From Armatimonadota bacterium (GTDB lineage: Bacteria; Armatimonadota; SYMT01): a stretch of 64,000 nt of DNA. The DNA lies in assembly GCA_041690135.1 (NCBI GenBank), contig JAWLHY010000001.1, positions 544,001 through 608,000 on the forward strand, written 5' to 3'. The position numbers and the translations under genes were made by a program. The notes beneath the pieces are model-generated. The model saw only the letters and a program-made list of their open reading frames with translations, was not told where the DNA came from and made no database searches. Position 1 is the first letter of the stretch. Each line of letters starts with the position of its first letter. Of this stretch, positions 1 to 64,000 are shown piece after piece.

Positions 1-680
1 CGGTTAAGATACATTCCACCGAACCCGCCGCGCGCGTCGGATGACGAGTAGCCCAGCAGTCTCTTCTCGCGAAGACGGTGCACCCATTCCTCTACGGTTG
101 CCCAGTCATAAGCGATTCGAGTGCCTGCCTCGTGCGGATGGTTGTAGTCAAACTCACCCACAACTAGTTGCGGGAATGGCCGCGACACCAGGCTTACGTT
201 CGGCCATGGGTGATCCGAAGTTTCCGGACGATTTGCTTCCGGGCATCGACCGAGCGCCGCCATGACCGCCAATCCGGGCGCGTCAATCTCTTCCAATAAG
301 GTACGAGCCAGGCTGGCGTCCTCCCATTCGCTGCTCCCTGTGCCAAGCGGAGCGGTGTTGAGGAGTAGATCGCGGAAACGCAGACGCACATCCTCGTTCG
401 TAGCGCGCCCTACCCGCGGCAAGACGGATTCGAGCAAGGACGCGTACTCTTCCGAGCTAACGTTGGGCGTCTGCTTGCCCGCCTCCAGGGCCTCGGCTAC
501 TTCGGTGAGAGTTTGCTCAATCCGCCTGAACCGCAGCTCGACTGCGGGTCCGTAGATGAACTGCTCAATGGCCGGCCCAATGTAGGGCACAGACTTAAGC
601 ACACCCTGGAGCACATTTGCCGCCTGATCCTGGCGGGACAGGCGTTCCAAACCTTCCGGGGCCTTCGTTAAATTAGTCAT
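1..680 (-). CDS. Hypothetical cassette protein, runs off the left window edge (weakly Abi-alpha/DUF4393-like)
   Basis: Not in the ORF track. Read manually from ATG 680 (MTNLTKAPEGLERLSRQDQAANVLQGVLKSVPYIGPAIEQF...), open to position 1. Starts just after the attC-like core at 719-725. Confidence 0.7.
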   Translation of the reverse strand, partial: MTNLTKAPEGLERLSRQDQAANVLQGVLKSVPYIGPAIEQFIYGPAVELRFRRIEQTLTEVAEALEAGKQTPNVSSEEYASLLESVLPRVGRATNEDVRLRFRDLLLNTAPLGTGSSEWEDASLARTLLEEIDAPGLAVMAALGRCPEANRPETSDHPWPNVSLVSRPFPQLVVGEFDYNHPHEAGTRIAYDWATVEEWVHRLREKRLLGYSSSDARGGFGGMYLN

Positions 681-718
681 TTTATAACAATGAATTTCAG
701 CAGATGTATCGCAACGTG

Positions 719-805
719 GCCTAACGCCAAGCTCACGCGCCGCACTAGCTGCATTGGTTCAGCGGTAGCACCAGTCTGCACGGTCGGGTACATCGACTGT
801 CAGAC
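719..805 (-). repeat. attC-like integron recombination site (degenerate left core)
   Basis: Minus strand GTCTGAC-AGTCGATGTACCCGACC...GCGGCGCGTGAGCTTGGC-GTTAGGC. Ends in a GTTRRRY core, is an imperfect palindrome and is homologous to 2058-2143. Confidence 0.65.
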
Positions 806-862
806 CACTCCTGGGGTTTAGAGTTGGCCGGTACTCGGAAGTACCATCTTCTTGACCGTATC

Positions 863-2002
863 TCACGCCATCAGGCCTTGAAACAGACTGCGAACCCAGG
901 TTCCGTCGCCCCAATCAACATGGTAAACAATGACATTAAGTGAGTCGCACAAGCGAGTCCGAGCTTCTGCTTCTGCTGAGCGAAATGAGAGAAGTAGGTG
1001 AGTGAGCGCAGTCGGTCGCGTAATACCACCAAATCCCGACCCAACTAATGGCATATAGAGGTCACCTCGAACGGGGCCAGCGGCAAGATTCTGCCATGCT
1101 TTTCGCAAGGCTAGCGCGAGGGACTCTTCGCTGAGACTAGCTATATATCGGCCGCCACTTCTACTGAGATACGTCAATGACAAGAGCACAATAGGCCCTT
1201 GCTCTGTCTCCATATGCACTAATGAGCCGGGTTCGTAAGGCACCTGACGTCCTGGTTTTTCAAGCGATACTTGGCTCTGCGCTACTGAAAGATCACATCT
1301 GCTAATCTCATCATCAAGGTCCTTATCGAACCTGGCAAGCTGCTCGCTATTACCCAGCAGAGCAATGCGCTTACCCAAAGTAGAACGGGGATCTACAATG
1401 CCACCTTCAAAGGTAGTGTCCAGATAAACATTCGCTGGAAATAGAATGGTGTTTGAATTGCTAACGTAGTTAGTGATATCACCCTTTATGACTCTAATTT
1501 CTGAATTGCGCAGTTTGCAAGAGAATTGCTCAGGATTGCGACGACCTAATAATGAGATCTGATCTCCTATCTGTGTAGCCGCCGGTCCTAATGCCGCAAG
1601 CAAGTTGCCATCTGAGCGATCGGCCGGATACATTGCCGCGGTAACTCCAGCCAAGTCACTCGGGAGTTTGAAATCTCTTGCGTCGCAGGCGAGGATGAAC
1701 GTACGGTTCCTGCCCAACGAGCCCATGAACAAGCCTAACTCGAAGAGAACGTTGTCCCGGGGTGTGTTGTGCTCTACACCACGAATAAGGGCAGTATCAT
1801 CAGGCGTGAGGACCAAGACCGCAAAATCATACTTGGTGGCAACATCCACGAGCGTTTCGAGTGTGCCACCACTCAGTAGTCCGAAGACCCCTTGACTCCA
1901 GATAGTTACCTCTGCACAAGCCGCCAAATGTATTTGGAGCTTTTTGGCAACAGCAAGACCCTCGGTTGAAGAACCTACGAAAACTGAAGGTTTGGACATC
2001 AT
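863..2002 (-). CDS. CAP12/Pycsar-type TIR domain fused to a ThsA-type Macro domain
   Basis: N-terminus has KPSVFVGSSTEGL, YDFAVLVLTPDD, PRDNVLFELGLFMG and LPSDLAG (TIR with catalytic E). C-terminus has IKGDI, FPANVYLDT and MPLVGSGFGG (Macro). AGGAG RBS precedes ATG ATG at 2002/1999. Confidence 0.85.
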   Translation of the reverse strand: MMSKPSVFVGSSTEGLAVAKKLQIHLAACAEVTIWSQGVFGLLSGGTLETLVDVATKYDFAVLVLTPDDTALIRGVEHNTPRDNVLFELGLFMGSLGRNRTFILACDARDFKLPSDLAGVTAAMYPADRSDGNLLAALGPAATQIGDQISLLGRRNPEQFSCKLRNSEIRVIKGDITNYVSNSNTILFPANVYLDTTFEGGIVDPRSTLGKRIALLGNSEQLARFDKDLDDEISRCDLSVAQSQVSLEKPGRQVPYEPGSLVHMETEQGPIVLLSLTYLSRSGGRYIASLSEESLALALRKAWQNLAAGPVRGDLYMPLVGSGFGGITRPTALTHLLLSFRSAEAEARTRLCDSLNVIVYHVDWGDGTWVRSLFQGLMA

Positions 2003-2057
2003 TCTCCTAGCCGGACATGTCGTCAAATCAGCTTCAGGTTGAGCGACCATTCATGCG

Positions 2058-2143
2058 GCCTAACACCAAGCTCACCCGCCGATTAACTCGCATTTGTTCA
2101 ACGTACCAGCCGTGTACGCTGTCGGGTTCAGCGACTTTCAGGC
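2058..2143 (-). repeat. attC-like integron recombination site (degenerate left core)
   Basis: Minus strand GCCTGAA-AGTCGCTGAACCCGAC...CGGCGGGTGAGCTTGGT-GTTAGGC, directly upstream of the TIR-Macro gene. Confidence 0.65.
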
Positions 2144-2747
2144 CCTGACTTGGGCTCAGCATTACCTTCCGGCACGCGGGCGTCGGGTTCGTGGCGCCCA
2201 CTGCCGCCAGTTCGGAGGACTTCCGCACGGCTGATTGGCGCGAACCACTCCGCCGTTTCTCCGTAAGACCCGTATTTCAATGCGGGGTCGGGCCGGGCCT
2301 GCGACCGCGCCCCCGTTAAAGGCACCTTCACCCGTGCTGCCGGTACCAATGGGCTCACCCATCTGTATGGATCCGACGCAGCTCCTGTTTAGGTCGCGAA
2401 TGGCCGCCGAAGTGGAAGCCAGCCCACACCGGCCGCCTGCTCGATTATACAGCAGCATTGCGACCCTGCCAACAGCAGCACCACCGGAAACGGTATCCGG
2501 ACCCCTGTGAATCTCACCACCGGGATCTCATCGGTCCGACAAAGTTTCGCGCACCCCCGCGCCTTCATCGCGTCCCCCCTAAATAGCGCCATCGCAGCTT
2601 CCCATCGGCGCTTCTCCCGCCCCGCCGTGGCGGCTTCTGTCCTCCATTTCCCTTCCATGAGTGGCCCACGGGACTTCCCCCGCCGACTCTCTGTCGTAAT
2701 TCGATCCGCACACAGGTCGGTTCAGTTTCCCTGAATGCGCATCGCTC

Positions 2748-2832
2748 TGTCGCCCCTCCGGGGCTGTTCTGTGCGGGGACAGGTCCGGGGGCTTGCGCCC
2801 CCGGCTACTCTCTCTCCGCCCCTCCGGGGCTA
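2748..2832. repeat. REP-like palindromic cluster (CGCCCCTCCGGGGCT x2 flanking CCGGGGGCTTGCGCCCCCGG)
   Basis: Short GC hairpins repeated in an intergenic region. Confidence 0.55.
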
Positions 2833-3142
2833 CGAAACTGGTTCTTGCCGAAAACTGAACCGCCCTGAATCCGCACCGACACCTCGTCGGGAACCTGCTT
2901 TCCAAGAACCTGTCCCGGTCTGGCGTCTGGCCCCTCTCCGTTCCCTCTCCGTGCTAACTCCGTGTCTCAGTGGTGAAAACGCCGCGGTGCCGGAAACGTG
3001 AGCAGGACCGTGTGACGAGACTGCCGAATTCCTTGTTGGAGCCGTCGTGCCGTCGGTTGAGGCACCGGTTCACCTCCACGTCCTGAACCGCGGAGGACGG
3101 GGAGAGCGCAGTCCGCTGGAATCCGAACAGGGGGTACGGCCG

Positions 3143-4492
3143 ATGTTCATCACCAAGCGAGCCTTACCGCGCCGGACGGTCCTGCGCGGCGCCGGGGCGA
3201 CCTTGCTCCTGCCGCTGCTGGACGCCATGATCCCCGCGGCGACCGCCCAGGCGGACACGCCGGCCGCTCCTGCGCGCCTGCGCCGGCTGGGGTTCGTGTT
3301 CATGCCGATGGGCTCGGACATCACCCGGTGGACGCCTCCCGGGGGACTCACCCTCGACCAACTCTCACCCAGCCTGGAACCGCTGGAGCCCGTCAAGGAG
3401 CACGTCACCGTCGTCAGCAACCTGGAGCTGCTCAACGCCTACCCGGGCACGCACTCTTCGTCCAATTCCGCCTTCCTCAGCGCGGCCCGAGCCAAGCACA
3501 CCGAGAGCTCCGACTACTACCTCGGCACCACGGTTGACCAGATCGCGGCCCGGCAGATCGGCCGGGAGACGCCGCTGCCGTCGCTGGAGTTGGCGATCGA
3601 TCTGCTCTCGACCGTCGGCCAGTGCGACAACGGCTTTGCCTGCGTCTACCAGAACTGCCTGTCGTGGTCCTCGCCCACCACGCCGCTTCCCGCGGAGGCT
3701 CATCCGCGCCTCGTGTTCGAGCGCCTGTTCGGCGAGGGAGGGGGACCCGCCGAGCGGCGCGCGGCGCTGCGGAAGCGCGCGAGTCTTCTCGATGCCGTCA
3801 CCGGCGAGTTCGACCGTTTGCAGCGTCAGCTCGGACCCGCGGACCGCGCCCGGGTGAGCGGCTACCTGGAGAGCCTGCGCGAAGTCGAGCGGCGCATCCA
3901 GAAGGCCGAGGCCGGCGCGAAGGAGAACGCGCTGCCGGACCTGGACCGGCCGGTGGGCGTGCCCGCCGCCTATGCGGACCACGTCCGCCTGATGTTCGAT
4001 CTCCAGGTGCTGGCAATGCAGGCCGGCGTCACCCGGGTGATCACCTTCCAGATGGCGCGGGAAACCAGCAACCGCACGTACCCGGAGATCGGCGTGCCGG
4101 ACCCGCACCACCCGCTGACGCACCACGGCAACGACCCGGACAAGGTCGCCCGCATGGCGAAGATCAACCGGTTTCACGTGTCGCTCTTCGCCTACTTCCT
4201 CGAGCGGCTGAAGGCGACGCGAGAGGGGAGCGGCTCGCTGTTGGACCATTCCCTCCTCCTCTACGGCAGCGGGATGGGCAACCCGAACGTCCACGACCAC
4301 ACCAACCTGCCGATCCTCGTCGCCGGCGGCGCCGCGGGCCGGATGAAGGGCGGGCGGCACCTCCGGTACGCGCAGCCCACTCCGCTGGCGAACCTGCACC
4401 TCACGCTCCTCGACCGGGTGGGCGTCCGCCTCGACCGGTTCGGCGATAGCACCGGCAAAATGGATGAGCTGTTCGAACCGCTGTCGATATAG
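3143..4492 (+). CDS. DUF1552 family protein
   Basis: Tat-like RRTVLRGAGATLLLPLLDAM, LPSLELAID, HPRLVFERLFG, LLDHSLLLYGSGMGN and HDHTNLP motifs. Start taken at MFITKR. Confidence 0.85.
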   Translation: MFITKRALPRRTVLRGAGATLLLPLLDAMIPAATAQADTPAAPARLRRLGFVFMPMGSDITRWTPPGGLTLDQLSPSLEPLEPVKEHVTVVSNLELLNAYPGTHSSSNSAFLSAARAKHTESSDYYLGTTVDQIAARQIGRETPLPSLELAIDLLSTVGQCDNGFACVYQNCLSWSSPTTPLPAEAHPRLVFERLFGEGGGPAERRAALRKRASLLDAVTGEFDRLQRQLGPADRARVSGYLESLREVERRIQKAEAGAKENALPDLDRPVGVPAAYADHVRLMFDLQVLAMQAGVTRVITFQMARETSNRTYPEIGVPDPHHPLTHHGNDPDKVARMAKINRFHVSLFAYFLERLKATREGSGSLLDHSLLLYGSGMGNPNVHDHTNLPILVAGGAAGRMKGGRHLRYAQPTPLANLHLTLLDRVGVRLDRFGDSTGKMDELFEPLSI

Positions 4493-4940
4493 AGGTTGCG
4501 GGTTGAAGCCCCCCTCGGGGGCCAGGGGTTGAAGGTTGAAAGTTGGACCCCTGGGGTCGGAAGGGGTACGGTTTTGCCGCGACCGCTCCCGGGCGGGAAG
4601 GCTGGAAGGTCGGGAACCCGGGCTGTGATGCAGGGTGGTGGAGTAGGGGGCAAGAGGGGGTCTTGGAACTACCGCCGCAGTTCCCTGTGCCGAGTGGATG
4701 GGTGAGGTAGTTCCAGTCGGCGAAGGTTTACGCCCCGCGGGGGTGCCGACTTAGTGCCTTTTCGGCTTGCGACTTTTGGTCGCCTGGCTGTAAGTGCGCC
4801 TGTAGTTCTAAACAGCACCGCAGAAAACCCGACCCCTCTGAGATGCTCGCGATCTTCTTTCCTTTCCTGTTTCCTTCCGCGTGCTTCCGTGTGTTCCGCG
4901 GGCAAAATGGTTCCTCAATTCCGCTGTTTTGTTTAGTCCT

Positions 4941-6383
4941 ATGCGTATCCTGCTGCTGCTTCTGCTCTTATCCATGCCGGCGGCCGCGACCCCGCCTGCG
5001 TCGCCGCTGGCCGATGCGGTGGAGAAGCGAGACCACGCGCGAGTCCAGTCCCTGATGGAGAAGCGGGCCGATGTCAACGCGGCGCAGGTCGACGGCATGA
5101 CCGCCCTGCACTGGGCGGTCCACCACGAGGACCTGGCGACGGCCAGGCGACTTGTGACGGCGGGTGCCGACGTGAAGGCGGCCAACCGCTACGGAGTGCG
5201 ACCCCTTTCCCTGGCCTGCACGGCCGGTAACACCGAGTTGGTCGAGCTGCTGCTTAAGGCCGGCGTGGACCCGAACACCCAATTACCGGGTGGGGAGACC
5301 GCGCTGATGACGGCGGCCCGCACCGGCCGCGTGGGACCGGTGCGGGCGCTGCTGGCCCGCAAAGCGGACGTGAACGCGAAGGAGCGCGGCGGGCAGACCG
5401 CCCTGATGTGGGCGGCGGCGGAAGGCCATTCCGAGGTTGTGCAGCTGTTGATGGAGGCCGGAGCGGACTTCCGCAAGCCCCTGCCTTCGGGCTTCACTCC
5501 CCTCCATTTCGCCGCGCGGGAGGGTCGCCGGGAAGTGGTGCGGGTGCTGCTGAAAGCCGGCGCCGACGTGAACGAGGCCATGCAGCCCCAGAGGTCGGGA
5601 GGCAAGAACCCGCGGAAGGGGACCAGCCCGCTCCTCCTCGCCGTGGAAAACGGTCACTTCGAGCTGGCGGTGGATCTGCTCCAATCCGGCGCCGACCCAA
5701 ACGACCAGCGCTCCGGGTACACCCCGCTGCACGCCATCACCTGGGTCCGGCGGCCCAACAGCGGCGACGGCCCGGATGGCGACCCGCCCCCGGTGGGGTC
5801 CGGCAGCATGAGCAGCCTGCAGTTCGTCCGGGAGGTGGTGGCTCGCGGCGCCGACGTGAACGTGCGCCTCCAGGGCGGGGCCTCCGGCCGGGCGCGGCTG
5901 AACGAGAAGGGGGCTACCCCGTTCCTCTTCGCCTCCCACACCGCCGACCTACCGCTGATGCGCCTGCTGGTGGAGCTGGGCGCCGACCCGAAGATCCCCA
6001 ACGCCGATCGCTGCCCGCCCCTGCTGGCCGCCGCCGGCATCGGCATTATGGCGCCGGGGGAAGAAGCCGCTACCCACGAGGAAGTCGTCGAGGCCGTGAA
6101 GTACCTCCTGGAGCTCGGCGCCGACATCAACGCGGTGGACGACAACGGCGAAACCGCGATGCACGGCGCGGCCTACCGCAATGCTCCCAAGGTCGCCGCC
6201 TTCCTGGCCGATCCCGGAGGCCGCCCGGGCGTGGACATCCGGATCTGGAACCGCGCGAACAAGTACGGCTGGACCCCGCTTCGGATCGCGGAGGGGTACC
6301 GGGTCGGCAACTTCAAACCCGCCCCCGAAACCCTCGCGGAGATCCGTCGCATCATGCTCGCGAACGGCGTCCCGCCGCCGTAG
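4941..6383 (+). CDS. Secreted ankyrin-repeat protein
   Basis: Signal peptide MRILLLLLLL and many G.TALH/TPL..A...GADVN repeats. Confidence 0.9.
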   Translation: MRILLLLLLLSMPAAATPPASPLADAVEKRDHARVQSLMEKRADVNAAQVDGMTALHWAVHHEDLATARRLVTAGADVKAANRYGVRPLSLACTAGNTELVELLLKAGVDPNTQLPGGETALMTAARTGRVGPVRALLARKADVNAKERGGQTALMWAAAEGHSEVVQLLMEAGADFRKPLPSGFTPLHFAAREGRREVVRVLLKAGADVNEAMQPQRSGGKNPRKGTSPLLLAVENGHFELAVDLLQSGADPNDQRSGYTPLHAITWVRRPNSGDGPDGDPPPVGSGSMSSLQFVREVVARGADVNVRLQGGASGRARLNEKGATPFLFASHTADLPLMRLLVELGADPKIPNADRCPPLLAAAGIGIMAPGEEAATHEEVVEAVKYLLELGADINAVDDNGETAMHGAAYRNAPKVAAFLADPGGRPGVDIRIWNRANKYGWTPLRIAEGYRVGNFKPAPETLAEIRRIMLANGVPPP

Positions 6384-6585
6384 CGTGCGCCCGCGGAAAC
6401 GACCCGGGAAGAGTAAGTAGACCAGAAGAAGGCCCCGGAGAAGAGGCCCGCATCGCCGTGATTGGCCCCATGCTGTCCCGCGGCTTCAGCCCACTCGACG
6501 CATATCCGCCAGGCAAAGCAGGCTGATTCCCAGGTCTTCGTGCGCCGGGCGAAAGCGGTCTAGGGGCCGTGCTCCTCTCAATTTT

Positions 6586-6665
6586 CCTTTGCAGCCCTTT
6601 GCAGCCCTTTGCGGCCCTTTGCGGCCCTTTGCGGCCCTTTGCGGCTCTCTGCGCCTCTGCGGTGA
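6586..6665 (+). repeat. 10-bp tandem repeat GCRGCCCTTT x5 followed by CTCTGCGCCTCTGCGGTGA
   Basis: Read directly. Related short repeats occur near 2945-2975 and 4875-4900. Confidence 0.8.
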
Positions 6666-6720
6666 GTTCGGTGAGAGTCGCGAAGGACCCGCCTGCCGCG
6701 CTGCGGAACGGTGAAGCGAC

Positions 6721-8247
6721 ATGACTCGTCCTAACCCGCCCCGCATCAACCGCCGCGACGTCCTCGCGAGCGGCGTCACCCTGGCCGCCGGCACCGCGGC
6801 CCGCGCCGCCCGCCCCGAGGGGGTGCGCCGCGAGAACGCCCGCGAGGGCACTACGGACTGGCAGCTCACGCGCGTCCGCATCAACCAGGGGAAGTGGCGC
6901 ACCTCGCTGATCGAGGGATACTGCTCGCAGCAGTCGTACCGGGCCGGGGACACGCTGCGGATCTGCGTGAGCACGGACCCCGCGCGCCGGTTCCACCTGG
7001 ACCTCTACCGGATGGGTTACTACGGCGGGAGCGGCGCGCGCCGGGTGCGGCGGTGGGAGGCGCTGGCGGGGAAAACGCAGCCCGTGCCGCCGATGGGCCC
7101 GCTTCCGGGCCGGCTGCGGGAGTGCCGCTGGGAGCCTTCGGTGGAGGTAACCATCCCGGAAGATTGGCCGAGCGGCGTCTACCTGGGGAAGCTCACCACC
7201 GTCCCGGAGAGCCGGAGCGAGCCGTACTGGCAGAGCTACGTGATCTTCGTGGTCCGTGACGACCGGCCGGCGGACGTCCTCTTCCAGGTGAGCGACAACA
7301 CCTGGCAGGCCTATAACCAGTGGCCGGTGGCCGAGTCCCTCTACACCCACCCGGACGGGGCCCATGCCGCCGGCGTGGCGGTCTCCTTCGACCGTCCCTA
7401 TGGCATGTACACCCAGATCTTCCAACCGGCGCTCTCCATCGGCTCGGGGGAGTTCCTGCTCTGGGAGTACCCCCTCTGCTACTGGCTGGAGCAGCACGGC
7501 TACGACGTCACCTACGCCTCCAACAGCGACTGCATGGACCCCGCCTTCCTCACGCGGGCGAAGGTGTTCCTCAGCGTCGGCCACGACGAGTACTGGGACC
7601 CCCGCCAGTACGCGGCCGCGGAAGCGGCGATCGAGGCGGGGGTGAGTTACCTCTGGCTCTGCGGCAATTCCGTGTTCGTCACCTCGCCCTTCTCGACCAG
7701 CCACGACGGCCGCCCGCAGCGGATCATCACCCGGACCGGAACCTTCGGCGCCCTGCGCGAAGAGGAGCTCGCCGCCTACCCCAAGCTCTTCCCCGGCATC
7801 GTCCAGCGCGGCCCGGACGAGCGGCGCATCATCGGCGCGCGCAGCGTCGTTCCGTTCAACGGCGGGGGCGACTGGACGTGCGTGAAGCCGGAGCACTGGA
7901 TCTTCGCGGGCACCCGCATGCGCCGCGGGGAGAGCATTCCGGGCCTGGTCGGCTGGGAGCACCACGGCGACCCGGATCCGGACCGCGCTGGCCTGGAGGT
8001 GGTGGCGGAGGGTTCCGTGTGGGCAGGCGGCACACAGGAAGGGCGCTACGCCGCCACGGTCTTTCCCGGCCCGGCCGGCAACGTGGTCTTCAACGCGGCC
8101 ACCATCTTCTGGAGCCAGGGCCTGGCATCACCGCCAGGACACATCCTCCCGTGGAGCCACTGGAGCCGTCCCCACGGGCCGGACCCGCGGGTGCAGCGGA
8201 TCACCCGGAACGTCCTGCGCCGAGCCCTCCAACCCGCGCGAAAGTAA
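6721..8247 (+). CDS. Tat-exported N,N-dimethylformamidase beta-subunit family protein
   Basis: RRDVL Tat motif, IEGYCS, DLYRMGYYGG, SDNTWQAYN, SVGHDEYW, VFNAATIFW. Confidence 0.8.
   Translation: MTRPNPPRINRRDVLASGVTLAAGTAARAARPEGVRRENAREGTTDWQLTRVRINQGKWRTSLIEGYCSQQSYRAGDTLRICVSTDPARRFHLDLYRMGYYGGSGARRVRRWEALAGKTQPVPPMGPLPGRLRECRWEPSVEVTIPEDWPSGVYLGKLTTVPESRSEPYWQSYVIFVVRDDRPADVLFQVSDNTWQAYNQWPVAESLYTHPDGAHAAGVAVSFDRPYGMYTQIFQPALSIGSGEFLLWEYPLCYWLEQHGYDVTYASNSDCMDPAFLTRAKVFLSVGHDEYWDPRQYAAAEAAIEAGVSYLWLCGNSVFVTSPFSTSHDGRPQRIITRTGTFGALREEELAAYPKLFPGIVQRGPDERRIIGARSVVPFNGGGDWTCVKPEHWIFAGTRMRRGESIPGLVGWEHHGDPDPDRAGLEVVAEGSVWAGGTQEGRYAATVFPGPAGNVVFNAATIFWSQGLASPPGHILPWSHWSRPHGPDPRVQRITRNVLRRALQPARK
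8118..8238 (+). repeat. Degenerate direct repeat, copy 1 (3' end of the DMFase-like gene)
   Basis: Matches 9610-9728, e.g. agccgtccccacgg.ccggacccg.gggtgcagcggatcacccg. Confidence 0.8.
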
Positions 8248-8270
8248 GAGCCTCCAGGTGTAATCGGGAG

Positions 8271-9497
8271 TCAGCGCCTTTGCTCCGCCGCTTCTGTCAA
8301 GAGCCCCCACAGTGTCTCACGGTGCCGGGGGAGACCGAACGCCTCGCAGATGTCCATATGCTGGTCGCACAGCGGATTCATGCGTTCCCAGAGAGGGTTG
8401 CTGCCGATGGCCTGCAGCGCGCGAAGCTGGTTCGCCGTCAGCTTCAACGGGTCCAGGTACTCCGCTCGCAGGCCGAGAGGCTGCGCACGATCGGGAACCC
8501 ACTTCACGCGCTTCGGCTTCCGAAATACGAGGGACAGCAGCGCCACCCACACGTGCGGCCGAGAGCCCGTATCGTTCGATGCGGCGGCCCGGCACATGGC
8601 CGACACCAGAGGCCCGCTCGGTTTCGGCCGAATCGCGGCGAGCAGATCGGCTGCGTGGGCGACGGGCCCGGAGATGTGCCACCCTTCCAGGCCGTCGAGG
8701 GGGCCGTCCCCCATACGGCCCTCCACCGCCTCCAGTAACAGGGCCAGCGCGTCATCCGGTAACCGGTCAGCGAGCACTACCCCCAGCGACAGGGCGGCCG
8801 CCAGCCGGACCGGGACTGGCTGCGCGGGAACCAGAGATTTTTTGAGCACGGGAACATCCGAGAGATCCTGCAGGGAGCGGCCCAGCAGGCCCAGGCAAAG
8901 GATCGCATTCGCGCGTTCACCGGGCGAAGTCACTTCACCGGCGACCGTCCGCACGAGCCGCGCGGAATCAAGGGCCTCGCCGGGAAACCAAGCCAGGGCC
9001 CGCACCGCCGAGCGCCGCACGGTCTCGCCCTCGTCGCGGGCGAGTTGCCGGAAGACTTCTACCCCGCGCGCCACTGCCTCGTAGGCATCCCTTTCCCACA
9101 GCGCGATGAGGCCCGCGTCCGGCTCCTCGTCCGGAGGCGGCGGGGCTGCCCGCGCTGCGTCCAGATCGGCCTTCCGGGCGAGCTTCTCCACGGCCCGGAA
9201 CTCCTTCTGGGGATCGAAGCCGCGCGCGAGGTGCTTCTCCGGATAGCCGACCGCCAGTTGGACGAGTAGCCCGATAATCGCGCTCCGCAACGTGGTGCCT
9301 GGCGACTGGAGCGCCTCGAAAAGCAGCGGCACCGCCGGCGCGCTCGCGGGGTAGCGGTATCCGTCATGGCAGAGAGTCGCCTCCAGGCGGCTGAGTGCTT
9401 CCTGCTGCGCGGGTGCCTCGGGGGCGGTTAGCGCGCGAATGTCCTCCGGAACGTGCTCGGCAGTGCCGTACGCATCCGTCAACCGGCTCCAGTTCAC
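8271..9497 (-). CDS. HEAT/armadillo-repeat protein
   Basis: WSRLTDAYG.AEHVP start and VRRSAVRALA / VRLAAALSLG HEAT units. GTG start at 9497 preferred over 9878. Confidence 0.7.
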   Translation of the reverse strand: MNWSRLTDAYGTAEHVPEDIRALTAPEAPAQQEALSRLEATLCHDGYRYPASAPAVPLLFEALQSPGTTLRSAIIGLLVQLAVGYPEKHLARGFDPQKEFRAVEKLARKADLDAARAAPPPPDEEPDAGLIALWERDAYEAVARGVEVFRQLARDEGETVRRSAVRALAWFPGEALDSARLVRTVAGEVTSPGERANAILCLGLLGRSLQDLSDVPVLKKSLVPAQPVPVRLAAALSLGVVLADRLPDDALALLLEAVEGRMGDGPLDGLEGWHISGPVAHAADLLAAIRPKPSGPLVSAMCRAAASNDTGSRPHVWVALLSLVFRKPKRVKWVPDRAQPLGLRAEYLDPLKLTANQLRALQAIGSNPLWERMNPLCDQHMDICEAFGLPRHRETLWGLLTEAAEQRR

Positions 9498-9609
9498 CGG
9501 ATCCAATCCCTTCTCCCCTTCAGCGCATCGCCGGGTCCGCTGATGAGAACCCCCCCCGTTTCCGGAAGGTTGTCCCCCAATCCTCTCTGCGGCATTGGGT
9601 GTGCATCCG

Positions 9610-9728
9610 GGACCTCTCGTTGCCGCCGGCATATTCTTTCCTGGACCCACGGCAGCCGTCCCCACGGACCGGACCCGTGGGTGCAGCGGATCACCCGAAT
9701 CGTGCTGCACCGGGCCCTCCAGCCGGCA
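9610..9728 (+). repeat. Degenerate direct repeat, copy 2 (remnant of the DMFase-like gene 3' end)
   Basis: Translates to HILSWTHGSRPHGPDPWVQRITRIVLHRALQP, versus HILPWSHWSRPHGPDPRVQRITRNVLRRALQP in the intact gene. Confidence 0.8.
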
Positions 9729-9959
9729 CGAAACCGCTGAACAAGACCACGGAACGGGAACGGGTTCTGCCCGCAAACTTGCCCGTATGGGAACACACGG
9801 AAAGCGCGGAAGAAGGGGACCCTTCCCTCTCGGGGGAAAGTTCCTCTTACCGGAGGCGGAAGCCCGTCTCCTCCGCATATTTGCGACGAAGCCGGATCGC
9901 GATCCAGCTATGTCCGTGAGGATTGGTGATCGTATCCGGGCAGTTTAAGGAGGCAAGAG

Positions 9960-11438
9960 ATGACTCGGAAGCGGGTAATCGTCGCGGGCGGGCTGCTGGT
10001 CGGCTTGCTGGGTGCGCACACCATGGGGTTGGCCGGAGCACAGGGCGCGGGCGGCGACCCGTCCGGGGGGCTCCGGGCCGGAGCGGCGGCGGTGGACATC
10101 ACCCCCAGGCTCTTCCCGGTGAACATGCCGGGCGGCTTCAACCGGAACCTGGCGCACGCCGCGCACGATCCGTTCCACGCCCGCGCCCTGGTGCTGGCGG
10201 AGGGGAAGACGACGGTCGCAATGGTGGTTGTGGACAACCTCGGGATCCCGCAGGAGGTGCTCGACGAGGCGAAGGCGGCCGCGTCGCAGCAGTGCGGGAT
10301 CCCCACCGAGCGGATGCTCATCTCCGCCACGCACACCCACTCCGGACCGCCCGCCAACGTGAAGTCCGGACCGGAGCCGGAGGTGGCTTACCGGAAGCAG
10401 CTCATCTCCGGGATCTCGGAAGCGATTACGCGCGCGCACGCGGCCCTGCGTCCGGCCGCCGTGGGGGCCGCCGCGCAGCCGCTGGGGGAGGAGGTCTTCA
10501 ACCGCCGGTGGTTCCTGAAGCCCGGCAAGATGCCGCTGAACCCCTTCGGCAAGCTCGACCGCGTGAAAATGAACCCCGGCACCGATCCAGACGTGCTCGA
10601 CCATCCCGCCGGCCCCACCGATCCGGACATCACTGTCCTCTCCGTGCAGGAGGCGAAAACGCGCCGGCCACTCGCGCTGTTCGCGAACTACTCCCTCCAC
10701 TACGTGGGCGGGTCGCCCGCGGGGAAGGTCTCCGCGGACTACTTCGGCGAGTTCGCGCGCCTCATGCCGTCGCGCCTCCGGGCCGGCGACGGGTTCGTCG
10801 CGATGATGTCCAACGGCACGTCGGGTGATATCAACAACATCCCGTTCCTCGTCACCCGTCCGCCGCGGGAGCCGTTCGAGCAGATCCGCATCGTGGCGCA
10901 GAAGGCCGCCGATACCGCATGGTTCGCACACCGCAAGATCGCGGCGCACCGGGCGGACGCCCCCCTCGGCATGGTGCAGCGCCAGGTGACGTTCAAAGCG
11001 CGCCGCCCCACCGCGGAGCAGCTCGCCGCCGCCCGCGCCGTGCTCGCCATTAAGGACGAAGAAGAGCTCAAGAAGCTGCCGCGCCTCGCGGACGCCTACG
11101 CGCGCCGCACCCTCGCGCTGGCGGAGGGGCCAGAGACGATCACCGCCCCGCTCCAGGCCCTGCGCATCGGCGACCTGGCCGTCTGCGCGATCCCGTTCGA
11201 GACCTTTGCGGAGATCGGCCTGGAGCTAAAGCGGCGGAGCCCCTTCCCCCGGACCATGGTGATCGGGATTGCGAACGGCTACAACGGCTACCTGCCCACG
11301 CCCGAGCAGCACCAGCTGGGCGGCTACGAGACCTGGCTGGGCACCAACCGGGTGCAGGAAGACGCCTCTGTGCTGATCACCAAGAACCTCACGGAGATGC
11401 TCGCCGAGCTCAACGGGTTGGACAACGGCGGACGGTAG
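9960..11438 (+). CDS. Neutral/alkaline ceramidase-like hydrolase, secreted
   Basis: GAAAVDITP, HDPFHARALVL, ISATHTHSGP, GTSGDIN, IPFETF and GYLPT motifs. AGGAGG RBS. Confidence 0.8.
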   Translation: MTRKRVIVAGGLLVGLLGAHTMGLAGAQGAGGDPSGGLRAGAAAVDITPRLFPVNMPGGFNRNLAHAAHDPFHARALVLAEGKTTVAMVVVDNLGIPQEVLDEAKAAASQQCGIPTERMLISATHTHSGPPANVKSGPEPEVAYRKQLISGISEAITRAHAALRPAAVGAAAQPLGEEVFNRRWFLKPGKMPLNPFGKLDRVKMNPGTDPDVLDHPAGPTDPDITVLSVQEAKTRRPLALFANYSLHYVGGSPAGKVSADYFGEFARLMPSRLRAGDGFVAMMSNGTSGDINNIPFLVTRPPREPFEQIRIVAQKAADTAWFAHRKIAAHRADAPLGMVQRQVTFKARRPTAEQLAAARAVLAIKDEEELKKLPRLADAYARRTLALAEGPETITAPLQALRIGDLAVCAIPFETFAEIGLELKRRSPFPRTMVIGIANGYNGYLPTPEQHQLGGYETWLGTNRVQEDASVLITKNLTEMLAELNGLDNGGR

Positions 11439-11476
11439 GACGCCGCTGCGCTTGCACCTCGCTATCCTTGCAAACG

Positions 11477-11516
11477 AAGGCACCCTTCCGGATGGGGAGG
11501 GTGCCTTTACTTCTTT
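11477..11516 (+). terminator. Rho-independent terminator
   Basis: AAGGCACCCTTCC-loop-GGGAGGGTGCCTT followed by a T-rich tail, downstream of the ceramidase-like gene. Confidence 0.75.
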
Positions 11517-11661
11517 GCGGTCATTTGCACACTCTGCCGGGTGCCCGTGTAGGCGGTGCGGTGTGCCAGCTGCTCGGCGGCGCGGAGTCCAGACAGCGCC
11601 GCAGGGCGGTCGGTGACGCGTGCCCTTGAGAGGTCCTCACGCTCCTATCCAACCGGCCCTG

Positions 11662-11892
11662 CTAATCCTCGGCCAGCAGAGAGCGGATCCAGCAGCATAG
11701 GGCCAGGATCGCGAGCGAGATCACAAGGCCCCACACGAAAAGGTGGGGCGTGTTCATCAACAGCCAGAGCACACCGACCACGTCGAACGAAAGCCGGGGG
11801 CGCCACCGCAGGAACGGGAGCGCGCACGCGCCGAGGGCGCTGGAGACCGTGAACACCCAGGCCGCCGTCCTCCACATCCGTCGGGCCGTCAT
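11662..11892 (-). CDS. Small membrane protein
   Basis: GAGG RBS before ATG 11892 and hydrophobic segments. Confidence 0.5.
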   Translation of the reverse strand: MTARRMWRTAAWVFTVSSALGACALPFLRWRPRLSFDVVGVLWLLMNTPHLFVWGLVISLAILALCCWIRSLLAED

Positions 11893-12203
11893 GGCTTCCT
11901 CTCTTCCCGGAACGCGAGTATTCCCTCCACTGATGCATCGGAATTCGGTCGTCCATTCTGGAGGGGCGTTCCGCCTTCCCTCGGAGGGGAGGTGGGACTC
12001 CCTGGGCAACGCGGAGAACCAACCCGCGCGCTCCCTGGAGTGGCGGAGTTGTCGAACGTGGGGGACCTCGCCCCGCCCGTTCTGGAAGTTTCAGCTCGGG
12101 TGGGGAGGGTAACTTTGCGACACAGATTCCGCGCGGTGACCTTCACCTGGGCGTCCGGCTGTGAGCCCGGCCGCAACTTGGGTCACCCGGATGGAGGTCC
12201 GCT

Positions 12204-13871
12204 ATGCGACTCGTATTTGCGCTTATCCTGGCATGGGTGGGGGTGATGGGACCAGCGCATGCCCATCCTGGAGCAGCCCACCCATCCGCCGGGTCGGTCT
12301 CAGCCGAGCTGGGCCAGGTGCGGTTCCCGGTTTCGTGCAGCCCGGCGGCCCAGCAGCAGTTCAACCGCGCCGTGGCCATGCTGCACTCCTTCTGGTACGA
12401 CCAGGCGGAACGCACCTTCGCGGCCGCGGCCCGGCTCGACCCGCGCTGCGCGATGCCGTACTGGGGCATCGCCATGACGCACTATCATCCGCTCTGGGAG
12501 CAGCCGGACCGGGAAAGCCTGCGGAAAGGCTCCGAGGCCATCCGGAAGGCGGAGTCGCTCGGGGCGAAAACCCCGCGCGAGCGGGCGTACATCGAAGCGC
12601 TCGCCGCGTTCTACCGGGACTGGGAGAAGACCGATCATCGCACCCGCGCCCTCGCCTACGAAAGCGCCATGGAGCAGCTCCACCGCCGGCACCCTCAGGA
12701 CCGGGAAGGCGAGATCTTCTACGCCCTGGCCCTTCTGGGCAGCGCATCCCCGGCGGACAAGAGCTACGCCCGGCAGAAGAAAGCCGGCGCGATGCTGGAG
12801 AAGCGCTTCGCGGAGCTCCCGAACCATCCTGGCATCGCCCACTACCTGATTCATGCCTACGACTATCCCGCGCTGGCGGAGCGGGCCTTGCCGGCGGCGC
12901 GGCGCTACGCGGAGATCGCCCCCGCGGTTCCGCACGCGCGCCACATGCCCTCCCACATCTTCACCCGGCTGGGGTTGTGGGAGGAGGCGATCTCCGCCGA
13001 TCTCGCCTCGGCCGCCGCGGCTCGGGAGCACGCGCGTAAATATCATCCGGAGGCCGCCAACTTCGAAGAGCTTCACGCAATGGATTACCTGGTCTACGCG
13101 CACCTGCAGCTCGGGCAGGACCGGCAGGCGGGCCGCATCTTGGAGGAACTGCGACGCATGCGCAAAGTGGAACCCGCCGGGAGCTTCGTGGCGGCCTATG
13201 CCTTCGCGGCAATCCCTGTGCGGTATGCGCTGGAGCGGCGCCAGTGGTCCGAGGCGGCCTCCCTCCCGCTGCACCCGGAGAGTTTCGAGTGGAGCCGCTA
13301 TCCCTGGGCGGAGGCGATCCTGCACTACGGCCGCGCGCTCGGCGCCGCGCGGAGTGGGGATCCCAGCGCCGCCCGGCACGCACTCGGGAGGCTCGAGGAG
13401 CTTCACCGGCAGACCGCCGACACCGGGCCAGACTACTGGGCCGATCAGGTGGAGATCCAGCGCCTTTCCGCCGCCGCCTGGCTGGACTTCGCGGAAGGGC
13501 GGAAGGAGCAGGCCCTGGAGCGGATGCGCGCTGCGGCCCGGCTGGACGACGCCACGGAGAAGCACCCGGTCACTCCGGGATCGGTGATCCCTACGCGCGA
13601 GCTCCTGGGCGAGATGCTGCTTTTGCTCGGCAACCCGGCGGAGGCGGTAGCAGAGTTCGAGGCGTCGCTGCGGGGCACGCCGAACCGGTTCAATGGGCTT
13701 TACGGAGCCGCCCGGGCCGCGGACCTGGCCGGCGAGGGAGGCAAGGCCGAGCGCTACTACGCGCAACTCCGGAACCTCCGGGGGATCGCCCCGCCGGTGG
13801 ACATGCCGCGCAGTCCGACCCCGGCGAAAGCGGCCAGCGCTGCGCGCCGATCCCCGAAAGCCGGGAGATAG
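12204..13871 (+). CDS. Secreted TPR-repeat protein
   Basis: Signal peptide, LGQVRFPVSCS, HPGIAHYLIHAYD, HARHMPSHIF and TPR units. GGAGG RBS. Confidence 0.85.
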   Translation: MRLVFALILAWVGVMGPAHAHPGAAHPSAGSVSAELGQVRFPVSCSPAAQQQFNRAVAMLHSFWYDQAERTFAAAARLDPRCAMPYWGIAMTHYHPLWEQPDRESLRKGSEAIRKAESLGAKTPRERAYIEALAAFYRDWEKTDHRTRALAYESAMEQLHRRHPQDREGEIFYALALLGSASPADKSYARQKKAGAMLEKRFAELPNHPGIAHYLIHAYDYPALAERALPAARRYAEIAPAVPHARHMPSHIFTRLGLWEEAISADLASAAAAREHARKYHPEAANFEELHAMDYLVYAHLQLGQDRQAGRILEELRRMRKVEPAGSFVAAYAFAAIPVRYALERRQWSEAASLPLHPESFEWSRYPWAEAILHYGRALGAARSGDPSAARHALGRLEELHRQTADTGPDYWADQVEIQRLSAAAWLDFAEGRKEQALERMRAAARLDDATEKHPVTPGSVIPTRELLGEMLLLLGNPAEAVAEFEASLRGTPNRFNGLYGAARAADLAGEGGKAERYYAQLRNLRGIAPPVDMPRSPTPAKAASAARRSPKAGR

Positions 13872-14160
13872 GATCCAGCGGGAGCGGGTGCGCCCAGTCG
13901 GGTGCGGCTGGCCGAGTGCGACGAGGGGCGCGACGAGGCTGGAGCCTGCGTAGATCAACCGCGCGAAGCGCCGGATGACCCCGTGGTGGGTCGTGGGGCG
14001 TGCCCGAAGTCCCCGGGATATGGGGGGCGCCAGCCCTTGCCTGTAGGCTCTTCCAACGCCGGTCGGCCCCTGCTTGAGCACCGGACAAGCATCCTGGCGG
14101 TAGGCCGCCCGCGCTTCGCGCAGGGAACCTAGCAAAACCTCCGTGACGCCCTTCGCAGCC

Positions 14161-15792
14161 TCACCGCGGGAAACCGCGCCCGCGGCGACCGATCTCGTAG
14201 ACCGTGCCGTGATTCAGCGACACGACGAACAGGTTGCCGTTGGGTCCCGTCTCGATATCCGTCAGGATCCCGAACCCCGTGCCGATGAGAAACCGCTCGC
14301 TCTCGTGCGGGTCTTGCTTCTCGCGGTTATCCGCAACCCGGTCTCGCAGGCGCCGGCCAGGCAATTGCAGCCGGCTCCGATTGCGGGTCAGGTCGAAGTG
14401 GAAGAGGGGCCCGCCCAAAGGCTCGGCCCTGGCGAGCCCCATAAACAGGTCCCCGGCAAACTGCCGCCCCAGGGCCCGGCTGTTCAGGAACCCGATGGCC
14501 GCCGGAGCCAGGGCAAACTTCCAGCTGAATTCCGGTTCGCTGTAATCGGATCCCGGCAGGACGAACAGACGAGAGAGGGCCTCCTGCGACGTGTCCGCGA
14601 TCCGGTTCGGCGGCCAGCGCCGCTGCTGCAGCCCGAAAAACTCCTCGCTGGTCTCGATGGTCTTGTACTGGCTTAGCCGCTCAGGCGGACCCATGATCTG
14701 GATCCAGCCGGAGTTGAAGCCGGGCGCCACCCGGTTCAGTTCGTCGAAGCTGTCGCCGCCGTTCTCCGCCATCCACAGATCGCCGGAGACCGGATCGACG
14801 GCCATTCCGAAGCTGTTGCGAAGGCCGTAGGCGAAAATCTTCTGGATATTGGCGCCCACTTCTCCGCCGATAGCGGCACCGACGGCGAAGAACGGGTTGT
14901 CTCTCGGGGTGGTGCCGTCGGGGTTCAGGCGCAGGATCACGCTGGTGAGGTGGGCGTCGTCCGGGAACGGCCCGCCGAACTGGTCGTCCGGGACGGTGGG
15001 CCCGAGCCCCGTTTCCGTCGGCCCGGAGGGCAGGTTCTGAAGCTGTCCACGCCGGCCCACGTCCCCGATGATGAGGTAGAGCTTGCCGTCCGCGCCGAAC
15101 GTAATCACGCCGCCATTATGGTCGCCGACCGGGTCCTGCCCGGCATCCCCCTGGTTCGGCGGCACCGGGCCGCCGTCGTTCTGGAAGGCACGCAGCTTGA
15201 TCAGGTTGCGGTCGAAGGTCAGATTCGTGCCATTCCACACGAAGCGGTCCACGCGGTTCCCTAGCAGGGGGACGGCCAGGACGTTGCTCGTATCGCCGCC
15301 AAGCTCCGGCGGGTCCGGACCCTCCACTACGGACGGGAAGAACGGGTCGGAAGGAACGGGCGCCCGGCAGGTCCAGTACAGGTACACGAACCCGTTGGCA
15401 GCGAACTGGGGATCGAGCGCAATCCCGAGCAATCCCCGCTCAAAGGCATGGTTCACCGCGAGGTCGAGTGGCGTGGAGCGGATCACTCCGTCCACCACGT
15501 GCTGCACTCGGCCCGTATTCTTCTCCAGCACGAACATCTCGTTCTGCGCGGGAAACGCGATGCTGGTCGGCGCCACCACCCCGCTGACAGCGGTCCGCAC
15601 CGCGAGCCCTCGCCGCATCCGCGGCCCCTCGACCCCGGCCTGGACGGAGCCCGTCCGCTGCCCCTGGAGAGCGGCGAAAAGACCGAGGATAAGCGTGCCG
15701 GCGACCAGGCGGCACTGCCTGCCGTCGCCCGTGCGGACCGTCGGGCGGCGGCCCGTTCCCTGCATCGGGGGGGTGGGGGGGACGTGTTGCAC
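14161..15792 (-). CDS. PQQ-dependent glucose/sorbosone dehydrogenase family protein
   Basis: ERGLLGIALDPQF, HNGGVITFGADGKLY, ILRLNPDG, AYGLRNSFG, DELN motifs. Confidence 0.88.
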   Translation of the reverse strand: MQHVPPTPPMQGTGRRPTVRTGDGRQCRLVAGTLILGLFAALQGQRTGSVQAGVEGPRMRRGLAVRTAVSGVVAPTSIAFPAQNEMFVLEKNTGRVQHVVDGVIRSTPLDLAVNHAFERGLLGIALDPQFAANGFVYLYWTCRAPVPSDPFFPSVVEGPDPPELGGDTSNVLAVPLLGNRVDRFVWNGTNLTFDRNLIKLRAFQNDGGPVPPNQGDAGQDPVGDHNGGVITFGADGKLYLIIGDVGRRGQLQNLPSGPTETGLGPTVPDDQFGGPFPDDAHLTSVILRLNPDGTTPRDNPFFAVGAAIGGEVGANIQKIFAYGLRNSFGMAVDPVSGDLWMAENGGDSFDELNRVAPGFNSGWIQIMGPPERLSQYKTIETSEEFFGLQQRRWPPNRIADTSQEALSRLFVLPGSDYSEPEFSWKFALAPAAIGFLNSRALGRQFAGDLFMGLARAEPLGGPLFHFDLTRNRSRLQLPGRRLRDRVADNREKQDPHESERFLIGTGFGILTDIETGPNGNLFVVSLNHGTVYEIGRRGRGFPR

Positions 15793-16359
15793 GGCGGTAA
15801 TCTCCTACGGTCCGACCAGGCTTTGGTGGGCCGCTCGTGGAGACCGGGAACGCGGAGGTGAGAACGAAGCCGGATCTCCCCTGGGCAAGCTCTCTTGCGC
15901 CGCGATGAACCCGGATGGAAGAGCTACTCCCCCTTTCCCTGGGCTGCGGCAAATCACACCCTACCTGCGGCCGATACGTGGCCGGATTGCGCCGGGATGA
16001 GGCCAGAGGTGCTGCGGCGATCCGGGGTACCTGTACATACCGGCGACGCCACACGTGGCTCCGCTTTCGAGTGAGCGCCCGCAGCGATTTTGCAGGCCGT
16101 GTCCCGCGCGGTCTCGAGAAACGGATCTCCGAACCAGGGATTGGTCGTGGGGAAAGGGCACACCAGGATACCTCCTTGGTGGGGCTGGGTGCGGGCTGCC
16201 TCTGAACCGCCGCCTGATAGGTCAGCACGAGAGGTTGCGGCGCTGTGGACGCAGGATGCCGATTGCGGTGATCGCCCAAAGAGCACCCGTCTCGACGTAC
16301 TTGCTCGCCCGTGCTGGATGGGCTCGAAGCTGCTCTTCGCCAAAGTCCTGTTGGACAAG

Positions 16360-16432
16360 AGCGCAGGATGGGAGTCGAACCCACTGATAACGGTGTTGCA
16401 GACCGTCCCCTTGACCGTCTGGGTCCCTGCGC
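16360..16432 (-). tRNA. tRNA-Cys(GCA), slightly atypical
   Basis: Acceptor GCGCAGG/CCTGCGC, anticodon arm ACGGT-CTGCAAC-ACCGT, T arm GTGGG-TTCGACT-CCCAT, U discriminator. Position 8 is G and no CCA is encoded. Confidence 0.8.
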
Positions 16433-16591
16433 GCATCTCGGCGCGAGGGTCCCGCGCCGGACTAGTGGATGGGGCTACAACAACAGATCATGGGTTCAAC
16501 AGGGTGAGGGTCGAGCGGCGGACAGCCGCCGGGGATAACAGGTTCCCATTTGCGTCCATTCGCCGAATTCGCGGATGGACAGGTCGGGAAA

Positions 16592-16678
16592 CGGAGAGGG
16601 CGGGATTCGAACCCGCGGTAGAGTTGCCCCTACACCTGTTTTCGAGACAGGCTCCTTCAACCACTCGGACACCTCTCC
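16592..16678 (-). tRNA. tRNA-Ser(CGA)
   Basis: GGAGAGGTGTCCGAGTGGTTGAAGGAG-CCTGT-CTCGAAA-ACAGG, long variable arm, GGTTCGAATCC, G discriminator. Confidence 0.95.
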
Positions 16679-16771
16679 CCGTATCTATTAGCCTCCCTCA
16701 CAGGTTTTGTGCCTGGCTAGGGAGCCTGTCTATCCTACAGCTTCTCTTCGATGGGGTCAAGGAGAGAAGTC

Positions 16772-17818
16772 ATGAGGTCGCAAAGGAGCCTGTCTAAGGG
16801 GACCACTGGGAGCCTGTCGCGGGCGTGTGACAGGAGCGGGTCGGGGCGGTCGAAGGCGGTCAGTCCATCGATTGCCTCGGTACTGAAGACCTGGATTTCG
16901 GACAATCAGGCCCAGGGGTTCAGCGCAAAGACGATCAAGGAGCGCCAGTGGTTCATTGAGCGCTTCGTCTGGTGGCTGGAGAACGAAGCGGGTGAGGAGC
17001 CGACGCTGGACAGCCTGAACGCCGTGAACGTGCGGGCCTTCCTCACCTATGTGCGCGAGCCGCATCCGACCGGACGGTGGGGCTGTGAGAAGTCCTACGC
17101 CCGCAGGGAAACGAAGCCGCTCACGGTCTTCGCCTACTTCCGGGAGCTTCGGGCTTTCTCCAACTTCTGCATTGCAGAGGGGTTCCTGGAGGACAGCCCC
17201 CTGAAGAATGTAAAGCGGCCCAAGGTGGTACAGGAGCAGGTCCGTCCTTTCACTCAGGAGCAGATTCAGGCGCTTCTGGCGGCATGCGGCGAGACCACGG
17301 CTCCCGAGCGCAATCGGGCCATCATCCTGATGCTGTTGGACACGGGGCTGCGGGTCTCGGAACTCTGCTCTCTCCGCAGGGCCGACGTAAAGGCGAACAC
17401 GACCGAGATCACCGTCATTGGGAAAGGCGGGAAGGAGCGAAGCGTCTACCTCGGCAAGACGGCGCGGCGGGCGTTACGGCTCTACCTCGTCAAGACAGGC
17501 CGGGTGGAAGACGACCAGCCGCTCTTCCTGGCGGAGGGTGGCTACGGGCGCGAAGGCTTGACCCCCCAGGGCATCCGTTTTCTCATGAAGGACCTGCAAG
17601 GCAAATCGGGGGTTGAAGGGGTAAGGGTTAGCCCGCACACCCTCCGCCACTCCTTCGCGATCTCCTTCCTGCGGGCAGGGGGCAACCTGTTCGAGCTTCA
17701 GCGATTGATGGGACACTCCGACTTGGCGGTACTGCGGAAGTATGTCGCCCTCTCCCAGTCGGACCTGGCGAAGGCCCACCGCCAGGCATCGCCCGCCGAC
17801 ACGTTGAAGCTTCGGTAG
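16772..17818 (+). CDS. Tyrosine recombinase/integrase (XerC/D-like)
   Basis: Catalytic R-K-H-R-H-Y: TGLRVSEL, GKGGKER, PHTLRHSFA, LMGHS, RKY. Start position uncertain. Confidence 0.93.
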   Translation: MRSQRSLSKGTTGSLSRACDRSGSGRSKAVSPSIASVLKTWISDNQAQGFSAKTIKERQWFIERFVWWLENEAGEEPTLDSLNAVNVRAFLTYVREPHPTGRWGCEKSYARRETKPLTVFAYFRELRAFSNFCIAEGFLEDSPLKNVKRPKVVQEQVRPFTQEQIQALLAACGETTAPERNRAIILMLLDTGLRVSELCSLRRADVKANTTEITVIGKGGKERSVYLGKTARRALRLYLVKTGRVEDDQPLFLAEGGYGREGLTPQGIRFLMKDLQGKSGVEGVRVSPHTLRHSFAISFLRAGGNLFELQRLMGHSDLAVLRKYVALSQSDLAKAHRQASPADTLKLR

Positions 17819-17861
17819 CGGCGCAGCACCAGCAAACAGGCGCAGGCACGGGGGCCGCCGA

Positions 17862-18320
17862 TCAGGTGTCCCCTGTGCCGCCCGCTGACTGACGTTTGAG
17901 CGTTCTCTTCTTCAGACGCGCCTGCGCCTCTCTTTGTCGGCAGCACGCCTTACAGACACGCCTGCCGTCCTTCCGGATGCGAGTGTTTGCGTCATCAAAC
18001 GGATGGTCGCGCTTACATCTCTGTTTGCGTGCGTTGATCGCGCTTGGCCCCTCACTTCGGAGAGTGTTCACCCGCTGGGTAACCGGCTCTAGGTGGGCGG
18101 GGTTTACGCACAGGCGGTTACGGCACGTATGATCCAGTTGGAGACTGGCCTTCAAATAGCCACCGATGGCATCCTCGTAGACCACCCTATGCGCGGAAAG
18201 AAAGGCATGCCCATGCATCACCAGGCCGTATCCATCTCGCTGGCGCTTCCCCGTCCAAATCCAGCAGCCGGTCTCACTCTCCTGGATGGGGTATCGTCTC
18301 TGCGCTTCTGCTAGTATCAT
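17862..18320 (-). CDS. Phage-type HNH endonuclease
   Basis: GCWIWTG, GYG, AHRVVY, LDHTCRNRLCVNPAHLE, and C-terminal CKRDHPF...RVCKAC. Confidence 0.88.
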   Translation of the reverse strand: MILAEAQRRYPIQESETGCWIWTGKRQRDGYGLVMHGHAFLSAHRVVYEDAIGGYLKASLQLDHTCRNRLCVNPAHLEPVTQRVNTLRSEGPSAINARKQRCKRDHPFDDANTRIRKDGRRVCKACCRQREAQARLKKRTLKRQSAGGTGDT

Positions 18321-18564
18321 GCTGCACCTCTCACGGTTTCTCAGGTTCACCACTGTCGGTCGCGTGAGCATCCCTCGTCTCCGCACCTTCTACTCTTGAT
18401 GTGGTGCGCAAGGTGGAGAATCCGCACAGCACTGGGTTGGCGATGGGCAGGTTTTTCGTGGAAGTGCTGATCTTGCCTCACCTGGCAAGCCGCTCTGGAA
18501 CGACAAACCGTTACACCCTAAGTTAAAACCCCTCCTCACCAGAGTAGCGTCGCATCGGCCCAGA

Positions 18565-20736
18565 CTACTCCTCGGCCTCCTCATCCTGCATCACGTAGAC
18601 CCTTCTTCGCTCTTCAAGCAGACGGCCAAACGGCATCTTCTTAAGCTCCCTCCCAGCCCGGTACTGATCCGGCTCACTGTTCCACGCAGCCCCTGCCTTC
18701 CGGTAGAGCAGCAGGTAGAGACACCCATCCCCCTGCGTGATCCGCTCGACCACCTCCTTGACTCGCATATGGTTGGTTTTCTTCCCCTCAGGCCAGCGAT
18801 CATTAATGGACTCCGCAAGGTCGCGGAAGCTCACCTCCGCAGTTCCGGTCGGAGAGTCCCGCAGCGCAATCAGGAGCAGAAGCACCGTGTGAAGAGTGAC
18901 CTCGGGACTCCACCTGGCCTTGGGCTGAAGACGGCGTAGCTCTTGAACCGTCTGCCCGGCAATGGCGACCACTTCGCCCGTGATCTCCCCCGTGATCTTC
19001 TGGCGGGGACGTGGCGTCCCTCGTCGGTAGGGCATGAAGTCCTTGTACCAGAAGGTGTCCCAGTAGGAATGAATGGACGCGATGCGGGCCTCTCGATCCG
19101 CCTCACTTCTGGCGTCCGTTCGGATGGCAAGCTCCACCAGCTTCTCAACGGCTCCCTCCTTGCCAAACAGGATCACAGCGGCCAAGATGCCGCCCTTCCC
19201 CTCCATGCTGATCCACTCGTGGAAACCACCTGGTTGGAAGCCTTCCGTCCAAAGTCGCCTCGCTCGTGCTGGGGTCCAATCGGCGAGGGACCTTCGTCGC
19301 TCATCTCCCAGTTCAAACTCTGGCGTCGCCTCTGCTTCATCCTCTGCTTCGGCCTCGGGAAGCCGTGAGGCGACTTCTTCGTTGTGGAAGTCCGGGCTGT
19401 CCTGATCCTCATCCGTAGCCTCGCTGGCTATCGCCACAGCCGCAGGTGTAGCATATCGGGCCAGTCGAGCCGCACGGGCGATATTCTTGTCCCTCACCCA
19501 GCCCAGAACTTCAAGGGAGCGTCGTACGAGGGCGTTGTCGGGCAGGGCGGCACAGATGGCGGCGACCTGCTCCCGCTTGAGCACCGCACCGATACTCCAG
19601 TCAACATGCTCAACATGCTCAACATACTCGGCGATCTCCGCCGCTGCCTGGTCGAATTGCTGCACGTCCCACTGCTCGGGGAAGGCACCTGGGCCAAAAC
19701 GGAAGCCGTCCACCATCATCCGCGCCTGCTCATTCACAGGGAACAGGCGCTCGTTGTCAATATCGATCCACAGGCCAAGGCTCTCCGTGTAGGAATGCCT
19801 GCCGCCAGGGAAGCGCATCACTGGCACGTGGAGATTGTTGGCGTCAATCTTGAGCGTCTTGTTGAAAGGTCGCTCTTCCAAGGCGGCGAGATAGCTCTCC
19901 AGGAGAAAGCTTGCTACCGAGGGGAAAACAGGGACTGGGTATGGGAGCACTGCCTGGAAGCCGCGTTTGCCTGTCCGAAAGGCATGGTACGGCAACCCCA
20001 TCGATGCAGCTATCCGACGCTCCGACCATAGCTCTGCGATTATTGGAAGTGGGTTGTGTCTCTTCCACGGCGCATCCTGGTCTACATCGATCCGTAGGCA
20101 GGCAACCTTGTAGAACCTCGGAACACTGGCTCCGCTGTGCGGGTCGCTTTCCCACTTCTTGCGTGGCAGGTCGGTGGTCCCGACCGCGTTCGTCCATCCG
20201 GCAAAGTGCTTTACAAGATCCAGCAGAGCAAGTGCCCGTCCCGGGCGGAATCGGTCAATCTCCACCTCCCGCTTCTCGGTGGATACGTCATCGTCCCCCG
20301 TTATCTCCACGGGCACAAACACCGTCTTCTTCCGGGTTCCACAGCGAATCAGCTTACCTTTCTCTTCCAACGGCCACTTGCCGGAATCCGCCTGCTTGCC
20401 CCAAAGCTCCCGTTGCGGTATCAACTCAAGGACTCGCTCAGCCAGGGCAGTGGTCTTTGGAAGGTAATGCCGCACGAAGCGCACAGTGAGCTTTTCCCTG
20501 GTCATCCTCGCGGCCTCGCACGCCGCAAATGCTTCCGGCTCCAGGTAGAACGCGAACGGGCGGGAGTGAACGTCGAACAGGTCGGTTCGGAACTGGCGCT
20601 GCCACTCTTCTTCTTCCGCTTCGGAGCGATAAGGCTCGGGGACCTCAAGCGGAGGGCGTACCTCCGCTTGAGCCACCAACGGGATGCTGAATATGTCCCA
20701 GGAGGGATCGATGTCCCACCAATCTTCCATAGTCAT
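18565..20736 (-). CDS. Putative AEP-superfamily primase-polymerase replication protein
   Basis: LRIDVD (motif I), RTGKRGFQ (motif II variant), VMRFPG (motif III-like), possible C-terminal winged helix. Confidence 0.5.
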   Translation of the reverse strand: MTMEDWWDIDPSWDIFSIPLVAQAEVRPPLEVPEPYRSEAEEEEWQRQFRTDLFDVHSRPFAFYLEPEAFAACEAARMTREKLTVRFVRHYLPKTTALAERVLELIPQRELWGKQADSGKWPLEEKGKLIRCGTRKKTVFVPVEITGDDDVSTEKREVEIDRFRPGRALALLDLVKHFAGWTNAVGTTDLPRKKWESDPHSGASVPRFYKVACLRIDVDQDAPWKRHNPLPIIAELWSERRIAASMGLPYHAFRTGKRGFQAVLPYPVPVFPSVASFLLESYLAALEERPFNKTLKIDANNLHVPVMRFPGGRHSYTESLGLWIDIDNERLFPVNEQARMMVDGFRFGPGAFPEQWDVQQFDQAAAEIAEYVEHVEHVDWSIGAVLKREQVAAICAALPDNALVRRSLEVLGWVRDKNIARAARLARYATPAAVAIASEATDEDQDSPDFHNEEVASRLPEAEAEDEAEATPEFELGDERRRSLADWTPARARRLWTEGFQPGGFHEWISMEGKGGILAAVILFGKEGAVEKLVELAIRTDARSEADREARIASIHSYWDTFWYKDFMPYRRGTPRPRQKITGEITGEVVAIAGQTVQELRRLQPKARWSPEVTLHTVLLLLIALRDSPTGTAEVSFRDLAESINDRWPEGKKTNHMRVKEVVERITQGDGCLYLLLYRKAGAAWNSEPDQYRAGRELKKMPFGRLLEERRRVYVMQDEEAEE

Positions 20737-20744
20737 TACCTAAA

Positions 20745-20784
20745 AGAACGGCCCACCGAGGTGGTAGGCTCGGTGGGCCGTTCT
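20745..20784. promoter_or_regulatory. Perfect 16-bp inverted repeat just upstream of the replicase-like start
   Basis: AGAACGGCCCACCGAG-gtggtagg-CTCGGTGGGCCGTTCT. Confidence 0.6.
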
Positions 20785-21027
20785 GTCGCTGGCCGTGCTC
20801 CACGCGAAAGCCTGACGCGCACCCTGCTACCACTCCACGGCCCTCTCTCATCGGCTGGCGGCCCGACGATTTGAGATACGTGCATTACAGCGGCTAGCAG
20901 TCGCCGTAATCATCCGTGCGTCCTCTGAAGTGAAGCCGCCACTTCAGGACCTTGCCGGGACTGCTACAACTTCTTCACGCAGGATGCGCGTTTGCGGTCG
21001 CAAACGCGCATCCCTGGACTCCAAGCA

Positions 21028-21297
21028 TCAGCCCCGCTCCCACTCATCCAGCGGAAGACATCGGCCATCTTCACCTACGCGGAAGTCTCGCCCGAGATGC
21101 GCCACGACATCGAAACGGGTCGTGGCGCGGGCATAACGCACGTTTTGGACCGTGTAGGTCTCGATGGCCGCCTGCCGCTCCTTCTTCGTCTTGTAGGCGC
21201 GGAAGTGATAGTTATGAGGCCGTGGACGCTTGGGGTCGGCCCAGTCGCTCGGGTCCGACCAGTCATGGACGTGGATCGCATAGAAGAACATCAGCAT
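21028..21297 (-). CDS. Hypothetical protein
   Basis: AAGGAGGA RBS before the ATG; 89 aa. Confidence 0.55.
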   Translation of the reverse strand: MLMFFYAIHVHDWSDPSDWADPKRPRPHNYHFRAYKTKKERQAAIETYTVQNVRYARATTRFDVVAHLGRDFRVGEDGRCLPLDEWERG

Positions 21298-21679
21298 TCC
21301 TCCTTTCTTCGTGCCGGGACGGGTGTCGCGACTGTGATGCTGCCCCAGTCGCGGCGAATCATCATGTGTTCACCTTCCGCTGACATCTGATCTGCCAAGG
21401 TGAAGGTGTGGAGGGGAGTCGCATTCAGGCTGAACGTTTTCTCACCGCCACCTTCACGCACTGCTTCCTGGATGACGCGCATCGCTCGACTCCGCCATAC
21501 ACTCTTCGTGGGGCCTGTCGGCCCAGGTCTTCTGCCCACGGTTGCTCTCCTTGTCGTCGCTAAGTGGAGCGCTGTCTGTACCGCGCTCACTCGCAATAGC
21601 AGCGGCAAGCAGCAAGTTGAGTAAAAGCCCCGCGAGTTGGGCCGCAGAATCTGACTACGGCCCGAACCGCGTGCCTGCA

Positions 21680-22054
21680 TCAGTCCCCTGAGTTCTCGCC
21701 GTGAAGATCGAGGCCCAGCATCTCTAGCTGGGCCTTGGCCTGGGGCGAGAACGCCAACGCTGCAATGACAGGCGTGTCACCGAAGCCGAGTCGCTCGCCC
21801 GCATCCGAGTCGAGCATCACGAAGTCCGCGCCGAGCTGCTCCTTGATAAGCTCCTCCAGGTCCTCTCGCGTGACTCCGAGGACGCCGACTCCCCGCAGCC
21901 AGATGTGAACCGGGACGCTATCCGGATTCCACTCCGTTATGTACGCCCCGCCATCATCGGGTATGCACTGAAGCACCTCGTGAGGGATGCTCTCCCAGCC
22001 GAAGAGCGAGGCGCGTCTGTTCAGCCGGGCTATCTGTTTCTTGGTCACCCACAT
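21680..22054 (-). CDS. Hypothetical protein
   Basis: AGGAG RBS; lies downstream of the promoter motif at 22102-22133. Confidence 0.6.
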   Translation of the reverse strand: MWVTKKQIARLNRRASLFGWESIPHEVLQCIPDDGGAYITEWNPDSVPVHIWLRGVGVLGVTREDLEELIKEQLGADFVMLDSDAGERLGFGDTPVIAALAFSPQAKAQLEMLGLDLHGENSGD

Positions 22055-22101
22055 GCGGTTAGTCTCCTATTGGTCGGTGAGGGGCTGTTCCCTCACGGCC
22101 A

Positions 22102-22133
22102 ATAGCAGGGCGCTGCAGAAAATTGAGAAAAAA
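22102..22133 (-). promoter_or_regulatory. Element-specific promoter motif, copy A
   Basis: Minus strand TTTTTTCTCAATTT-N12-TGCTAT. Confidence 0.65.
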
Positions 22134-22362
22134 TTCTCCGACCACACTAAGAGTTACGAGCCGCAATACCCGGATTGATCGCTCTAGTAGTTTCCAGCCC
22201 ACATTCGTTGGATCGCCCGCCGCTACGTTGATGCGACGGGAGAAGTCGAGATGCCGCGTGCTCACCTCTGCGTGAGCAACTCCCGATGTGCCCTGAAGGA
22301 AGTCGAGAAGGCGCAACCTGAGGGCAGAAGCGACCCACGGGGAACCGCAAACAAACGTTTGA

Positions 22363-22405
22363 TTTTTTCCTCAATTTCCTTACTTGCTTCGCTATGGGTA
22401 GTGGA
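22363..22405 (+). promoter_or_regulatory. Element-specific promoter motif, copy B
   Basis: TTTTTTCCTCAATTT-N12-CGCTATGGGTAGTGGA. Confidence 0.7.
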
Positions 22406-22416
22406 GGTCACTACCG

Positions 22417-22683
22417 ATGGCAGCACCAGACTACGGACAGGGCTTTGCTAAGGAACTGAACCCACGCGACGCCGAGCGCGAGGCGGAACACTGGGAGGCG
22501 CTTGACCGCGCCGAGGACTACACCCGCTACATCGAGGAGCAGGCGCACCTTGCGGCGCTGGAGATGGAAGGAGAGCTTGATCCCGATGCGGGCACCGACC
22601 CCACACCCGATAGCACCCGCCCGGATGGCCTCTACCAGGCTCCGCGTACCGTGGCTCCCTGGTGCTGGGGGCGGGGACGATGA
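22417..22683 (+). CDS. Small acidic hypothetical protein
   Basis: GGAGG RBS; first gene of an overlapping plus-strand operon. Confidence 0.55.
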   Translation: MAAPDYGQGFAKELNPRDAEREAEHWEALDRAEDYTRYIEEQAHLAALEMEGELDPDAGTDPTPDSTRPDGLYQAPRTVAPWCWGRGR

Positions 22684-23279
22684 GTGCCAAACTGCTCTGG
22701 TGCCCCCAGGCGGTTATGGGAGACGAGGATCGGCTCCAGCGGGCCATCGTCGCGCTGGAGGAAGAGGCCGCTTTGCTCCGTGCGAAGCCTCGCCGCTCCC
22801 TGGCGCTCCAAGAGCGGATCGACGGCCTCGAAGCCACCATTGCCGAGTTCTATGCCCTGCTCGGTGAGCGCCACATCTCCGCCATTGAGTGGGGCACCAG
22901 TAGCCGCGTGGACCTGGCGGGGCTGGCAGCGCGGGTGTCCGCACTCGCCGAGGTGGAGTTTCTCCTGTGGCTCTCGTGCCGCACGGAACGTGAGGTGTTG
23001 GGGCATGCTGGTCTTGAGCGGGGTGTCCTGCACCACTACCTCTCCCGCACTCTGAATATCCCCCTCTCCGCCGTGATCCCCGAGCGGGAGTACGTACTCC
23101 TTGATGACGGTCGTCGCACCCTGCGGGTAGAGCTACCCTGTTGGGCGGTTGCCGTCAACGAACTCACCTCGCGGGGCATCTGCGGGCGTGCTGGCGTGCG
23201 CGTGACGGCACGGGGACTGCGCTGGCTCCTGCGGCTCCCTCGGGCAGGAGCACTCTCGGAGGTGCGCGGTGATGCGTAG
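22680..23279 (+). CDS. Hypothetical protein with an N-terminal coiled coil
   Basis: ATGA overlap with the previous gene. Confidence 0.6.
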   Translation: MSAKLLWCPQAVMGDEDRLQRAIVALEEEAALLRAKPRRSLALQERIDGLEATIAEFYALLGERHISAIEWGTSSRVDLAGLAARVSALAEVEFLLWLSCRTEREVLGHAGLERGVLHHYLSRTLNIPLSAVIPEREYVLLDDGRRTLRVELPCWAVAVNELTSRGICGRAGVRVTARGLRWLLRLPRAGALSEVRGDA

Positions 23280-24060
23280 CTCCGAGCAGATCGAGCGTTG
23301 CGAAATCAACGGCGAGCGCTACTACAAGGTCACTCGTGCCGACCAAGAGCCGCTGGTGCTTCCATCGGTGACGACGGTCCTCGGCGTCATAGACAAGGGA
23401 CTCGCGCCCTGGGCGGCGCGGGTGGCGGTGGAGCACCTCGCCAAGAACCTACCAGTCGGCCAGGTCCTCACACCTGCGGTGCTGCGCAAAGAAGCCGCAA
23501 TCGCCCGCACTCGCTATCTTGGGATCGCTGAGGAAGCGGCCCTGGCAGGTACCCAGGCGCACGAGGCAGTCGAGCACTTCCTCTGCACGGGCAAAGTCCC
23601 CCAACTTCCGAATGCCCTGCCGGGAGTTGCCTCTTGCGTCGAGCGGTTCGCAGAGTGGTGGGCATCGCAGAAACTGACGGTGTTAGCGACGGAGTTACCC
23701 ATCTACTGGGTGGATGCCGATGGAAAGGGATTTGCGGGAACTCTCGACATCCTAGCGGAATCCGAGGACGGCACCACCGTGGTACTCGATCTCAAATCGA
23801 GCAAGACCACCGCATCTCTCGACTCTTGGCGCATGCAGGCAGCGTGCTACGCCGTGGGTGTTTCCTACCGCCTCTCCGTTCCACGGCCAAACCGGATCGT
23901 GATCGTCAATGTTCCGCGATCAGGCACAGGGGTCAAGACCTTCACGCTATCCGAACAGGAGATAGACACGCACTTCCGCCTATTCCTGCACGTGCTTCAA
24001 CTGCATTATTCGTTGCGTAGCCGCGATGGACGAGAACCGTCCAGAATTGCAGCACGATGA
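23272..24060 (+). CDS. Phage-type PD-(D/E)XK exonuclease (RecB/Cas4-like)
   Basis: LPSVTTVL, GTQAHEAVE, FAGTLD, VLDLKS, QAACY. Confidence 0.85.
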   Translation: MRSSEQIERCEINGERYYKVTRADQEPLVLPSVTTVLGVIDKGLAPWAARVAVEHLAKNLPVGQVLTPAVLRKEAAIARTRYLGIAEEAALAGTQAHEAVEHFLCTGKVPQLPNALPGVASCVERFAEWWASQKLTVLATELPIYWVDADGKGFAGTLDILAESEDGTTVVLDLKSSKTTASLDSWRMQAACYAVGVSYRLSVPRPNRIVIVNVPRSGTGVKTFTLSEQEIDTHFRLFLHVLQLHYSLRSRDGREPSRIAAR

Positions 24061-24139
24061 TGCAGGTTGGGCCTGCTGTAACCCAGAAGGCCACAATATC
24101 GGCCAATTCTGGCCGGGTATTGCAAACCGAGGAAGATCA

Positions 24140-24367
24140 ATGGAAGCAGATGGCATATTTGCCCAACGAATGGAAAACGCTCAACCAGGGCGACTACTGG
24201 TGGGGCACTGCGATGACGCGAGCATCGTCATCGGATTGGTTGGGGACGCGAGGACCCTGATTCGTCTGGAGATTGAGGAAGCGTCCCGACTCTCACGCGA
24301 TCTGGGGAAGCTCATCCGCTCCCTGAAGCGTTCGCAACGCCGCCAGGTGCAGGGAGGCGAGCGATGA
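24140..24367 (+). CDS. Hypothetical protein
   Basis: GAGGA RBS; coupled to the next gene. Confidence 0.5.
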   Translation: MEADGIFAQRMENAQPGRLLVGHCDDASIVIGLVGDARTLIRLEIEEASRLSRDLGKLIRSLKRSQRRQVQGGER

Positions 24368-24711
24368 GCTATCAGGTGAAGAATTACCGTTTACGTCGTG
24401 ACGCGGATCGCTGGGATGCGGAGGTGGTGGCACGATTTGATTGTGCCATCCAGATTGGCGAGGAGCCGTTCACCGACGATCTTGTCCTGCGCGAGATGGA
24501 GCTTACCGAGCGCAATCCGGGAATCTTTCGGGTTGCGTCTCCCGCCACGGAAGGAGGTCCTGACGCCTTCTCCCTGCCCAGTCACTGGGAAGCAGCCATC
24601 CGGGAGATGGCGGTAGCGAAACACCAGCGGACGCGACTGTTCATACCGGGTGCCATTCCGGGAGGCGCTGCGGGCTGCTCTGCCCCCTGCTGGGCCGAGA
24701 ACGGCGAATGA
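24364..24711 (+). CDS. Hypothetical protein, possible SpoVG-like fold
   Basis: VVARFDC...LVLREMEL...GIFRVASP pattern; ATGA overlap. Confidence 0.5.
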   Translation: MSYQVKNYRLRRDADRWDAEVVARFDCAIQIGEEPFTDDLVLREMELTERNPGIFRVASPATEGGPDAFSLPSHWEAAIREMAVAKHQRTRLFIPGAIPGGAAGCSAPCWAENGE

Positions 24712-25088
24712 TGGTTGGGTTGCGCCTGCTGGCGTTCAGGTGCGTCACGCTTACTTCTGGTGACGAGACGGATGGTGAGGCGGGGGGTGTTGTGGCCCGC
24801 TTCACCGCCGAGTTTGACGTGGACGGCGCTGGAGTTTGGGTCCTACCAGGTTGGACACTGGTTCGGATCGGACCCGAGCGTTACAGCCTGGGTGCTCCCG
24901 AAGTTTGTGGGCCGGATCAGCAACGGGAGCCGGTTGTCGTGCCCGGTTCGTGGGAGATGCGTCTGCTGGCACGGGCCATCTGGCGTTACAAGGCGGAGAT
25001 GGACCCCCAGGCGGTCGAGCACCTCTCAGCCGCTCTCCGCGCCGATCTCGGCCTAGCGCCGTCCCGCAGTACACAGGCGAGGTGCTGA
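24708..25088 (+). CDS. Hypothetical protein, possible paralog of the preceding gene
   Basis: VVARFTAEF...VLPGWTLV...YSLGAP; ATGA overlap. Confidence 0.5.
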   Translation: MMVGLRLLAFRCVTLTSGDETDGEAGGVVARFTAEFDVDGAGVWVLPGWTLVRIGPERYSLGAPEVCGPDQQREPVVVPGSWEMRLLARAIWRYKAEMDPQAVEHLSAALRADLGLAPSRSTQARC

Positions 25089-25605
25089 TTGAGTTCCGCT
25101 GCCTGGAAGAACCTTTTCAAGGACTTCCGCCCCTGCACACCCGAAGAAGACGCGACGCTGGCGGAACTCTACTCCGTGCCTGCCGAGAGAACGTCCGCTT
25201 ATTATAGCGAGGTTGAAGCCTGCTGTCTGCCAGGCAGGCATCCGCGAGGAGTTGGGCGATCTGCCCTATCTCGTGCGGGAGAGCCTGGCGTCCTTAGCCG
25301 AGTGCATTTCCGAAAATGATGAGCCTACCGAGATCCTTGCGCATTTCGCGGAATCACTGCGCCTACCTGGCAGGCGTAGCTTGCTCCTTTCGCCGCTCTA
25401 TGTAGCTTCGCAGGAGTGGAGCAGACCACACAAGAGCTTCACCGCCACCCCGCCAATGCCAACACGGCTAAAGGTGTAGCATCCACAGAAGAGGGGGATG
25501 GGAGTTATCCACACCCCCTCTTTGCCATTTAAGATTGAGCAGGATAGTACAGATCCGCTGGCGAACATTCCCTGCGCGAGGGCTGCAGTAACGCAGGAGT
25601 GTTGT

Positions 25606-27144
25606 ATGTTCGAGCCGGTTGATGACTTGATCGGAGCGGTGCTGCTTGGAGACGCGAGAGCAGCAGAACGGGCTTTGAGGAGAGGGGAGAACCCAAACGT
25701 TCCCCACGAGGAGGGAGGTTTGACGCTTCTCTCCATAGCGGCAGGAGAAGGCTACCGCGACGTTGCGCAAGTCCTGCTACGGTTCGGCGCAATGGTAGAC
25801 TTGCCAGATGACGAGGGGCGAACACCACTATACTTTGCGGTCATTCAGTGCAAAGATCGTGTCGCACGCCTTCTCCTGCGAGCAGGTGCGAATCCCAACC
25901 AGACGTTTCCATGCGGCACCACACCCTTGACCTCCGCTGCTTCATCGGGTGCCCTCTTGATGGTTCGAGCATTGGTCGAGGGGGGCGCAGACGTTAACTT
26001 CTGCGACCTCAATAGGGATAGCCCGCTGGATATCGCATTATGGCACATGAATGACTCTGTTGTGCGGTACCTAGAGAGCATGGGCGGAACAAGAAGTGGC
26101 AGTTCCCCCATCACAGACCTGCGCTCAGCAATAGGTAGCACATCGAAATTAATCGAGAGTCTACAGACGGCTAGCGCACGTTGGGCAAACCTTCAAGAGA
26201 ACGGCGTACTGCCCGAGCCGGGACGAAACTATGATCAACCTGCCATCCCAGAGGATGCCACAGATCCAAGCCCCAAGGAAAACTCGGCACGACGAGCCTC
26301 GCGGAAAGGACGCAAGAGCGCCGCACCCGTCGAACTAACACTTCCCCAAGTGGGGGAGGAACTCAAGAGTCTTATCGGTTTGGATGAGGTAAAGAGCCAC
26401 GTCGGGCAGTTCGTGAACTATCTGCGGTTTCAGCAGATGCGGCAGCAGCAGGGCCTCGCCGTTCCGGAAACTACGCTCCACATGGTGTTCACGGGGAATC
26501 CGGGAACCGGCAAGACGACTATCGCCCGTTTGCTCGCGAAGACGTATCGCTGCCTTGGCGTGCTGAAGAAGGGGCATCTCGTAGAAACCGACCGTTCCGG
26601 CCTCGTGGCAGGCTACGTAGGGCAGACGGCGCTCAAGGTGCGTGAGGTGGTGGAGTCGGCTTTGGGAGGCGTGCTCTTCATCGACGAAGCCTACAGCCTC
26701 GCACAAGAAGGCGGCAACGACTACGGGCGTGAGGCCGTGGACACCCTGCTCAAGATGATGGAGGACCACCGTGATGACCTCGTGGTGATCGTCGCGGGCT
26801 ATACGGAGCCCATGCAGCGCTTCGTCCGCAGCAATCCTGGCTTGCAGTCCCGCTTCAACAAGTTCCTGCACTTCCCCGACTACTCTCCCCAAGAACTCAC
26901 GGCCATCTTCGAGCGGTTCGCGGCCAAGAGCGACTACCGCCTGCGCGAAACCACTAGGGTGACGGTCCAGGAAATGTTCGAGCAACTTTACGCTCAGCGG
27001 GACGAGACCTTCGGTAATGCCCGGTTGGCCCGCAACCTCTTCGAGACCACCGTAACGCGGCACGCCAACCATGTCATGGGGATGGCCTCGCCACAGCCGG
27101 ATGACTTCGTGTCCCTCAACCCCCAGGATGTGATGCAGAGGTAG
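25606..27144 (+). CDS. Ankyrin repeats fused to a SpoVK/CbbX/EccA-type AAA+ ATPase
   Basis: N-terminal ankyrin repeats, then HMVFTGNPGTGKTT, LVAGYVGQTA, GVLFIDEAYSL, NPGLQSRF, FGNARLARN. Confidence 0.88.
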   Translation: MFEPVDDLIGAVLLGDARAAERALRRGENPNVPHEEGGLTLLSIAAGEGYRDVAQVLLRFGAMVDLPDDEGRTPLYFAVIQCKDRVARLLLRAGANPNQTFPCGTTPLTSAASSGALLMVRALVEGGADVNFCDLNRDSPLDIALWHMNDSVVRYLESMGGTRSGSSPITDLRSAIGSTSKLIESLQTASARWANLQENGVLPEPGRNYDQPAIPEDATDPSPKENSARRASRKGRKSAAPVELTLPQVGEELKSLIGLDEVKSHVGQFVNYLRFQQMRQQQGLAVPETTLHMVFTGNPGTGKTTIARLLAKTYRCLGVLKKGHLVETDRSGLVAGYVGQTALKVREVVESALGGVLFIDEAYSLAQEGGNDYGREAVDTLLKMMEDHRDDLVVIVAGYTEPMQRFVRSNPGLQSRFNKFLHFPDYSPQELTAIFERFAAKSDYRLRETTRVTVQEMFEQLYAQRDETFGNARLARNLFETTVTRHANHVMGMASPQPDDFVSLNPQDVMQR

Positions 27145-27170
27145 AGACGACAAGTTCTAGACTGAAGGTG

Positions 27171-27201
27171 AGGGGCTGGGGAGACTTCCTCCCCAGCCCT
27201 T
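27171..27201. terminator. Hairpin between convergent genes
   Basis: GGGCTGGGGA-gacttcc-TCCCCAGCCC. Confidence 0.55.
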
Positions 27202-27373
27202 ACTGCTGCTCGGTGTCGGAAAGTGGCAGGGACGGAGCCTTCGAAGTCATGTTTGCCGGAATCCTGCACCCGCGAGATCCTTCTCCCCGTCACAGTAGGA
27301 GCCGAAGTGAATAAGAAGTCCAACTGGCCCAAGAAACGCCGAGTGCGGTCCGAAGCGGATGACAAACACCAAC

Positions 27374-27780
27374 TCATCCGGGAGACCTTCGACCGCTTAC
27401 TCGCAGAAGATCCACCTGCTGCACGTTGAAGACCGTGTAGTGCCGCAGGATCGGCACGCGGCGGCTTCGGGCCTGCTGTGCATCCTCTGCTTCCTGCTGG
27501 CGAGGGTCGAGGAAGCGCCAGAACACCACGGGGCACCCACGCTCGCCCTTGCGGACGGAACCGCCGAGTGGTTGAAGGTGAGGAAGCGGGGGTCGGAGTA
27601 GCCCAGGGACCCGAGAAGCCACAGATTGATGCCCCGATAGACTTTCCCACTAATGGCGTTGTGCGGAGCCAGTCCTTCGGCAACCCAGGGTTTGTGCCAG
27701 GGAGCCACGCTGCCGCTCTCAATGGCGGCGATGATCCGGTCGGTGATGGTGCGGTCAAGGTCGATCCTGCTGCCACTCAT
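27374..27780 (-). pseudogene. ardC: ArdC N-terminal ssDNA-binding domain (DUF1738), frameshifted and truncated
   Basis: ITDRIIAAIESG..PWHKPW, YRGIN, FLTF in one frame, continuing as GGSVRKGERG.PVVFW...LRHYTVFNVQQ in another. No C-terminal protease domain. Confidence 0.8.
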
Positions 27781-27933
27781 CTGCTAGTGCCTACCTACTC
27801 TCAATGGGGGCAAGGACGCAGATCGAACAAGACTCGCCATTAGCGCGGACAGAAGCGCTGCAACTGACGCGAAGAAGGTGGGCGTTAGTGAGGCATCACC
27901 TCACTAACGCCCACACGGGTGCTGACCTCTCGG

Positions 27934-28227
27934 CTAGGAGAGATCATCCGGGAAGGGTTCTCCATGCCAGAAGAACCACACGGACTCCACGATTTCCTGA
28001 AGTGCAGGCTCGTCCAGCGCCTCCAGTTTCGCGACCAGCGCAGGTCCGTCCACTCCCCACTTGACTGCAAGCCCTTCCTCAATGGCGAGGGCATCCTGAA
28101 TCTCTAGGGGGAGTTGATGGCACTCGGTCATAATGAGACCATTCAGGGCGTCAGCGATGAGGAACCGTTCGTTCTCATCGAGAAGTGCGCTCAGCGCATC
28201 CGAGAGTTCAACCCTCTCTTGCGTCAC
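27934..28227 (-). CDS. Hypothetical protein
   Basis: 97-aa acidic ORF upstream of ardC, downstream of promoter copy C. Confidence 0.55.
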   Translation of the reverse strand: MTQERVELSDALSALLDENERFLIADALNGLIMTECHQLPLEIQDALAIEEGLAVKWGVDGPALVAKLEALDEPALQEIVESVWFFWHGEPFPDDLS

Positions 28228-28296
28228 GTCTACCTATCCTTTCTATCGATGGGCGGGGTGCTAGAACCCCCAGCACCCTCGTGGTTGACAGTGACG

Positions 28297-28328
28297 ATAG
28301 GATGTCAAGGTACGAAATTGAGGAAAAA
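28297..28328 (-). promoter_or_regulatory. Element-specific promoter motif, copy C
   Basis: Minus strand TTTTTCCTCAATTT-N12-TCCTAT. Confidence 0.65.
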
Positions 28329-28775
28329 TGCCGCAGCCGCCCAGCGAACGGGATCAAGAAGGTCGCCCGCGCCGATGCCATAGATCACAATCCGGATCAC
28401 CATCGCGTCCCCGTCGTTATTCGCCCCGAGACTGGCGGAGGGGTGCCTGGCGAGTCTAATTTTCTGATACCGACTCTATGGCATGTAGTACTGTAGGACT
28501 CCTATGGAGACAGTACTACAGCCGTAGGGATGTTAAGAAGGCCGCCAGGCAAGCAAGCGGCAGGTCCTTCCCTTTGTCTCGCCTGTCAGTCGGAAGGGGG
28601 CGGGGGACTCCTGCGGGTCCCTCCTGGAGGTCCTTCCTCGTAGGAACAAGAACCGAGATGGGAACCCGCGATAGCTGTGAAAGCAATGCCGCCTTAGCCT
28701 GCGGTACGAGCAAGTGCCGCGAAGCACCACGTAGTGGTTGAGCAGCCGAAGCAGCGAACGCCCAACGGAGGCGCG

Positions 28776-29132
28776 ATGCAGTCGAATGAGTCATTTGCCC
28801 ACTGCCCTACGGCAGAATACTGGGAGAAGGAAGTTCCGAGTAGCAACCCGGATAAGCCGCCCTACACCGTGCGCTATTCGAGGCATCATCACAACAACCC
28901 GGACGTGTCGCATGCCTACTCCTGCACCTGCCCGAGCTTCCATAAGTGGCGCACATGCCGCCACATCCGCGAGTTGGAGGAACTCACCGTGGAGCAGGGT
29001 GGACATTGCGGTTGGCTGCAGTTCATCGAAGGCGGCGAGCCGGTTGAGAAGGACGCGCAGAAGTGTTGCCCCGAGTGCGGGGCTGGCCCGGTCGAATTCA
29101 TGAATTGGTTAACTCACAACCCTTCGAAATGA
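28776..29132 (+). CDS. SWIM zinc-finger protein
   Basis: YSCTCPSF...CRHI plus a C-terminal CPEC; GGAGG RBS. Confidence 0.75.
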   Translation: MQSNESFAHCPTAEYWEKEVPSSNPDKPPYTVRYSRHHHNNPDVSHAYSCTCPSFHKWRTCRHIRELEELTVEQGGHCGWLQFIEGGEPVEKDAQKCCPECGAGPVEFMNWLTHNPSK

Positions 29133-29228
29133 CCTTCGATCAACTCCGAGACTTCCTGCTCCAGCGGATGAGCATGAGCCACATCTACCAACCGCTCGTC
29201 ATCCGGACGCTGGTGGAAAGCGGTGAAA
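29129..29228 (+). pseudogene. N-terminal remnant of an HNH/HIT-family gene
   Basis: MTFDQLRDFLLQRMSMSHIYQPLVIRTLVESG. ATGA-coupled to the SWIM gene, and similarity ends at the edge of the defence cluster. Confidence 0.5.
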
Positions 29229-29254
29229 ACCCAAGGTGAGCATGGGGTTGCTCG

Positions 29255-31273
29255 TCAATAGGGGCTCACCCTTCGCACTGCCAGCAGGCGCTCAGAGGGT
29301 GAGCCCGACGAGGTACAGTGCTCAGCCGCCCGTGAGAGCAGGAGCCGCCCCCCGTCGAGTCCAGGCTCCTCTGGCCGATCGTACTCCGACCACTGCTTCA
29401 GGCTGCCCTGCACGAAGTCGAGGTGCATCCTCCCAAGTTGTGACTGCCACGCGCTGATCGGAGAGCGCCTCTGTGATCCCAGCCACCCGAGACTGGCCTG
29501 GAGATGACGAACGCTGTGCCTCCTGTCTCCGTCTTGAAGGGAGTTCAGAAGTCCAAGTTCCCGAAGAAGCAGTTCTTCTGGATGGCAGGTGCTCTCGCCT
29601 CGCACTGCGGCAGGTTGCTGTCGGAGTACTTGAAGCACTCCCGCCGTGAACGACCCTGGCTGGATACACCCAGCAAGCAGACCATCGTTGACTGCCCGCA
29701 CTTTCCAGAACAGGGAGAATACCCCGCTTCCGTCCTGGCCCTCTTCCTTGGCCTGAAGCACTTCCCCGTAGCGTCCGACACGGAGGAGCGCCTGGGTTAC
29801 GTACGCAAGAAACCTCTCTCTGTCCTTTGGGTGCGAGCACCTGCGGGCGAGGGAAGTACTCGTGTCGATCAATTCTGACGCCATTTCACCATCGTTTAGC
29901 CCGAGGTTCAGTATCGCGGTCCAGATGACGGTGCCCTTTGCACGGAGCCAGAGCCGTGACCTCTCGAAACCATCATCCCCCGACAGGCCCTGGTCCGACT
30001 GGAGTAATTCCCATACCGTTCGGTAGGTTTCCACCACTGCTTCATAGGCCCGAGCAAGTCCAAGTGCTTCCTCGAATGCCAATCGGTTGACCGACGCTCC
30101 AACCTTGCCCGCCTGGTACTCCAGAACACGGTGGAACTGCTCAGGGTCGCTACCCAACCTGCCAACCATACGGTCCTGCGCCTTGATCAAGCGGGATGCT
30201 TCAGAGCAGTCGGCCAAGTGGTTGGCCGTCAAAAGCATGTAGTTCCGCAGGCGGAATTGCAGCGGACGGGCTGGCTCCCCACCAACCTCTTCCAAAGCAC
30301 TTTCCATCCTCCCGAGTGCCGTGTAGCGAACCGCAGGGGCGAGATCGTCAGACCGCTCCAACATCTCGATCAACGTCTCGACACCTGCGCGGGGTGCAGA
30401 TGTCCCCTTCGCGGACACCAAGCGGCCAAACAAGCGGCGAAGCGAGTCAGCTTGTTCTTGGCGCAAGGCCGCAGGGCCGCAATCGGCGACAGACCAGCGG
30501 AAGATGGCTCCAACGAGATCGCCGTCTCGTTCGGCGATTCGTGCCCGACGCTCCATGAACCCGCCGAAGGATCGGAAGACCCTGAGCTTCCCATCAGCTT
30601 GCAGGTCCGCGAGCAGGCGTGCCTCATCGCTGTGACGCCCGTTGTAGACCAGGTTCGCCGTGTAGTCTGCTACCACCGTCCCCCAATTGCTCGACGCCTG
30701 AACCAGGTGTGTTCGCACCCCACTTGCCGCCACCAAGTTCACCAGCCCCCTGGAAGCCAATCCCACCTCAGCAGCAGCCGCAAGTCCAGTGAGGACATTC
30801 TCCTCAATATCAGCGCGGGTGGTCGTGATCCGTCCTTGCTCATCGCGCCTAGTGGCAATCACGAGATCGACCCCTGTGATCTCTACCTCACCCGAGTAGG
30901 TGCTCTCCGCCAGCGCGAGGAGGTCCAGAAGCATCTGCCTGTAAGTGTGCTCCCTATCACTCAATCCCACCTTGTCACTATTGATCACCGCTACGGCGCG
31001 ACGGCCAGCCGCACCATCCAATACCTGTAGGAGCAGGCGGCGACAGGCCCCAACCGCGAAGTCGTGACCACACATCGCACGCATTTCCGTGAGGTGACGA
31101 GCCGTCCGAGCATCAACGCTAATCTCGGTAGGGAAGTTGCAGAGGCGTGACTCCAGTTGCCGCGAAGCGGTGGTCCAGTCACACAGGCAGAGCAGCCCTG
31201 CCACTACCCACTCCCCGCGTGAACTTGAGAAGTCGCCCGACTCGTCAATGAAGATGCTAATCCGCAAGTTCAC
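29255..31273 (-). CDS. DUF3800-like (RNase H fold) domain plus a long helical/TPR-like region
   Basis: SIFIDESGDF at the N-terminus and VVADYTAN. Start overlaps the McrC-like stop (GTGA). Confidence 0.7.
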   Translation of the reverse strand: MNLRISIFIDESGDFSSSRGEWVVAGLLCLCDWTTASRQLESRLCNFPTEISVDARTARHLTEMRAMCGHDFAVGACRRLLLQVLDGAAGRRAVAVINSDKVGLSDREHTYRQMLLDLLALAESTYSGEVEITGVDLVIATRRDEQGRITTTRADIEENVLTGLAAAAEVGLASRGLVNLVAASGVRTHLVQASSNWGTVVADYTANLVYNGRHSDEARLLADLQADGKLRVFRSFGGFMERRARIAERDGDLVGAIFRWSVADCGPAALRQEQADSLRRLFGRLVSAKGTSAPRAGVETLIEMLERSDDLAPAVRYTALGRMESALEEVGGEPARPLQFRLRNYMLLTANHLADCSEASRLIKAQDRMVGRLGSDPEQFHRVLEYQAGKVGASVNRLAFEEALGLARAYEAVVETYRTVWELLQSDQGLSGDDGFERSRLWLRAKGTVIWTAILNLGLNDGEMASELIDTSTSLARRCSHPKDRERFLAYVTQALLRVGRYGEVLQAKEEGQDGSGVFSLFWKVRAVNDGLLAGCIQPGSFTAGVLQVLRQQPAAVRGESTCHPEELLLRELGLLNSLQDGDRRHSVRHLQASLGWLGSQRRSPISAWQSQLGRMHLDFVQGSLKQWSEYDRPEEPGLDGGRLLLSRAAEHCTSSGSPSERLLAVRRVSPY

Positions 31274-33915
31274 ACCTCAAACGAGGACGCACTTTCTGGC
31301 TGCTGAGTATCGAAGTAGGCACCGCAGCCTGGACAGATGATGTGGAAGTAGTCCAGCAGGTCCAAGTCATGGTAAGTCCAAAATGGGCCATGCTTGAACA
31401 GCTTCCTATTGCAGTCATAACAATAGCTATAAACGAAGAAGTGGGAGCACCGCTGGCACGTACACCAGTACTTCACTCCGCGCTTAGTTAGGCGAGGCTC
31501 CAGTACGATCTCTCCCGCGCCACCACCGCAGAGTTGGCAGAAGAGGCCATGATCTGGAAGCGCATCCAAACGGCTGCCGACAACACCACTAACTTCCCGC
31601 CTTACCGCTGGCTGTTCCATCGAGTACTCAAACAGCACACCAAGGAGCCGCTTCAATGGCGCAACATGGGACTCCTCGGTCTCCGCAGGAACAGTAGGGC
31701 GAAGCACCACTGCGCCTCGTGTATGATCGGGGAACTCCTCAGTTTCCCAGGGAAAGACTCGACTGCCACCATACAGACTGATGCTCGCCCAAGGCTGCGC
31801 CGTGCGGCGGTGCCGCACGGCGGTCAGGCTCGGATGCACAGCGTAGATCAGATGGCTGATCTCTGGCTTCCGATACTTCCGCTCAAGCTCCTGGAGGTCG
31901 TCAGCGAGACGCAACCCAGCTTCGGGACCATATGGCTTACACTTGGCGTCCAAGACGAGCGTAGCGAGTGCTTTGCTCCCGCTGGAGGAGCCGAACACCT
32001 CAATCAGGAAGTCAGGGCACAGGCCATTCCAAGCCGCTTGATAGGAGACAGCCACCTCTCGCTGGAGCGGCTCGCTTCGGAAGCGGCAAGTAAAGGGTCT
32101 TCCATGTCGCCCTACTGCGTAGCGGATGACTTCCTTCCGCCAATCCCCGTCAATCCCAAGGAACTGGTAGTCATTGAGGAGCAGCCTGATCAGCGAGAGG
32201 AGGCACCAACGCTCGTAAACCACGGGTAGAGCTTCGACGCCTCGTGGAGTGGCCGTGAATACCTCGTCCAACAAAGCCTCGTTGATACCGCCCTGTGCGA
32301 CTAACTCTCGGTAGCTAGAAAGGACCGATCTGTATTCGTCCTGCTGTGTGAAGACGACGGACATAGGGGGCTGCGGGTCGGCTGCGATCCCCTTATCTTC
32401 AAGTCGGTTGACTTGTTTACTAAGAGCCGCGCATACATCACGGAGGGGCGGTAGATACTCTTCGATGCGTTGACGACTCTGGTCCACCGCTTGACGGCGC
32501 TGGAACATTGCCTCGCGCTCCTTTTGGAGTTCGCGCACCTCCCCCGCATCCAGCGGTCGAAGTCCATTGGTGCGGCGGAGGCGATCTCGCGCTGTGGTGA
32601 GCACCTTAAGACGGCGAGCCAGCCGTGGTGGATGCACGTTCGCAGTCATCTTGCCGATATGAGTTACGAAGAGCGTCTCTTCAAAGGGTCCTTTCGCGGC
32701 TTCTTCTGAAGAGAAGGTATACGCCACGTCCAATGTGTACTCGCCGTCAGCCGCAAAGAGGTCCGCTCGTGCCATAGACGCGGGGAACAAGAACTTCGTA
32801 TCGGCGGGGAGAAAATCACCACCTTCCCGATCTCGGCATGCGGCACAGACGAGCAAGCCCTGGTTAGTTAACACGGGATTAGCGGACACACGGACGTACA
32901 GTCGGCGCAGTCCACGGGGATGGCTGGCATGACACAGCCGTGCAACACGTTGCTGCCATTCGGCGAGGATGCTGTCCACGCGCTGCTGGAGCCAGTCGAT
33001 CTCCTGGTCCAATACAGCGAGATTGACCCGACGTGCTTTTTCGTCAAGAATTGCTTTCAATTCGTTGAGGCGGGATTCATGCACGCTAGCCATACGACCC
33101 AATTCCCGTTCTCGCGCCTCTGCCGCCACCATAAGCCGTTTCGTAAGAAAGAGGACGCGATCTGCGAGGAACCTAACGTAGCGGTTTTCAGAAGTACTGG
33201 GTGTTTCGCGGTAGGTCTTGCTCGTGATGGCCGCTGGATCGCCTTTCTGTGCTAGTTCTTGAAACGTGCGTGCGATAGGTCGCGCTCGGACAGGGGGCCG
33301 AGGTTCTGTAATCTGCTCCAACTCCACACGAGGTTGGTCAACGACACGGCGGATGGAAGTAATGAACCTCTTCAGGGCAGCGATTCCATCATCAGATAGT
33401 AGCCCCATGCTGTCCCATCCCGCTACTTGGGTATGGCCTTCGGCCTCAAAGATCAGGCCGAACAGGGCATCGTTGAAAGCATGGAGCAGGTCACTAAACT
33501 CGTCCTCAGAGAATCCAGGAGGATAAAGGCTTATGTCACAAATACTCTCACCCACTCGGATGAGCGCACGCCCTGCGTGACTACAGGTGGGCGCGTCGAA
33601 GTAGTACACGTCGCGCTTCTTGTCGCCGATCCACTTCCCCAGTTCGACCCACCAATGCTGCCCCGTGGCGGGGTCCTCAACTTCACGCAGGAGTTCTTCC
33701 GACCCGTCAGCGCGAACCAGCAGGGGCTGTACGGCAGACCTTACCGCGAGTTGGGCTGCTCGTCCCGCGACTTTGCTATATAGCATGACCTCCGCCCCAG
33801 TTCGGCCATTGGACTCCTCGGTCGCAAGGGGTGCTTCCCCCGCGTTGATAGACGCGATGCTCCTATCAGCGTTCCATTGGATGCTGATGAGGTGAAGGTC
33901 GAAGTCGGTAGGCAT
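31270..33915 (-). CDS. McrC-like DUF2357/PD-(D/E)XK nuclease with a coiled-coil insert and C-terminal Zn fingers
   Basis: STSENRYV, VYERWCLL, CPDFLIEV...VLDAKCK, CQLC/CQRC/CYDC/CPGC. Confidence 0.8.
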   Translation of the reverse strand: MPTDFDLHLISIQWNADRSIASINAGEAPLATEESNGRTGAEVMLYSKVAGRAAQLAVRSAVQPLLVRADGSEELLREVEDPATGQHWWVELGKWIGDKKRDVYYFDAPTCSHAGRALIRVGESICDISLYPPGFSEDEFSDLLHAFNDALFGLIFEAEGHTQVAGWDSMGLLSDDGIAALKRFITSIRRVVDQPRVELEQITEPRPPVRARPIARTFQELAQKGDPAAITSKTYRETPSTSENRYVRFLADRVLFLTKRLMVAAEARERELGRMASVHESRLNELKAILDEKARRVNLAVLDQEIDWLQQRVDSILAEWQQRVARLCHASHPRGLRRLYVRVSANPVLTNQGLLVCAACRDREGGDFLPADTKFLFPASMARADLFAADGEYTLDVAYTFSSEEAAKGPFEETLFVTHIGKMTANVHPPRLARRLKVLTTARDRLRRTNGLRPLDAGEVRELQKEREAMFQRRQAVDQSRQRIEEYLPPLRDVCAALSKQVNRLEDKGIAADPQPPMSVVFTQQDEYRSVLSSYRELVAQGGINEALLDEVFTATPRGVEALPVVYERWCLLSLIRLLLNDYQFLGIDGDWRKEVIRYAVGRHGRPFTCRFRSEPLQREVAVSYQAAWNGLCPDFLIEVFGSSSGSKALATLVLDAKCKPYGPEAGLRLADDLQELERKYRKPEISHLIYAVHPSLTAVRHRRTAQPWASISLYGGSRVFPWETEEFPDHTRGAVVLRPTVPAETEESHVAPLKRLLGVLFEYSMEQPAVRREVSGVVGSRLDALPDHGLFCQLCGGGAGEIVLEPRLTKRGVKYWCTCQRCSHFFVYSYCYDCNRKLFKHGPFWTYHDLDLLDYFHIICPGCGAYFDTQQPESASSFEV

Positions 33916-33937
33916 GGGCGGTCGGTCGCGGGGAAGA

Positions 33938-36106
33938 TCAGAGCCAGTAGTTGTACACGGCATCTCGGGCCACAGCGCGTGCCATGAGCCGCTCCAATAC
34001 CTCGTGCGCCTTTGGCATAGGCACCGCTCTCAAGGATGCTCCCAGAACCTTCTGGAGGTCTTGCTGAAACGCACCCAGCCACTCTCCTTTTTCCAGTTCA
34101 CCGTCTCTTGGACGAGAAGCGGGGGCGCAGTCGAGGCAGTCCTCGCCTCGAAACGCGAGCCGTGGCAGGACCTTGTGGAGCACGATGTTGTTTAGAGCAA
34201 CGCTGTCGCCCTGGGGCCGCGTTTCGCTTGTGTTCAGGTCCCGCATGAGATTGCGGTAGTGGATGGCCTGCCTGATGGCTCGTAAGCTCACATCCACGCC
34301 CAGCGGTGCAAGATACTCCTTGAGCCAGGTGGTTAGGGTGAGTGCCAGTGGATCGGCTGGATCGTAGTCGGGGTAAGGGGCGCGAGGAGCGAAGATGCGG
34401 CCGAGATCGGCTTGAACCAACGGCGACTGTCCGCGTGCCCCGTCTTCGATTGCGGTCCTTGTGCCCTCGGGCAAGTCTAACTGCTGAACTTGCCCGAGGA
34501 TGTGATCCCAGGAGTATTCGGTAGCACCTGGGAAGCGCAACACATGGGCACGATCAAGCAGCTTGGGCGACAGGTAATGCGTAGTGGAGTCGATGTTGAC
34601 AGTGCCGATGAAGCGAACGTTTGAGGGCAGCGGAAGGTCGGGTTGAATTGCCAACGCGCTCGTCACCAGTCGTCGCATCCGTGTGTGCAGCGCCAGCACC
34701 TCCTCGTTGCTGTTACTTCCCAGTAGGTTCCGAAGCCTGCTTGCTTTGTCGCTCTCGGAGAGAACCTCCAGCAGTGACTTCGCCTGCGTTTCTCCATCGG
34801 TGATCCGTTCCACCACTTCGCAGAAGTGTTGGAACTCCTCCGACGCTGCCTCCCAGATGTCTGCCGCGTAAAGGTTGATACACGGGCTGCTGTCGCGGTC
34901 CTCTAGCTTCGACAGGAAGTCGGCGAAGTAGTGCTCGATGCGGGCCAGATTCATTTCGTCCAGGCAGATGAGGTAAAGCCTGGAGGGATCGGCGGCGGCA
35001 TCTCGCAGTGCTCGGAGGAACTCCGTTTCCACGTAACCGCGCTGGATCGGATTGTAGTAGCCCAGGAGGTCGTCTGCACTCGTCCAGTTGGGCTTCACAG
35101 GCACGATGCGGGCCTCGCCTCCCAATGCTTGTGCCAGTGATCGCACTAGTTGGGTCTTTCCCGATCCAGGGGTACCTGCGAGGATCACCAGATCGTTACA
35201 CCGCAGGAGAGTGAGGAAATCTTCGATCAGGTAGCGGGGGTAGAGCAGCTTCTGCTTCTTGGACGCGAGGTAAAGCTGGACACATGACACCAGAGCAGCA
35301 AGGCTGCTGTTTAGGTCAGTGTCGAAGCGGAGTAGCGGCGCAGGCCGTTCTGACACTTGCCCGTCCCCCATGAACTGGGAGTACTGGGCCTCGGAGATCA
35401 AGGCAAAGTGGCGAAGCCAGTCTGCCCGCTTTTGAACGAACTCGCGCAGGTCCTCGATACGTGTCACGATCTGGTCTCGCTCCGTAGTAAGTTCGGATAC
35501 CCTTGTGGAGAGCACTTCCTCGCGTTCCGCGAGGGTGGCTATACTTCGTTCTGCTGCCTCTATGGTGAGCTTCGCATAGTCGAGTTGACTATTGTAGCGT
35601 GCAATCTCCTCGTCGTGGTGATTCCGCATTGCCACTAGCTCAAGGTCAATCTTCTCTGTGAGCACGTCGATTACTGAGCGTGCGATGCTGTCAGCTACTA
35701 GAAATCCACCGTCAGGCGTAGCAACAACAGCGGCAGGAGGAACTAGTGCGAGGGGGGTGATGCCTCCCCTAGCAGCCTGCAACAGGAACGGGTTGCGCCA
35801 GTTTGCACGTTCATCATCCCCGCATATCTCAAACCGAACTTGGACGTAGCGATCCTTTAACTCTTCGGGACAGGAGCCAACGAAGATGCCACGGTCGCTC
35901 AACAACGACGTTCGCCGTAGGTCGTGAGAAAACGGATATTCCAGTTTTTCCCAGTCCTGATTGCGCACGTCCGTGACATGCCACAGATCATCCTTCCAGT
36001 GGCGCAACTGACCGAACACCACGGGCTGCTCTAGTTGCCACACCTCTTTTAGAAAGCTGAGACGCTTTCGGATAGGTGCTTCCTTGGCTTCGTCTAGTGT
36101 CTGCAT
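33938..36106 (-). CDS. McrB-like AAA+ GTPase with an N-terminal coiled coil
   Basis: GTPGSGKT, VPVKPNW, LDEMNLARIEHYFADFLS, GTVNID (McrB NxD signature), LSPKLLDRA. Confidence 0.88.
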   Translation of the reverse strand: MQTLDEAKEAPIRKRLSFLKEVWQLEQPVVFGQLRHWKDDLWHVTDVRNQDWEKLEYPFSHDLRRTSLLSDRGIFVGSCPEELKDRYVQVRFEICGDDERANWRNPFLLQAARGGITPLALVPPAAVVATPDGGFLVADSIARSVIDVLTEKIDLELVAMRNHHDEEIARYNSQLDYAKLTIEAAERSIATLAEREEVLSTRVSELTTERDQIVTRIEDLREFVQKRADWLRHFALISEAQYSQFMGDGQVSERPAPLLRFDTDLNSSLAALVSCVQLYLASKKQKLLYPRYLIEDFLTLLRCNDLVILAGTPGSGKTQLVRSLAQALGGEARIVPVKPNWTSADDLLGYYNPIQRGYVETEFLRALRDAAADPSRLYLICLDEMNLARIEHYFADFLSKLEDRDSSPCINLYAADIWEAASEEFQHFCEVVERITDGETQAKSLLEVLSESDKASRLRNLLGSNSNEEVLALHTRMRRLVTSALAIQPDLPLPSNVRFIGTVNIDSTTHYLSPKLLDRAHVLRFPGATEYSWDHILGQVQQLDLPEGTRTAIEDGARGQSPLVQADLGRIFAPRAPYPDYDPADPLALTLTTWLKEYLAPLGVDVSLRAIRQAIHYRNLMRDLNTSETRPQGDSVALNNIVLHKVLPRLAFRGEDCLDCAPASRPRDGELEKGEWLGAFQQDLQKVLGASLRAVPMPKAHEVLERLMARAVARDAVYNYWL

Positions 36107-36178
36107 GATGGAGAATGCGACCTGTTGATACTATTCACAGCACCTCCCACCCTTGTGAAGTGCGTTGGCTGGCTGCGC

Positions 36179-36733
36179 TTATACACACCGTAGGGCAGTA
36201 CTTTGCTGCACCAGGTACCACTTGAGCTTCTTCGTCAACTCCTGGGGGTTGCGGCACTCCATGAAGTCCCAGCGCCCGAGATTGCCCCAGTTGTTCACCG
36301 CTGAACACCAGCGGCGGGCGGCCTGGTGCTTGGCGCTCTCTTCGTCGCCGTGCTGTCCTTTGATCTCTAAGAGGAGAAAGGTTCCGTCGTTCAGGCACAC
36401 GATGTAGTCAGGCTCGTAGGTGCGGGCCACGCCTTCGTACTCGTAGGGGATCAGCAGGAAGGGGCGGTCGTTGCGGACGTAGTGCTTCACGAAGTCCTTC
36501 TGCTGCTCCAGGAAGAAGGCCGCGCTCTGCTCCCAGGCTGAGTCGAGAACCACGGCATCGACGTGTGAGCGCACCGTGCTGTGGACGTGACGGGTGGTGG
36601 TGAAGTCCACATCCGCCGTCGTGCCGATGGGCTTGAAGCGGTTGAGCAGCGGCAGAAGCGGCGTCTCGCCCTGGGCGTCATCGGGTTCGATGGCGTCCAG
36701 GAGCTGGCCCTTGACCCAAATCACGTAGCGGTC
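36179..36733 (-). pseudogene. C-terminal remnant of a type III restriction endonuclease (Res)
   Basis: VVLDSAWEQ, YVRND, YEPDYIV, LLEIKG, AARRWCSAVNN..GRW. The helicase part is missing. Confidence 0.75.
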
Positions 36734-36812
36734 CAGACCTCTCGCGGGTCCGCGCCGTTCCAGTCCACCTTGGTGCCGACGTACTGTGAGGATAGTGGTC
36801 ATTGGCAGTGTC

Positions 36813-39179
36813 TTACAGCCCCGTAGGAGGTACCATGTTTGTTCCGACAGAGGCGGTCGGAGGTGGGAAGCGCGGCGGCACGCGAGGTGCATCCGCTGGG
36901 CTAGCTGGCGGCACGTTCAGCAACTCGGTCTCGCTCAGCATTGCCACCTCCATCTCGACTCCCTCCTGCTTGAGATCGGTCCGAAGCTGCTCCACCAGTT
37001 TCACCGCCTCATCGCCGAACTTGGCGGTGGTCGCGAAGTAGAACTTCACGATGCCCAACTCGGCAGCCAGCCGGGCGGTCACCATGTCCTTCTCCTCTAG
37101 GCCCGTGCCTGCTTTGCACTCCCCAGCGTAAAGCTGTTGCTCGAAGCAAAAGAGGAAGTCGAGTTCCTTCTCCTTCGCCTCCTTGGTGAGCGAGAGGCCC
37201 GTGGTAAGGCATGAACACTTCCGGCCCTTGGTCAGGTGGTGCAGCGCCAGCAGGTTGGGGAGCACGTCTTGGTCCATCGCCCGGTTTACCAGCGTGTTTA
37301 GCCGGTATTCCCACTGGATTTCTGACCCCTTGGGCTGCTCGACCGGAAGGGGGGACTCATGTCCGCAGCCTGTGCATTGCACGCGCTCCTTGACGGCTTC
37401 TAGGGGATGCCAGTCGGGAGCACCGCAGCGCGGACAGTGAAGATAGAAGCCACGGACAAGCACAGAGGCTCGGGTGAGTTCGTCCATCAAACCGAGGAGC
37501 TTGCCCTTGTAAGGCTGTAGCTCTTGACGCTGGCTCAGTTGCCGGTAGGTCTTGGTGACGCCCTTCAATTCTGAGATCACCTCGACATCTTCGAGCACCC
37601 GCTGGATGTCCGGCAATTGCTCTTGCTTCAGTCCGAATTGCTGAGCGACCCGCTGCGCGATCTTCTTAGTGCTGCGGAGCGCCAGCAGGTCAAGCAAGAG
37701 GTATGCCTCCTTCGAGGCCAGGAGGTCCACCCGTGGCATGCCGCCTAGCAGGGTCACTAGGGCGTCTGCATACTGTCCGTCCTTCGAGAGTTGGGTCTGA
37801 TAGCCTCGCGCCTGGAAGTACTGGCGCAGGCTCTCCCACTCGTCAAGCAGGCTGATGGCGAGATAGGTAGCAGTTTCCGGGACGTGCCGGATGTTGGTGA
37901 GACCGTACTTCGAGAATCGCGCCTGCTGGTCAATCGCATTACCAACCGCCTGCGCTTTCGGATACCGGCTCCAAACATCGCATTCGATGTCTACCCCTAC
38001 CCCCGCATAGCCGCGATTTCGGAAGCTCGGCGGCGGTTGGAGCAGGACCTCGTTGGTGCCCAGCGTTAGCTCCACTCGATGAGCTACCTGCGGCTCGATG
38101 CCCTCGTAGTACTCGTAGGGAAGCCGTGGGACACTGGGGGCATAGATGAGCTTGGAAACATCCAGGTCCACATTTTGGGGTGGCTTCGGACCGCTCCACG
38201 AGTGATCGGACGCCTTGGCACCCTTGGGATGGCGCTTGAAGAGACGGCACTTACCAAGGGCGGCGGCGAGTTGATCCTCCTTTTCATCCGACCAAGCGGT
38301 AGCGATGATGTGAACGTCAGCGTGCAGGTTAGGGTAGAGGATGTTCTGCTGGATAAACCGGCCCAATGACCTGATGCACGCTCGGTCGGCAAGAAGTTCC
38401 GCAGGCACCAGGAAGGTGCGTCGCCCCAGGTCCCTGTCGAACTGCGTGCTCTCGCGCAGTGAGCGGAGGTTCCAGTAGTAGCACAGGTCGAGGGGGGATT
38501 CCACCAACACGAGATTGAAGCTGTTGGTCCTCGTGCTCCCCACGACCTTGTGTGGGCGCATCCCGTAGGCGGTAAGATTCAGCACCGACCCGAACGGATC
38601 ATCGACGTACTGCGACTCCCAAAAGGCCGAACTGGTAACCGCAACCTCCCGGTCGGCAATCGTCAGGTTCTCGTCGTATGCCTCTTCCTGTCCAGGATAG
38701 ATGCTGCCGAAGAGCGCGAGTCCGAGCCACGGTTTGCCAAAGTCGTTATCAAGGGTGTATCGGCCCAAGCTCTTCGACTGCCGGTCCTCGTCGGTAAGGA
38801 CGTGAATCGGGTGCGGTGCAGGGTCAAACTCCCGAAACCAGCGCATCTGCTGGAGGTGTAGTGTCCTCCCTGGGAAGAGAGCCTGTAGGCTCGCGAGTGT
38901 GCCCTGATGAATGCCTGGAGGATTCCGGTTCCAGCCATTGAAGTCTCCGACGAAGCCATCGGGATCGGCAAGACGTAGCAGGTGCGCGAAGAACGAGTGG
39001 ATGCTGCCATCCCGCTGGACCGGAACGAGGATGGTCCTGAGGCCGCCCCACTGCGTGCAAACGAACCGCAGAATCTGCGTGAGCGCGTCCGCATCTTCCT
39101 CATGGAAGAAGTACGCGAACTTCGCAGGCCGTAGGTTGACCTTCAGCTTGTAGGCATCATCTAGTGCGGTCGGAACCAT
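36813..39179 (-). CDS. Large hypothetical protein with a C-terminal Zn ribbon and PD-(D/E)XK nuclease
   Basis: CPRC...CTGC followed by KELDFL...YAGECK; GAGGAG RBS. Confidence 0.65.
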   Translation of the reverse strand: MVPTALDDAYKLKVNLRPAKFAYFFHEEDADALTQILRFVCTQWGGLRTILVPVQRDGSIHSFFAHLLRLADPDGFVGDFNGWNRNPPGIHQGTLASLQALFPGRTLHLQQMRWFREFDPAPHPIHVLTDEDRQSKSLGRYTLDNDFGKPWLGLALFGSIYPGQEEAYDENLTIADREVAVTSSAFWESQYVDDPFGSVLNLTAYGMRPHKVVGSTRTNSFNLVLVESPLDLCYYWNLRSLRESTQFDRDLGRRTFLVPAELLADRACIRSLGRFIQQNILYPNLHADVHIIATAWSDEKEDQLAAALGKCRLFKRHPKGAKASDHSWSGPKPPQNVDLDVSKLIYAPSVPRLPYEYYEGIEPQVAHRVELTLGTNEVLLQPPPSFRNRGYAGVGVDIECDVWSRYPKAQAVGNAIDQQARFSKYGLTNIRHVPETATYLAISLLDEWESLRQYFQARGYQTQLSKDGQYADALVTLLGGMPRVDLLASKEAYLLLDLLALRSTKKIAQRVAQQFGLKQEQLPDIQRVLEDVEVISELKGVTKTYRQLSQRQELQPYKGKLLGLMDELTRASVLVRGFYLHCPRCGAPDWHPLEAVKERVQCTGCGHESPLPVEQPKGSEIQWEYRLNTLVNRAMDQDVLPNLLALHHLTKGRKCSCLTTGLSLTKEAKEKELDFLFCFEQQLYAGECKAGTGLEEKDMVTARLAAELGIVKFYFATTAKFGDEAVKLVEQLRTDLKQEGVEMEVAMLSETELLNVPPASPADAPRVPPRFPPPTASVGTNMVPPTGL

Positions 39180-39404
39180 GTGCTCCTCTAACAAGCAGGC
39201 ATAATGAATCGCTGCTTGCGAACCCGGCCTTCACCCGCGCCTCCAACTCCAACTCCCGCGCCACCTTGCTCTCTTCGCTCCGCACCCGTTCACGGACGAG
39301 CAACTCCAGCACGCCCGCCTGGCTGATGCCGAGGTGCCGGGAGAGCCACGCCAGGTGGTCGAGAGCCTCCGCGCTCAGGCGGAAGTTGGTTGCTTCCTCC
39401 CCAT
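39157..39404 (-). pseudogene. Ribbon-helix-helix regulator, apparently frameshifted near its start
   Basis: Manual translation ATNFRLSAEALDHLAWLSRHLGISQAGVLELLVRE. The ATG at 39404 is out of frame with it. Confidence 0.5.
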
Positions 39405-39649
39405 CCGTCCCCCTGCCTGATGTAGCGCGTTTGTAGCGTCGTGCCTCTTACCTGTCATTCGTAGACTGGCCGGTTTCCTCTGCAATCAACCGCGTGCCAA
39501 GCCTGGGCCAATCTCACGCACAAGAACTCCAGGGAGTCCCTGCCGATCTGACGTGGCCGACGGGGGGGCGTGTTGGCTTGGCTCCCCTGAGGAAACCCCT
39601 CCACCTAGATGGAACGATGGCATCCGGGATGGGACCCGCTGTGAGCGGG

Positions 39650-40174
39650 CTAAAAGGACAGCCCGTTCTCGACAAACGACGAGATACGGTAGTACACGTC
39701 CTGGTCCCTTGGTATCATCCCGTCGAGGAAGAACATCACCAGGTCGTCTTCCTCGACATACCTGCTCAGGAGGTCCGAAACAGTCTCGTGGCGTCGGAAG
39801 CAGTACGTGTGAAGAGCACCTCGCACCAGGTCGGTGGCTTCGTCGCTCTCTTCCGACAGCGGCTCTGATCCACTCGGGAGTAGTTTTGCGGAGCGGAGGT
39901 GTGCGACCAGACCCTCCCAGGATTGTCCCGTCTCAGACCACCAGTCCAGGAACAGCGGGTCGTATTCGTAATCCCAGTAGCGGGATTCATAGACCGAGTG
40001 GATGTTCCGAAGCGTGACGAGCCAGAGGGCTACTTCTACGGGCGGCGTATCGGGCTGGATCACGGAACCAAGCTTCGGATCGTGCAGCGCGGCCCATGCC
40101 GTATCCCACCATGCGGTATTTCCTGGGTCGTCCACATTGCTGAACAGCTTGGTCCGCACCTGATCCCAATCCAT
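39650..40174 (-). CDS. Acidic hypothetical protein, last gene of the kinase operon
   Basis: GAGGA RBS, starts about 24 bp after the Mad8-like stop. Confidence 0.6.
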   Translation of the reverse strand: MDWDQVRTKLFSNVDDPGNTAWWDTAWAALHDPKLGSVIQPDTPPVEVALWLVTLRNIHSVYESRYWDYEYDPLFLDWWSETGQSWEGLVAHLRSAKLLPSGSEPLSEESDEATDLVRGALHTYCFRRHETVSDLLSRYVEEDDLVMFFLDGMIPRDQDVYYRISSFVENGLSF

Positions 40175-40197
40175 CGTTTCCTCGCATTCTTGAACGG

Positions 40198-43100
40198 CTA
40201 TTCTGCGATCCCCTCGGCAGTTGTGGAGAGGTAGGGATACATCTCCACCTCGGCGCAGGTTGCCATCTGGGGCGTCTGAATGAGCGCGTGGCCTACGTCC
40301 AGTCCTTCGAGCTTGGACACAGTATCCGGGATGAAGTGCGGAGCCTTGAGGTATCCCGAGACCCGCTTGGAGAGCGGGTAGTTGGTTCGGAAGATCACCT
40401 TAGTGCCTGCGTTATCCAGCACCTCGGGACGAAAGTCTTGCATGTTTTGGCTGGCGACCACGACGGCTATCCCGAACTTCCGTCCTTCCTTCATCAGCTT
40501 GGGGAGCGTTGTATCTTTCGCCAGACGGTGAGCCTCATCGAGAACGATCAATAGCCTCAGCCGATCTGTCTCACCCCAAAGGAACATGTCCTTGTAGAGC
40601 TTGCGAAGGACGAACGCCCCCGCCGCCATCTGCATCGTCTCGATCCCCACGCGGTGCAGATCGATGACAGTGGTTTGAAGTCGTGAGGGATGGAACGCCA
40701 GGGTCTCTGCTGCATCCTCGCGGAACATGTCGAACTCGAAGAGCATGCGGCAGCGGGCGACGGTATTCTTGATCCCACGACGCTCGTTCTCTAACTCCTT
40801 GAGCCGGGTGAAGACTTCCGCCATCGTTGGTGGCGTCAGGTCTGAGTCTCGATCCCCATCGCTCTCATAGCCCGCTCGCTGGTAGCAGTCACGGATCGCT
40901 TCATACACGAGGTCTCGCTGCATATCGCCGAGACCAAACACGTATTCGATGATCTCGCCGACCTGGAAAGCATTGGTCCGCCACTGGTTCGTGCCTCCGC
41001 CTTGCCCGGCACTCGCCTCGAACGGTGAGAAGGGCAGACCCTGTGATACATCCAAGACCAGGGGCTTTGCTGCCTTCGCAAAGGGGGTGTCTCCCTGACC
41101 GAACTGCCCGTGAAAGTCGAAGATCAGCGCGGGAATACCCCGTCGGGTGACTTCGGACAGCAAGCGCAGGACGGCCCAACTCTTCCCCTGTCCAGGAATG
41201 CCCAGCACAAAGAGGTGGGAACTCCCAGAGACGGAGCCGGTCCAGGAGACTTCGGCATCTGAATGGACGCTCCTTCCCAACGGAATGACCAGTTTGGAGG
41301 GGCCGTCGGTTCTCCGCTCATCCGGCTCGCGGGAGGGTTCCGCTGACTCGACCTCTACTGCCTCCTCAACCTCGGGAGCATCTTCAGCAGGTTGCGGCAT
41401 GGTCGGGGTGTCCAGTACAGCGGTGGAGACTCGCGCCTCAGTGGCAGCCCGCCCTTCACCACGCTGGTCCGCGCTGGCTTCTGCCGTTATAGGCGGCTCC
41501 TGGCTCCCTGAACCGCTCTGGCTTGGTCTGACACTGGGGCGAAAGCTGGTGTCCCGCTCCACCTCGATCCCCGTCAGCACCGTGATCATATTGTCTCGAT
41601 GCGTGAACGGTCGGCGGCTCTGTCCATCCAGATTGACTACATAGCCGAAGAAGCGAGACGCCAGGCGAGCAAAGCCCATCTCCACGCGCCTGATGTTGCT
41701 CAGCATCTCTGCGTAGTGGCTATCATTGGTGATCCGTCCATGCCGGTAGGCACGTTCCGCGTAGAATCGCAAGATAGCCGCCAACTGGCACCTGAGGATC
41801 GGCGCATCGAAACGGGCCGGGTCGGCAAAGTAGAGACTGCGGAAGGTCTGATCCGTTCGCGCCGTCTGATCGGCGATTTGGTCCAGGAGGGGCGTGGGCA
41901 CGGGGTTGTTCCCGATCCGGTACTTGACCTCCAGATAATCGATTAACAACCGCTGGCGGGTTGGACGCACCAGGAGAAGGTCGCAACGACTCCCCGACTC
42001 GGTCACCTGGGCTTGCTTGGCATCCAGGAAAAGCCGCTTGTGCGCATCCAGGGGCACCACAATGGCGTCCTGTAGCTCGCCTTTCTGCTGGAGGTAGTTC
42101 GCGACGACCGCCAGGCTGACCGTTTCCTTGGCGAACGAGTCCTGGCCGAGATCGCTCCCGACTTCATTTCCGATGAGACGCAGCGCCAGCCGCCCCGAGA
42201 TCATCTTCAAAGTTGCCAGAAGCTCCGCGCAGCTTCTCTCGTCTCGTGCGAGGCCCAGTTCGTGCATCGCACGGGCGATCACGTCTGCAACTTCCTCCTT
42301 CCACTGCGTTGTGACCACGAGACGATGCCCCAGACCATCCAGAAACTCGGGCGTGTAGTCCAGGAGATACTGCCGGGCCTGCGAGGCGAGGTGAGTGTCA
42401 GTCGGCGTGTCGTAATACTCCACCCCGAAATGCCGGTCCACCGTGAGCACCCAGTCCGACTGCTGATGCAGAGTACTCACGATCCGCCGCTCCTCAGGAC
42501 CCACCTCCAGCCGCAGCGCGGGGACCTGGTTCGTCTGCGCCTGCCCGTCTACCAGCCTCGCCGACAAGCGCAGAAACGCTTCTTGCCCCTCCACCAGCAG
42601 GTCTGAGTAGGCTCGATTCACAGGATGCCGCTCGGCGACCTGCTCACCCTCGAACACCACCTTGCGCTCCCAGATCGCCCGGCCTTCCTCACTGAAGAAC
42701 TGCGTCTGGAAGTGTGTCAGCAGCCCGAAGATCGCTGCGCTCGTGCCGGTTGCGTAGTGGGAGCCACTCGACCCCTGCGCCTCTCCGCCGTCTCGGGCCT
42801 GGCTAACCGCGATATGTGGTTTGTAGTGGTCCAGGCACAGGGTCAGATGCACGTCTCCGCCAGGAAGGCTGTCCAGGTTCGCATCGGTCAACGTGCGGCG
42901 TGAAACCTGAACGCCAGGTCGCAGGTGCGTGCCTCTTGCCCGTAGCCCGCGACGATACCATTCTTCGGTGATCGCCTCCAGACCGGGCGCGGGGGTCTGA
43001 ACGTCGCTCTCTGTGTGGGTGATGAGATCGAGGTGGAGGGAGCTTCGTCCGTCCGTCCCAAGCGTCTCGTCGTCCGCAGTGGCTTCTGCGAGGGCGTCAT

Positions 43101-45408
43101 CCAGGGCTAGTCGCAAGAACTCCCCTGATCCAGGGTTGATGGCGTTGACACGGAGCGTCTTCAGATAGGTGTGGAGGTCGAGGTAGCTCTTGATCTCGGA
43201 GCCGATATCCTTCGGCTGAAGGTCAGTGAGTGAAGGCTCGATGAGACCGAAGCCGGTCACCCGCGCTACTTCGGACAGCAGCGTGCCCGGATCGTCGGTA
43301 TTAAGCGGTACGCAGATGGCATGGAAGAAGCCGAGGTTGTCGGCGAAGATTTCTGATCGTTCCCCTGCTTCCCCCCTCACGAGAAACGCGGGCAGGTTGA
43401 GGGGCGCGAGATGTGCCAGTGCCGTCTCATTCAAACGGGCTGCTCGCGTGCGCTGCGGCAGTCCCACCAACTCGCCAGTGATCTTACTGATCCACTCCGC
43501 GTAGGCCACGTACCACAGCAGGCGCAGTGGATGGGTGGGCAGCACCACCGTGGCGTGAGGCCGACCGGGCAAGTAAGGTATCTCTAACTGGAGAGTGTCG
43601 AGGGCGAGTAGAGCCGCCGCATCCTCCCGCGAGCCACCGTTGGTGTCGGAGCGGCGAGCGCTGGTGGCTGCATCAAGCAGGTCACAGTATGCCTTGGCGT
43701 AGGCGCGGACATGGCGGCAGACGCTGGCGCTGAGATCAGCCGTTTCGATGAGGCCGCGCCCCTTCTGATCCCGTATGGCATCAAACGCTTGCTTCCGTTC
43801 CCTGGTGAACTTGCTCCAGGCGTCCGACAAACCCGCGCTGACGACCACAGGCTGTGCTTCCACACGGTCGCGGTCCAGGGTGTCTACGCCCGTCACAGTC
43901 GCTGTATAGCGCCCCCCTAGCAGCGGGTTAGCGAGAGCATCTGTCTCCAACTCCCGCAGGAAGGGGGTCGTCGCCACACGGACTACCGAGCGCTCGTTCA
44001 CCATGAACGGGTAGTACGCCAGGTCCTTCTCTTCCACGGGAAGCGGGGAGAGGTGGTACTGCGCCTCCTTACCCCGCATCGCAAGGGAAAGCACGGCGTC
44101 AGGCAAGCATCGGAACGTCGGAAGCCGACGCAGCTTGGCCTGGTCTCCATCTGTGCCTGCCGCCTCCAGGTAGAAGCTCTGGCTGATGCCTTCGATGGCT
44201 TCGCTCGTCTCGGGGTCGAGAATCTCGGTGCCATTAGTGTCTAACCCCACCACGCGAGCCTGAACCTCTCGCACGTCCAGAGTGGCGGGGTCCAGGTCAA
44301 GCGAGACCTTGGCGGACCGGGCGCTCCCGCGCACCGTCGCCTGGGGAAGGTCCACGCCTGCGGCGTCACCAGCATCGTATTTGTCGCGGTCGGGGATCAA
44401 TTCGACTCGCCACTGCGCGACATCCGTGGGTTTGCTGGGCTGTGGCTCCCAGCGCACCGTGACCTTCTGCTTAGGTCCACACTCCGCGTAAGGAACCGTC
44501 CCAGGTGCCGCCTGCTTCAGTCCGCAACTGGCTCTGACGACGCCGTTCTCATAAAACGGCACCACGTCGATCCTTTCCAGATCGGACGGCTCGACCTTCG
44601 GGAACTGCCACTGGTCAAAGGTCAGGCGGCCCTGCCAGTCCGGCTCCGTCAGGATGCGGAGCCATTCGCGATCTGACTGGAGCCGCTTCCCGATCAGGTA
44701 CTGGCTCAACTCCGTCTGGATGGTATTCGGGGCGAGCTTGAGGGATGCGACTCGCTCGGCTACGCTGGAGTGCGGGCGGGCAGGTCGTGCCAGGCGATCC
44801 ACCGATTGCCGGTTCAGGTCCAAGCGCCTGGCATAGTCGTCGTGCTCGGAGTAATCCGGGATCAGACCTACCCGCCACAACTCGGCTCCCGCCGTCTCCA
44901 GCGTCGGGTTGTCCAGGATGGCGGAGAGATAGTCGATCTCGTCCTCCACGGGCACTCGCGCCGTGCCACGCAACTGTCGGAAGACGGCGTTCACGTAGGG
45001 CTTCACGTCTCTGGGGATGTCGTTCTGAAGCTCATCCACAAGCCTACGGAGGAACTCGGGGAGGTCGAAGGGAGCGAAGGAGTTGCCGAGCGAGCTAACC
45101 GCCACATCCTGAAGATCGGCAGGCACGAACAGGCAGAGGCCGGACCGCTTGCGGTTGCGAAGCTCGATAGCCCGGTCGGAGGGGATTTGCAGGTCGTCCT
45201 GTTGATCGTGTGACAAAACATACGTCTCAGCGTTCGCACTCATCACAGACCGCAGACCCATACCCGCGCTGCGGGCTTCCTCCGCGCTCAGATGGTCCAC
45301 GCGCACGCAGTGCCCTGGGAGCTTGCCGTCGAACTCGCTCGCCAGCCGTTCGATCAATCGCTGCATCTTCCGCGAGAGTGGTGGTGCCGATCCCACGGGG
45401 CCATTCAT
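40198..45408 (-). CDS. Mad8/DndH-like giant ATPase (PD-(D/E)XK nuclease plus HerA/FtsK ATPase)
   Basis: AIELRN, PTHPLRLLW, SDWVLTVDRHFGVEYYD, RCDLLLV...LEVK, Walker A GIPGQGKS, Walker B LDEAH, KEGRKFG. Confidence 0.75.
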   Translation of the reverse strand: MNGPVGSAPPLSRKMQRLIERLASEFDGKLPGHCVRVDHLSAEEARSAGMGLRSVMSANAETYVLSHDQQDDLQIPSDRAIELRNRKRSGLCLFVPADLQDVAVSSLGNSFAPFDLPEFLRRLVDELQNDIPRDVKPYVNAVFRQLRGTARVPVEDEIDYLSAILDNPTLETAGAELWRVGLIPDYSEHDDYARRLDLNRQSVDRLARPARPHSSVAERVASLKLAPNTIQTELSQYLIGKRLQSDREWLRILTEPDWQGRLTFDQWQFPKVEPSDLERIDVVPFYENGVVRASCGLKQAAPGTVPYAECGPKQKVTVRWEPQPSKPTDVAQWRVELIPDRDKYDAGDAAGVDLPQATVRGSARSAKVSLDLDPATLDVREVQARVVGLDTNGTEILDPETSEAIEGISQSFYLEAAGTDGDQAKLRRLPTFRCLPDAVLSLAMRGKEAQYHLSPLPVEEKDLAYYPFMVNERSVVRVATTPFLRELETDALANPLLGGRYTATVTGVDTLDRDRVEAQPVVVSAGLSDAWSKFTRERKQAFDAIRDQKGRGLIETADLSASVCRHVRAYAKAYCDLLDAATSARRSDTNGGSREDAAALLALDTLQLEIPYLPGRPHATVVLPTHPLRLLWYVAYAEWISKITGELVGLPQRTRAARLNETALAHLAPLNLPAFLVRGEAGERSEIFADNLGFFHAICVPLNTDDPGTLLSEVARVTGFGLIEPSLTDLQPKDIGSEIKSYLDLHTYLKTLRVNAINPGSGEFLRLALDDALAEATADDETLGTDGRSSLHLDLITHTESDVQTPAPGLEAITEEWYRRGLRARGTHLRPGVQVSRRTLTDANLDSLPGGDVHLTLCLDHYKPHIAVSQARDGGEAQGSSGSHYATGTSAAIFGLLTHFQTQFFSEEGRAIWERKVVFEGEQVAERHPVNRAYSDLLVEGQEAFLRLSARLVDGQAQTNQVPALRLEVGPEERRIVSTLHQQSDWVLTVDRHFGVEYYDTPTDTHLASQARQYLLDYTPEFLDGLGHRLVVTTQWKEEVADVIARAMHELGLARDERSCAELLATLKMISGRLALRLIGNEVGSDLGQDSFAKETVSLAVVANYLQQKGELQDAIVVPLDAHKRLFLDAKQAQVTESGSRCDLLLVRPTRQRLLIDYLEVKYRIGNNPVPTPLLDQIADQTARTDQTFRSLYFADPARFDAPILRCQLAAILRFYAERAYRHGRITNDSHYAEMLSNIRRVEMGFARLASRFFGYVVNLDGQSRRPFTHRDNMITVLTGIEVERDTSFRPSVRPSQSGSGSQEPPITAEASADQRGEGRAATEARVSTAVLDTPTMPQPAEDAPEVEEAVEVESAEPSREPDERRTDGPSKLVIPLGRSVHSDAEVSWTGSVSGSSHLFVLGIPGQGKSWAVLRLLSEVTRRGIPALIFDFHGQFGQGDTPFAKAAKPLVLDVSQGLPFSPFEASAGQGGGTNQWRTNAFQVGEIIEYVFGLGDMQRDLVYEAIRDCYQRAGYESDGDRDSDLTPPTMAEVFTRLKELENERRGIKNTVARCRMLFEFDMFREDAAETLAFHPSRLQTTVIDLHRVGIETMQMAAGAFVLRKLYKDMFLWGETDRLRLLIVLDEAHRLAKDTTLPKLMKEGRKFGIAVVVASQNMQDFRPEVLDNAGTKVIFRTNYPLSKRVSGYLKAPHFIPDTVSKLEGLDVGHALIQTPQMATCAEVEMYPYLSTTAEGIAE

Positions 45409-45420
45409 TGTCGCATGATC

Positions 45421-47154
45421 CTATGAGTGCTGGAGGGTTGTCGATTCAGTTGCAGTGGGTCTCGCGTCCTCGGGTAGGTCGCTGTGGAAGCGCGGGAAGA
45501 TGCGCTGAGCGTTGAAGTCGTCGGACAGGTCCAGGAAGAGGCCCATCTGGCGGAGGCGCTGCTTGAGCGCGGTGAAGTTGTCCTTGGCGGCGGCGGTGGC
45601 TTCGACGCTATGATCGAAGGATGGCGGAGTGTCGATCAGGATGCCGAACCGCTCCTGGAGGAAGGTCAAGAACGCCGCCAACGTAATGCTTCGAGGTTCA
45701 GGAGCGGGTCTAGGGTCTCCGCTCTGCCGTTGCGCCTCGGGTGAGAGGACCGCTAGCTGGACGAGCGTCTCTAGCAACAGATCGCTCAGCACGTAGCGCC
45801 ACACCCGCCGCCCGCGCTCATTCCCACGCAGTATCCCGTCCGAACGGCGCAGCCCCCCCACGTCGCCGTACCACTTCAGGATGTTGCGGAGACCACTCTT
45901 ACGCTGAAGCAGGACCAGTAGCTCGCTGACTCGGGAGAGCACGTCCAGATCAGGGTGCTCCAGGATCGCCTGAACATCCAGGGGTAGGCTCGTGTCGTCG
46001 TCGCCCTCGCCACGGAAGAGCTTCTCGATCTCTCGCTCATCACTTCGGGCGTCCGCCCTGATATCTGGGTGTTCTCGCAGTCCCCAGAGCGTCGTGAGGT
46101 ATTCCCCACCCACCTTCGGGCCAATCTCGCGCTTCAGGTCCCGATTACCTTCCACGTAGCGGTTGAGCGTGCGAAGCTTGAGCACGGAGTGGAAGAAGTT
46201 CTCCATCTCCTCCAGATGCCGGTTCACGCATTCGTTCGCCAACGTGTCGCTGCGGCTACCTCGGATCTGGGTGAGATCAACGTATAGCTCCAGTGGCGTC
46301 AGTTCCTGGCTTCGGGGGTCAAACTCGGGAGGCACCTCGCCTTGGACGACCAGAGTGTTCGTCGCCTTCATCAGCCTGAGGGTGTAGATCAGGAGTTCAA
46401 AGTTCAGCAGGCAGATCAAGTAGCGGGCCAGTATCTGCGGCGGAACGCGACCTGAGTAGACAGTCAGAAATCCCGCGATATCCCAGGCAAGGCTCTGTGC
46501 CGCGAAGGCGCAGGCGGGAGGTGCAGGGGGGCGAGCCGACCGATTGCTCTCTCGTGGGGCGTCGAAGCCGTCCAGATAGTACAGTTGCAGCAGCACCTCT
46601 AGGTCGAGCGGAGTGTGCCCATCGTACCGCCCGTCTTTGCTCGCTCCCTGGCCTAGCTCTACGCCACGTGCGAACGTTCGGGTGATGAGAGCGTCGAATA
46701 TTCCCTGGACGACACCTCGATCCCGTGGGTCTCGGGTCAATAGCGTGGTGAGCAATCCGTACAGGAAGTGGTGAACCTGCCGCATCCGGCTCGTCTGCGC
46801 GGGAAAGGACGGCTTGTAGGACAGGAAGGAAAGCGGACGAATGTAGGCGATCTGCTCCGCCTTGTGAGCACGGCCCACGGTGCTCGTCTCAATAATGCTG
46901 GTCCGTACCCATTTATCCAGAAGCCGGATACCACTCTCGTCCAGGAAGCCTTTCAGCTTGGGATGACCCGCTAGCGCGGTGGTCCGACCGATGATGTCTT
47001 TCGTATCGGTGCGGGTTGCCCGATCCCTTCCGCCAGACCGGACGAGCCAGAAGAGAGCAGGCAGGAGCATCTCCACGTCAAAATCATTCATCTCGACAAC
47101 AAACAACTCGTCGAGCTTCGTCCCTGCGAGGTCACGGGGGAGCTTTACGCGCAT
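45421..47154 (-). CDS. Mad7/DndG-like protein
   Basis: Middle gene of the trio, C-terminus RYVLSDLLLE...FLQERFGILID...RLRQMGLFLDLSD. Confidence 0.65.
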   Translation of the reverse strand: MRVKLPRDLAGTKLDELFVVEMNDFDVEMLLPALFWLVRSGGRDRATRTDTKDIIGRTTALAGHPKLKGFLDESGIRLLDKWVRTSIIETSTVGRAHKAEQIAYIRPLSFLSYKPSFPAQTSRMRQVHHFLYGLLTTLLTRDPRDRGVVQGIFDALITRTFARGVELGQGASKDGRYDGHTPLDLEVLLQLYYLDGFDAPRESNRSARPPAPPACAFAAQSLAWDIAGFLTVYSGRVPPQILARYLICLLNFELLIYTLRLMKATNTLVVQGEVPPEFDPRSQELTPLELYVDLTQIRGSRSDTLANECVNRHLEEMENFFHSVLKLRTLNRYVEGNRDLKREIGPKVGGEYLTTLWGLREHPDIRADARSDEREIEKLFRGEGDDDTSLPLDVQAILEHPDLDVLSRVSELLVLLQRKSGLRNILKWYGDVGGLRRSDGILRGNERGRRVWRYVLSDLLLETLVQLAVLSPEAQRQSGDPRPAPEPRSITLAAFLTFLQERFGILIDTPPSFDHSVEATAAAKDNFTALKQRLRQMGLFLDLSDDFNAQRIFPRFHSDLPEDARPTATESTTLQHS

Positions 47155-47163
47155 CTCCGCCTC

Positions 47164-50100
47164 CTAGCCCTGCTCGACCGGCAGAAGCTCGATAAAACCG
47201 CCTACTTGCCTGACGCGGTGCAACTGACGCCCGCTCTCCATGAGGAGAAGCTCCTCGGCAGCCTGGTTCAGCAGCCGGTTCTGAAACTGCGCGAGATCGA
47301 TGACGAACGGCTGCTGTTCCTCCGCTCCAGCCTGGTAACCCTCACTGAACCGCATGAGAATCTCGTATAAGTCCAGGGAGATCAGGATGGAGGCATCGCT
47401 CTTCAGATGCAGAAGCTCTAGCGCGTTCGGCAGCACCTCGATGCTGGTCTCTCGCGGCAAGAGCACACGGCACTCGAACTCCGAGTGAGGGAACCTCTTA
47501 AAGACGGTAAGACCGACCTCCTCGTTGTGGCTCGTCCGCACGCAGAGGAACTGGCGATACATGCGGGGGTCCACAATTCCGTCTGCCCGCGAGATGGCTT
47601 CGCAGAGCGTGTCCCTTACTGCCTCCAGCGGCGTTCTGCCGCTGACTGCATCAAGAAACGCGCTGAAGTGACGATAGGGCAGCAGGTCCGGCCACTCTGG
47701 GAGGTGCTGCTCGTGGTTTAAGAGCGCGTTACCGTCTCCCTCGAAGAAGAGACGCCGTTTGTATGCGCCATACCAATCGCGGCCAAGAGCCGTGATGTTG
47801 AGCCCATTTAACGGATCGAGCGCCCGGTTGGTCAGCGGCAGCATGATCCCGTCGATCTCATGCTGGGTGTCGGCATGGCGGCGGAAGTGCAGGAAGCGAT
47901 CCAGCCTGGGAGAGGAGACTTCGGCTGGGTCACAGGCTGCGAAGTCCTTCAAGTTGTCTTCTCCCTCGTCTTCCGGGTTGAAGGCAGCCATGAAGTAGAG
48001 CCGATTGTACCAGTGGGGAGGTCGTTCGTTCTGATCGAGTTCGCGGTGGATGTCCCCGCACGTGGTGGCACCCGTCAGGAGATAGGCCAGCGCCGAACGC
48101 AAGTCGCGCATGGTGACGTGCCGCTCCCTCCGCAGGTGGATGATCTGGAGCAGCGCCCGTATCCGCCTGCGTACTTCCGCACCATGCTGGGGATCGGCTA
48201 GGGTGTCCCGATTGAACTTCATCGGACAGGTCGTCCGTGCTCGACAGGCATCACAGGCCCGCCACTCGTCGCTGAAGATGAGCTTCCCCAGCACTTGGTC
48301 GAACAGGTCGCCCGCCGCCCCCTCCGCGAGTTCGCCCCCGACCACTGCTCTCTGCTTCAAGTCAACGAGCGCTACTCGCTCGTCCACGTGCCAGTCCGGT
48401 CTTTCAAGCAGACGGTAGACTTGCTTGCCAAGCCATTTGTAGTTGGGGTTGGACAGGAGAAACTCGCGCAGCTTCCCATCGTTGATGGCAAGCAGTGCGG
48501 TGTAGGCAGGGTCGCGAGGAGCGGAGTCGCCACGGAAAGGGCGCAGGATTTCGTCCAGCAATTCATTCGCTCGCTTCCCTCGGCTCGACTCGGATGCATC
48601 GTAGTTTGCCGCGAATTCCCGCTCTTCCAGGCGGTAGCGCCAACCGTTCTGACTGTCGCAAGGAATGGCCTCCGCGCCAGCCTCCGCAAGCGCCTCACCG
48701 AGTTGCTCCAGGAACGCCGTCTTACCGTCACCTGGGTTACCACTCAGCAGCACGACCCAGTAGCGGCCCTCCAGCACCCGTGGAATGAGTTCCCGGTCTA
48801 GCTTCGTGGGCACGTAAGTGTCACAAGCGAAGTCGGTGTCCAGCCCCCGATTGTCGGCGTTACCCACGCGGCTGTTCCGGTAGAGACCCTGGATGTCCGT
48901 GACCCAAGTGTTGATGACGCGCTCTCCAGTGGCGGTCACGAACCCCTGGGCGGCTGCCGCCGTGCGCAGAGCGTCAGCGAACTCCTTGGCGGTCGTGAAG
49001 CGTGAGGACTGATCGGCGGAGATCGCTCGACGGATGACGCCCAAAACCTCACCACGAACAAGGTCGTCAGCGGGAGCCAGACTGATGATCTGGCTCTTGT
49101 CAAACCGGCCCTGGAGATCGTGGCAGAATGGTGACTTGCCTGTAAGCATCCTGAACAGCAGTACTCCCAGGGCGTAGGTGTCACAGGTGGAGTTCCACGG
49201 GTCACCCCGATCAAGCTCGGGGGCACGGTAGGCGACCGTCCCGACGGCGGTCCTCCCGACCTCCGCAATGGGCGCAGCGAAGCCGAAGTCAATCAGTTTT
49301 GGACCCGAGTCAGTGATGATGATATTCCGTGCGGAAAGATCGCGATGAGCAAAGGCGTGCGCCTCCAGCGTGTCTAGGGCCTCCAGCACGTCATGGGCGA
49401 AGCTGAGCACGCGGTCGAGAGGCCAGGGAAACTCGCTGCTGAGATCATCGACCGAGGAGCCGTGGACGTACTCCAGCTTGAGATGGAACGGATCCTCAGG
49501 CCTTCGGACATCGAAGACGCGCATGATGCAGCGATGGGACGGCAATCGCTGGAGCGCGTTGAACTCGTTGCCTGCGAGGCGGTGTGCCTGGAGGGGATCA
49601 CGAATCTGTTTCAAGACGAAGGTGCCGCCATACAGGTAGTCACGCACCAGATAGGTATTTGCGGTCCCGCCCGTGCCCAGGACCCGCTCGACCTCATACT
49701 GTTCGGCGATACGATCACCCCGCTGATACAATCCCCCGAAGGGTCTTTGGCCTGGGGTGCCTTCCACGACCGGCTGCCTGACCTCGCTGGATGCCTCGCT
49801 CGCAGCAGCATCGGCGCGGGCGAGCCGGGCGGCGAATAGCTCCCGCAGAAACTTCCTGGCTTCCTCGGCGCTTTGCCATCGGTTACGGTCATCGGCGACA
49901 ACCATCGACCTGAGCACATCCCGCAGGTTGTCGATCTCGTCGGGGAGCAGCCCCGAGTCGTCCAGGCGGAGGGCCGGAATGTTGATGTTGCCGTCGGTAT
50001 CTCGCATCTCCTGGGCGCTCATACCTGTGAATAGCTCAGCCAGGATCAGACCTGCCGCAAAGATGTCCGAGGCGGCGGACGCGAAGGACATGCTGACTGC

Positions 50101-51228
50101 AAGCTCGGGAGCGCGATAAGGCGAGTCTAGGGCGAGGGCATCCGCAGTCGAGGCGATAGACTGGCTATTTGCCAACCGAGCGAACTCAAAGTCGGCAAAG
50201 ACCACTCGGGGAGGGGTCCGTGATTGATCGAGAAACACGTTGTCGGGCGTGAGGTTCCGATGGACGACTCCCTGCTCGTGGAGCAGAGCGAGACCCGTGA
50301 GAAGCGCTTCTCCCAGTTCCAATGCATCCCCTAAAGTTAGCTCCCCGCTGGTGAGGCTCACTGAATAGGCCCGCAGCGAGGGCAGGGCTACCAGGTGCTG
50401 CGGCACCACGATGTAGCGGTCATCCCCCCACTTGAATGGCAGGTCTACCCCAGGGGCCATGCCAGCATTCACCAGCTTGCTCAATGCATGAAAGTCCCGG
50501 TAGATCAACTCTTCCTGGCGGCTCCGCTCGTCATTGTTCAGACCACTGAGTTCATAGAGCTTGAGCCGTCGTTTCCCATCAGTTGTCGCCGCTTCGTGCT
50601 GGGCCAAGAAGGCGCGGTAGTGGGGACCGCCTGTGAGCGCTTCCAGAATGCGATAAGCATTGATGGCACGAGGGAGTGTGGGGCGTGGCGGGAGTAGGCG
50701 CAGCTTCTCCATGATCTGCGGTTGAAAGCGTGCGAGATCATGATCACGGTTACGGCGATCTAGGGTTCGCAACGCTTGGTCCGCGTCAGCCAGCTTGACG
50801 ATCTGGTCTCGGCGCTGCTCTTGCACCAACAAGGTCGCCTCTGGGTCCGACAGGATTACCAACGGCAGGACGAAGGGAACTCCCCCGAACTCAGTGGTGA
50901 CTCCCGGCACCTGATCGCGGACGTAACCGGCTAATCGCCTCGCAACGTACTCCATCTTGTTGAGCGGGCTTTCGAGACTTTCGCGGGAATCCAGCACCCA
51001 GTAGCTCTCGGTTCCGTGGATACGGCCCCGAAGCCCTTTCTCATCCGCAACGAAGATAGTGTGATCGGCGACGATGATGAAGTCTACCTCGCGAGTGGAC
51101 CCATTCGGCATCGTGAATATCTTGTTCGAGACGACCTTCCACTCACGCGGCAGCTTGTCGCGGAAGTATTCCGCCGCTGTCTGCTCACCTTTAGTGATGA
51201 AGTCGCCGAATTGCACAAGTTCTGCCAC
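47164..51228 (-). CDS. Mad6-like NERD nuclease - pseudokinase - Ser/Thr kinase - DndF-like P-loop protein
   Basis: NERD EVDFII..ADEKG; kinase 1 HRNLTPDN/DFE; kinase 2 GTGG, HRDLSARN, DFG, YRAPE; SGNPGDGKT; RHVTMRDLRS. GTG start after GAGGGG. Confidence 0.8.
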   Translation of the reverse strand: MAELVQFGDFITKGEQTAAEYFRDKLPREWKVVSNKIFTMPNGSTREVDFIIVADHTIFVADEKGLRGRIHGTESYWVLDSRESLESPLNKMEYVARRLAGYVRDQVPGVTTEFGGVPFVLPLVILSDPEATLLVQEQRRDQIVKLADADQALRTLDRRNRDHDLARFQPQIMEKLRLLPPRPTLPRAINAYRILEALTGGPHYRAFLAQHEAATTDGKRRLKLYELSGLNNDERSRQEELIYRDFHALSKLVNAGMAPGVDLPFKWGDDRYIVVPQHLVALPSLRAYSVSLTSGELTLGDALELGEALLTGLALLHEQGVVHRNLTPDNVFLDQSRTPPRVVFADFEFARLANSQSIASTADALALDSPYRAPELAVSMSFASAASDIFAAGLILAELFTGMSAQEMRDTDGNINIPALRLDDSGLLPDEIDNLRDVLRSMVVADDRNRWQSAEEARKFLRELFAARLARADAAASEASSEVRQPVVEGTPGQRPFGGLYQRGDRIAEQYEVERVLGTGGTANTYLVRDYLYGGTFVLKQIRDPLQAHRLAGNEFNALQRLPSHRCIMRVFDVRRPEDPFHLKLEYVHGSSVDDLSSEFPWPLDRVLSFAHDVLEALDTLEAHAFAHRDLSARNIIITDSGPKLIDFGFAAPIAEVGRTAVGTVAYRAPELDRGDPWNSTCDTYALGVLLFRMLTGKSPFCHDLQGRFDKSQIISLAPADDLVRGEVLGVIRRAISADQSSRFTTAKEFADALRTAAAAQGFVTATGERVINTWVTDIQGLYRNSRVGNADNRGLDTDFACDTYVPTKLDRELIPRVLEGRYWVVLLSGNPGDGKTAFLEQLGEALAEAGAEAIPCDSQNGWRYRLEEREFAANYDASESSRGKRANELLDEILRPFRGDSAPRDPAYTALLAINDGKLREFLLSNPNYKWLGKQVYRLLERPDWHVDERVALVDLKQRAVVGGELAEGAAGDLFDQVLGKLIFSDEWRACDACRARTTCPMKFNRDTLADPQHGAEVRRRIRALLQIIHLRRERHVTMRDLRSALAYLLTGATTCGDIHRELDQNERPPHWYNRLYFMAAFNPEDEGEDNLKDFAACDPAEVSSPRLDRFLHFRRHADTQHEIDGIMLPLTNRALDPLNGLNITALGRDWYGAYKRRLFFEGDGNALLNHEQHLPEWPDLLPYRHFSAFLDAVSGRTPLEAVRDTLCEAISRADGIVDPRMYRQFLCVRTSHNEEVGLTVFKRFPHSEFECRVLLPRETSIEVLPNALELLHLKSDASILISLDLYEILMRFSEGYQAGAEEQQPFVIDLAQFQNRLLNQAAEELLLMESGRQLHRVRQVGGFIELLPVEQG

Positions 51229-51359
51229 GGGTCCACCCCTCTCGATGGCCGACTGCCGCATCTGGGGCAGCGTTGGGTAGCGCGTCTGTAGCGTACCGCC
51301 TTTAAGCCAATCAGCCAAGCTGCCCGGCTTTCCCTCCTTCAATTCTCTCGAACTGCGGA

Positions 51360-51401
51360 TTTTTCCTCAATTTGCTGCCGCCATGCGCTATGGGTAGTGG
51401 A
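51360..51401 (+). promoter_or_regulatory. Element-specific promoter motif, copy D
   Basis: TTTTTCCTCAATTT-N12-CGCTATGGGTAGTGGA, same boxes as copy B. Confidence 0.7.
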
Positions 51402-51426
51402 AAACGCGCTACACAAAGGAGGCAAG

Positions 51427-51873
51427 ATGCAGACGTTGACGAGAGACGGGGTTGGGTATCGCACCCGCGTGATGACGGAACAGAATGCTCAATCGTTTGC
51501 CGCCTGCCTGCGGGCCAACGGCCAGTTCACCAACGTGGAAGTTCACGAGGAGCCACGAGCCAAGGGGGAGCGCCGCTATTACGTCGCCTACCAGCCGTCA
51601 GACCCACAGCAGCAGCAGGTGCTTCTCCAGGGCCACGAGGAGCAGCGCCGCGCCAGAGCCGAGAGTGAGGGCGAGCAATACCTCTTCGTCGAGAATTCGG
51701 ACACTGGCCGCTTCTTCTGGTGCCAGTCGGTCAGCGGCGAAGTGTACGAGGTGACACTCCACAACTGCACCTGCCCGGATGCCGAGTTCCGCTGCCGGAC
51801 GAACGGAATCCGCTGCAAGCACTCCCTGGCGCTGGAGAAGGCCCAAGAACGCGGTGCCGTCCTCACCTTCTGA
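51427..51873 (+). CDS. SWIM zinc-finger protein
   Basis: YEVT..CTCPD...CKH; AAGGAGG RBS; followed by a hairpin at 51882-51907. Confidence 0.8.
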   Translation: MQTLTRDGVGYRTRVMTEQNAQSFAACLRANGQFTNVEVHEEPRAKGERRYYVAYQPSDPQQQQVLLQGHEEQRRARAESEGEQYLFVENSDTGRFFWCQSVSGEVYEVTLHNCTCPDAEFRCRTNGIRCKHSLALEKAQERGAVLTF

Positions 51874-52112
51874 TGCATGAGAGGGCCGGGAGTCCGCATC
51901 CGGCCCTAAGCACGCCGAGGAACGCCGATGAAGGACGACGAACTACTCTCGCAGACCACCCGACATCCCACCGACTTCACCCACCGTGTTGACGCGCAAA
52001 TCCAGCGGCTCGACGACCTCTAACAAAGCGTGCAGGTTCACTACAAGTACTTCCCAGCGGGTGTCGTCAATAGCTTCGGGTGGTAGACGGCCATTACAGA
52101 CGGGTACCAACA

Positions 52113-53042
52113 ATGAGTATGCGAATATCAGCGGGCGCGAAGAAAGCAGCGTTTGCGAGCGCAGGTAATCGCTGCGCGTTTCCGAACTGCGATATGACGC
52201 TGGTTACGAGCGATGGTTACCTTCTCGGCGAGATTGCGCACATCGTCTCGATCACTGGGGCTGGCCCACGCTATGACCCGTCAGTCTCTGTGGGTGACCG
52301 CGTTTCTTCAGAGAACCTAATCGCTCTGTGTCCAAACCACCATCGCGTCGTTGATCTGGAACCAGAAGTCTACACGACGGAGTGGTTGCGCAAAGCGCGT
52401 GCCGAGCACGAAGTTCAAGTTGCCAAGTCAACGATCACCATTCCACGGGTGACACCGTTGCTTCCGAAGGAACTGTCCACCTTCGCAAGTGCGCTCCAAA
52501 CCTGGCGAGAAAACCGCAACAATCCAGATGAAGAATTCTGGCAGACGGTGTTTACTGAACATCCACATCTAATTGCCCAGGCAGTTCCTGGTTGCGTTCT
52601 CCAGATTGGGCAGAAGTGCTACGTCGGAGGCAAAGGTATTCACAACTCGGGCGGCAATATCGTTGACTTTCTTTACGTCATCCAATCCACAAGCAACTTG
52701 GTTGTTGTCGAGATAAAAACCCCTACGACCAAACTGATGGGTGGCCTCTACCGGAACAATGCGTATGCAATCTCCGAAAATCTCACAGGTGCGGTAGTTC
52801 AATGCCTCAACTATCGAGATCAGTCCCTCAAGAACTACTATCAGCTTACTGGTGAGTCGGGCGGGGCGTTTAGTGCATTCAACCCTATGTGCCTGATCAT
52901 CGCGGGGAACGTAGCATCGGAGTGTGATGATTTTAATAAGAAGCGTTCGCTTGAACTTTTCCGTTCAACACTCCAGCCGGTAGTGCTCGGCTACGACGAG
53001 CTATTTGCGAAGGTGGAGAACCTGGTTGATATACTCGGGTGA
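52113..53042 (+). CDS. sduA: Shedu (SduA/DUF4263) nuclease with an N-terminal HNH domain
   Basis: HNH: CAFPNC, EIAHI, NLIALCPNHH. DUF4263: EEFWQ..F, YVGGK, VDFL, VEIKTP, AVVQ, GYDEL. Confidence 0.8.
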   Translation: MSMRISAGAKKAAFASAGNRCAFPNCDMTLVTSDGYLLGEIAHIVSITGAGPRYDPSVSVGDRVSSENLIALCPNHHRVVDLEPEVYTTEWLRKARAEHEVQVAKSTITIPRVTPLLPKELSTFASALQTWRENRNNPDEEFWQTVFTEHPHLIAQAVPGCVLQIGQKCYVGGKGIHNSGGNIVDFLYVIQSTSNLVVVEIKTPTTKLMGGLYRNNAYAISENLTGAVVQCLNYRDQSLKNYYQLTGESGGAFSAFNPMCLIIAGNVASECDDFNKKRSLELFRSTLQPVVLGYDELFAKVENLVDILG

Positions 53043-53236
53043 TCGCTCCGTAGCATCTCTGCCGCTGTGTCCGTACCACATTCACCGCGCTGGAGTCTCA
53101 GCGCTCAAGGCCGTGAGGGAGGTGGGGCGGCGGTCCCGCTGAAGACATTCTCAACGCAAGCCCCTTTCCTCTCGGTGGATCATCGCAGCGATGGGACCCG
53201 CGCTAGGGGTGTGAGAGCATAATCATCCCCGCTCTG

Positions 53237-56200
53237 TCAATTGCAGGGGGTGGAGCGCCCAGCATCCTCAGCAGGTGGATACGTTGACGCTGCGATTCCG
53301 AGATCGGGCAGGGCCTCGGTACGAACCAGGCGCTGGAAATCCCTGGGACAGCCGGATGTCAGCCTGCGCACGAGCGCCGTGACGGCCTGAGGCCGTCTTC
53401 CGAAGCTCCGCACTGCTTGGGCCACAGCCCGTGCTATTATGCCTGAGGCGATACGCCGAGTTCTGGCCCAGTCGTAGATCGCTCGGATGCACGCTGCGGC
53501 CTGATCGTCTGTGCTGTTCTCACACAGCAAGTAACTGCAGCGGTAGACGGCGTGCTGCAGCCAGAAGTCGTCCGGGTCATCCTGGTGGGATTGTTCGAGG
53601 ATCGCTTCTATCCACGGCTGGCGGAGGTCCTCACTGCCAGCTACCCAGTCAGTGAACAGGCTCCAGACTACTTCACTGAGCACAGCAGAACTGAGTCGCC
53701 GCTCCACTTCTGGCCGTCCAACTCGGACGAGCATGCTACGCGCCGCCTGGTTGTCGTCTCTCGGATCGGAGCGGATCGTGTCTGCGATTTCATTGCTCCG
53801 CAGCGGAATCGCCGTGTAGGAGTGGGCGAAGAGCAGCCGAATGCAGCGCCAGTACTCTGACTCATCGATCAATCCCTTGTGGCGGGCAGCTTTCAGGAAG
53901 CCGCAGATGCCGAATGCCACGTTTCCTTGCTCCCGCACCAGATACTGAACGACGGCCTCGTCGGTGAACAGCGGAAGTGCGCTCTCCGCACCTGCCCTGG
54001 CGTCCCGCTCTCCTTCGGCAGCCGAATCCTCTTCGACCACGCCCACTCGTTTCACGACCGGGTGGCGAGCCAGAAAGCGGATGATGTGATGCAGTCGGAG
54101 TCGGGCCGACGGTTCCTGCACCCGGATCATACTGTTTCGGACCTGCAGGAAGAAGTGCTCTGGGACAATCACCGCATCGAACATGCGTGGAAGCAGGTAG
54201 AGCTGGCCGAGAAGCTCTAGCGTCAGCAGGGCCGTGAGGTCCACGGTGACCTGGCGTGCCTCAAAGGCGACCGCTGCTTGCAGGAGATCATCGGCGGGCG
54301 TCCCGCCGTGGCATCTGATCTCGTATTCGGCGTCCCGACGCTGGATGATCTGTTCCCAGAGGGAAGGGAGCGGGAGACCGGTTTCCTGTGCCAACCAGGC
54401 AAGCGGCAGAGTTTGGCATCGATAGGTGAGCCAGGCAAGCCGAACCTGCTCATCGTGCTGAGCGCGAAGTTCGGCCATCTGGCGGTCGCGCTCCTGGCGC
54501 GTGGGAGCCTGTTGTAGCCAGATCAGAGGACTGTCAGGCCAGCGCTCCCGAAACTCTCCGAGCCACTTCAACGCCAGGTCCCACCGCCCACCTCCTTGTA
54601 CGGCGCAAATGGCGCTCATGAACATCTCGGGACTCTTGTCCGCTCCCGCAGCCACGGCTGCTTCCGCCCAGCGCACCGCCTCGGGTGCCGCTTCCATCTC
54701 CCGACAGATCGTCGCTAGGTTGAGGGAGGCGAGTGCGTCAACATTACCCAATTCGTGAGCGCGGACAAGCAGCCGATAGGCTTCATCGAGGTTGAAGAGG
54801 TTCCACTCGGTCTGTGCAAGACCCAGCAGGGCGCGGAGACTGTCTGGCTCCGCTTCCAGGAGCTTCCGCCAGCAGCCCGCTGCATCGCGATGCTGATGCA
54901 GTCGAGCCAAGACGGATGCGCGAATGTCCAATAGCTCCGTGTTTGCGAAGCCTTCGGTCGAAGCCGAGTCGAGAATGGTGAGCGCTTCCTGACACCTTCC
55001 GGTATTCACGAGCGCGGCAGCGCAGTTGTGATAGAGGGCAGGGCGGTTGGGTCTACCTGCTTCCTTGTTGCGCAGGATCAGGTGTTGGCTCACCGCCGCG
55101 AACTCTGCCCAGGCATCCTGATCTAGCAGCACCTTGGCTGCGATCTCCAGGACGAGAAGATTGTCAGGCGCGATCTCCTGGGCACGCCGAATGAACGCCA
55201 GCGCTTCCTCTGCCAGCCCATCCTGCAAGCGCCATTGCGCCCGCTCTAGGTACGCCTGCCATGGGTTAGGGTAGGTTTCAATGGCCCTCGCCAGGAGTGC
55301 TTCGGCTTCTTCCCTTTGGGTGGCTTCGCCCTCGCCTTCCGCCGTCTGATGTCGCAGGGCATGCGCAACGAGCACTTCCACGTCCAGCTTCAAGGCGGTC
55401 GGTAGGTCAGGATGGTCTCGTAGCGGCGCGAGGCGCTCAAGTGCTTCGGAGAACCACCGAGCACTAACGAGCGTGAGGCACAGGTTGTAGATCGTGGGAA
55501 GATCGGTTGGGTCCAACTCGACCGCGTGAACGAAGTGGAGACGTGCCGCCTCCATATCCCCCTCGCTCATCTCTACCCGCGCAAGCCCGCGCAGTGCAGG
55601 CACCAGCACCGAGCGAGGCGGTCCAGCCGCTGTAGCCCGCACGTAAGCGTCTCGTGCCGCCGTGATGCTCCCTAGCTCCAGGTGGCAGAGACCGGCATGT
55701 ACCAGGCACCGCGCTGCGGCTGCGGCACGGCCATTCTGGTTATACTGCTCGGCGGAGTACTCGAACTCCGCAGATGCTTCCACCAGGCGGTTCCGGTCGA
55801 TCCTCAGGTCGGAGAGCAGTGTGTTGGCAAGACTATGTGACTCGGGCGAGGTGATGGCTTGGGAGAGGAGCACATCACCCAGAAGTTCATGGGCTTCGGG
55901 TTCACCCGGCTCACGCGCCACGCAGTCCCTGGCGAGAGCTTCTGCCTTGTCCAGTTCGCCTGCCAGACGGTAGGCATTTGTCAGGGCGTAGTCGCGGCGG
56001 ATGTCAACGTCCCCTCGCAGCCGGGCTTGGCCGTCCAGAAGCTCTATCGCTTGCTGCGGCTTTCCCTGGCTGAGGAGCAGGTTCGCTTTCGTGTGGACGG
56101 CCTCGGGCAGCGTAGGATCAGACCTAAGTATCGGCTCCAGAAGGCGCAGCGATTCCTCCACAGGATCGTCACAAAGGTCCCGAGCGATGACGAGATTGGT

Positions 56201-56962
56201 GACGGCGTGGGGGTAGTCGGGACGGAGTCGCAATGCTTCCTCGAATGCTGCCTTGGCCTCCGCCTGCCGCATAAACGCGAGATGACAGCAGCCAAGGCGT
56301 GTCAGGCGAGCATAACGGAGGTCATCTGTCCAACCGTAACCGTCGCCCGTGCCGAGTTGGAGCACAGCCCAAGCAACCTGATACCGCCCCTCTTCGATGT
56401 AGCGCTTCCCGAGGTCAAGCTGCTGACGGATGATTTCGTGAGTCGCCGACCGCTGCGCCGCGACAGCTTCCTGATAGGCGAGACTGATGTTACGGGTGTC
56501 CTGGCGTCCCCACTCCGCATTCTCGTGCAAGAGATCACGAAACGAGCTGAGTTCAGCCGGTCGTCGGTTGACCTCAACCTGGGGCCAGAGCGGACGGACC
56601 CCACCGCCAGCGATCAACGCCTCATGCTGCCCTTTCCATTCGAGTAGCAACTCCTTAGGGAAAACATTCGGGTCTCGGTCGATCATCGTGGCGCAGATGG
56701 TGCAGAGCCAGATAGCGTTCTGGATGCTCATCCGCTCCTGCGATGTCTGGAGAGGATCGTATCGGGGTCCCCCTGGCGAGGCCGCGCAGATGTGTGCGGC
56801 CTCGCCGAGGGTGGTCACCCTCGCTGGATCAGAATGGGGCGCGACCGTGAGCCGTCCGCAGTCCGGATTGCTGCAGGCGTATGCTGCGCGTGCGGCGAGT
56901 ACTCGGCGCACTGACGGGGAGAAGTCGTCGCGTGGCAAGAAAGCACACTCGTGTCCGGACAC
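53237..56962 (-). CDS. HNH - TPR repeats - PIN domain protein
   Basis: CSNPDC, GEAAHICAASPGGPRYD, NAIWLC; about 700 aa of TPRs; PIN-like VTVDLTALLTL...LFTDE. Confidence 0.75.
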   Translation of the reverse strand: MSGHECAFLPRDDFSPSVRRVLAARAAYACSNPDCGRLTVAPHSDPARVTTLGEAAHICAASPGGPRYDPLQTSQERMSIQNAIWLCTICATMIDRDPNVFPKELLLEWKGQHEALIAGGGVRPLWPQVEVNRRPAELSSFRDLLHENAEWGRQDTRNISLAYQEAVAAQRSATHEIIRQQLDLGKRYIEEGRYQVAWAVLQLGTGDGYGWTDDLRYARLTRLGCCHLAFMRQAEAKAAFEEALRLRPDYPHAVTNLVIARDLCDDPVEESLRLLEPILRSDPTLPEAVHTKANLLLSQGKPQQAIELLDGQARLRGDVDIRRDYALTNAYRLAGELDKAEALARDCVAREPGEPEAHELLGDVLLSQAITSPESHSLANTLLSDLRIDRNRLVEASAEFEYSAEQYNQNGRAAAAARCLVHAGLCHLELGSITAARDAYVRATAAGPPRSVLVPALRGLARVEMSEGDMEAARLHFVHAVELDPTDLPTIYNLCLTLVSARWFSEALERLAPLRDHPDLPTALKLDVEVLVAHALRHQTAEGEGEATQREEAEALLARAIETYPNPWQAYLERAQWRLQDGLAEEALAFIRRAQEIAPDNLLVLEIAAKVLLDQDAWAEFAAVSQHLILRNKEAGRPNRPALYHNCAAALVNTGRCQEALTILDSASTEGFANTELLDIRASVLARLHQHRDAAGCWRKLLEAEPDSLRALLGLAQTEWNLFNLDEAYRLLVRAHELGNVDALASLNLATICREMEAAPEAVRWAEAAVAAGADKSPEMFMSAICAVQGGGRWDLALKWLGEFRERWPDSPLIWLQQAPTRQERDRQMAELRAQHDEQVRLAWLTYRCQTLPLAWLAQETGLPLPSLWEQIIQRRDAEYEIRCHGGTPADDLLQAAVAFEARQVTVDLTALLTLELLGQLYLLPRMFDAVIVPEHFFLQVRNSMIRVQEPSARLRLHHIIRFLARHPVVKRVGVVEEDSAAEGERDARAGAESALPLFTDEAVVQYLVREQGNVAFGICGFLKAARHKGLIDESEYWRCIRLLFAHSYTAIPLRSNEIADTIRSDPRDDNQAARSMLVRVGRPEVERRLSSAVLSEVVWSLFTDWVAGSEDLRQPWIEAILEQSHQDDPDDFWLQHAVYRCSYLLCENSTDDQAAACIRAIYDWARTRRIASGIIARAVAQAVRSFGRRPQAVTALVRRLTSGCPRDFQRLVRTEALPDLGIAASTYPPAEDAGRSTPCN

Positions 56963-57505
56963 AGCCTGACTGCGGCGATGGGCTGGCCATACCTTCTGAA
57001 AAGTATCTGCACCAGCATATCAAATCTTCGTTTGCCAGTCAACCGAGATGTCTCCCGGTCCTCAAGGGCTGCGGGCCTCCATAAGTCTCATGCTCTTTCA
57101 GCGGCGTGCACGGCTCCGAGGGGTCATGCTCTTGGGAGTCCCGAGGAAACCCCCTCCACCGCGCTGGAACGATCCAGCGATGGGTCCCACGCTCGCCGTA
57201 CCCAGGATGCGCCAGGAAGACTGATCGCCGAGGTCTCCCGCCCCGACACTCCGAACAAGGAAGTAGAACAGCCGCTGCGAGTATAAGGCAGGAGGGAGTC
57301 AAGTGGAGGAAGCCAGACCGTTACAGGCCGATGCGCTCTTCGTCGCGTGTCGAGAACGTAATTACCCAGAGGTGGCGCGATTGCTGGATGAGGGGCCGTC
57401 ACTGGTGAACTTTCAGTTGCATGCGGGAGACGAGCATCCGCCCTACTGCAGCGGATGCTGGACACCCCACTCCGAAGCGGGTGACCGCCGTAGCCCTTCT
57501 AACCT

Positions 57506-58516
57506 CTACCGCACTCTGCCCTGGAGACCATCGCCTGGTGGCGTCTGCGAGTCACAGATTACACGCTGTCGTGCCTCAATCCTCTCCATGACTCTCCCGA
57601 TCCGAGCATCGAGGTCGTCCAGGTCCGGATTGAAGTTTCCGACCTGGCGCAAAGCCTCGTCTCGGGCCAACGGGTCACTAGCAGTCAACTCAACCTCGGT
57701 GCCGCTAATGCAGTCAATGCAGTAACTAGCGAAGCAACGAGGACCCTCGTATCGGTCGCAGAGTAACACGATCAGGCGAAGGCAGCTAAAGTACTCCACC
57801 TCTGCGTAGAGCAACCCCGCCGCTCCATCTCCGAAGATGGTTACCCGATGGCAGATAAGGTCATCAGGAGTCCGGTTTTCGAGTGCCGCGTCGGCGTAGC
57901 CGACATAGGATTCGTCTGCCATGCCTCTGATGAAGGGGATTAGATGCTGGATGATCTCGCGAGACCCACCTCTGAGCATGTACAGGTTCACTGCGGACTT
58001 GCAGACGGCCCTGGCTACTTCCGCTCCTCCGAACGAGATGCGTACCCGCGCAAGGCTGTCCGGGCGGTGCGACTCCTCCACTGCTGCTGTTAAAGCCGCC
58101 TCTACGTCGAGTTGCGGGTATCGTCGCTTCAGACCATTGAGCAGCTTCCGGGCCTCCTCTCTGCTTCGAGCTTGAATGTTGAGGAAGACCTCTTCCCCCT
58201 CCTCGGTGACCTCGACATGTGGGCGGGCACGGTGGCCTACGCCGTCCGTCTCCACCAGTACGGTCTCCCCCGTATCCAGTAGTTCGAATCGTAAAGGAGG
58301 GGTCTCGCCACGTTGCCGGGAGACATCTAGCAGATGCGATAGGGGGTGGAGTTGACGACATAGCTCGGCATCGATCCGCTCTCCGAACTCGCAGTTGCAC
58401 GAGTGGCATAATAGTTTATCGGAGCGAAGCCTGCCGCCGATTGCGTTAGCGATCACGTGCTCCCGTGAGTAGTTCTCCCCAGTAATCTGTGACTCGCAGA
58501 CGTAGCAAGTGCCCAT
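57506..58516 (-). CDS. HNH endonuclease (HNH_5-like) with a C-terminal domain
   Basis: CYVC...SREHVIANAIGG...LCHSCN. Confidence 0.75.
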   Translation of the reverse strand: MGTCYVCESQITGENYSREHVIANAIGGRLRSDKLLCHSCNCEFGERIDAELCRQLHPLSHLLDVSRQRGETPPLRFELLDTGETVLVETDGVGHRARPHVEVTEEGEEVFLNIQARSREEARKLLNGLKRRYPQLDVEAALTAAVEESHRPDSLARVRISFGGAEVARAVCKSAVNLYMLRGGSREIIQHLIPFIRGMADESYVGYADAALENRTPDDLICHRVTIFGDGAAGLLYAEVEYFSCLRLIVLLCDRYEGPRCFASYCIDCISGTEVELTASDPLARDEALRQVGNFNPDLDDLDARIGRVMERIEARQRVICDSQTPPGDGLQGRVR

Positions 58517-58544
58517 CGTTCTTCCCGTAGTCAGTGTGACCGGC

Positions 58545-59372
58545 TCAAGGGCGAAGGAGACTCCCGGCCCGCCTCGCCAGTGCAAGTAGGTCGGACTTGA
58601 AGGCCGAATCCGGCAGTGCGTGGATTACCTCTTCGTAGGTCACCCAGTGAAGATGGAGGCGTTCCAGGCATCCCGCCAAGTCCAGAGGACAGTGGCGGCG
58701 GATGGCCCCTGTTGCGAGCGCCAAGTCCTCCAGTATTGCCTGCGGGTTCCCTTTATACTCCCAGAACTTGCAGCCGTAGAAGCGGGTCCTGGGATGATCC
58801 CGGAAGAGGCGAGGGGTTAGCAGGACGACATGAACCGCGTCTGGGACGGCGGTGACCCGCGTTGTTGTCCGCGTTTCTAAACCGCAGAATGTGAGGGCCG
58901 TTTCGATCACCCGCACCAACTGGTTCCGTGTCGGGTCGTGTGTGGTGCGGGAGGCCATGTCAGAGTAGAGCTTCGCCTCCACAAAGGCTATCCAGGACGG
59001 CTCTCCAGCCGGGCGGAGCGCGAACTGGATGCCACCCGCTTTGTCAGGACGCAGGGCGATGTCTCCTGTCGCGAGGTCGATGTGGCTGTTGTACTCCTTC
59101 GTCCGAGCAGGATAGGCTAGCGCTTCCAGCCAGATCGTCTCGGTGGGCGTCGGAGGTGGGGCACCGAGGAGGACGGACGCCAGCCGGGTCGGGCCGTCCG
59201 GCAGGCAGGCGTAGCCCCAGGCGCAGAGGTAGGTCCATATCTGCTCGTCCTCAACAGGTGCGAGACCGTGCTCGACGTTCGCGAGGGCCGCTCTTAAGGC
59301 AGTCTCGCTCAGGCTACCCTTCCGAAGGCTGTTCGGGAGGGGTTGCCCCAACGTGGAATCCAGAAGGGACAT
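58545..59372 (-). CDS. Putative PD-(D/E)XK nuclease
   Basis: SHIDL...FVEAKLYSD...RNQLVR, and C-terminal HWVTYE. Confidence 0.6.
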   Translation of the reverse strand: MSLLDSTLGQPLPNSLRKGSLSETALRAALANVEHGLAPVEDEQIWTYLCAWGYACLPDGPTRLASVLLGAPPPTPTETIWLEALAYPARTKEYNSHIDLATGDIALRPDKAGGIQFALRPAGEPSWIAFVEAKLYSDMASRTTHDPTRNQLVRVIETALTFCGLETRTTTRVTAVPDAVHVVLLTPRLFRDHPRTRFYGCKFWEYKGNPQAILEDLALATGAIRRHCPLDLAGCLERLHLHWVTYEEVIHALPDSAFKSDLLALARRAGSLLRP

Positions 59373-59442
59373 GGTGAACCTACACAACGCACGTGCCCGA
59401 AGTGGCTGCCAGAGGGACTTAGCCTCCCTGCAATCCTGCCTA

Positions 59443-60270
59443 TCAGGCGTCCGGGAGAGGGTTTGGTGCTCGTGGGAACACCCTCTCGAAGTCCCAGTAA
59501 TCTTCAGCGCCCACGAAGCACTCGGACAGCCAGACTTCATCCACCTGTGGCGGTGGCGGGGAGTCCGTCAGAATGGCTGTCCAGTCATCCTCTCCCAGGT
59601 AGTAGTTGCCGATCCTCTCTAGGAGCAGCACGCGCCTCGTGTCCTCGTAGCCCAGGAACTTCCGAGAGCACGCATCAAAGAAACGCATCAACTCGGGTGC
59701 CAAGCCCGCCCGCGCCTCGGCACAGGCTTCGGGTGTCAGATAATCGATGGACGACGACCAGTTGACGATCAGGCCCGAAGTTGGCTCATCCTCCTCTCGC
59801 TCAACTTCGTGCTGGCGGCGCAGTCGCCAGCCCCAACGCCCAGAGACGCCCTGGAAGGTAGCACCCGGCTCCAGGCTGCTGAACTTCACCAATACACACC
59901 GACTCACCTCGTCAGCGAAGGCGAGGAGTTCACGCCGCGACCCCTGGATCAGGTCAGGCAACTGTAGCTGAAAGGGAGCCTGCCGCAATGCCGCGCCCAC
60001 CTGGTCGAAAATACGGCCCGCGACCAGGTGATCGTTCTGATGCCGCTGGGCGTAGTCCGCAGGCCAGATGAGGCTCTTCCGCTCAATGGTCAGCCTCGCC
60101 CCGCTGGACGGATCGACATACAGCGCCTCAGGCTGTGGTCTGTCCGAGGGCGTAAGGTCAAGACAGGCTTCGTGGCGGTATCCTGTGCCTTCTGCGCTAT
60201 TGAGATGCTCTACAAACGGCTCCGTGTTTCGGCGCTCGCACCCTCCCGAGTGTGGCAGGCAGGCCATCAT
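59443..60270 (-). CDS. Hypothetical protein
   Basis: AGGAG RBS; QPEALY...IERKS may be a restriction-like motif. Confidence 0.55.
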   Translation of the reverse strand: MMACLPHSGGCERRNTEPFVEHLNSAEGTGYRHEACLDLTPSDRPQPEALYVDPSSGARLTIERKSLIWPADYAQRHQNDHLVAGRIFDQVGAALRQAPFQLQLPDLIQGSRRELLAFADEVSRCVLVKFSSLEPGATFQGVSGRWGWRLRRQHEVEREEDEPTSGLIVNWSSSIDYLTPEACAEARAGLAPELMRFFDACSRKFLGYEDTRRVLLLERIGNYYLGEDDWTAILTDSPPPPQVDEVWLSECFVGAEDYWDFERVFPRAPNPLPDA

Positions 60271-60294
60271 GCATCTCCTTGTCGTTCTAAGCAG

Positions 60295-61005
60295 TCATGC
60301 CCCTTGCGACTGGTGCTTCCACTGAAGCCAGCGATCCAGGAGGTTGCGCACGAGTGAACGCGCATCATCGAGGCTCATCGGGTTCTTCGGGGGCTGAGTG
60401 CTCTCCTTGCCGTGACGGGCGACATCCCCGAGGGCACCAACGCTGTTTGACGTGTGCTTGAAGTTCTTGATCACTGCCGCAGAAGCCCAGTCCCCTTCAC
60501 GGATGGCCTTCCCGGCATCACCCTCAATCACCTCGAAGACCACGTAGAGGTCTCGCCAGTCAAGATCACCCGACCCGAAGATTCGCAGGGCCTTGGCAAC
60601 CTCTGGGTCGTGGGTGAGACCAAACAGCATCTGCAGGTCCGGCTTCGCTGCAGGGGCGTCCGTGCCGCCGTAGAGTTCAGCGGTCATGTTGGAACGGATG
60701 CGTGCGTTCCCGCTGAACGTCACATAGTTGTGCCTGACGGTCTCACTCTCAATGAGGGTGACGCCGCCGACCGCAACCCGTTCGAAGCCGTTGAGAAGCG
60801 TCTTTCCCAGCCCATTTAAGGACTGTACGATTGCCTCGGCCTTCTCGCGCACCTCGCCCGCATCAGTGAGCGCCTCGAACTCCCTAGCCCGCAGGACGTA
60901 ACCTCCGTCCTGCTCCGTCACGTTCAGGTCATCCGACGTAAACGCAGCAGCGAGTGCTTGCAGATCGAACTTGTGGCCTTCTAGCCGTACCCGCCATTCA
61001 GTCAT
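60295..61005 (-). CDS. Hypothetical protein, possibly HEPN-like
   Basis: Clean 236-aa ORF; LYVVFEVI...FKHTSN...ARHG. Confidence 0.6.
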   Translation of the reverse strand: MTEWRVRLEGHKFDLQALAAAFTSDDLNVTEQDGGYVLRAREFEALTDAGEVREKAEAIVQSLNGLGKTLLNGFERVAVGGVTLIESETVRHNYVTFSGNARIRSNMTAELYGGTDAPAAKPDLQMLFGLTHDPEVAKALRIFGSGDLDWRDLYVVFEVIEGDAGKAIREGDWASAAVIKNFKHTSNSVGALGDVARHGKESTQPPKNPMSLDDARSLVRNLLDRWLQWKHQSQGA

Positions 61006-61153
61006 CCCTGACCACTCTCTCTGACCCTACCGATGTCCGGTAACCAGCCTGGCAGCGATTGTACCACTTTCGCGGTCGTCCGTGTATGGGGCCTGCGACC
61101 TGCGGGGCCGTCTACCCCGTAGAAGTTCCGTCCCGTGTAGGAGCGCAGCGCCT

Positions 61154-61840
61154 TCATGCCGCCTCCTCGTCGCCCCACACGATCCGGCACGCCTGCTCAC
61201 CATTGAGCCTATGCGGTGGCCGGCAGAGAGCCTCCGTCAGTGCATCGAGTTTCTCTCTGTGCGCCCGAATGATAGTTCGAGCCAGGTTCTCTGCCGCGTG
61301 GTAGAACTCCCACAGCCTCGACTCTCGGGGATCGTCTGCGTATATCTCGTCCCACTCTGGGAAGCCCAGCATCTCGCAGATAACGGCGATTGCACTCTCT
61401 GTGTCTCCTGTTGGGTCCAGGCGCTCCCGCTTCGAGAGGCGTCCGTATACCTCCCGCACAGCGGCCCTGCCCGCCGCTGTGATGCAGACACGGTCCAACT
61501 CGCTCTGGTAGTAGCTGTGGCAAATGCCCATTTCGCCGTTCTCGTCCCCCTCACGGAAGGGTGAGATCCAAACCTCCTCAATGTAACACTCTGGGAGGAT
61601 GAGGGCCACCAAAGCGTGCCCGCTCTCGTGGACCGCCCTCCTCCGCAGCTTGTGCCTGGAACATCGACGGGGTTGGGCGTTTACCTCCGCCAGGGGAACC
61701 TCTCTCTGGTCTGCTTTCGCCGCGTGTCCCGCAAATTGCCGCTTTCCTCTTGACTGCGGGGACTGGCCCTCTGGCTCAAAGCGGACACGGCTCTTGGTCA
61801 TGAGGTCGTCGCGCAGTGACGACTGGCTAGCGCTCTCCAT
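61154..61840 (-). CDS. Stand-alone M41/M50-like zinc peptidase domain protein
   Basis: AVHESGHALVA (HExxH), AAGRAA, LDALTEAL; GAGGAGG RBS. Confidence 0.65.
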   Translation of the reverse strand: MESASQSSLRDDLMTKSRVRFEPEGQSPQSRGKRQFAGHAAKADQREVPLAEVNAQPRRCSRHKLRRRAVHESGHALVALILPECYIEEVWISPFREGDENGEMGICHSYYQSELDRVCITAAGRAAVREVYGRLSKRERLDPTGDTESAIAVICEMLGFPEWDEIYADDPRESRLWEFYHAAENLARTIIRAHREKLDALTEALCRPPHRLNGEQACRIVWGDEEAA

Positions 61841-61924
61841 TCAGCCCTCCTCTGGGTTTTGTAACAGCTGGGTGCCTGCGGCCTATCCGCGAGCACCCGC
61901 TATATAAAGTTGGGGACAGCAAAG

Positions 61925-61937
61925 AATTGAGGAAAAA
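61925..61937 (-). promoter_or_regulatory. Promoter motif copy E (upstream box only)
   Basis: Minus strand TTTTTCCTCAATT, upstream of the peptidase gene. Confidence 0.5.
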
Positions 61938-62092
61938 TGCCACGGGGGCTTCCAAGCTGTGCCACCCCCACGGGCCTGCGCTACGAGAAGTCCCAAGGAA
62001 GCGGTTGCGTGGAGAGGAAGGGTTGGCGTCCGATGGGACCCGTTGTCTCGTGAAAGACCAGCCACGCTAGGGCGAAGGATCAGGCGAGGGAG

Positions 62093-62105
62093 TTTTCCTC
62101 AATTT
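62093..62105 (+). promoter_or_regulatory. Promoter motif copy F (upstream box only)
   Basis: TTTTCCTCAATTT, upstream of the SSB-like gene and divergent from copy E. Confidence 0.5.
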
Positions 62106-62125
62106 CCCAATCCACATAGCCTTCT

Positions 62126-62911
62126 GTGGTGAGAGTCAGCGGTAAGGGCCGCTGCCGGAAGAGGGGCCGTAGCTCGTATGGGCCGCGTTCGCTGTTCCAG
62201 ACCTTCTGCGCCGTTGAGGAGAGGAGACATCCCCATGCCAGCGAACTCATCTTCATCGATCTTCGCGTCACGCCAGAGAAACCCGAGGCGTGCTACACCG
62301 TGCACCTGGTGGGCCTGCCTCACGAGTACTTCGAGCACTCCAGCCGGAAGGCCGTACCTGGACGAAGACGAGAGTACGAGACGGTGCCCTTTCCAGACGC
62401 GGCCCTCAACCCGGCCCCGACTCGCATCTGCACCGAGGATCAGCCCGAGTGGGGGTCCTGCCCCTGGTGTGCTGCTGACTACGTGACTCGGCGGGTGTTC
62501 GCGGTGAACTGTCTGGACCGGGCGGATGGCAGGCTGAAGGTGCTCCGCAAGGGCATTACCGTCTTCAAGGCGTTCGCCGAGTGGGAGAACGAGCAGGAGG
62601 AGCGGGGCAATCCACTGCCAGCTCTGGGAGGGCCTCACGCGCCTGACGTGACGATCTGCGCCCGCTATGACGTGAAGGTGGTGGGGAACGTCCGGTATGA
62701 GATCACGTTCCACTCGGCTCTGTCACTGATCACGACTGAGCATGCCGATGTGATCCGGGCTGCAGGCACTCCTACTCCAGAGGAAGCCGAAGCCATCTAC
62801 CAGGCTAATCCTGAACTCCGAGCATTCCTGGTCTGGTTCCCCAGCGGCTTCCCCTTGGAGAAGGTGTTCAAGCCGATGCCCCTTGCTTGCAGAGGAGGCC
62901 TGGAGAAGTAA
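62126..62911 (+). CDS. Putative phage gp32-like ssDNA-binding protein
   Basis: CPWC...RRVFAVNCLDRADGRLKVL..G..VF, then DVTI...YEI. Start uncertain. Confidence 0.45.
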   Translation: MVRVSGKGRCRKRGRSSYGPRSLFQTFCAVEERRHPHASELIFIDLRVTPEKPEACYTVHLVGLPHEYFEHSSRKAVPGRRREYETVPFPDAALNPAPTRICTEDQPEWGSCPWCAADYVTRRVFAVNCLDRADGRLKVLRKGITVFKAFAEWENEQEERGNPLPALGGPHAPDVTICARYDVKVVGNVRYEITFHSALSLITTEHADVIRAAGTPTPEEAEAIYQANPELRAFLVWFPSGFPLEKVFKPMPLACRGGLEK

Positions 62912-63117
62912 GTCTCCAGGAGAGAGGGGATTTAACTTAGGGTGTAACGGTTGCTGAAGCCGCTGGAACACCACTGGAGAATGTGCCAGACGACCGTTGG
63001 GCAGGCAACCCAATTGGTGAGGTGAGTCTATGGTGACAGTCTTGGGCCACCACGCACAAGGCGAGGATCGGTGGTATGTCGCCTACCGCCACCGCAATCC
63101 TGAAGCGCAGGCCGCCC

Positions 63118-63426
63118 TCATCCAGCGGGCGCAGGAGCATCCTCGCCTGGCACTACATTGCTGCCGCTGAACTTGTGCTTCGTTTGAGTGGGGCACTCGA
63201 CCGAGTAGAGTAGCTCAGTAGTAGCCAAACGGGTGACGAAGATGAATCTCGCCTCCTGCTCGCTGACCCGCAAATCTCCTTCTTGACTGCTTATATAACA
63301 ATGAAAGAAAATCTGTGCTGGAAGGGAGCTGTACTCTCTCTTCACTGACGCCTGGTACGTCGTCCAGAGAGCTGCGTCCACGTCTGCCAGAACTTGATCA
63401 AGCGCGAGTCGCCACTTCTCATCCAT
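63118..63426 (-). CDS. Hypothetical protein, possibly truncated
   Basis: RVSEQEARFIF...YSVECPT...FS, then an apparent break. Confidence 0.4.
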   Translation of the reverse strand: MDEKWRLALDQVLADVDAALWTTYQASVKREYSSLPAQIFFHCYISSQEGDLRVSEQEARFIFVTRLATTELLYSVECPTQTKHKFSGSNVVPGEDAPAPAG

Positions 63427-63465
63427 TGAATACGATTCCCGAGCCTGGGCGCAACGTCGAGGCCC

Positions 63466-64000
63466 TCACGTCAGCCAGGCGCGAATATCCTGGAACAGCA
63501 GATCAACCTCATCGACCGAGTACGCGCTGTAACCGGGATCAGGTATTAGTACGCAGATGTGGTCCACGATGCACTTCCCGTCTAGGCAGCACAAACCGTC
63601 GAAGGCAACCCTGTTTTGGTGCAAGTAGTTGAAGAGCGCGGCGAACCTGGCCTGGTCACCGTCCTTCTTCTTGACCAGCACCCCCTCCAAGAAAACCTCG
63701 GCGAACTCGTTGAACCGCAGTACCGACTTCTGCTCAATGGCGTAGAACCGGACTCCGTTCGTGAAGCAGTAGTCAGGCGATTTGCCTCTTGATAGGCCAG
63801 GTACTGGTATACGGTAGGCGCATTGGCGTATCTGCGGTGCCTGTGCGATGAGGACCTCTGAAGCGGCCTTCATGCCCTGCTTGATGCAACCGACCAGACC
63901 TTGCTTGTCTCCTCCTCGCCTTGAGACCCCCTCTTCCCGCCGCAGAGCATCCCGGACCGCACCATAGAACGCTCTGGAATACTCCCCCGCGTTGTTACTG
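63466..64000 (-). CDS. Putative PD-(D/E)XK nuclease; 5' end lies beyond the window
   Basis: Frame open to the right window edge; SPDYCF...AIEQKS. Confidence 0.5.
   Translation of the reverse strand, partial: SNNAGEYSRAFYGAVRDALRREEGVSRRGGDKQGLVGCIKQGMKAASEVLIAQAPQIRQCAYRIPVPGLSRGKSPDYCFTNGVRFYAIEQKSVLRFNEFAEVFLEGVLVKKKDGDQARFAALFNYLHQNRVAFDGLCCLDGKCIVDHICVLIPDPGYSAYSVDEVDLLFQDIRAWLT

Follow-up and report, generated by a model that had tools for sequence, protein, structure and literature searches.

The described systems most like the one reported here are MADS, DndFGH, SspFGH and the PglW-containing type 2 BREX (Pgl) system. In the accessible sections of the MADS preprint (bioRxiv 10.1101/2023.03.30.534895), the self mark is m6A, the detection model makes MAD6-8 mandatory components, and deletion of mad5 is lethal, the lethality being relieved by deletion of mad2 or mad3. 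As far as these sections go, this relief points to the MAD3/4 branch, and not to mad6-8, as autotoxic. The mechanism of MADS restriction was still listed as unknown in a 2026 review. An annotated eight-gene MADS-type operon, located on a Piscinibacter plasmid, encodes an HTH protein, an MTase, an AAA protein, proteins of 215 aa and 443 aa, a kinase of 1391 aa, and proteins of 557 aa and 1858 aa; mad1-5 precede mad6-8 there, as the first-pass annotation of the present DNA had stated. Other MADS-type operons carry extra genes after MAD8; in Bacteroides finegoldii this is a PP2C phosphatase gene, and Hymenobacter has two that are unnamed. For DndFGH, the available portion of Rakesh, Aravind and Krishnan 2024 (PMC10853773) describes DndF proteins with an N-terminal NERD domain alongside inactive as well as active S/T/Y kinase domains, as well as stand-alone DndFGH.

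The window analyzed here is a 64,000-nucleotide stretch of an Armatimonadota bacterium contig (JAWLHY010000001.1, positions 544,001 to 608,000). The ORF listing of the window contains four co-directional minus-strand ORFs, tightly spaced and spanning 51228-39650, which we designated P1 to P4. Gaps of 9, 12 and 23 nt, calculated from the coordinates, separate P1 from P2, P2 from P3, and P3 from P4. The features of the locus are as follows.

47164..51228, minus strand: P1, 1354 aa from the GTG at 51228; MAD6 or kinase-fused DndF
50851..51192, minus strand: NERD (PD-(D/E)xK) nuclease domain of P1, residues about 13-126 (Pfam NERD, E 4.4e-13)
49813..50586, minus strand: pseudokinase domain of P1, residues about 215-472, a second Pkinase stretch
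48988..49698, minus strand: active protein kinase domain of P1, residues about 511-747 (Pfam Pkinase, E 1.2e-52)
47272..48813, minus strand: DndF/SspF-type core of P1, residues about 806-1319, with Walker A GNPGDGKT at 830 and AINDG at 914
45421..47154, minus strand: P2, 577 aa; MAD7 or DndG-like DNA-binding subunit
40198..45408, minus strand: P3, 1736 aa; MAD8 or DndH-like
42298..43281, minus strand: class-I SAM-methyltransferase-like fold of P3, residues about 710-1037, catalytic motif absent
41719..42006, minus strand: restriction-endonuclease motif region of P3, D1143 ... E1160-x-K1162, covered by the PADLOC DndH alignment
40231..41235, minus strand: HerA/FtsK-type ATPase of P3, residues about 1392-1726 (Pfam DUF87, TrwB_AAD_bind)
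39650..40174, minus strand: P4, a 174-aa acidic protein

The upstream neighbors of P1 are a divergent ORF (51427-51873, plus strand) that passed the Pfam SWIM model, with 24.5 bits against a cut-off of 19.6, and Shedu. A scan of 39000-52200 for promoters and terminators returned sites that were no more common than in shuffled sequence, and no inverted repeats were found in the two intergenic regions examined. The surrounding island is a mosaic and holds other possibly broken genes. The tight operon and its domains, together with the divergent SWIM gene, are as the first-pass annotation had described them, the operon being recovered by the ORF listing, Pfam and PADLOC. Read from its sequence, P1-P3 is an intact three-gene restriction module inside a defense island and lacks DNA-marking genes of its own.

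P1 could begin at the first TTG, at 51342, which would give 1392 aa, or at the GTG at 51228, which gives 1354 aa. The GTG is the point at which the alignment to the NCBIfam MAD6 model starts, and a GAGAGGGG box lies just upstream of it. P1 passed this model (NF047741), scoring 492.7 bits where the cut-off is 460; the alignment takes in model positions 1-610 of 612. P1 is 28.6% identical to the Piscinibacter MAD6 over residues 1-1348. The NERD motif, D49 ... D62-E63-K64, was conserved as D/E-x-K in all 14 aligned homologs. Alignment of the pseudokinase to the active domain revealed HRN for HRD in the catalytic loop and DFE for DFG; the active domain has its motifs intact (Lys540, the HRDLSARN loop at 628 and DFG at 647). 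In the C-terminal half, GNPGDGKT and AIN[DE]G were kept in 14/14 aligned homologs. When the C-terminal 593 aa were compared with PADLOC, two SspF models matched, one at 3.9e-24 and the other, over 45-558 of 593, at 5.3e-24; the DndF match was at 5.7e-7. A sequence search of the PDB with this core gave no significant match. By its PADLOC matches and these motifs, P1 contains a DndF core, a derived P-loop kinase with a canonical Walker A.

P2 scored 399.5 bits with the NCBIfam MAD7 model (NF047733), for which the cut-off is 410, and aligned over all of it (1-529 of 529). The same cut-off was reached by clade members L013 (485.7), L021 (422.5) and P0008 (420.0) and missed by clade members P0015, P0020, P0026 and P0029. 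PADLOC matched P2 to mad7 (7e-16) and weakly to SspG (5.4e-4), and none of the PDB chains searched with a P2 sequence profile was significant. The AF2 model of P2 had a pLDDT of 77.4, and its sole match in the PDB at E<=0.001 by Foldseek was 7exx, 'structure of DndG' (E 5.9e-5, probability 1.00, TM 0.52 on the target). The model indicates that P2 adopts the DndG fold, a triple winged helix.

P3 consists, in order, of an N-terminal alpha/beta domain, a beta-rich region, a methylase-like fold, an REase and a HerA/FtsK ATPase. It matched PADLOC DndH at 1.3e-32 over 1154-1661 and mad8 at 6e-18; no SspH model was among the 17 PADLOC families matched, and residues 1-1150 matched no PADLOC family up to E = 1. 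With the NCBIfam MAD8 model (NF047742), P3 obtained 88.3 bits on residues 32-225, below the cut-off of 175. It is 26% identical to the Piscinibacter plasmid MAD8 (E 5e-49), and its sequence matches in the PDB were HerA 4d2i and DptH 7es4. The N-terminal model places the alpha/beta domain at 13-130 and the beta-rich region at 279-520. In DndH the N-terminal part comprises an inactive SWI2/SNF2 half, an HTH, two beta-sandwiches and TRDs; for the N-terminal model of P3, Foldseek found nothing at E<=0.001: beta-sandwich matches had a probability of 0.99 but an E of 0.04, and helicase matches were of low probability. The methylase fold emerged only with VIA, by which residues 613-1037 aligned to 2eg5_E with Z 13.0 (rmsd 3.6, 188 aligned) and to the DNA adenine MTase M.BseCI with Z 10.0. 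The [DNS]PP[YFWH] motif is absent from the whole of P3, and conserved features of the methylase-like region are an NPGSG loop at 758 and DRHF at 991. On the modeled structure, the methylase-like domain that precedes the REase is predicted to be catalytically dead. Within the REase, D1143 was conserved in at least 94% of 17 aligned homologs, and the ExK was kept in 15/17 and lost in L009 and L021. Walker A (1403-1410), DEAH (1624-1627), R1643 and S1653-Q1654 were each conserved in at least 94% of the 17, giving an ATPase with Walker A/B, an Arg finger and a sensor-1 Gln, as in the DndH C-terminus. The products of the last three Piscinibacter genes match the trio over the full length for P1 and P2 and over 18-338 and 527-1253 for P3. 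The homology of the trio to MAD6/7/8 and DndF/G/H proposed in the first-pass annotation is supported by NCBIfam, PADLOC, Foldseek and this alignment.

The P1-P2-P3 order was conserved in 20 related loci wherever the contig extends far enough, and the cassette is found again in Armatimonadota, Chloroflexota and Acidobacteriota and also in a proteobacterial MAG. A survey of such trios had been proposed as a check on the lack of a methyltransferase, and none of the nine loci scanned upstream had a same-strand MTase and HsdS (Pfam on 70 of 100 flanking ORFs). In one related locus, L017, a type IIG methylase-nuclease gene abuts P1 divergently. In the tree, the free-standing loci form a clade with support of 96/95, and the MTase-linked plasmid loci are separate (100/98). 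One of the 60 relatives' genomes searched contained a distant P2 homolog (26% identity), and neither the trio nor P4 was present in the viral contigs searched. Sequence comparison across these relatives indicates that the trio is a self-contained cassette.

Modification genes were sought by six-frame whole-genome searches with five DNA-methylase Pfam families. No match to these families lay inside the window, and neither the window nor the rest of the island contains MTase, mad5 or dnd genes, which extends to the island what had been claimed for the window. PADLOC, run on 15 window proteins, found no mad3 or mad4. No Pfam match to PglZ was present in the genome, whose completeness is 97%. Elsewhere in the genome there are at least eleven DNA-methylase loci, and contig C7 carries a complete dndB/C/D/E cluster with an IscS-type desulfurase, all four models exceeding their cut-offs (DndB 446.5, DndC 543.6, DndD 420.7 and DndE 94.3 bits). 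The first-pass annotation had inferred a stand-alone system, to be refuted by mad2/mad5 or dndBCDE elsewhere and required for viability. Its free-standing state is shared by the relatives in the clade, yet dndBCDE is present on C7; mad5 (HsdS-type) gave 0 matches in the genome and the mad2 model only generic partial ones.

With moderate confidence, we read the trio as a free-standing restriction module of DndFGH type that belongs to the MADS mad6-mad7-mad8 lineage and arrived on a tRNA-Ser integrative defense island. The sequences establish which domains are present, that catalytic motifs are intact, that the gene order is conserved and that no modification gene is linked to the trio, here or in the clade. 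Against this reading stand the full dnd modification cluster and the methylase loci elsewhere in the genome, which could give protection in trans, the MAD7 and MAD8 scores under the curated NCBI cut-offs, the absence of a PADLOC DndH match over the first 1150 residues of P3, and the methylase-nuclease that abuts P1 in L017.

One alternative is that the trio relies in trans on a solitary host DNA methyltransferase, in which case it would be a MADS with the methylase and specificity genes located elsewhere. The m6A self mark reported in the available MADS text is consistent with this, as are a solitary 619-aa N6_Mtase/Eco57I/TaqI_C methylase on contig C11 and the other MTases of the genome. The genome, however, has no mad5 homolog and only a generic stretch that matches mad2, and the methylase-like domain of P3 lacks the catalytic motif. 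Furthermore, the lack of a linked M and S pair across the clade, in the loci scanned upstream, argues for independence and not for repeated relocation. We regard dependence on a distant methylase as unlikely.

The trio could also be the restriction half of a split Dnd system, sparing phosphorothioate-marked DNA from the C7 dndBCDE as canonical DndFGH does. All four modification proteins on C7 exceed their cut-offs, and P2 has the fold of DndG, which, the accessible part of PMC10853773 suggests, may read PT. The C7 cluster, however, already has a restriction gene of its own, a dnd_restrict_1 HKD-helicase (561 bits), and further accessories, a DndD-like ATPase with dnd_assoc_4 and dnd_rel_methyl. 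DndC was above its cut-off in only 3/20 trio genomes; the 17 without it include three named Thermogemmatispora strains. Because C7 has its own HKD-helicase gene and DndC is so rare among the trio genomes, coupling of the trio to the C7 cluster looks unlikely. The trio also belongs by sequence to the methylation-linked MADS lineage and is nearer to SspF than to DndF, and a split Dnd system is, in our estimate, quite improbable.

P4 is very acidic (pI 4.37; 31 acidic and 13 basic residues), has its own RBS, and has a codon-position GC of 0.62/0.41/0.73, similar to that of P1-P3. It lies 23 nt downstream of P3 with no terminator-like site between, is probably co-transcribed and co-expressed with the trio, and could still act on the trio in this strain. 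The first-pass annotation had suggested that the small acidic protein holds the system in check, and in a four-gene system of this kind P4 would be an inhibitor, antitoxin or DNA mimic that restrains the nuclease or kinase until infection; the variable extra genes after MAD8 in other MADS-type operons, the acidity of P4 and its close spacing and RBS agree with such a role. The P4 family, however, was found in none of the 20 trio loci by BLAST and in none of 24 loci (20 trio and four plasmid MADS loci) by profile, which also ruled P4 out as a conserved fourth subunit, and it was absent from all 60 relatives' genomes. A phmmer scan of 1.84 billion representatives found six P4 relatives, all on contigs of <2.4 kb, a word-based search of 5.8 billion clusters returned only the self-match, and an ESM Atlas search gave no usable match. 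The sole homolog with visible context, in L038, lies directly upstream of an ankyrin-AAA ATPase gene whose product is 44% identical to that of the window gene at 25498-27144, 12.5 kb from P4. Upstream of this homolog are a ParD/RHH-like ORF and a glycosyl-hydrolase gene, and no DndH-like gene adjoins it. The suggestion that P4 restrains the system has no backing from these comparisons, and we judge it very improbable; most probably P4 is not a subunit but a passenger, to be grouped with the ankyrin-AAA ATPase of the island. A small gene directly behind an operon need not be part of that operon's system. Finally, that the trio is a decaying, no longer functional remnant of an eight-gene MADS operon that lost mad1-5 might be suggested by the mosaic island with its possibly broken genes and by an upstream region with only the divergent SWIM gene and Shedu, but it is highly improbable, given the three long uninterrupted ORFs (4.1, 1.7 and 5.2 kb), whose catalytic motifs are conserved, and the recurrence of the same cassette across phyla as a supported clade.

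For a free-standing module, a mechanism can be proposed that is the same as the DndFGH model in the available text of PMC10853773. By homology, P2, through its DndG fold, and the DNA-reading parts of P3, namely the catalytically dead methylase-like domain with its inserts, would bind DNA. The HerA/FtsK ATPase of P3 would then translocate on the DNA and its PD-(D/E)xK nuclease would nick or cut. P1 would serve as sensor and regulator, and its DndF-type P-loop core would bind nucleotide, with the kinase, its pseudokinase partner and the NERD nuclease as putative signaling or back-up effector domains. The three proteins presumably act as one complex in defense against phages and plasmids, and invader would be told from self by infection cues relayed through P1 and not by a cognate epigenetic mark.

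More tentatively, a single autonomous DndG/DndH/DndF engine may have been coupled twice, independently, to different marking modules, giving MADS and Dnd-FGH. In MADS the marking module would be type-I-like methylation with an OLD-like nuclease; in Dnd it would be phosphorothioation. The free-standing clade would then show the engine at work without any epigenetic mark, discrimination being achieved by the nucleotide-binding DndF core and the fused kinase/pseudokinase, through which infection would be sensed. In their searchable texts, the MADS papers do not mention Dnd and the Dnd reappraisal (PMC10853773) does not mention MADS.

A three-gene version that has no methylase, specificity subunit or OLD-like branch is a minimal system. 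Such a trio would be useful for learning how the DndH/MAD8 motor-nuclease is aimed and switched on and what the kinase does, in MADS, Dnd and Pgl. The NCBI MAD6 and MAD7 models, moreover, label genes 'methylation-associated' even in loci without a linked methylase. The high novelty first assigned to the locus does not hold: the accessible text of Rakesh et al. (2024) already contains both stand-alone DndFGH and a DndF fused to kinase and NERD domains, which places the locus in a kind already described.

Compared with MADS (Maestri et al., bioRxiv 10.1101/2023.03.30.534895), P1 is the counterpart of MAD6, P2 of MAD7 and P3 of MAD8, by order, size and sequence alike. The genes mad1-5, for an HTH regulator, an N6 methylase, the OLD-like MAD3/MAD4 and the HsdS-type MAD5, are missing here, identity of plasmid MADS to P1-P3 is only 24-29%, and the present locus lies in a separate, free-standing clade. 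With DndFGH, as set out in the available portion of PMC10853773, the trio shares the three-gene order, NERD, pseudokinase and kinase domains fused to a DndF core, the DndG fold, a DndH that combines a dead methylase with REase and HerA/FtsK domains, and the stand-alone state. It differs in that P1 is only weakly similar to the PADLOC DndF (5.7e-7) and that, of P3, only the C-terminal third is matched by DndH models. For SspFGH (PMC8092258), PADLOC matched the P1 core best to SspF models, one of them nearly full length, whereas the P2-SspG match is weak (5.4e-4), SspH is not among the matches of P3, and SspF as modeled has no kinase/NERD N-terminus. The N-terminal NERD, pseudokinase and kinase triad is common to P1 and PglW of type 2 BREX (Pgl), but the PglW model reached 225 bits on P1 against a cut-off of 990, over the N-terminal half only. 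The C-terminal half of PglW is a wHTH with an inactive STAND, whereas that of P1 is the DndF core.

Four co-directional minus-strand open reading frames, designated P1 to P4, extend from 51228 to 39650 with spacers of 9, 12 and 23 nt, and a gene for a SWIM zinc-finger protein diverges from the first of them:

51228..47164, minus strand: P1, 1354 aa counted from GTG
47154..45421, minus strand: P2, 577 aa
45408..40198, minus strand: P3, 1736 aa
40174..39650, minus strand: P4, 174 aa
51427-51873, plus strand, divergent from P1: SWIM zinc-finger protein (24.5 bits vs a cut-off of 19.6)

The first-pass annotation had described this arrangement, and the ORF listing and domain searches bore out every detail. 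The GTG at 51228, with a purine-rich box 5' of it, coincides with the first position of the NCBIfam MAD6 model alignment; the P1 frame is open further 5', to a TTG at 51342. Codon-position GC of P1-P4 follows the real-gene pattern (GC3 0.73-0.74, GC2 0.41-0.45). The genes lie in an island densely filled with defence genes. GC content drops from ~0.68 to ~0.60 near position 16000, and the island ends ~1.7 kb beyond the window, past a HEPN gene, at the start of a stretch of sulfatase and oxidoreductase genes. Its features include:

16359-16678: tRNA-Cys and tRNA-Ser genes
16751-17818: tyrosine integrase
33938-36106 and 31270-33963: PDC-M26A/B
52080-53042, plus strand: HNH-Shedu SduA
53237-56962, minus strand: HNH-TPR protein, 1241 aa

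SduA and the adjacent TPR protein both begin with one shared HNH module, recognised by the PADLOC models for PDC-M68A and effector endonuclease. On the minus strand at 36179-39447, a 793-aa ORF without a match in family searches overlaps by 80 nt a 237-aa ORF corresponding to the C-terminal 166 residues of BPTD_3080, a 970-aa restriction endonuclease family; their summed length is compatible with a single frameshifted gene. Just upstream is a ribbon-helix-helix-like frame (39157-39447) with no obvious start codon. Outside the tRNA-Ser island, a low-GC (0.54) segment encodes a Thoeris ThsA-like TIR and ThsA-Macro protein (863-2050, minus strand).

P1 contains a NERD domain and two kinase stretches (Pfam). 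It exceeded the NCBIfam MAD6 cut-off of 460 with 492.7 bits, and matched the PglW model in its N-terminal half only (225 bits vs a cut-off of 990). Its C-terminal 593 residues matched PADLOC SspF (3.9e-24 and 5.3e-24, the second over almost the full length) and DndF (5.7e-7). Conserved across an alignment of 14 P1 homologs were the NERD D..(D/E)xK, the kinase Lys, HRD and DFG, the Walker A GNPGDGKT and AIN[DE]G. Where catalytic residues are expected, the first kinase-like domain carries HRN and DFE and is thus a pseudokinase. The kinase catalytic loop of P1, HRDLSARN (residues 628-635, window ~49324-49347), recalls the tyrosine-kinase form HRDLAARN. Homologs at loci L005, L007 and L017 of other genomes have HRD-x-S-x-[RK]-N, that at L009 has HRDLKPSN, and the remaining stand-alone homologs have HRDIKPxN.

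P2 aligned end to end with NCBIfam MAD7 at 399.5 bits, slightly below the cut-off of 410, and its PADLOC matches were mad7 and, weakly, SspG. When an AlphaFold model of P2 from 19 homologs (pLDDT 77.4) was compared with the PDB by Foldseek, only one entry reached E<=0.001, the DndG structure 7exx (E 5.9e-5). PF26611.1 is the precomputed Pfam label on 45/45 P2 homolog matches and was not reported for P2 itself by the Pfam scan.

The C-terminus of P3 is a HerA/FtsK ATPase whose Walker A, DEAH, one arginine and Ser-Gln are shared by at least 94% of the 17 homologs aligned. N-terminal of it lies a PD-(D/E)xK motif (D1143 ... E1160-x-K1162), with the ExK present in 15 of the 17; the two that have lost it (L009 and L021, IAVSRR and IAVAWQ) retain the ATPase motifs. 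A model of residues 1-1150 (pLDDT 77.3) contains a class-I methyltransferase fold at about 613/710-1037 (top match Z 13.0; Z 10.0 to the DNA adenine methylase M.BseCI), and a motif search found no [DNS]PP[YFWH] in the whole of P3. The same grammar of dead methylase, REase and HerA is given for DndH in the consulted passages of PMC10853773; Foldseek did not resolve the N-terminal DndH domains in the 1-1150 model.

An annotated Piscinibacter plasmid operon comprises eight genes (HTH, N6 methylase, AAA ATPase, 215 aa, 443 aa, kinase of 1391 aa, 557 aa and 1858 aa). P1 and P2 aligned over their whole length with genes six and seven (28.6% and 23.9% identity), and P3 aligned with gene eight (26% over residues 527-1253, 24% over 18-338). 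These alignments upheld the earlier equation of the trio P1-P3 with mad6-7-8 of the methylation-associated defence system (MADS); the three are kinase-fused DndFGH as well as mad6-7-8 genes. Shorter MADS-type operons in Hymenobacter and Bacteroides finegoldii have methylase, HsdS and trio, and on Bacillus thuringiensis pKK1 the trio is preceded by a gene of 1308 aa. In the B. finegoldii plasmid operon, a PP2C protein phosphatase gene (L029:20118-20783) overlaps the MAD8 gene end, a possible sign that phosphorylation by MAD6 serves as reversible signalling.

With one genome per species, 20 related loci were found in Armatimonadota, Chloroflexota (six from Thermogemmatispora), Acidobacteriota and one proteobacterial MAG. 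P2 was followed by P3 in all 20, P1 preceded P2 in 17/17 loci whose contig extends upstream, and 11 of 12 with a visible P1 N-terminus had the NERD-kinase N-terminus; the L008 homolog of P1 is a bare DndF core of 699 aa. In Thermogemmatispora tikiterensis the P3 homolog is interrupted by a 2.7-kb insertion with an IS605 OrfB/TnpB-type gene (L012:12624-15330). No locus had a same-strand methylase and HsdS upstream of the trio among the 70 of 100 listed flanking ORFs scanned with Pfam; the other 30 (from L013, L014, L015, L018 and L022) repeat the sizes and order of L012/L013. A divergent Eco57I/MmeI-type enzyme of 1589 aa abuts P1 at L017, and a type III system lies downstream of the trio, on the opposite strand, at L007. 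A maximum-likelihood tree built on 29 P2 homologs grouped the 19 rows from trio loci, window included, into a clade (bootstrap 96, SH-aLRT 95), seven of them with too little flank for certainty on their free-standing state. Its sister clade (100/98) comprised the four plasmid rows with a linked MTase, plus three whose context is unknown. Only one of 60 relatives of the window's genome had even a distant P2 homolog and the rest had none, which fits horizontal acquisition of the trio.

The trio had also been considered an orphan of modification genes, which holds for the window and island but not for the genome (97% complete). Genome-wide searches gave no match to mad5, only generic partial matches to mad2, and no PglZ. 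Methylase family matches (N6_Mtase 2, N6_N4_Mtase 7, C5 1, Eco57I 4, D12 3) all lie elsewhere, none within C1:544001-608000 on the window's contig. Protection of the trio in trans by a solitary methylase is unlikely. A complete dnd cluster is located on contig C7 at about 359000-374200 (loci L024 and L025), with DndB (446.5 bits), DndC (543.6), DndD (420.7) and DndE (94.3) each above cut-off. It also encodes a desulfurase of the IscS/DndA type, a dnd_restrict_1 HKD-helicase scoring 561 bits against a cut-off of 600, another DndD-like ATPase together with dnd_assoc_4, a dnd-associated methyltransferase and an IS630 transposase. This cluster could supply PT marks protecting the trio in trans, a reading we consider quite improbable; the cluster belongs to the self-contained kind that carries a nuclease of its own, and DndC exceeded the cut-off in three of the 20 trio genomes.

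P4 (pI 4.37) has its own ribosome-binding site, is likely co-transcribed with the trio in the window's strain, and matched no Pfam, PADLOC or NCBIfam family. A full phmmer scan gave six relatives (38-42% identity), all on short contigs. A further homolog with visible genomic context (40% identity, E 1e-44) is found on a metagenome contig (L038:1071-3961), preceded by a ParD/RHH-like ORF and followed after 27 nt by an ankyrin, AAA and AAA_lid_6 protein. The latter is 44% identical (E 3e-130) to the product of window gene 25498-27144 (plus strand), 12.5 kb from P4 on the opposite strand, and these two genes are all that the contig and window have in common. P4 and the ankyrin-AAA ATPase may form a split two-gene unit. 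The P4-family profile had no match in the 20 trio loci or four plasmid MADS loci. Given this absence and the L038 neighbour, P4 looks, from sequence, like a stray half of another two-gene unit rather than a trio regulator; the proposal that it holds the trio in check finds no comparative support, and a P4-gated system is very unlikely. That the trio is a dead remnant is the least credible reading, scarcely to be entertained.

The best-supported mechanism for the trio is, by analogy, the published DndFGH model (PMC10853773). P2 and the reading domains of P3 would bind DNA, the HerA motor of P3 would translocate and its REase would cut; the nucleotide-binding core of P1 would serve as sensor, with its kinase and NERD domains as signalling or back-up effectors. 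In the MADS preprint of 2023 (bioRxiv 10.1101/2023.03.30.534895, consulted in part), mad5 could be deleted only jointly with mad2 or mad3. This places the autotoxic activity of MADS in the methylase and OLD-like branch, not in mad6-8, and helps explain how the trio could be self-tolerated without a mark. Canonical DndFGH, however, is harmful in Salmonella once dndB-E is removed, which argues against markless self-tolerance.

In the passages searched of the MADS and Dnd texts, no link was drawn between the two systems. MADS itself is described in the same preprint and in PMC13662399, and the fused architecture and stand-alone DndFGH are already described in PMC10853773 and echoed in PMC12839542, as far as the consulted parts of these sources extend. 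The locus is therefore a sound annotation of an already known system type, with a modest conceptual bonus.
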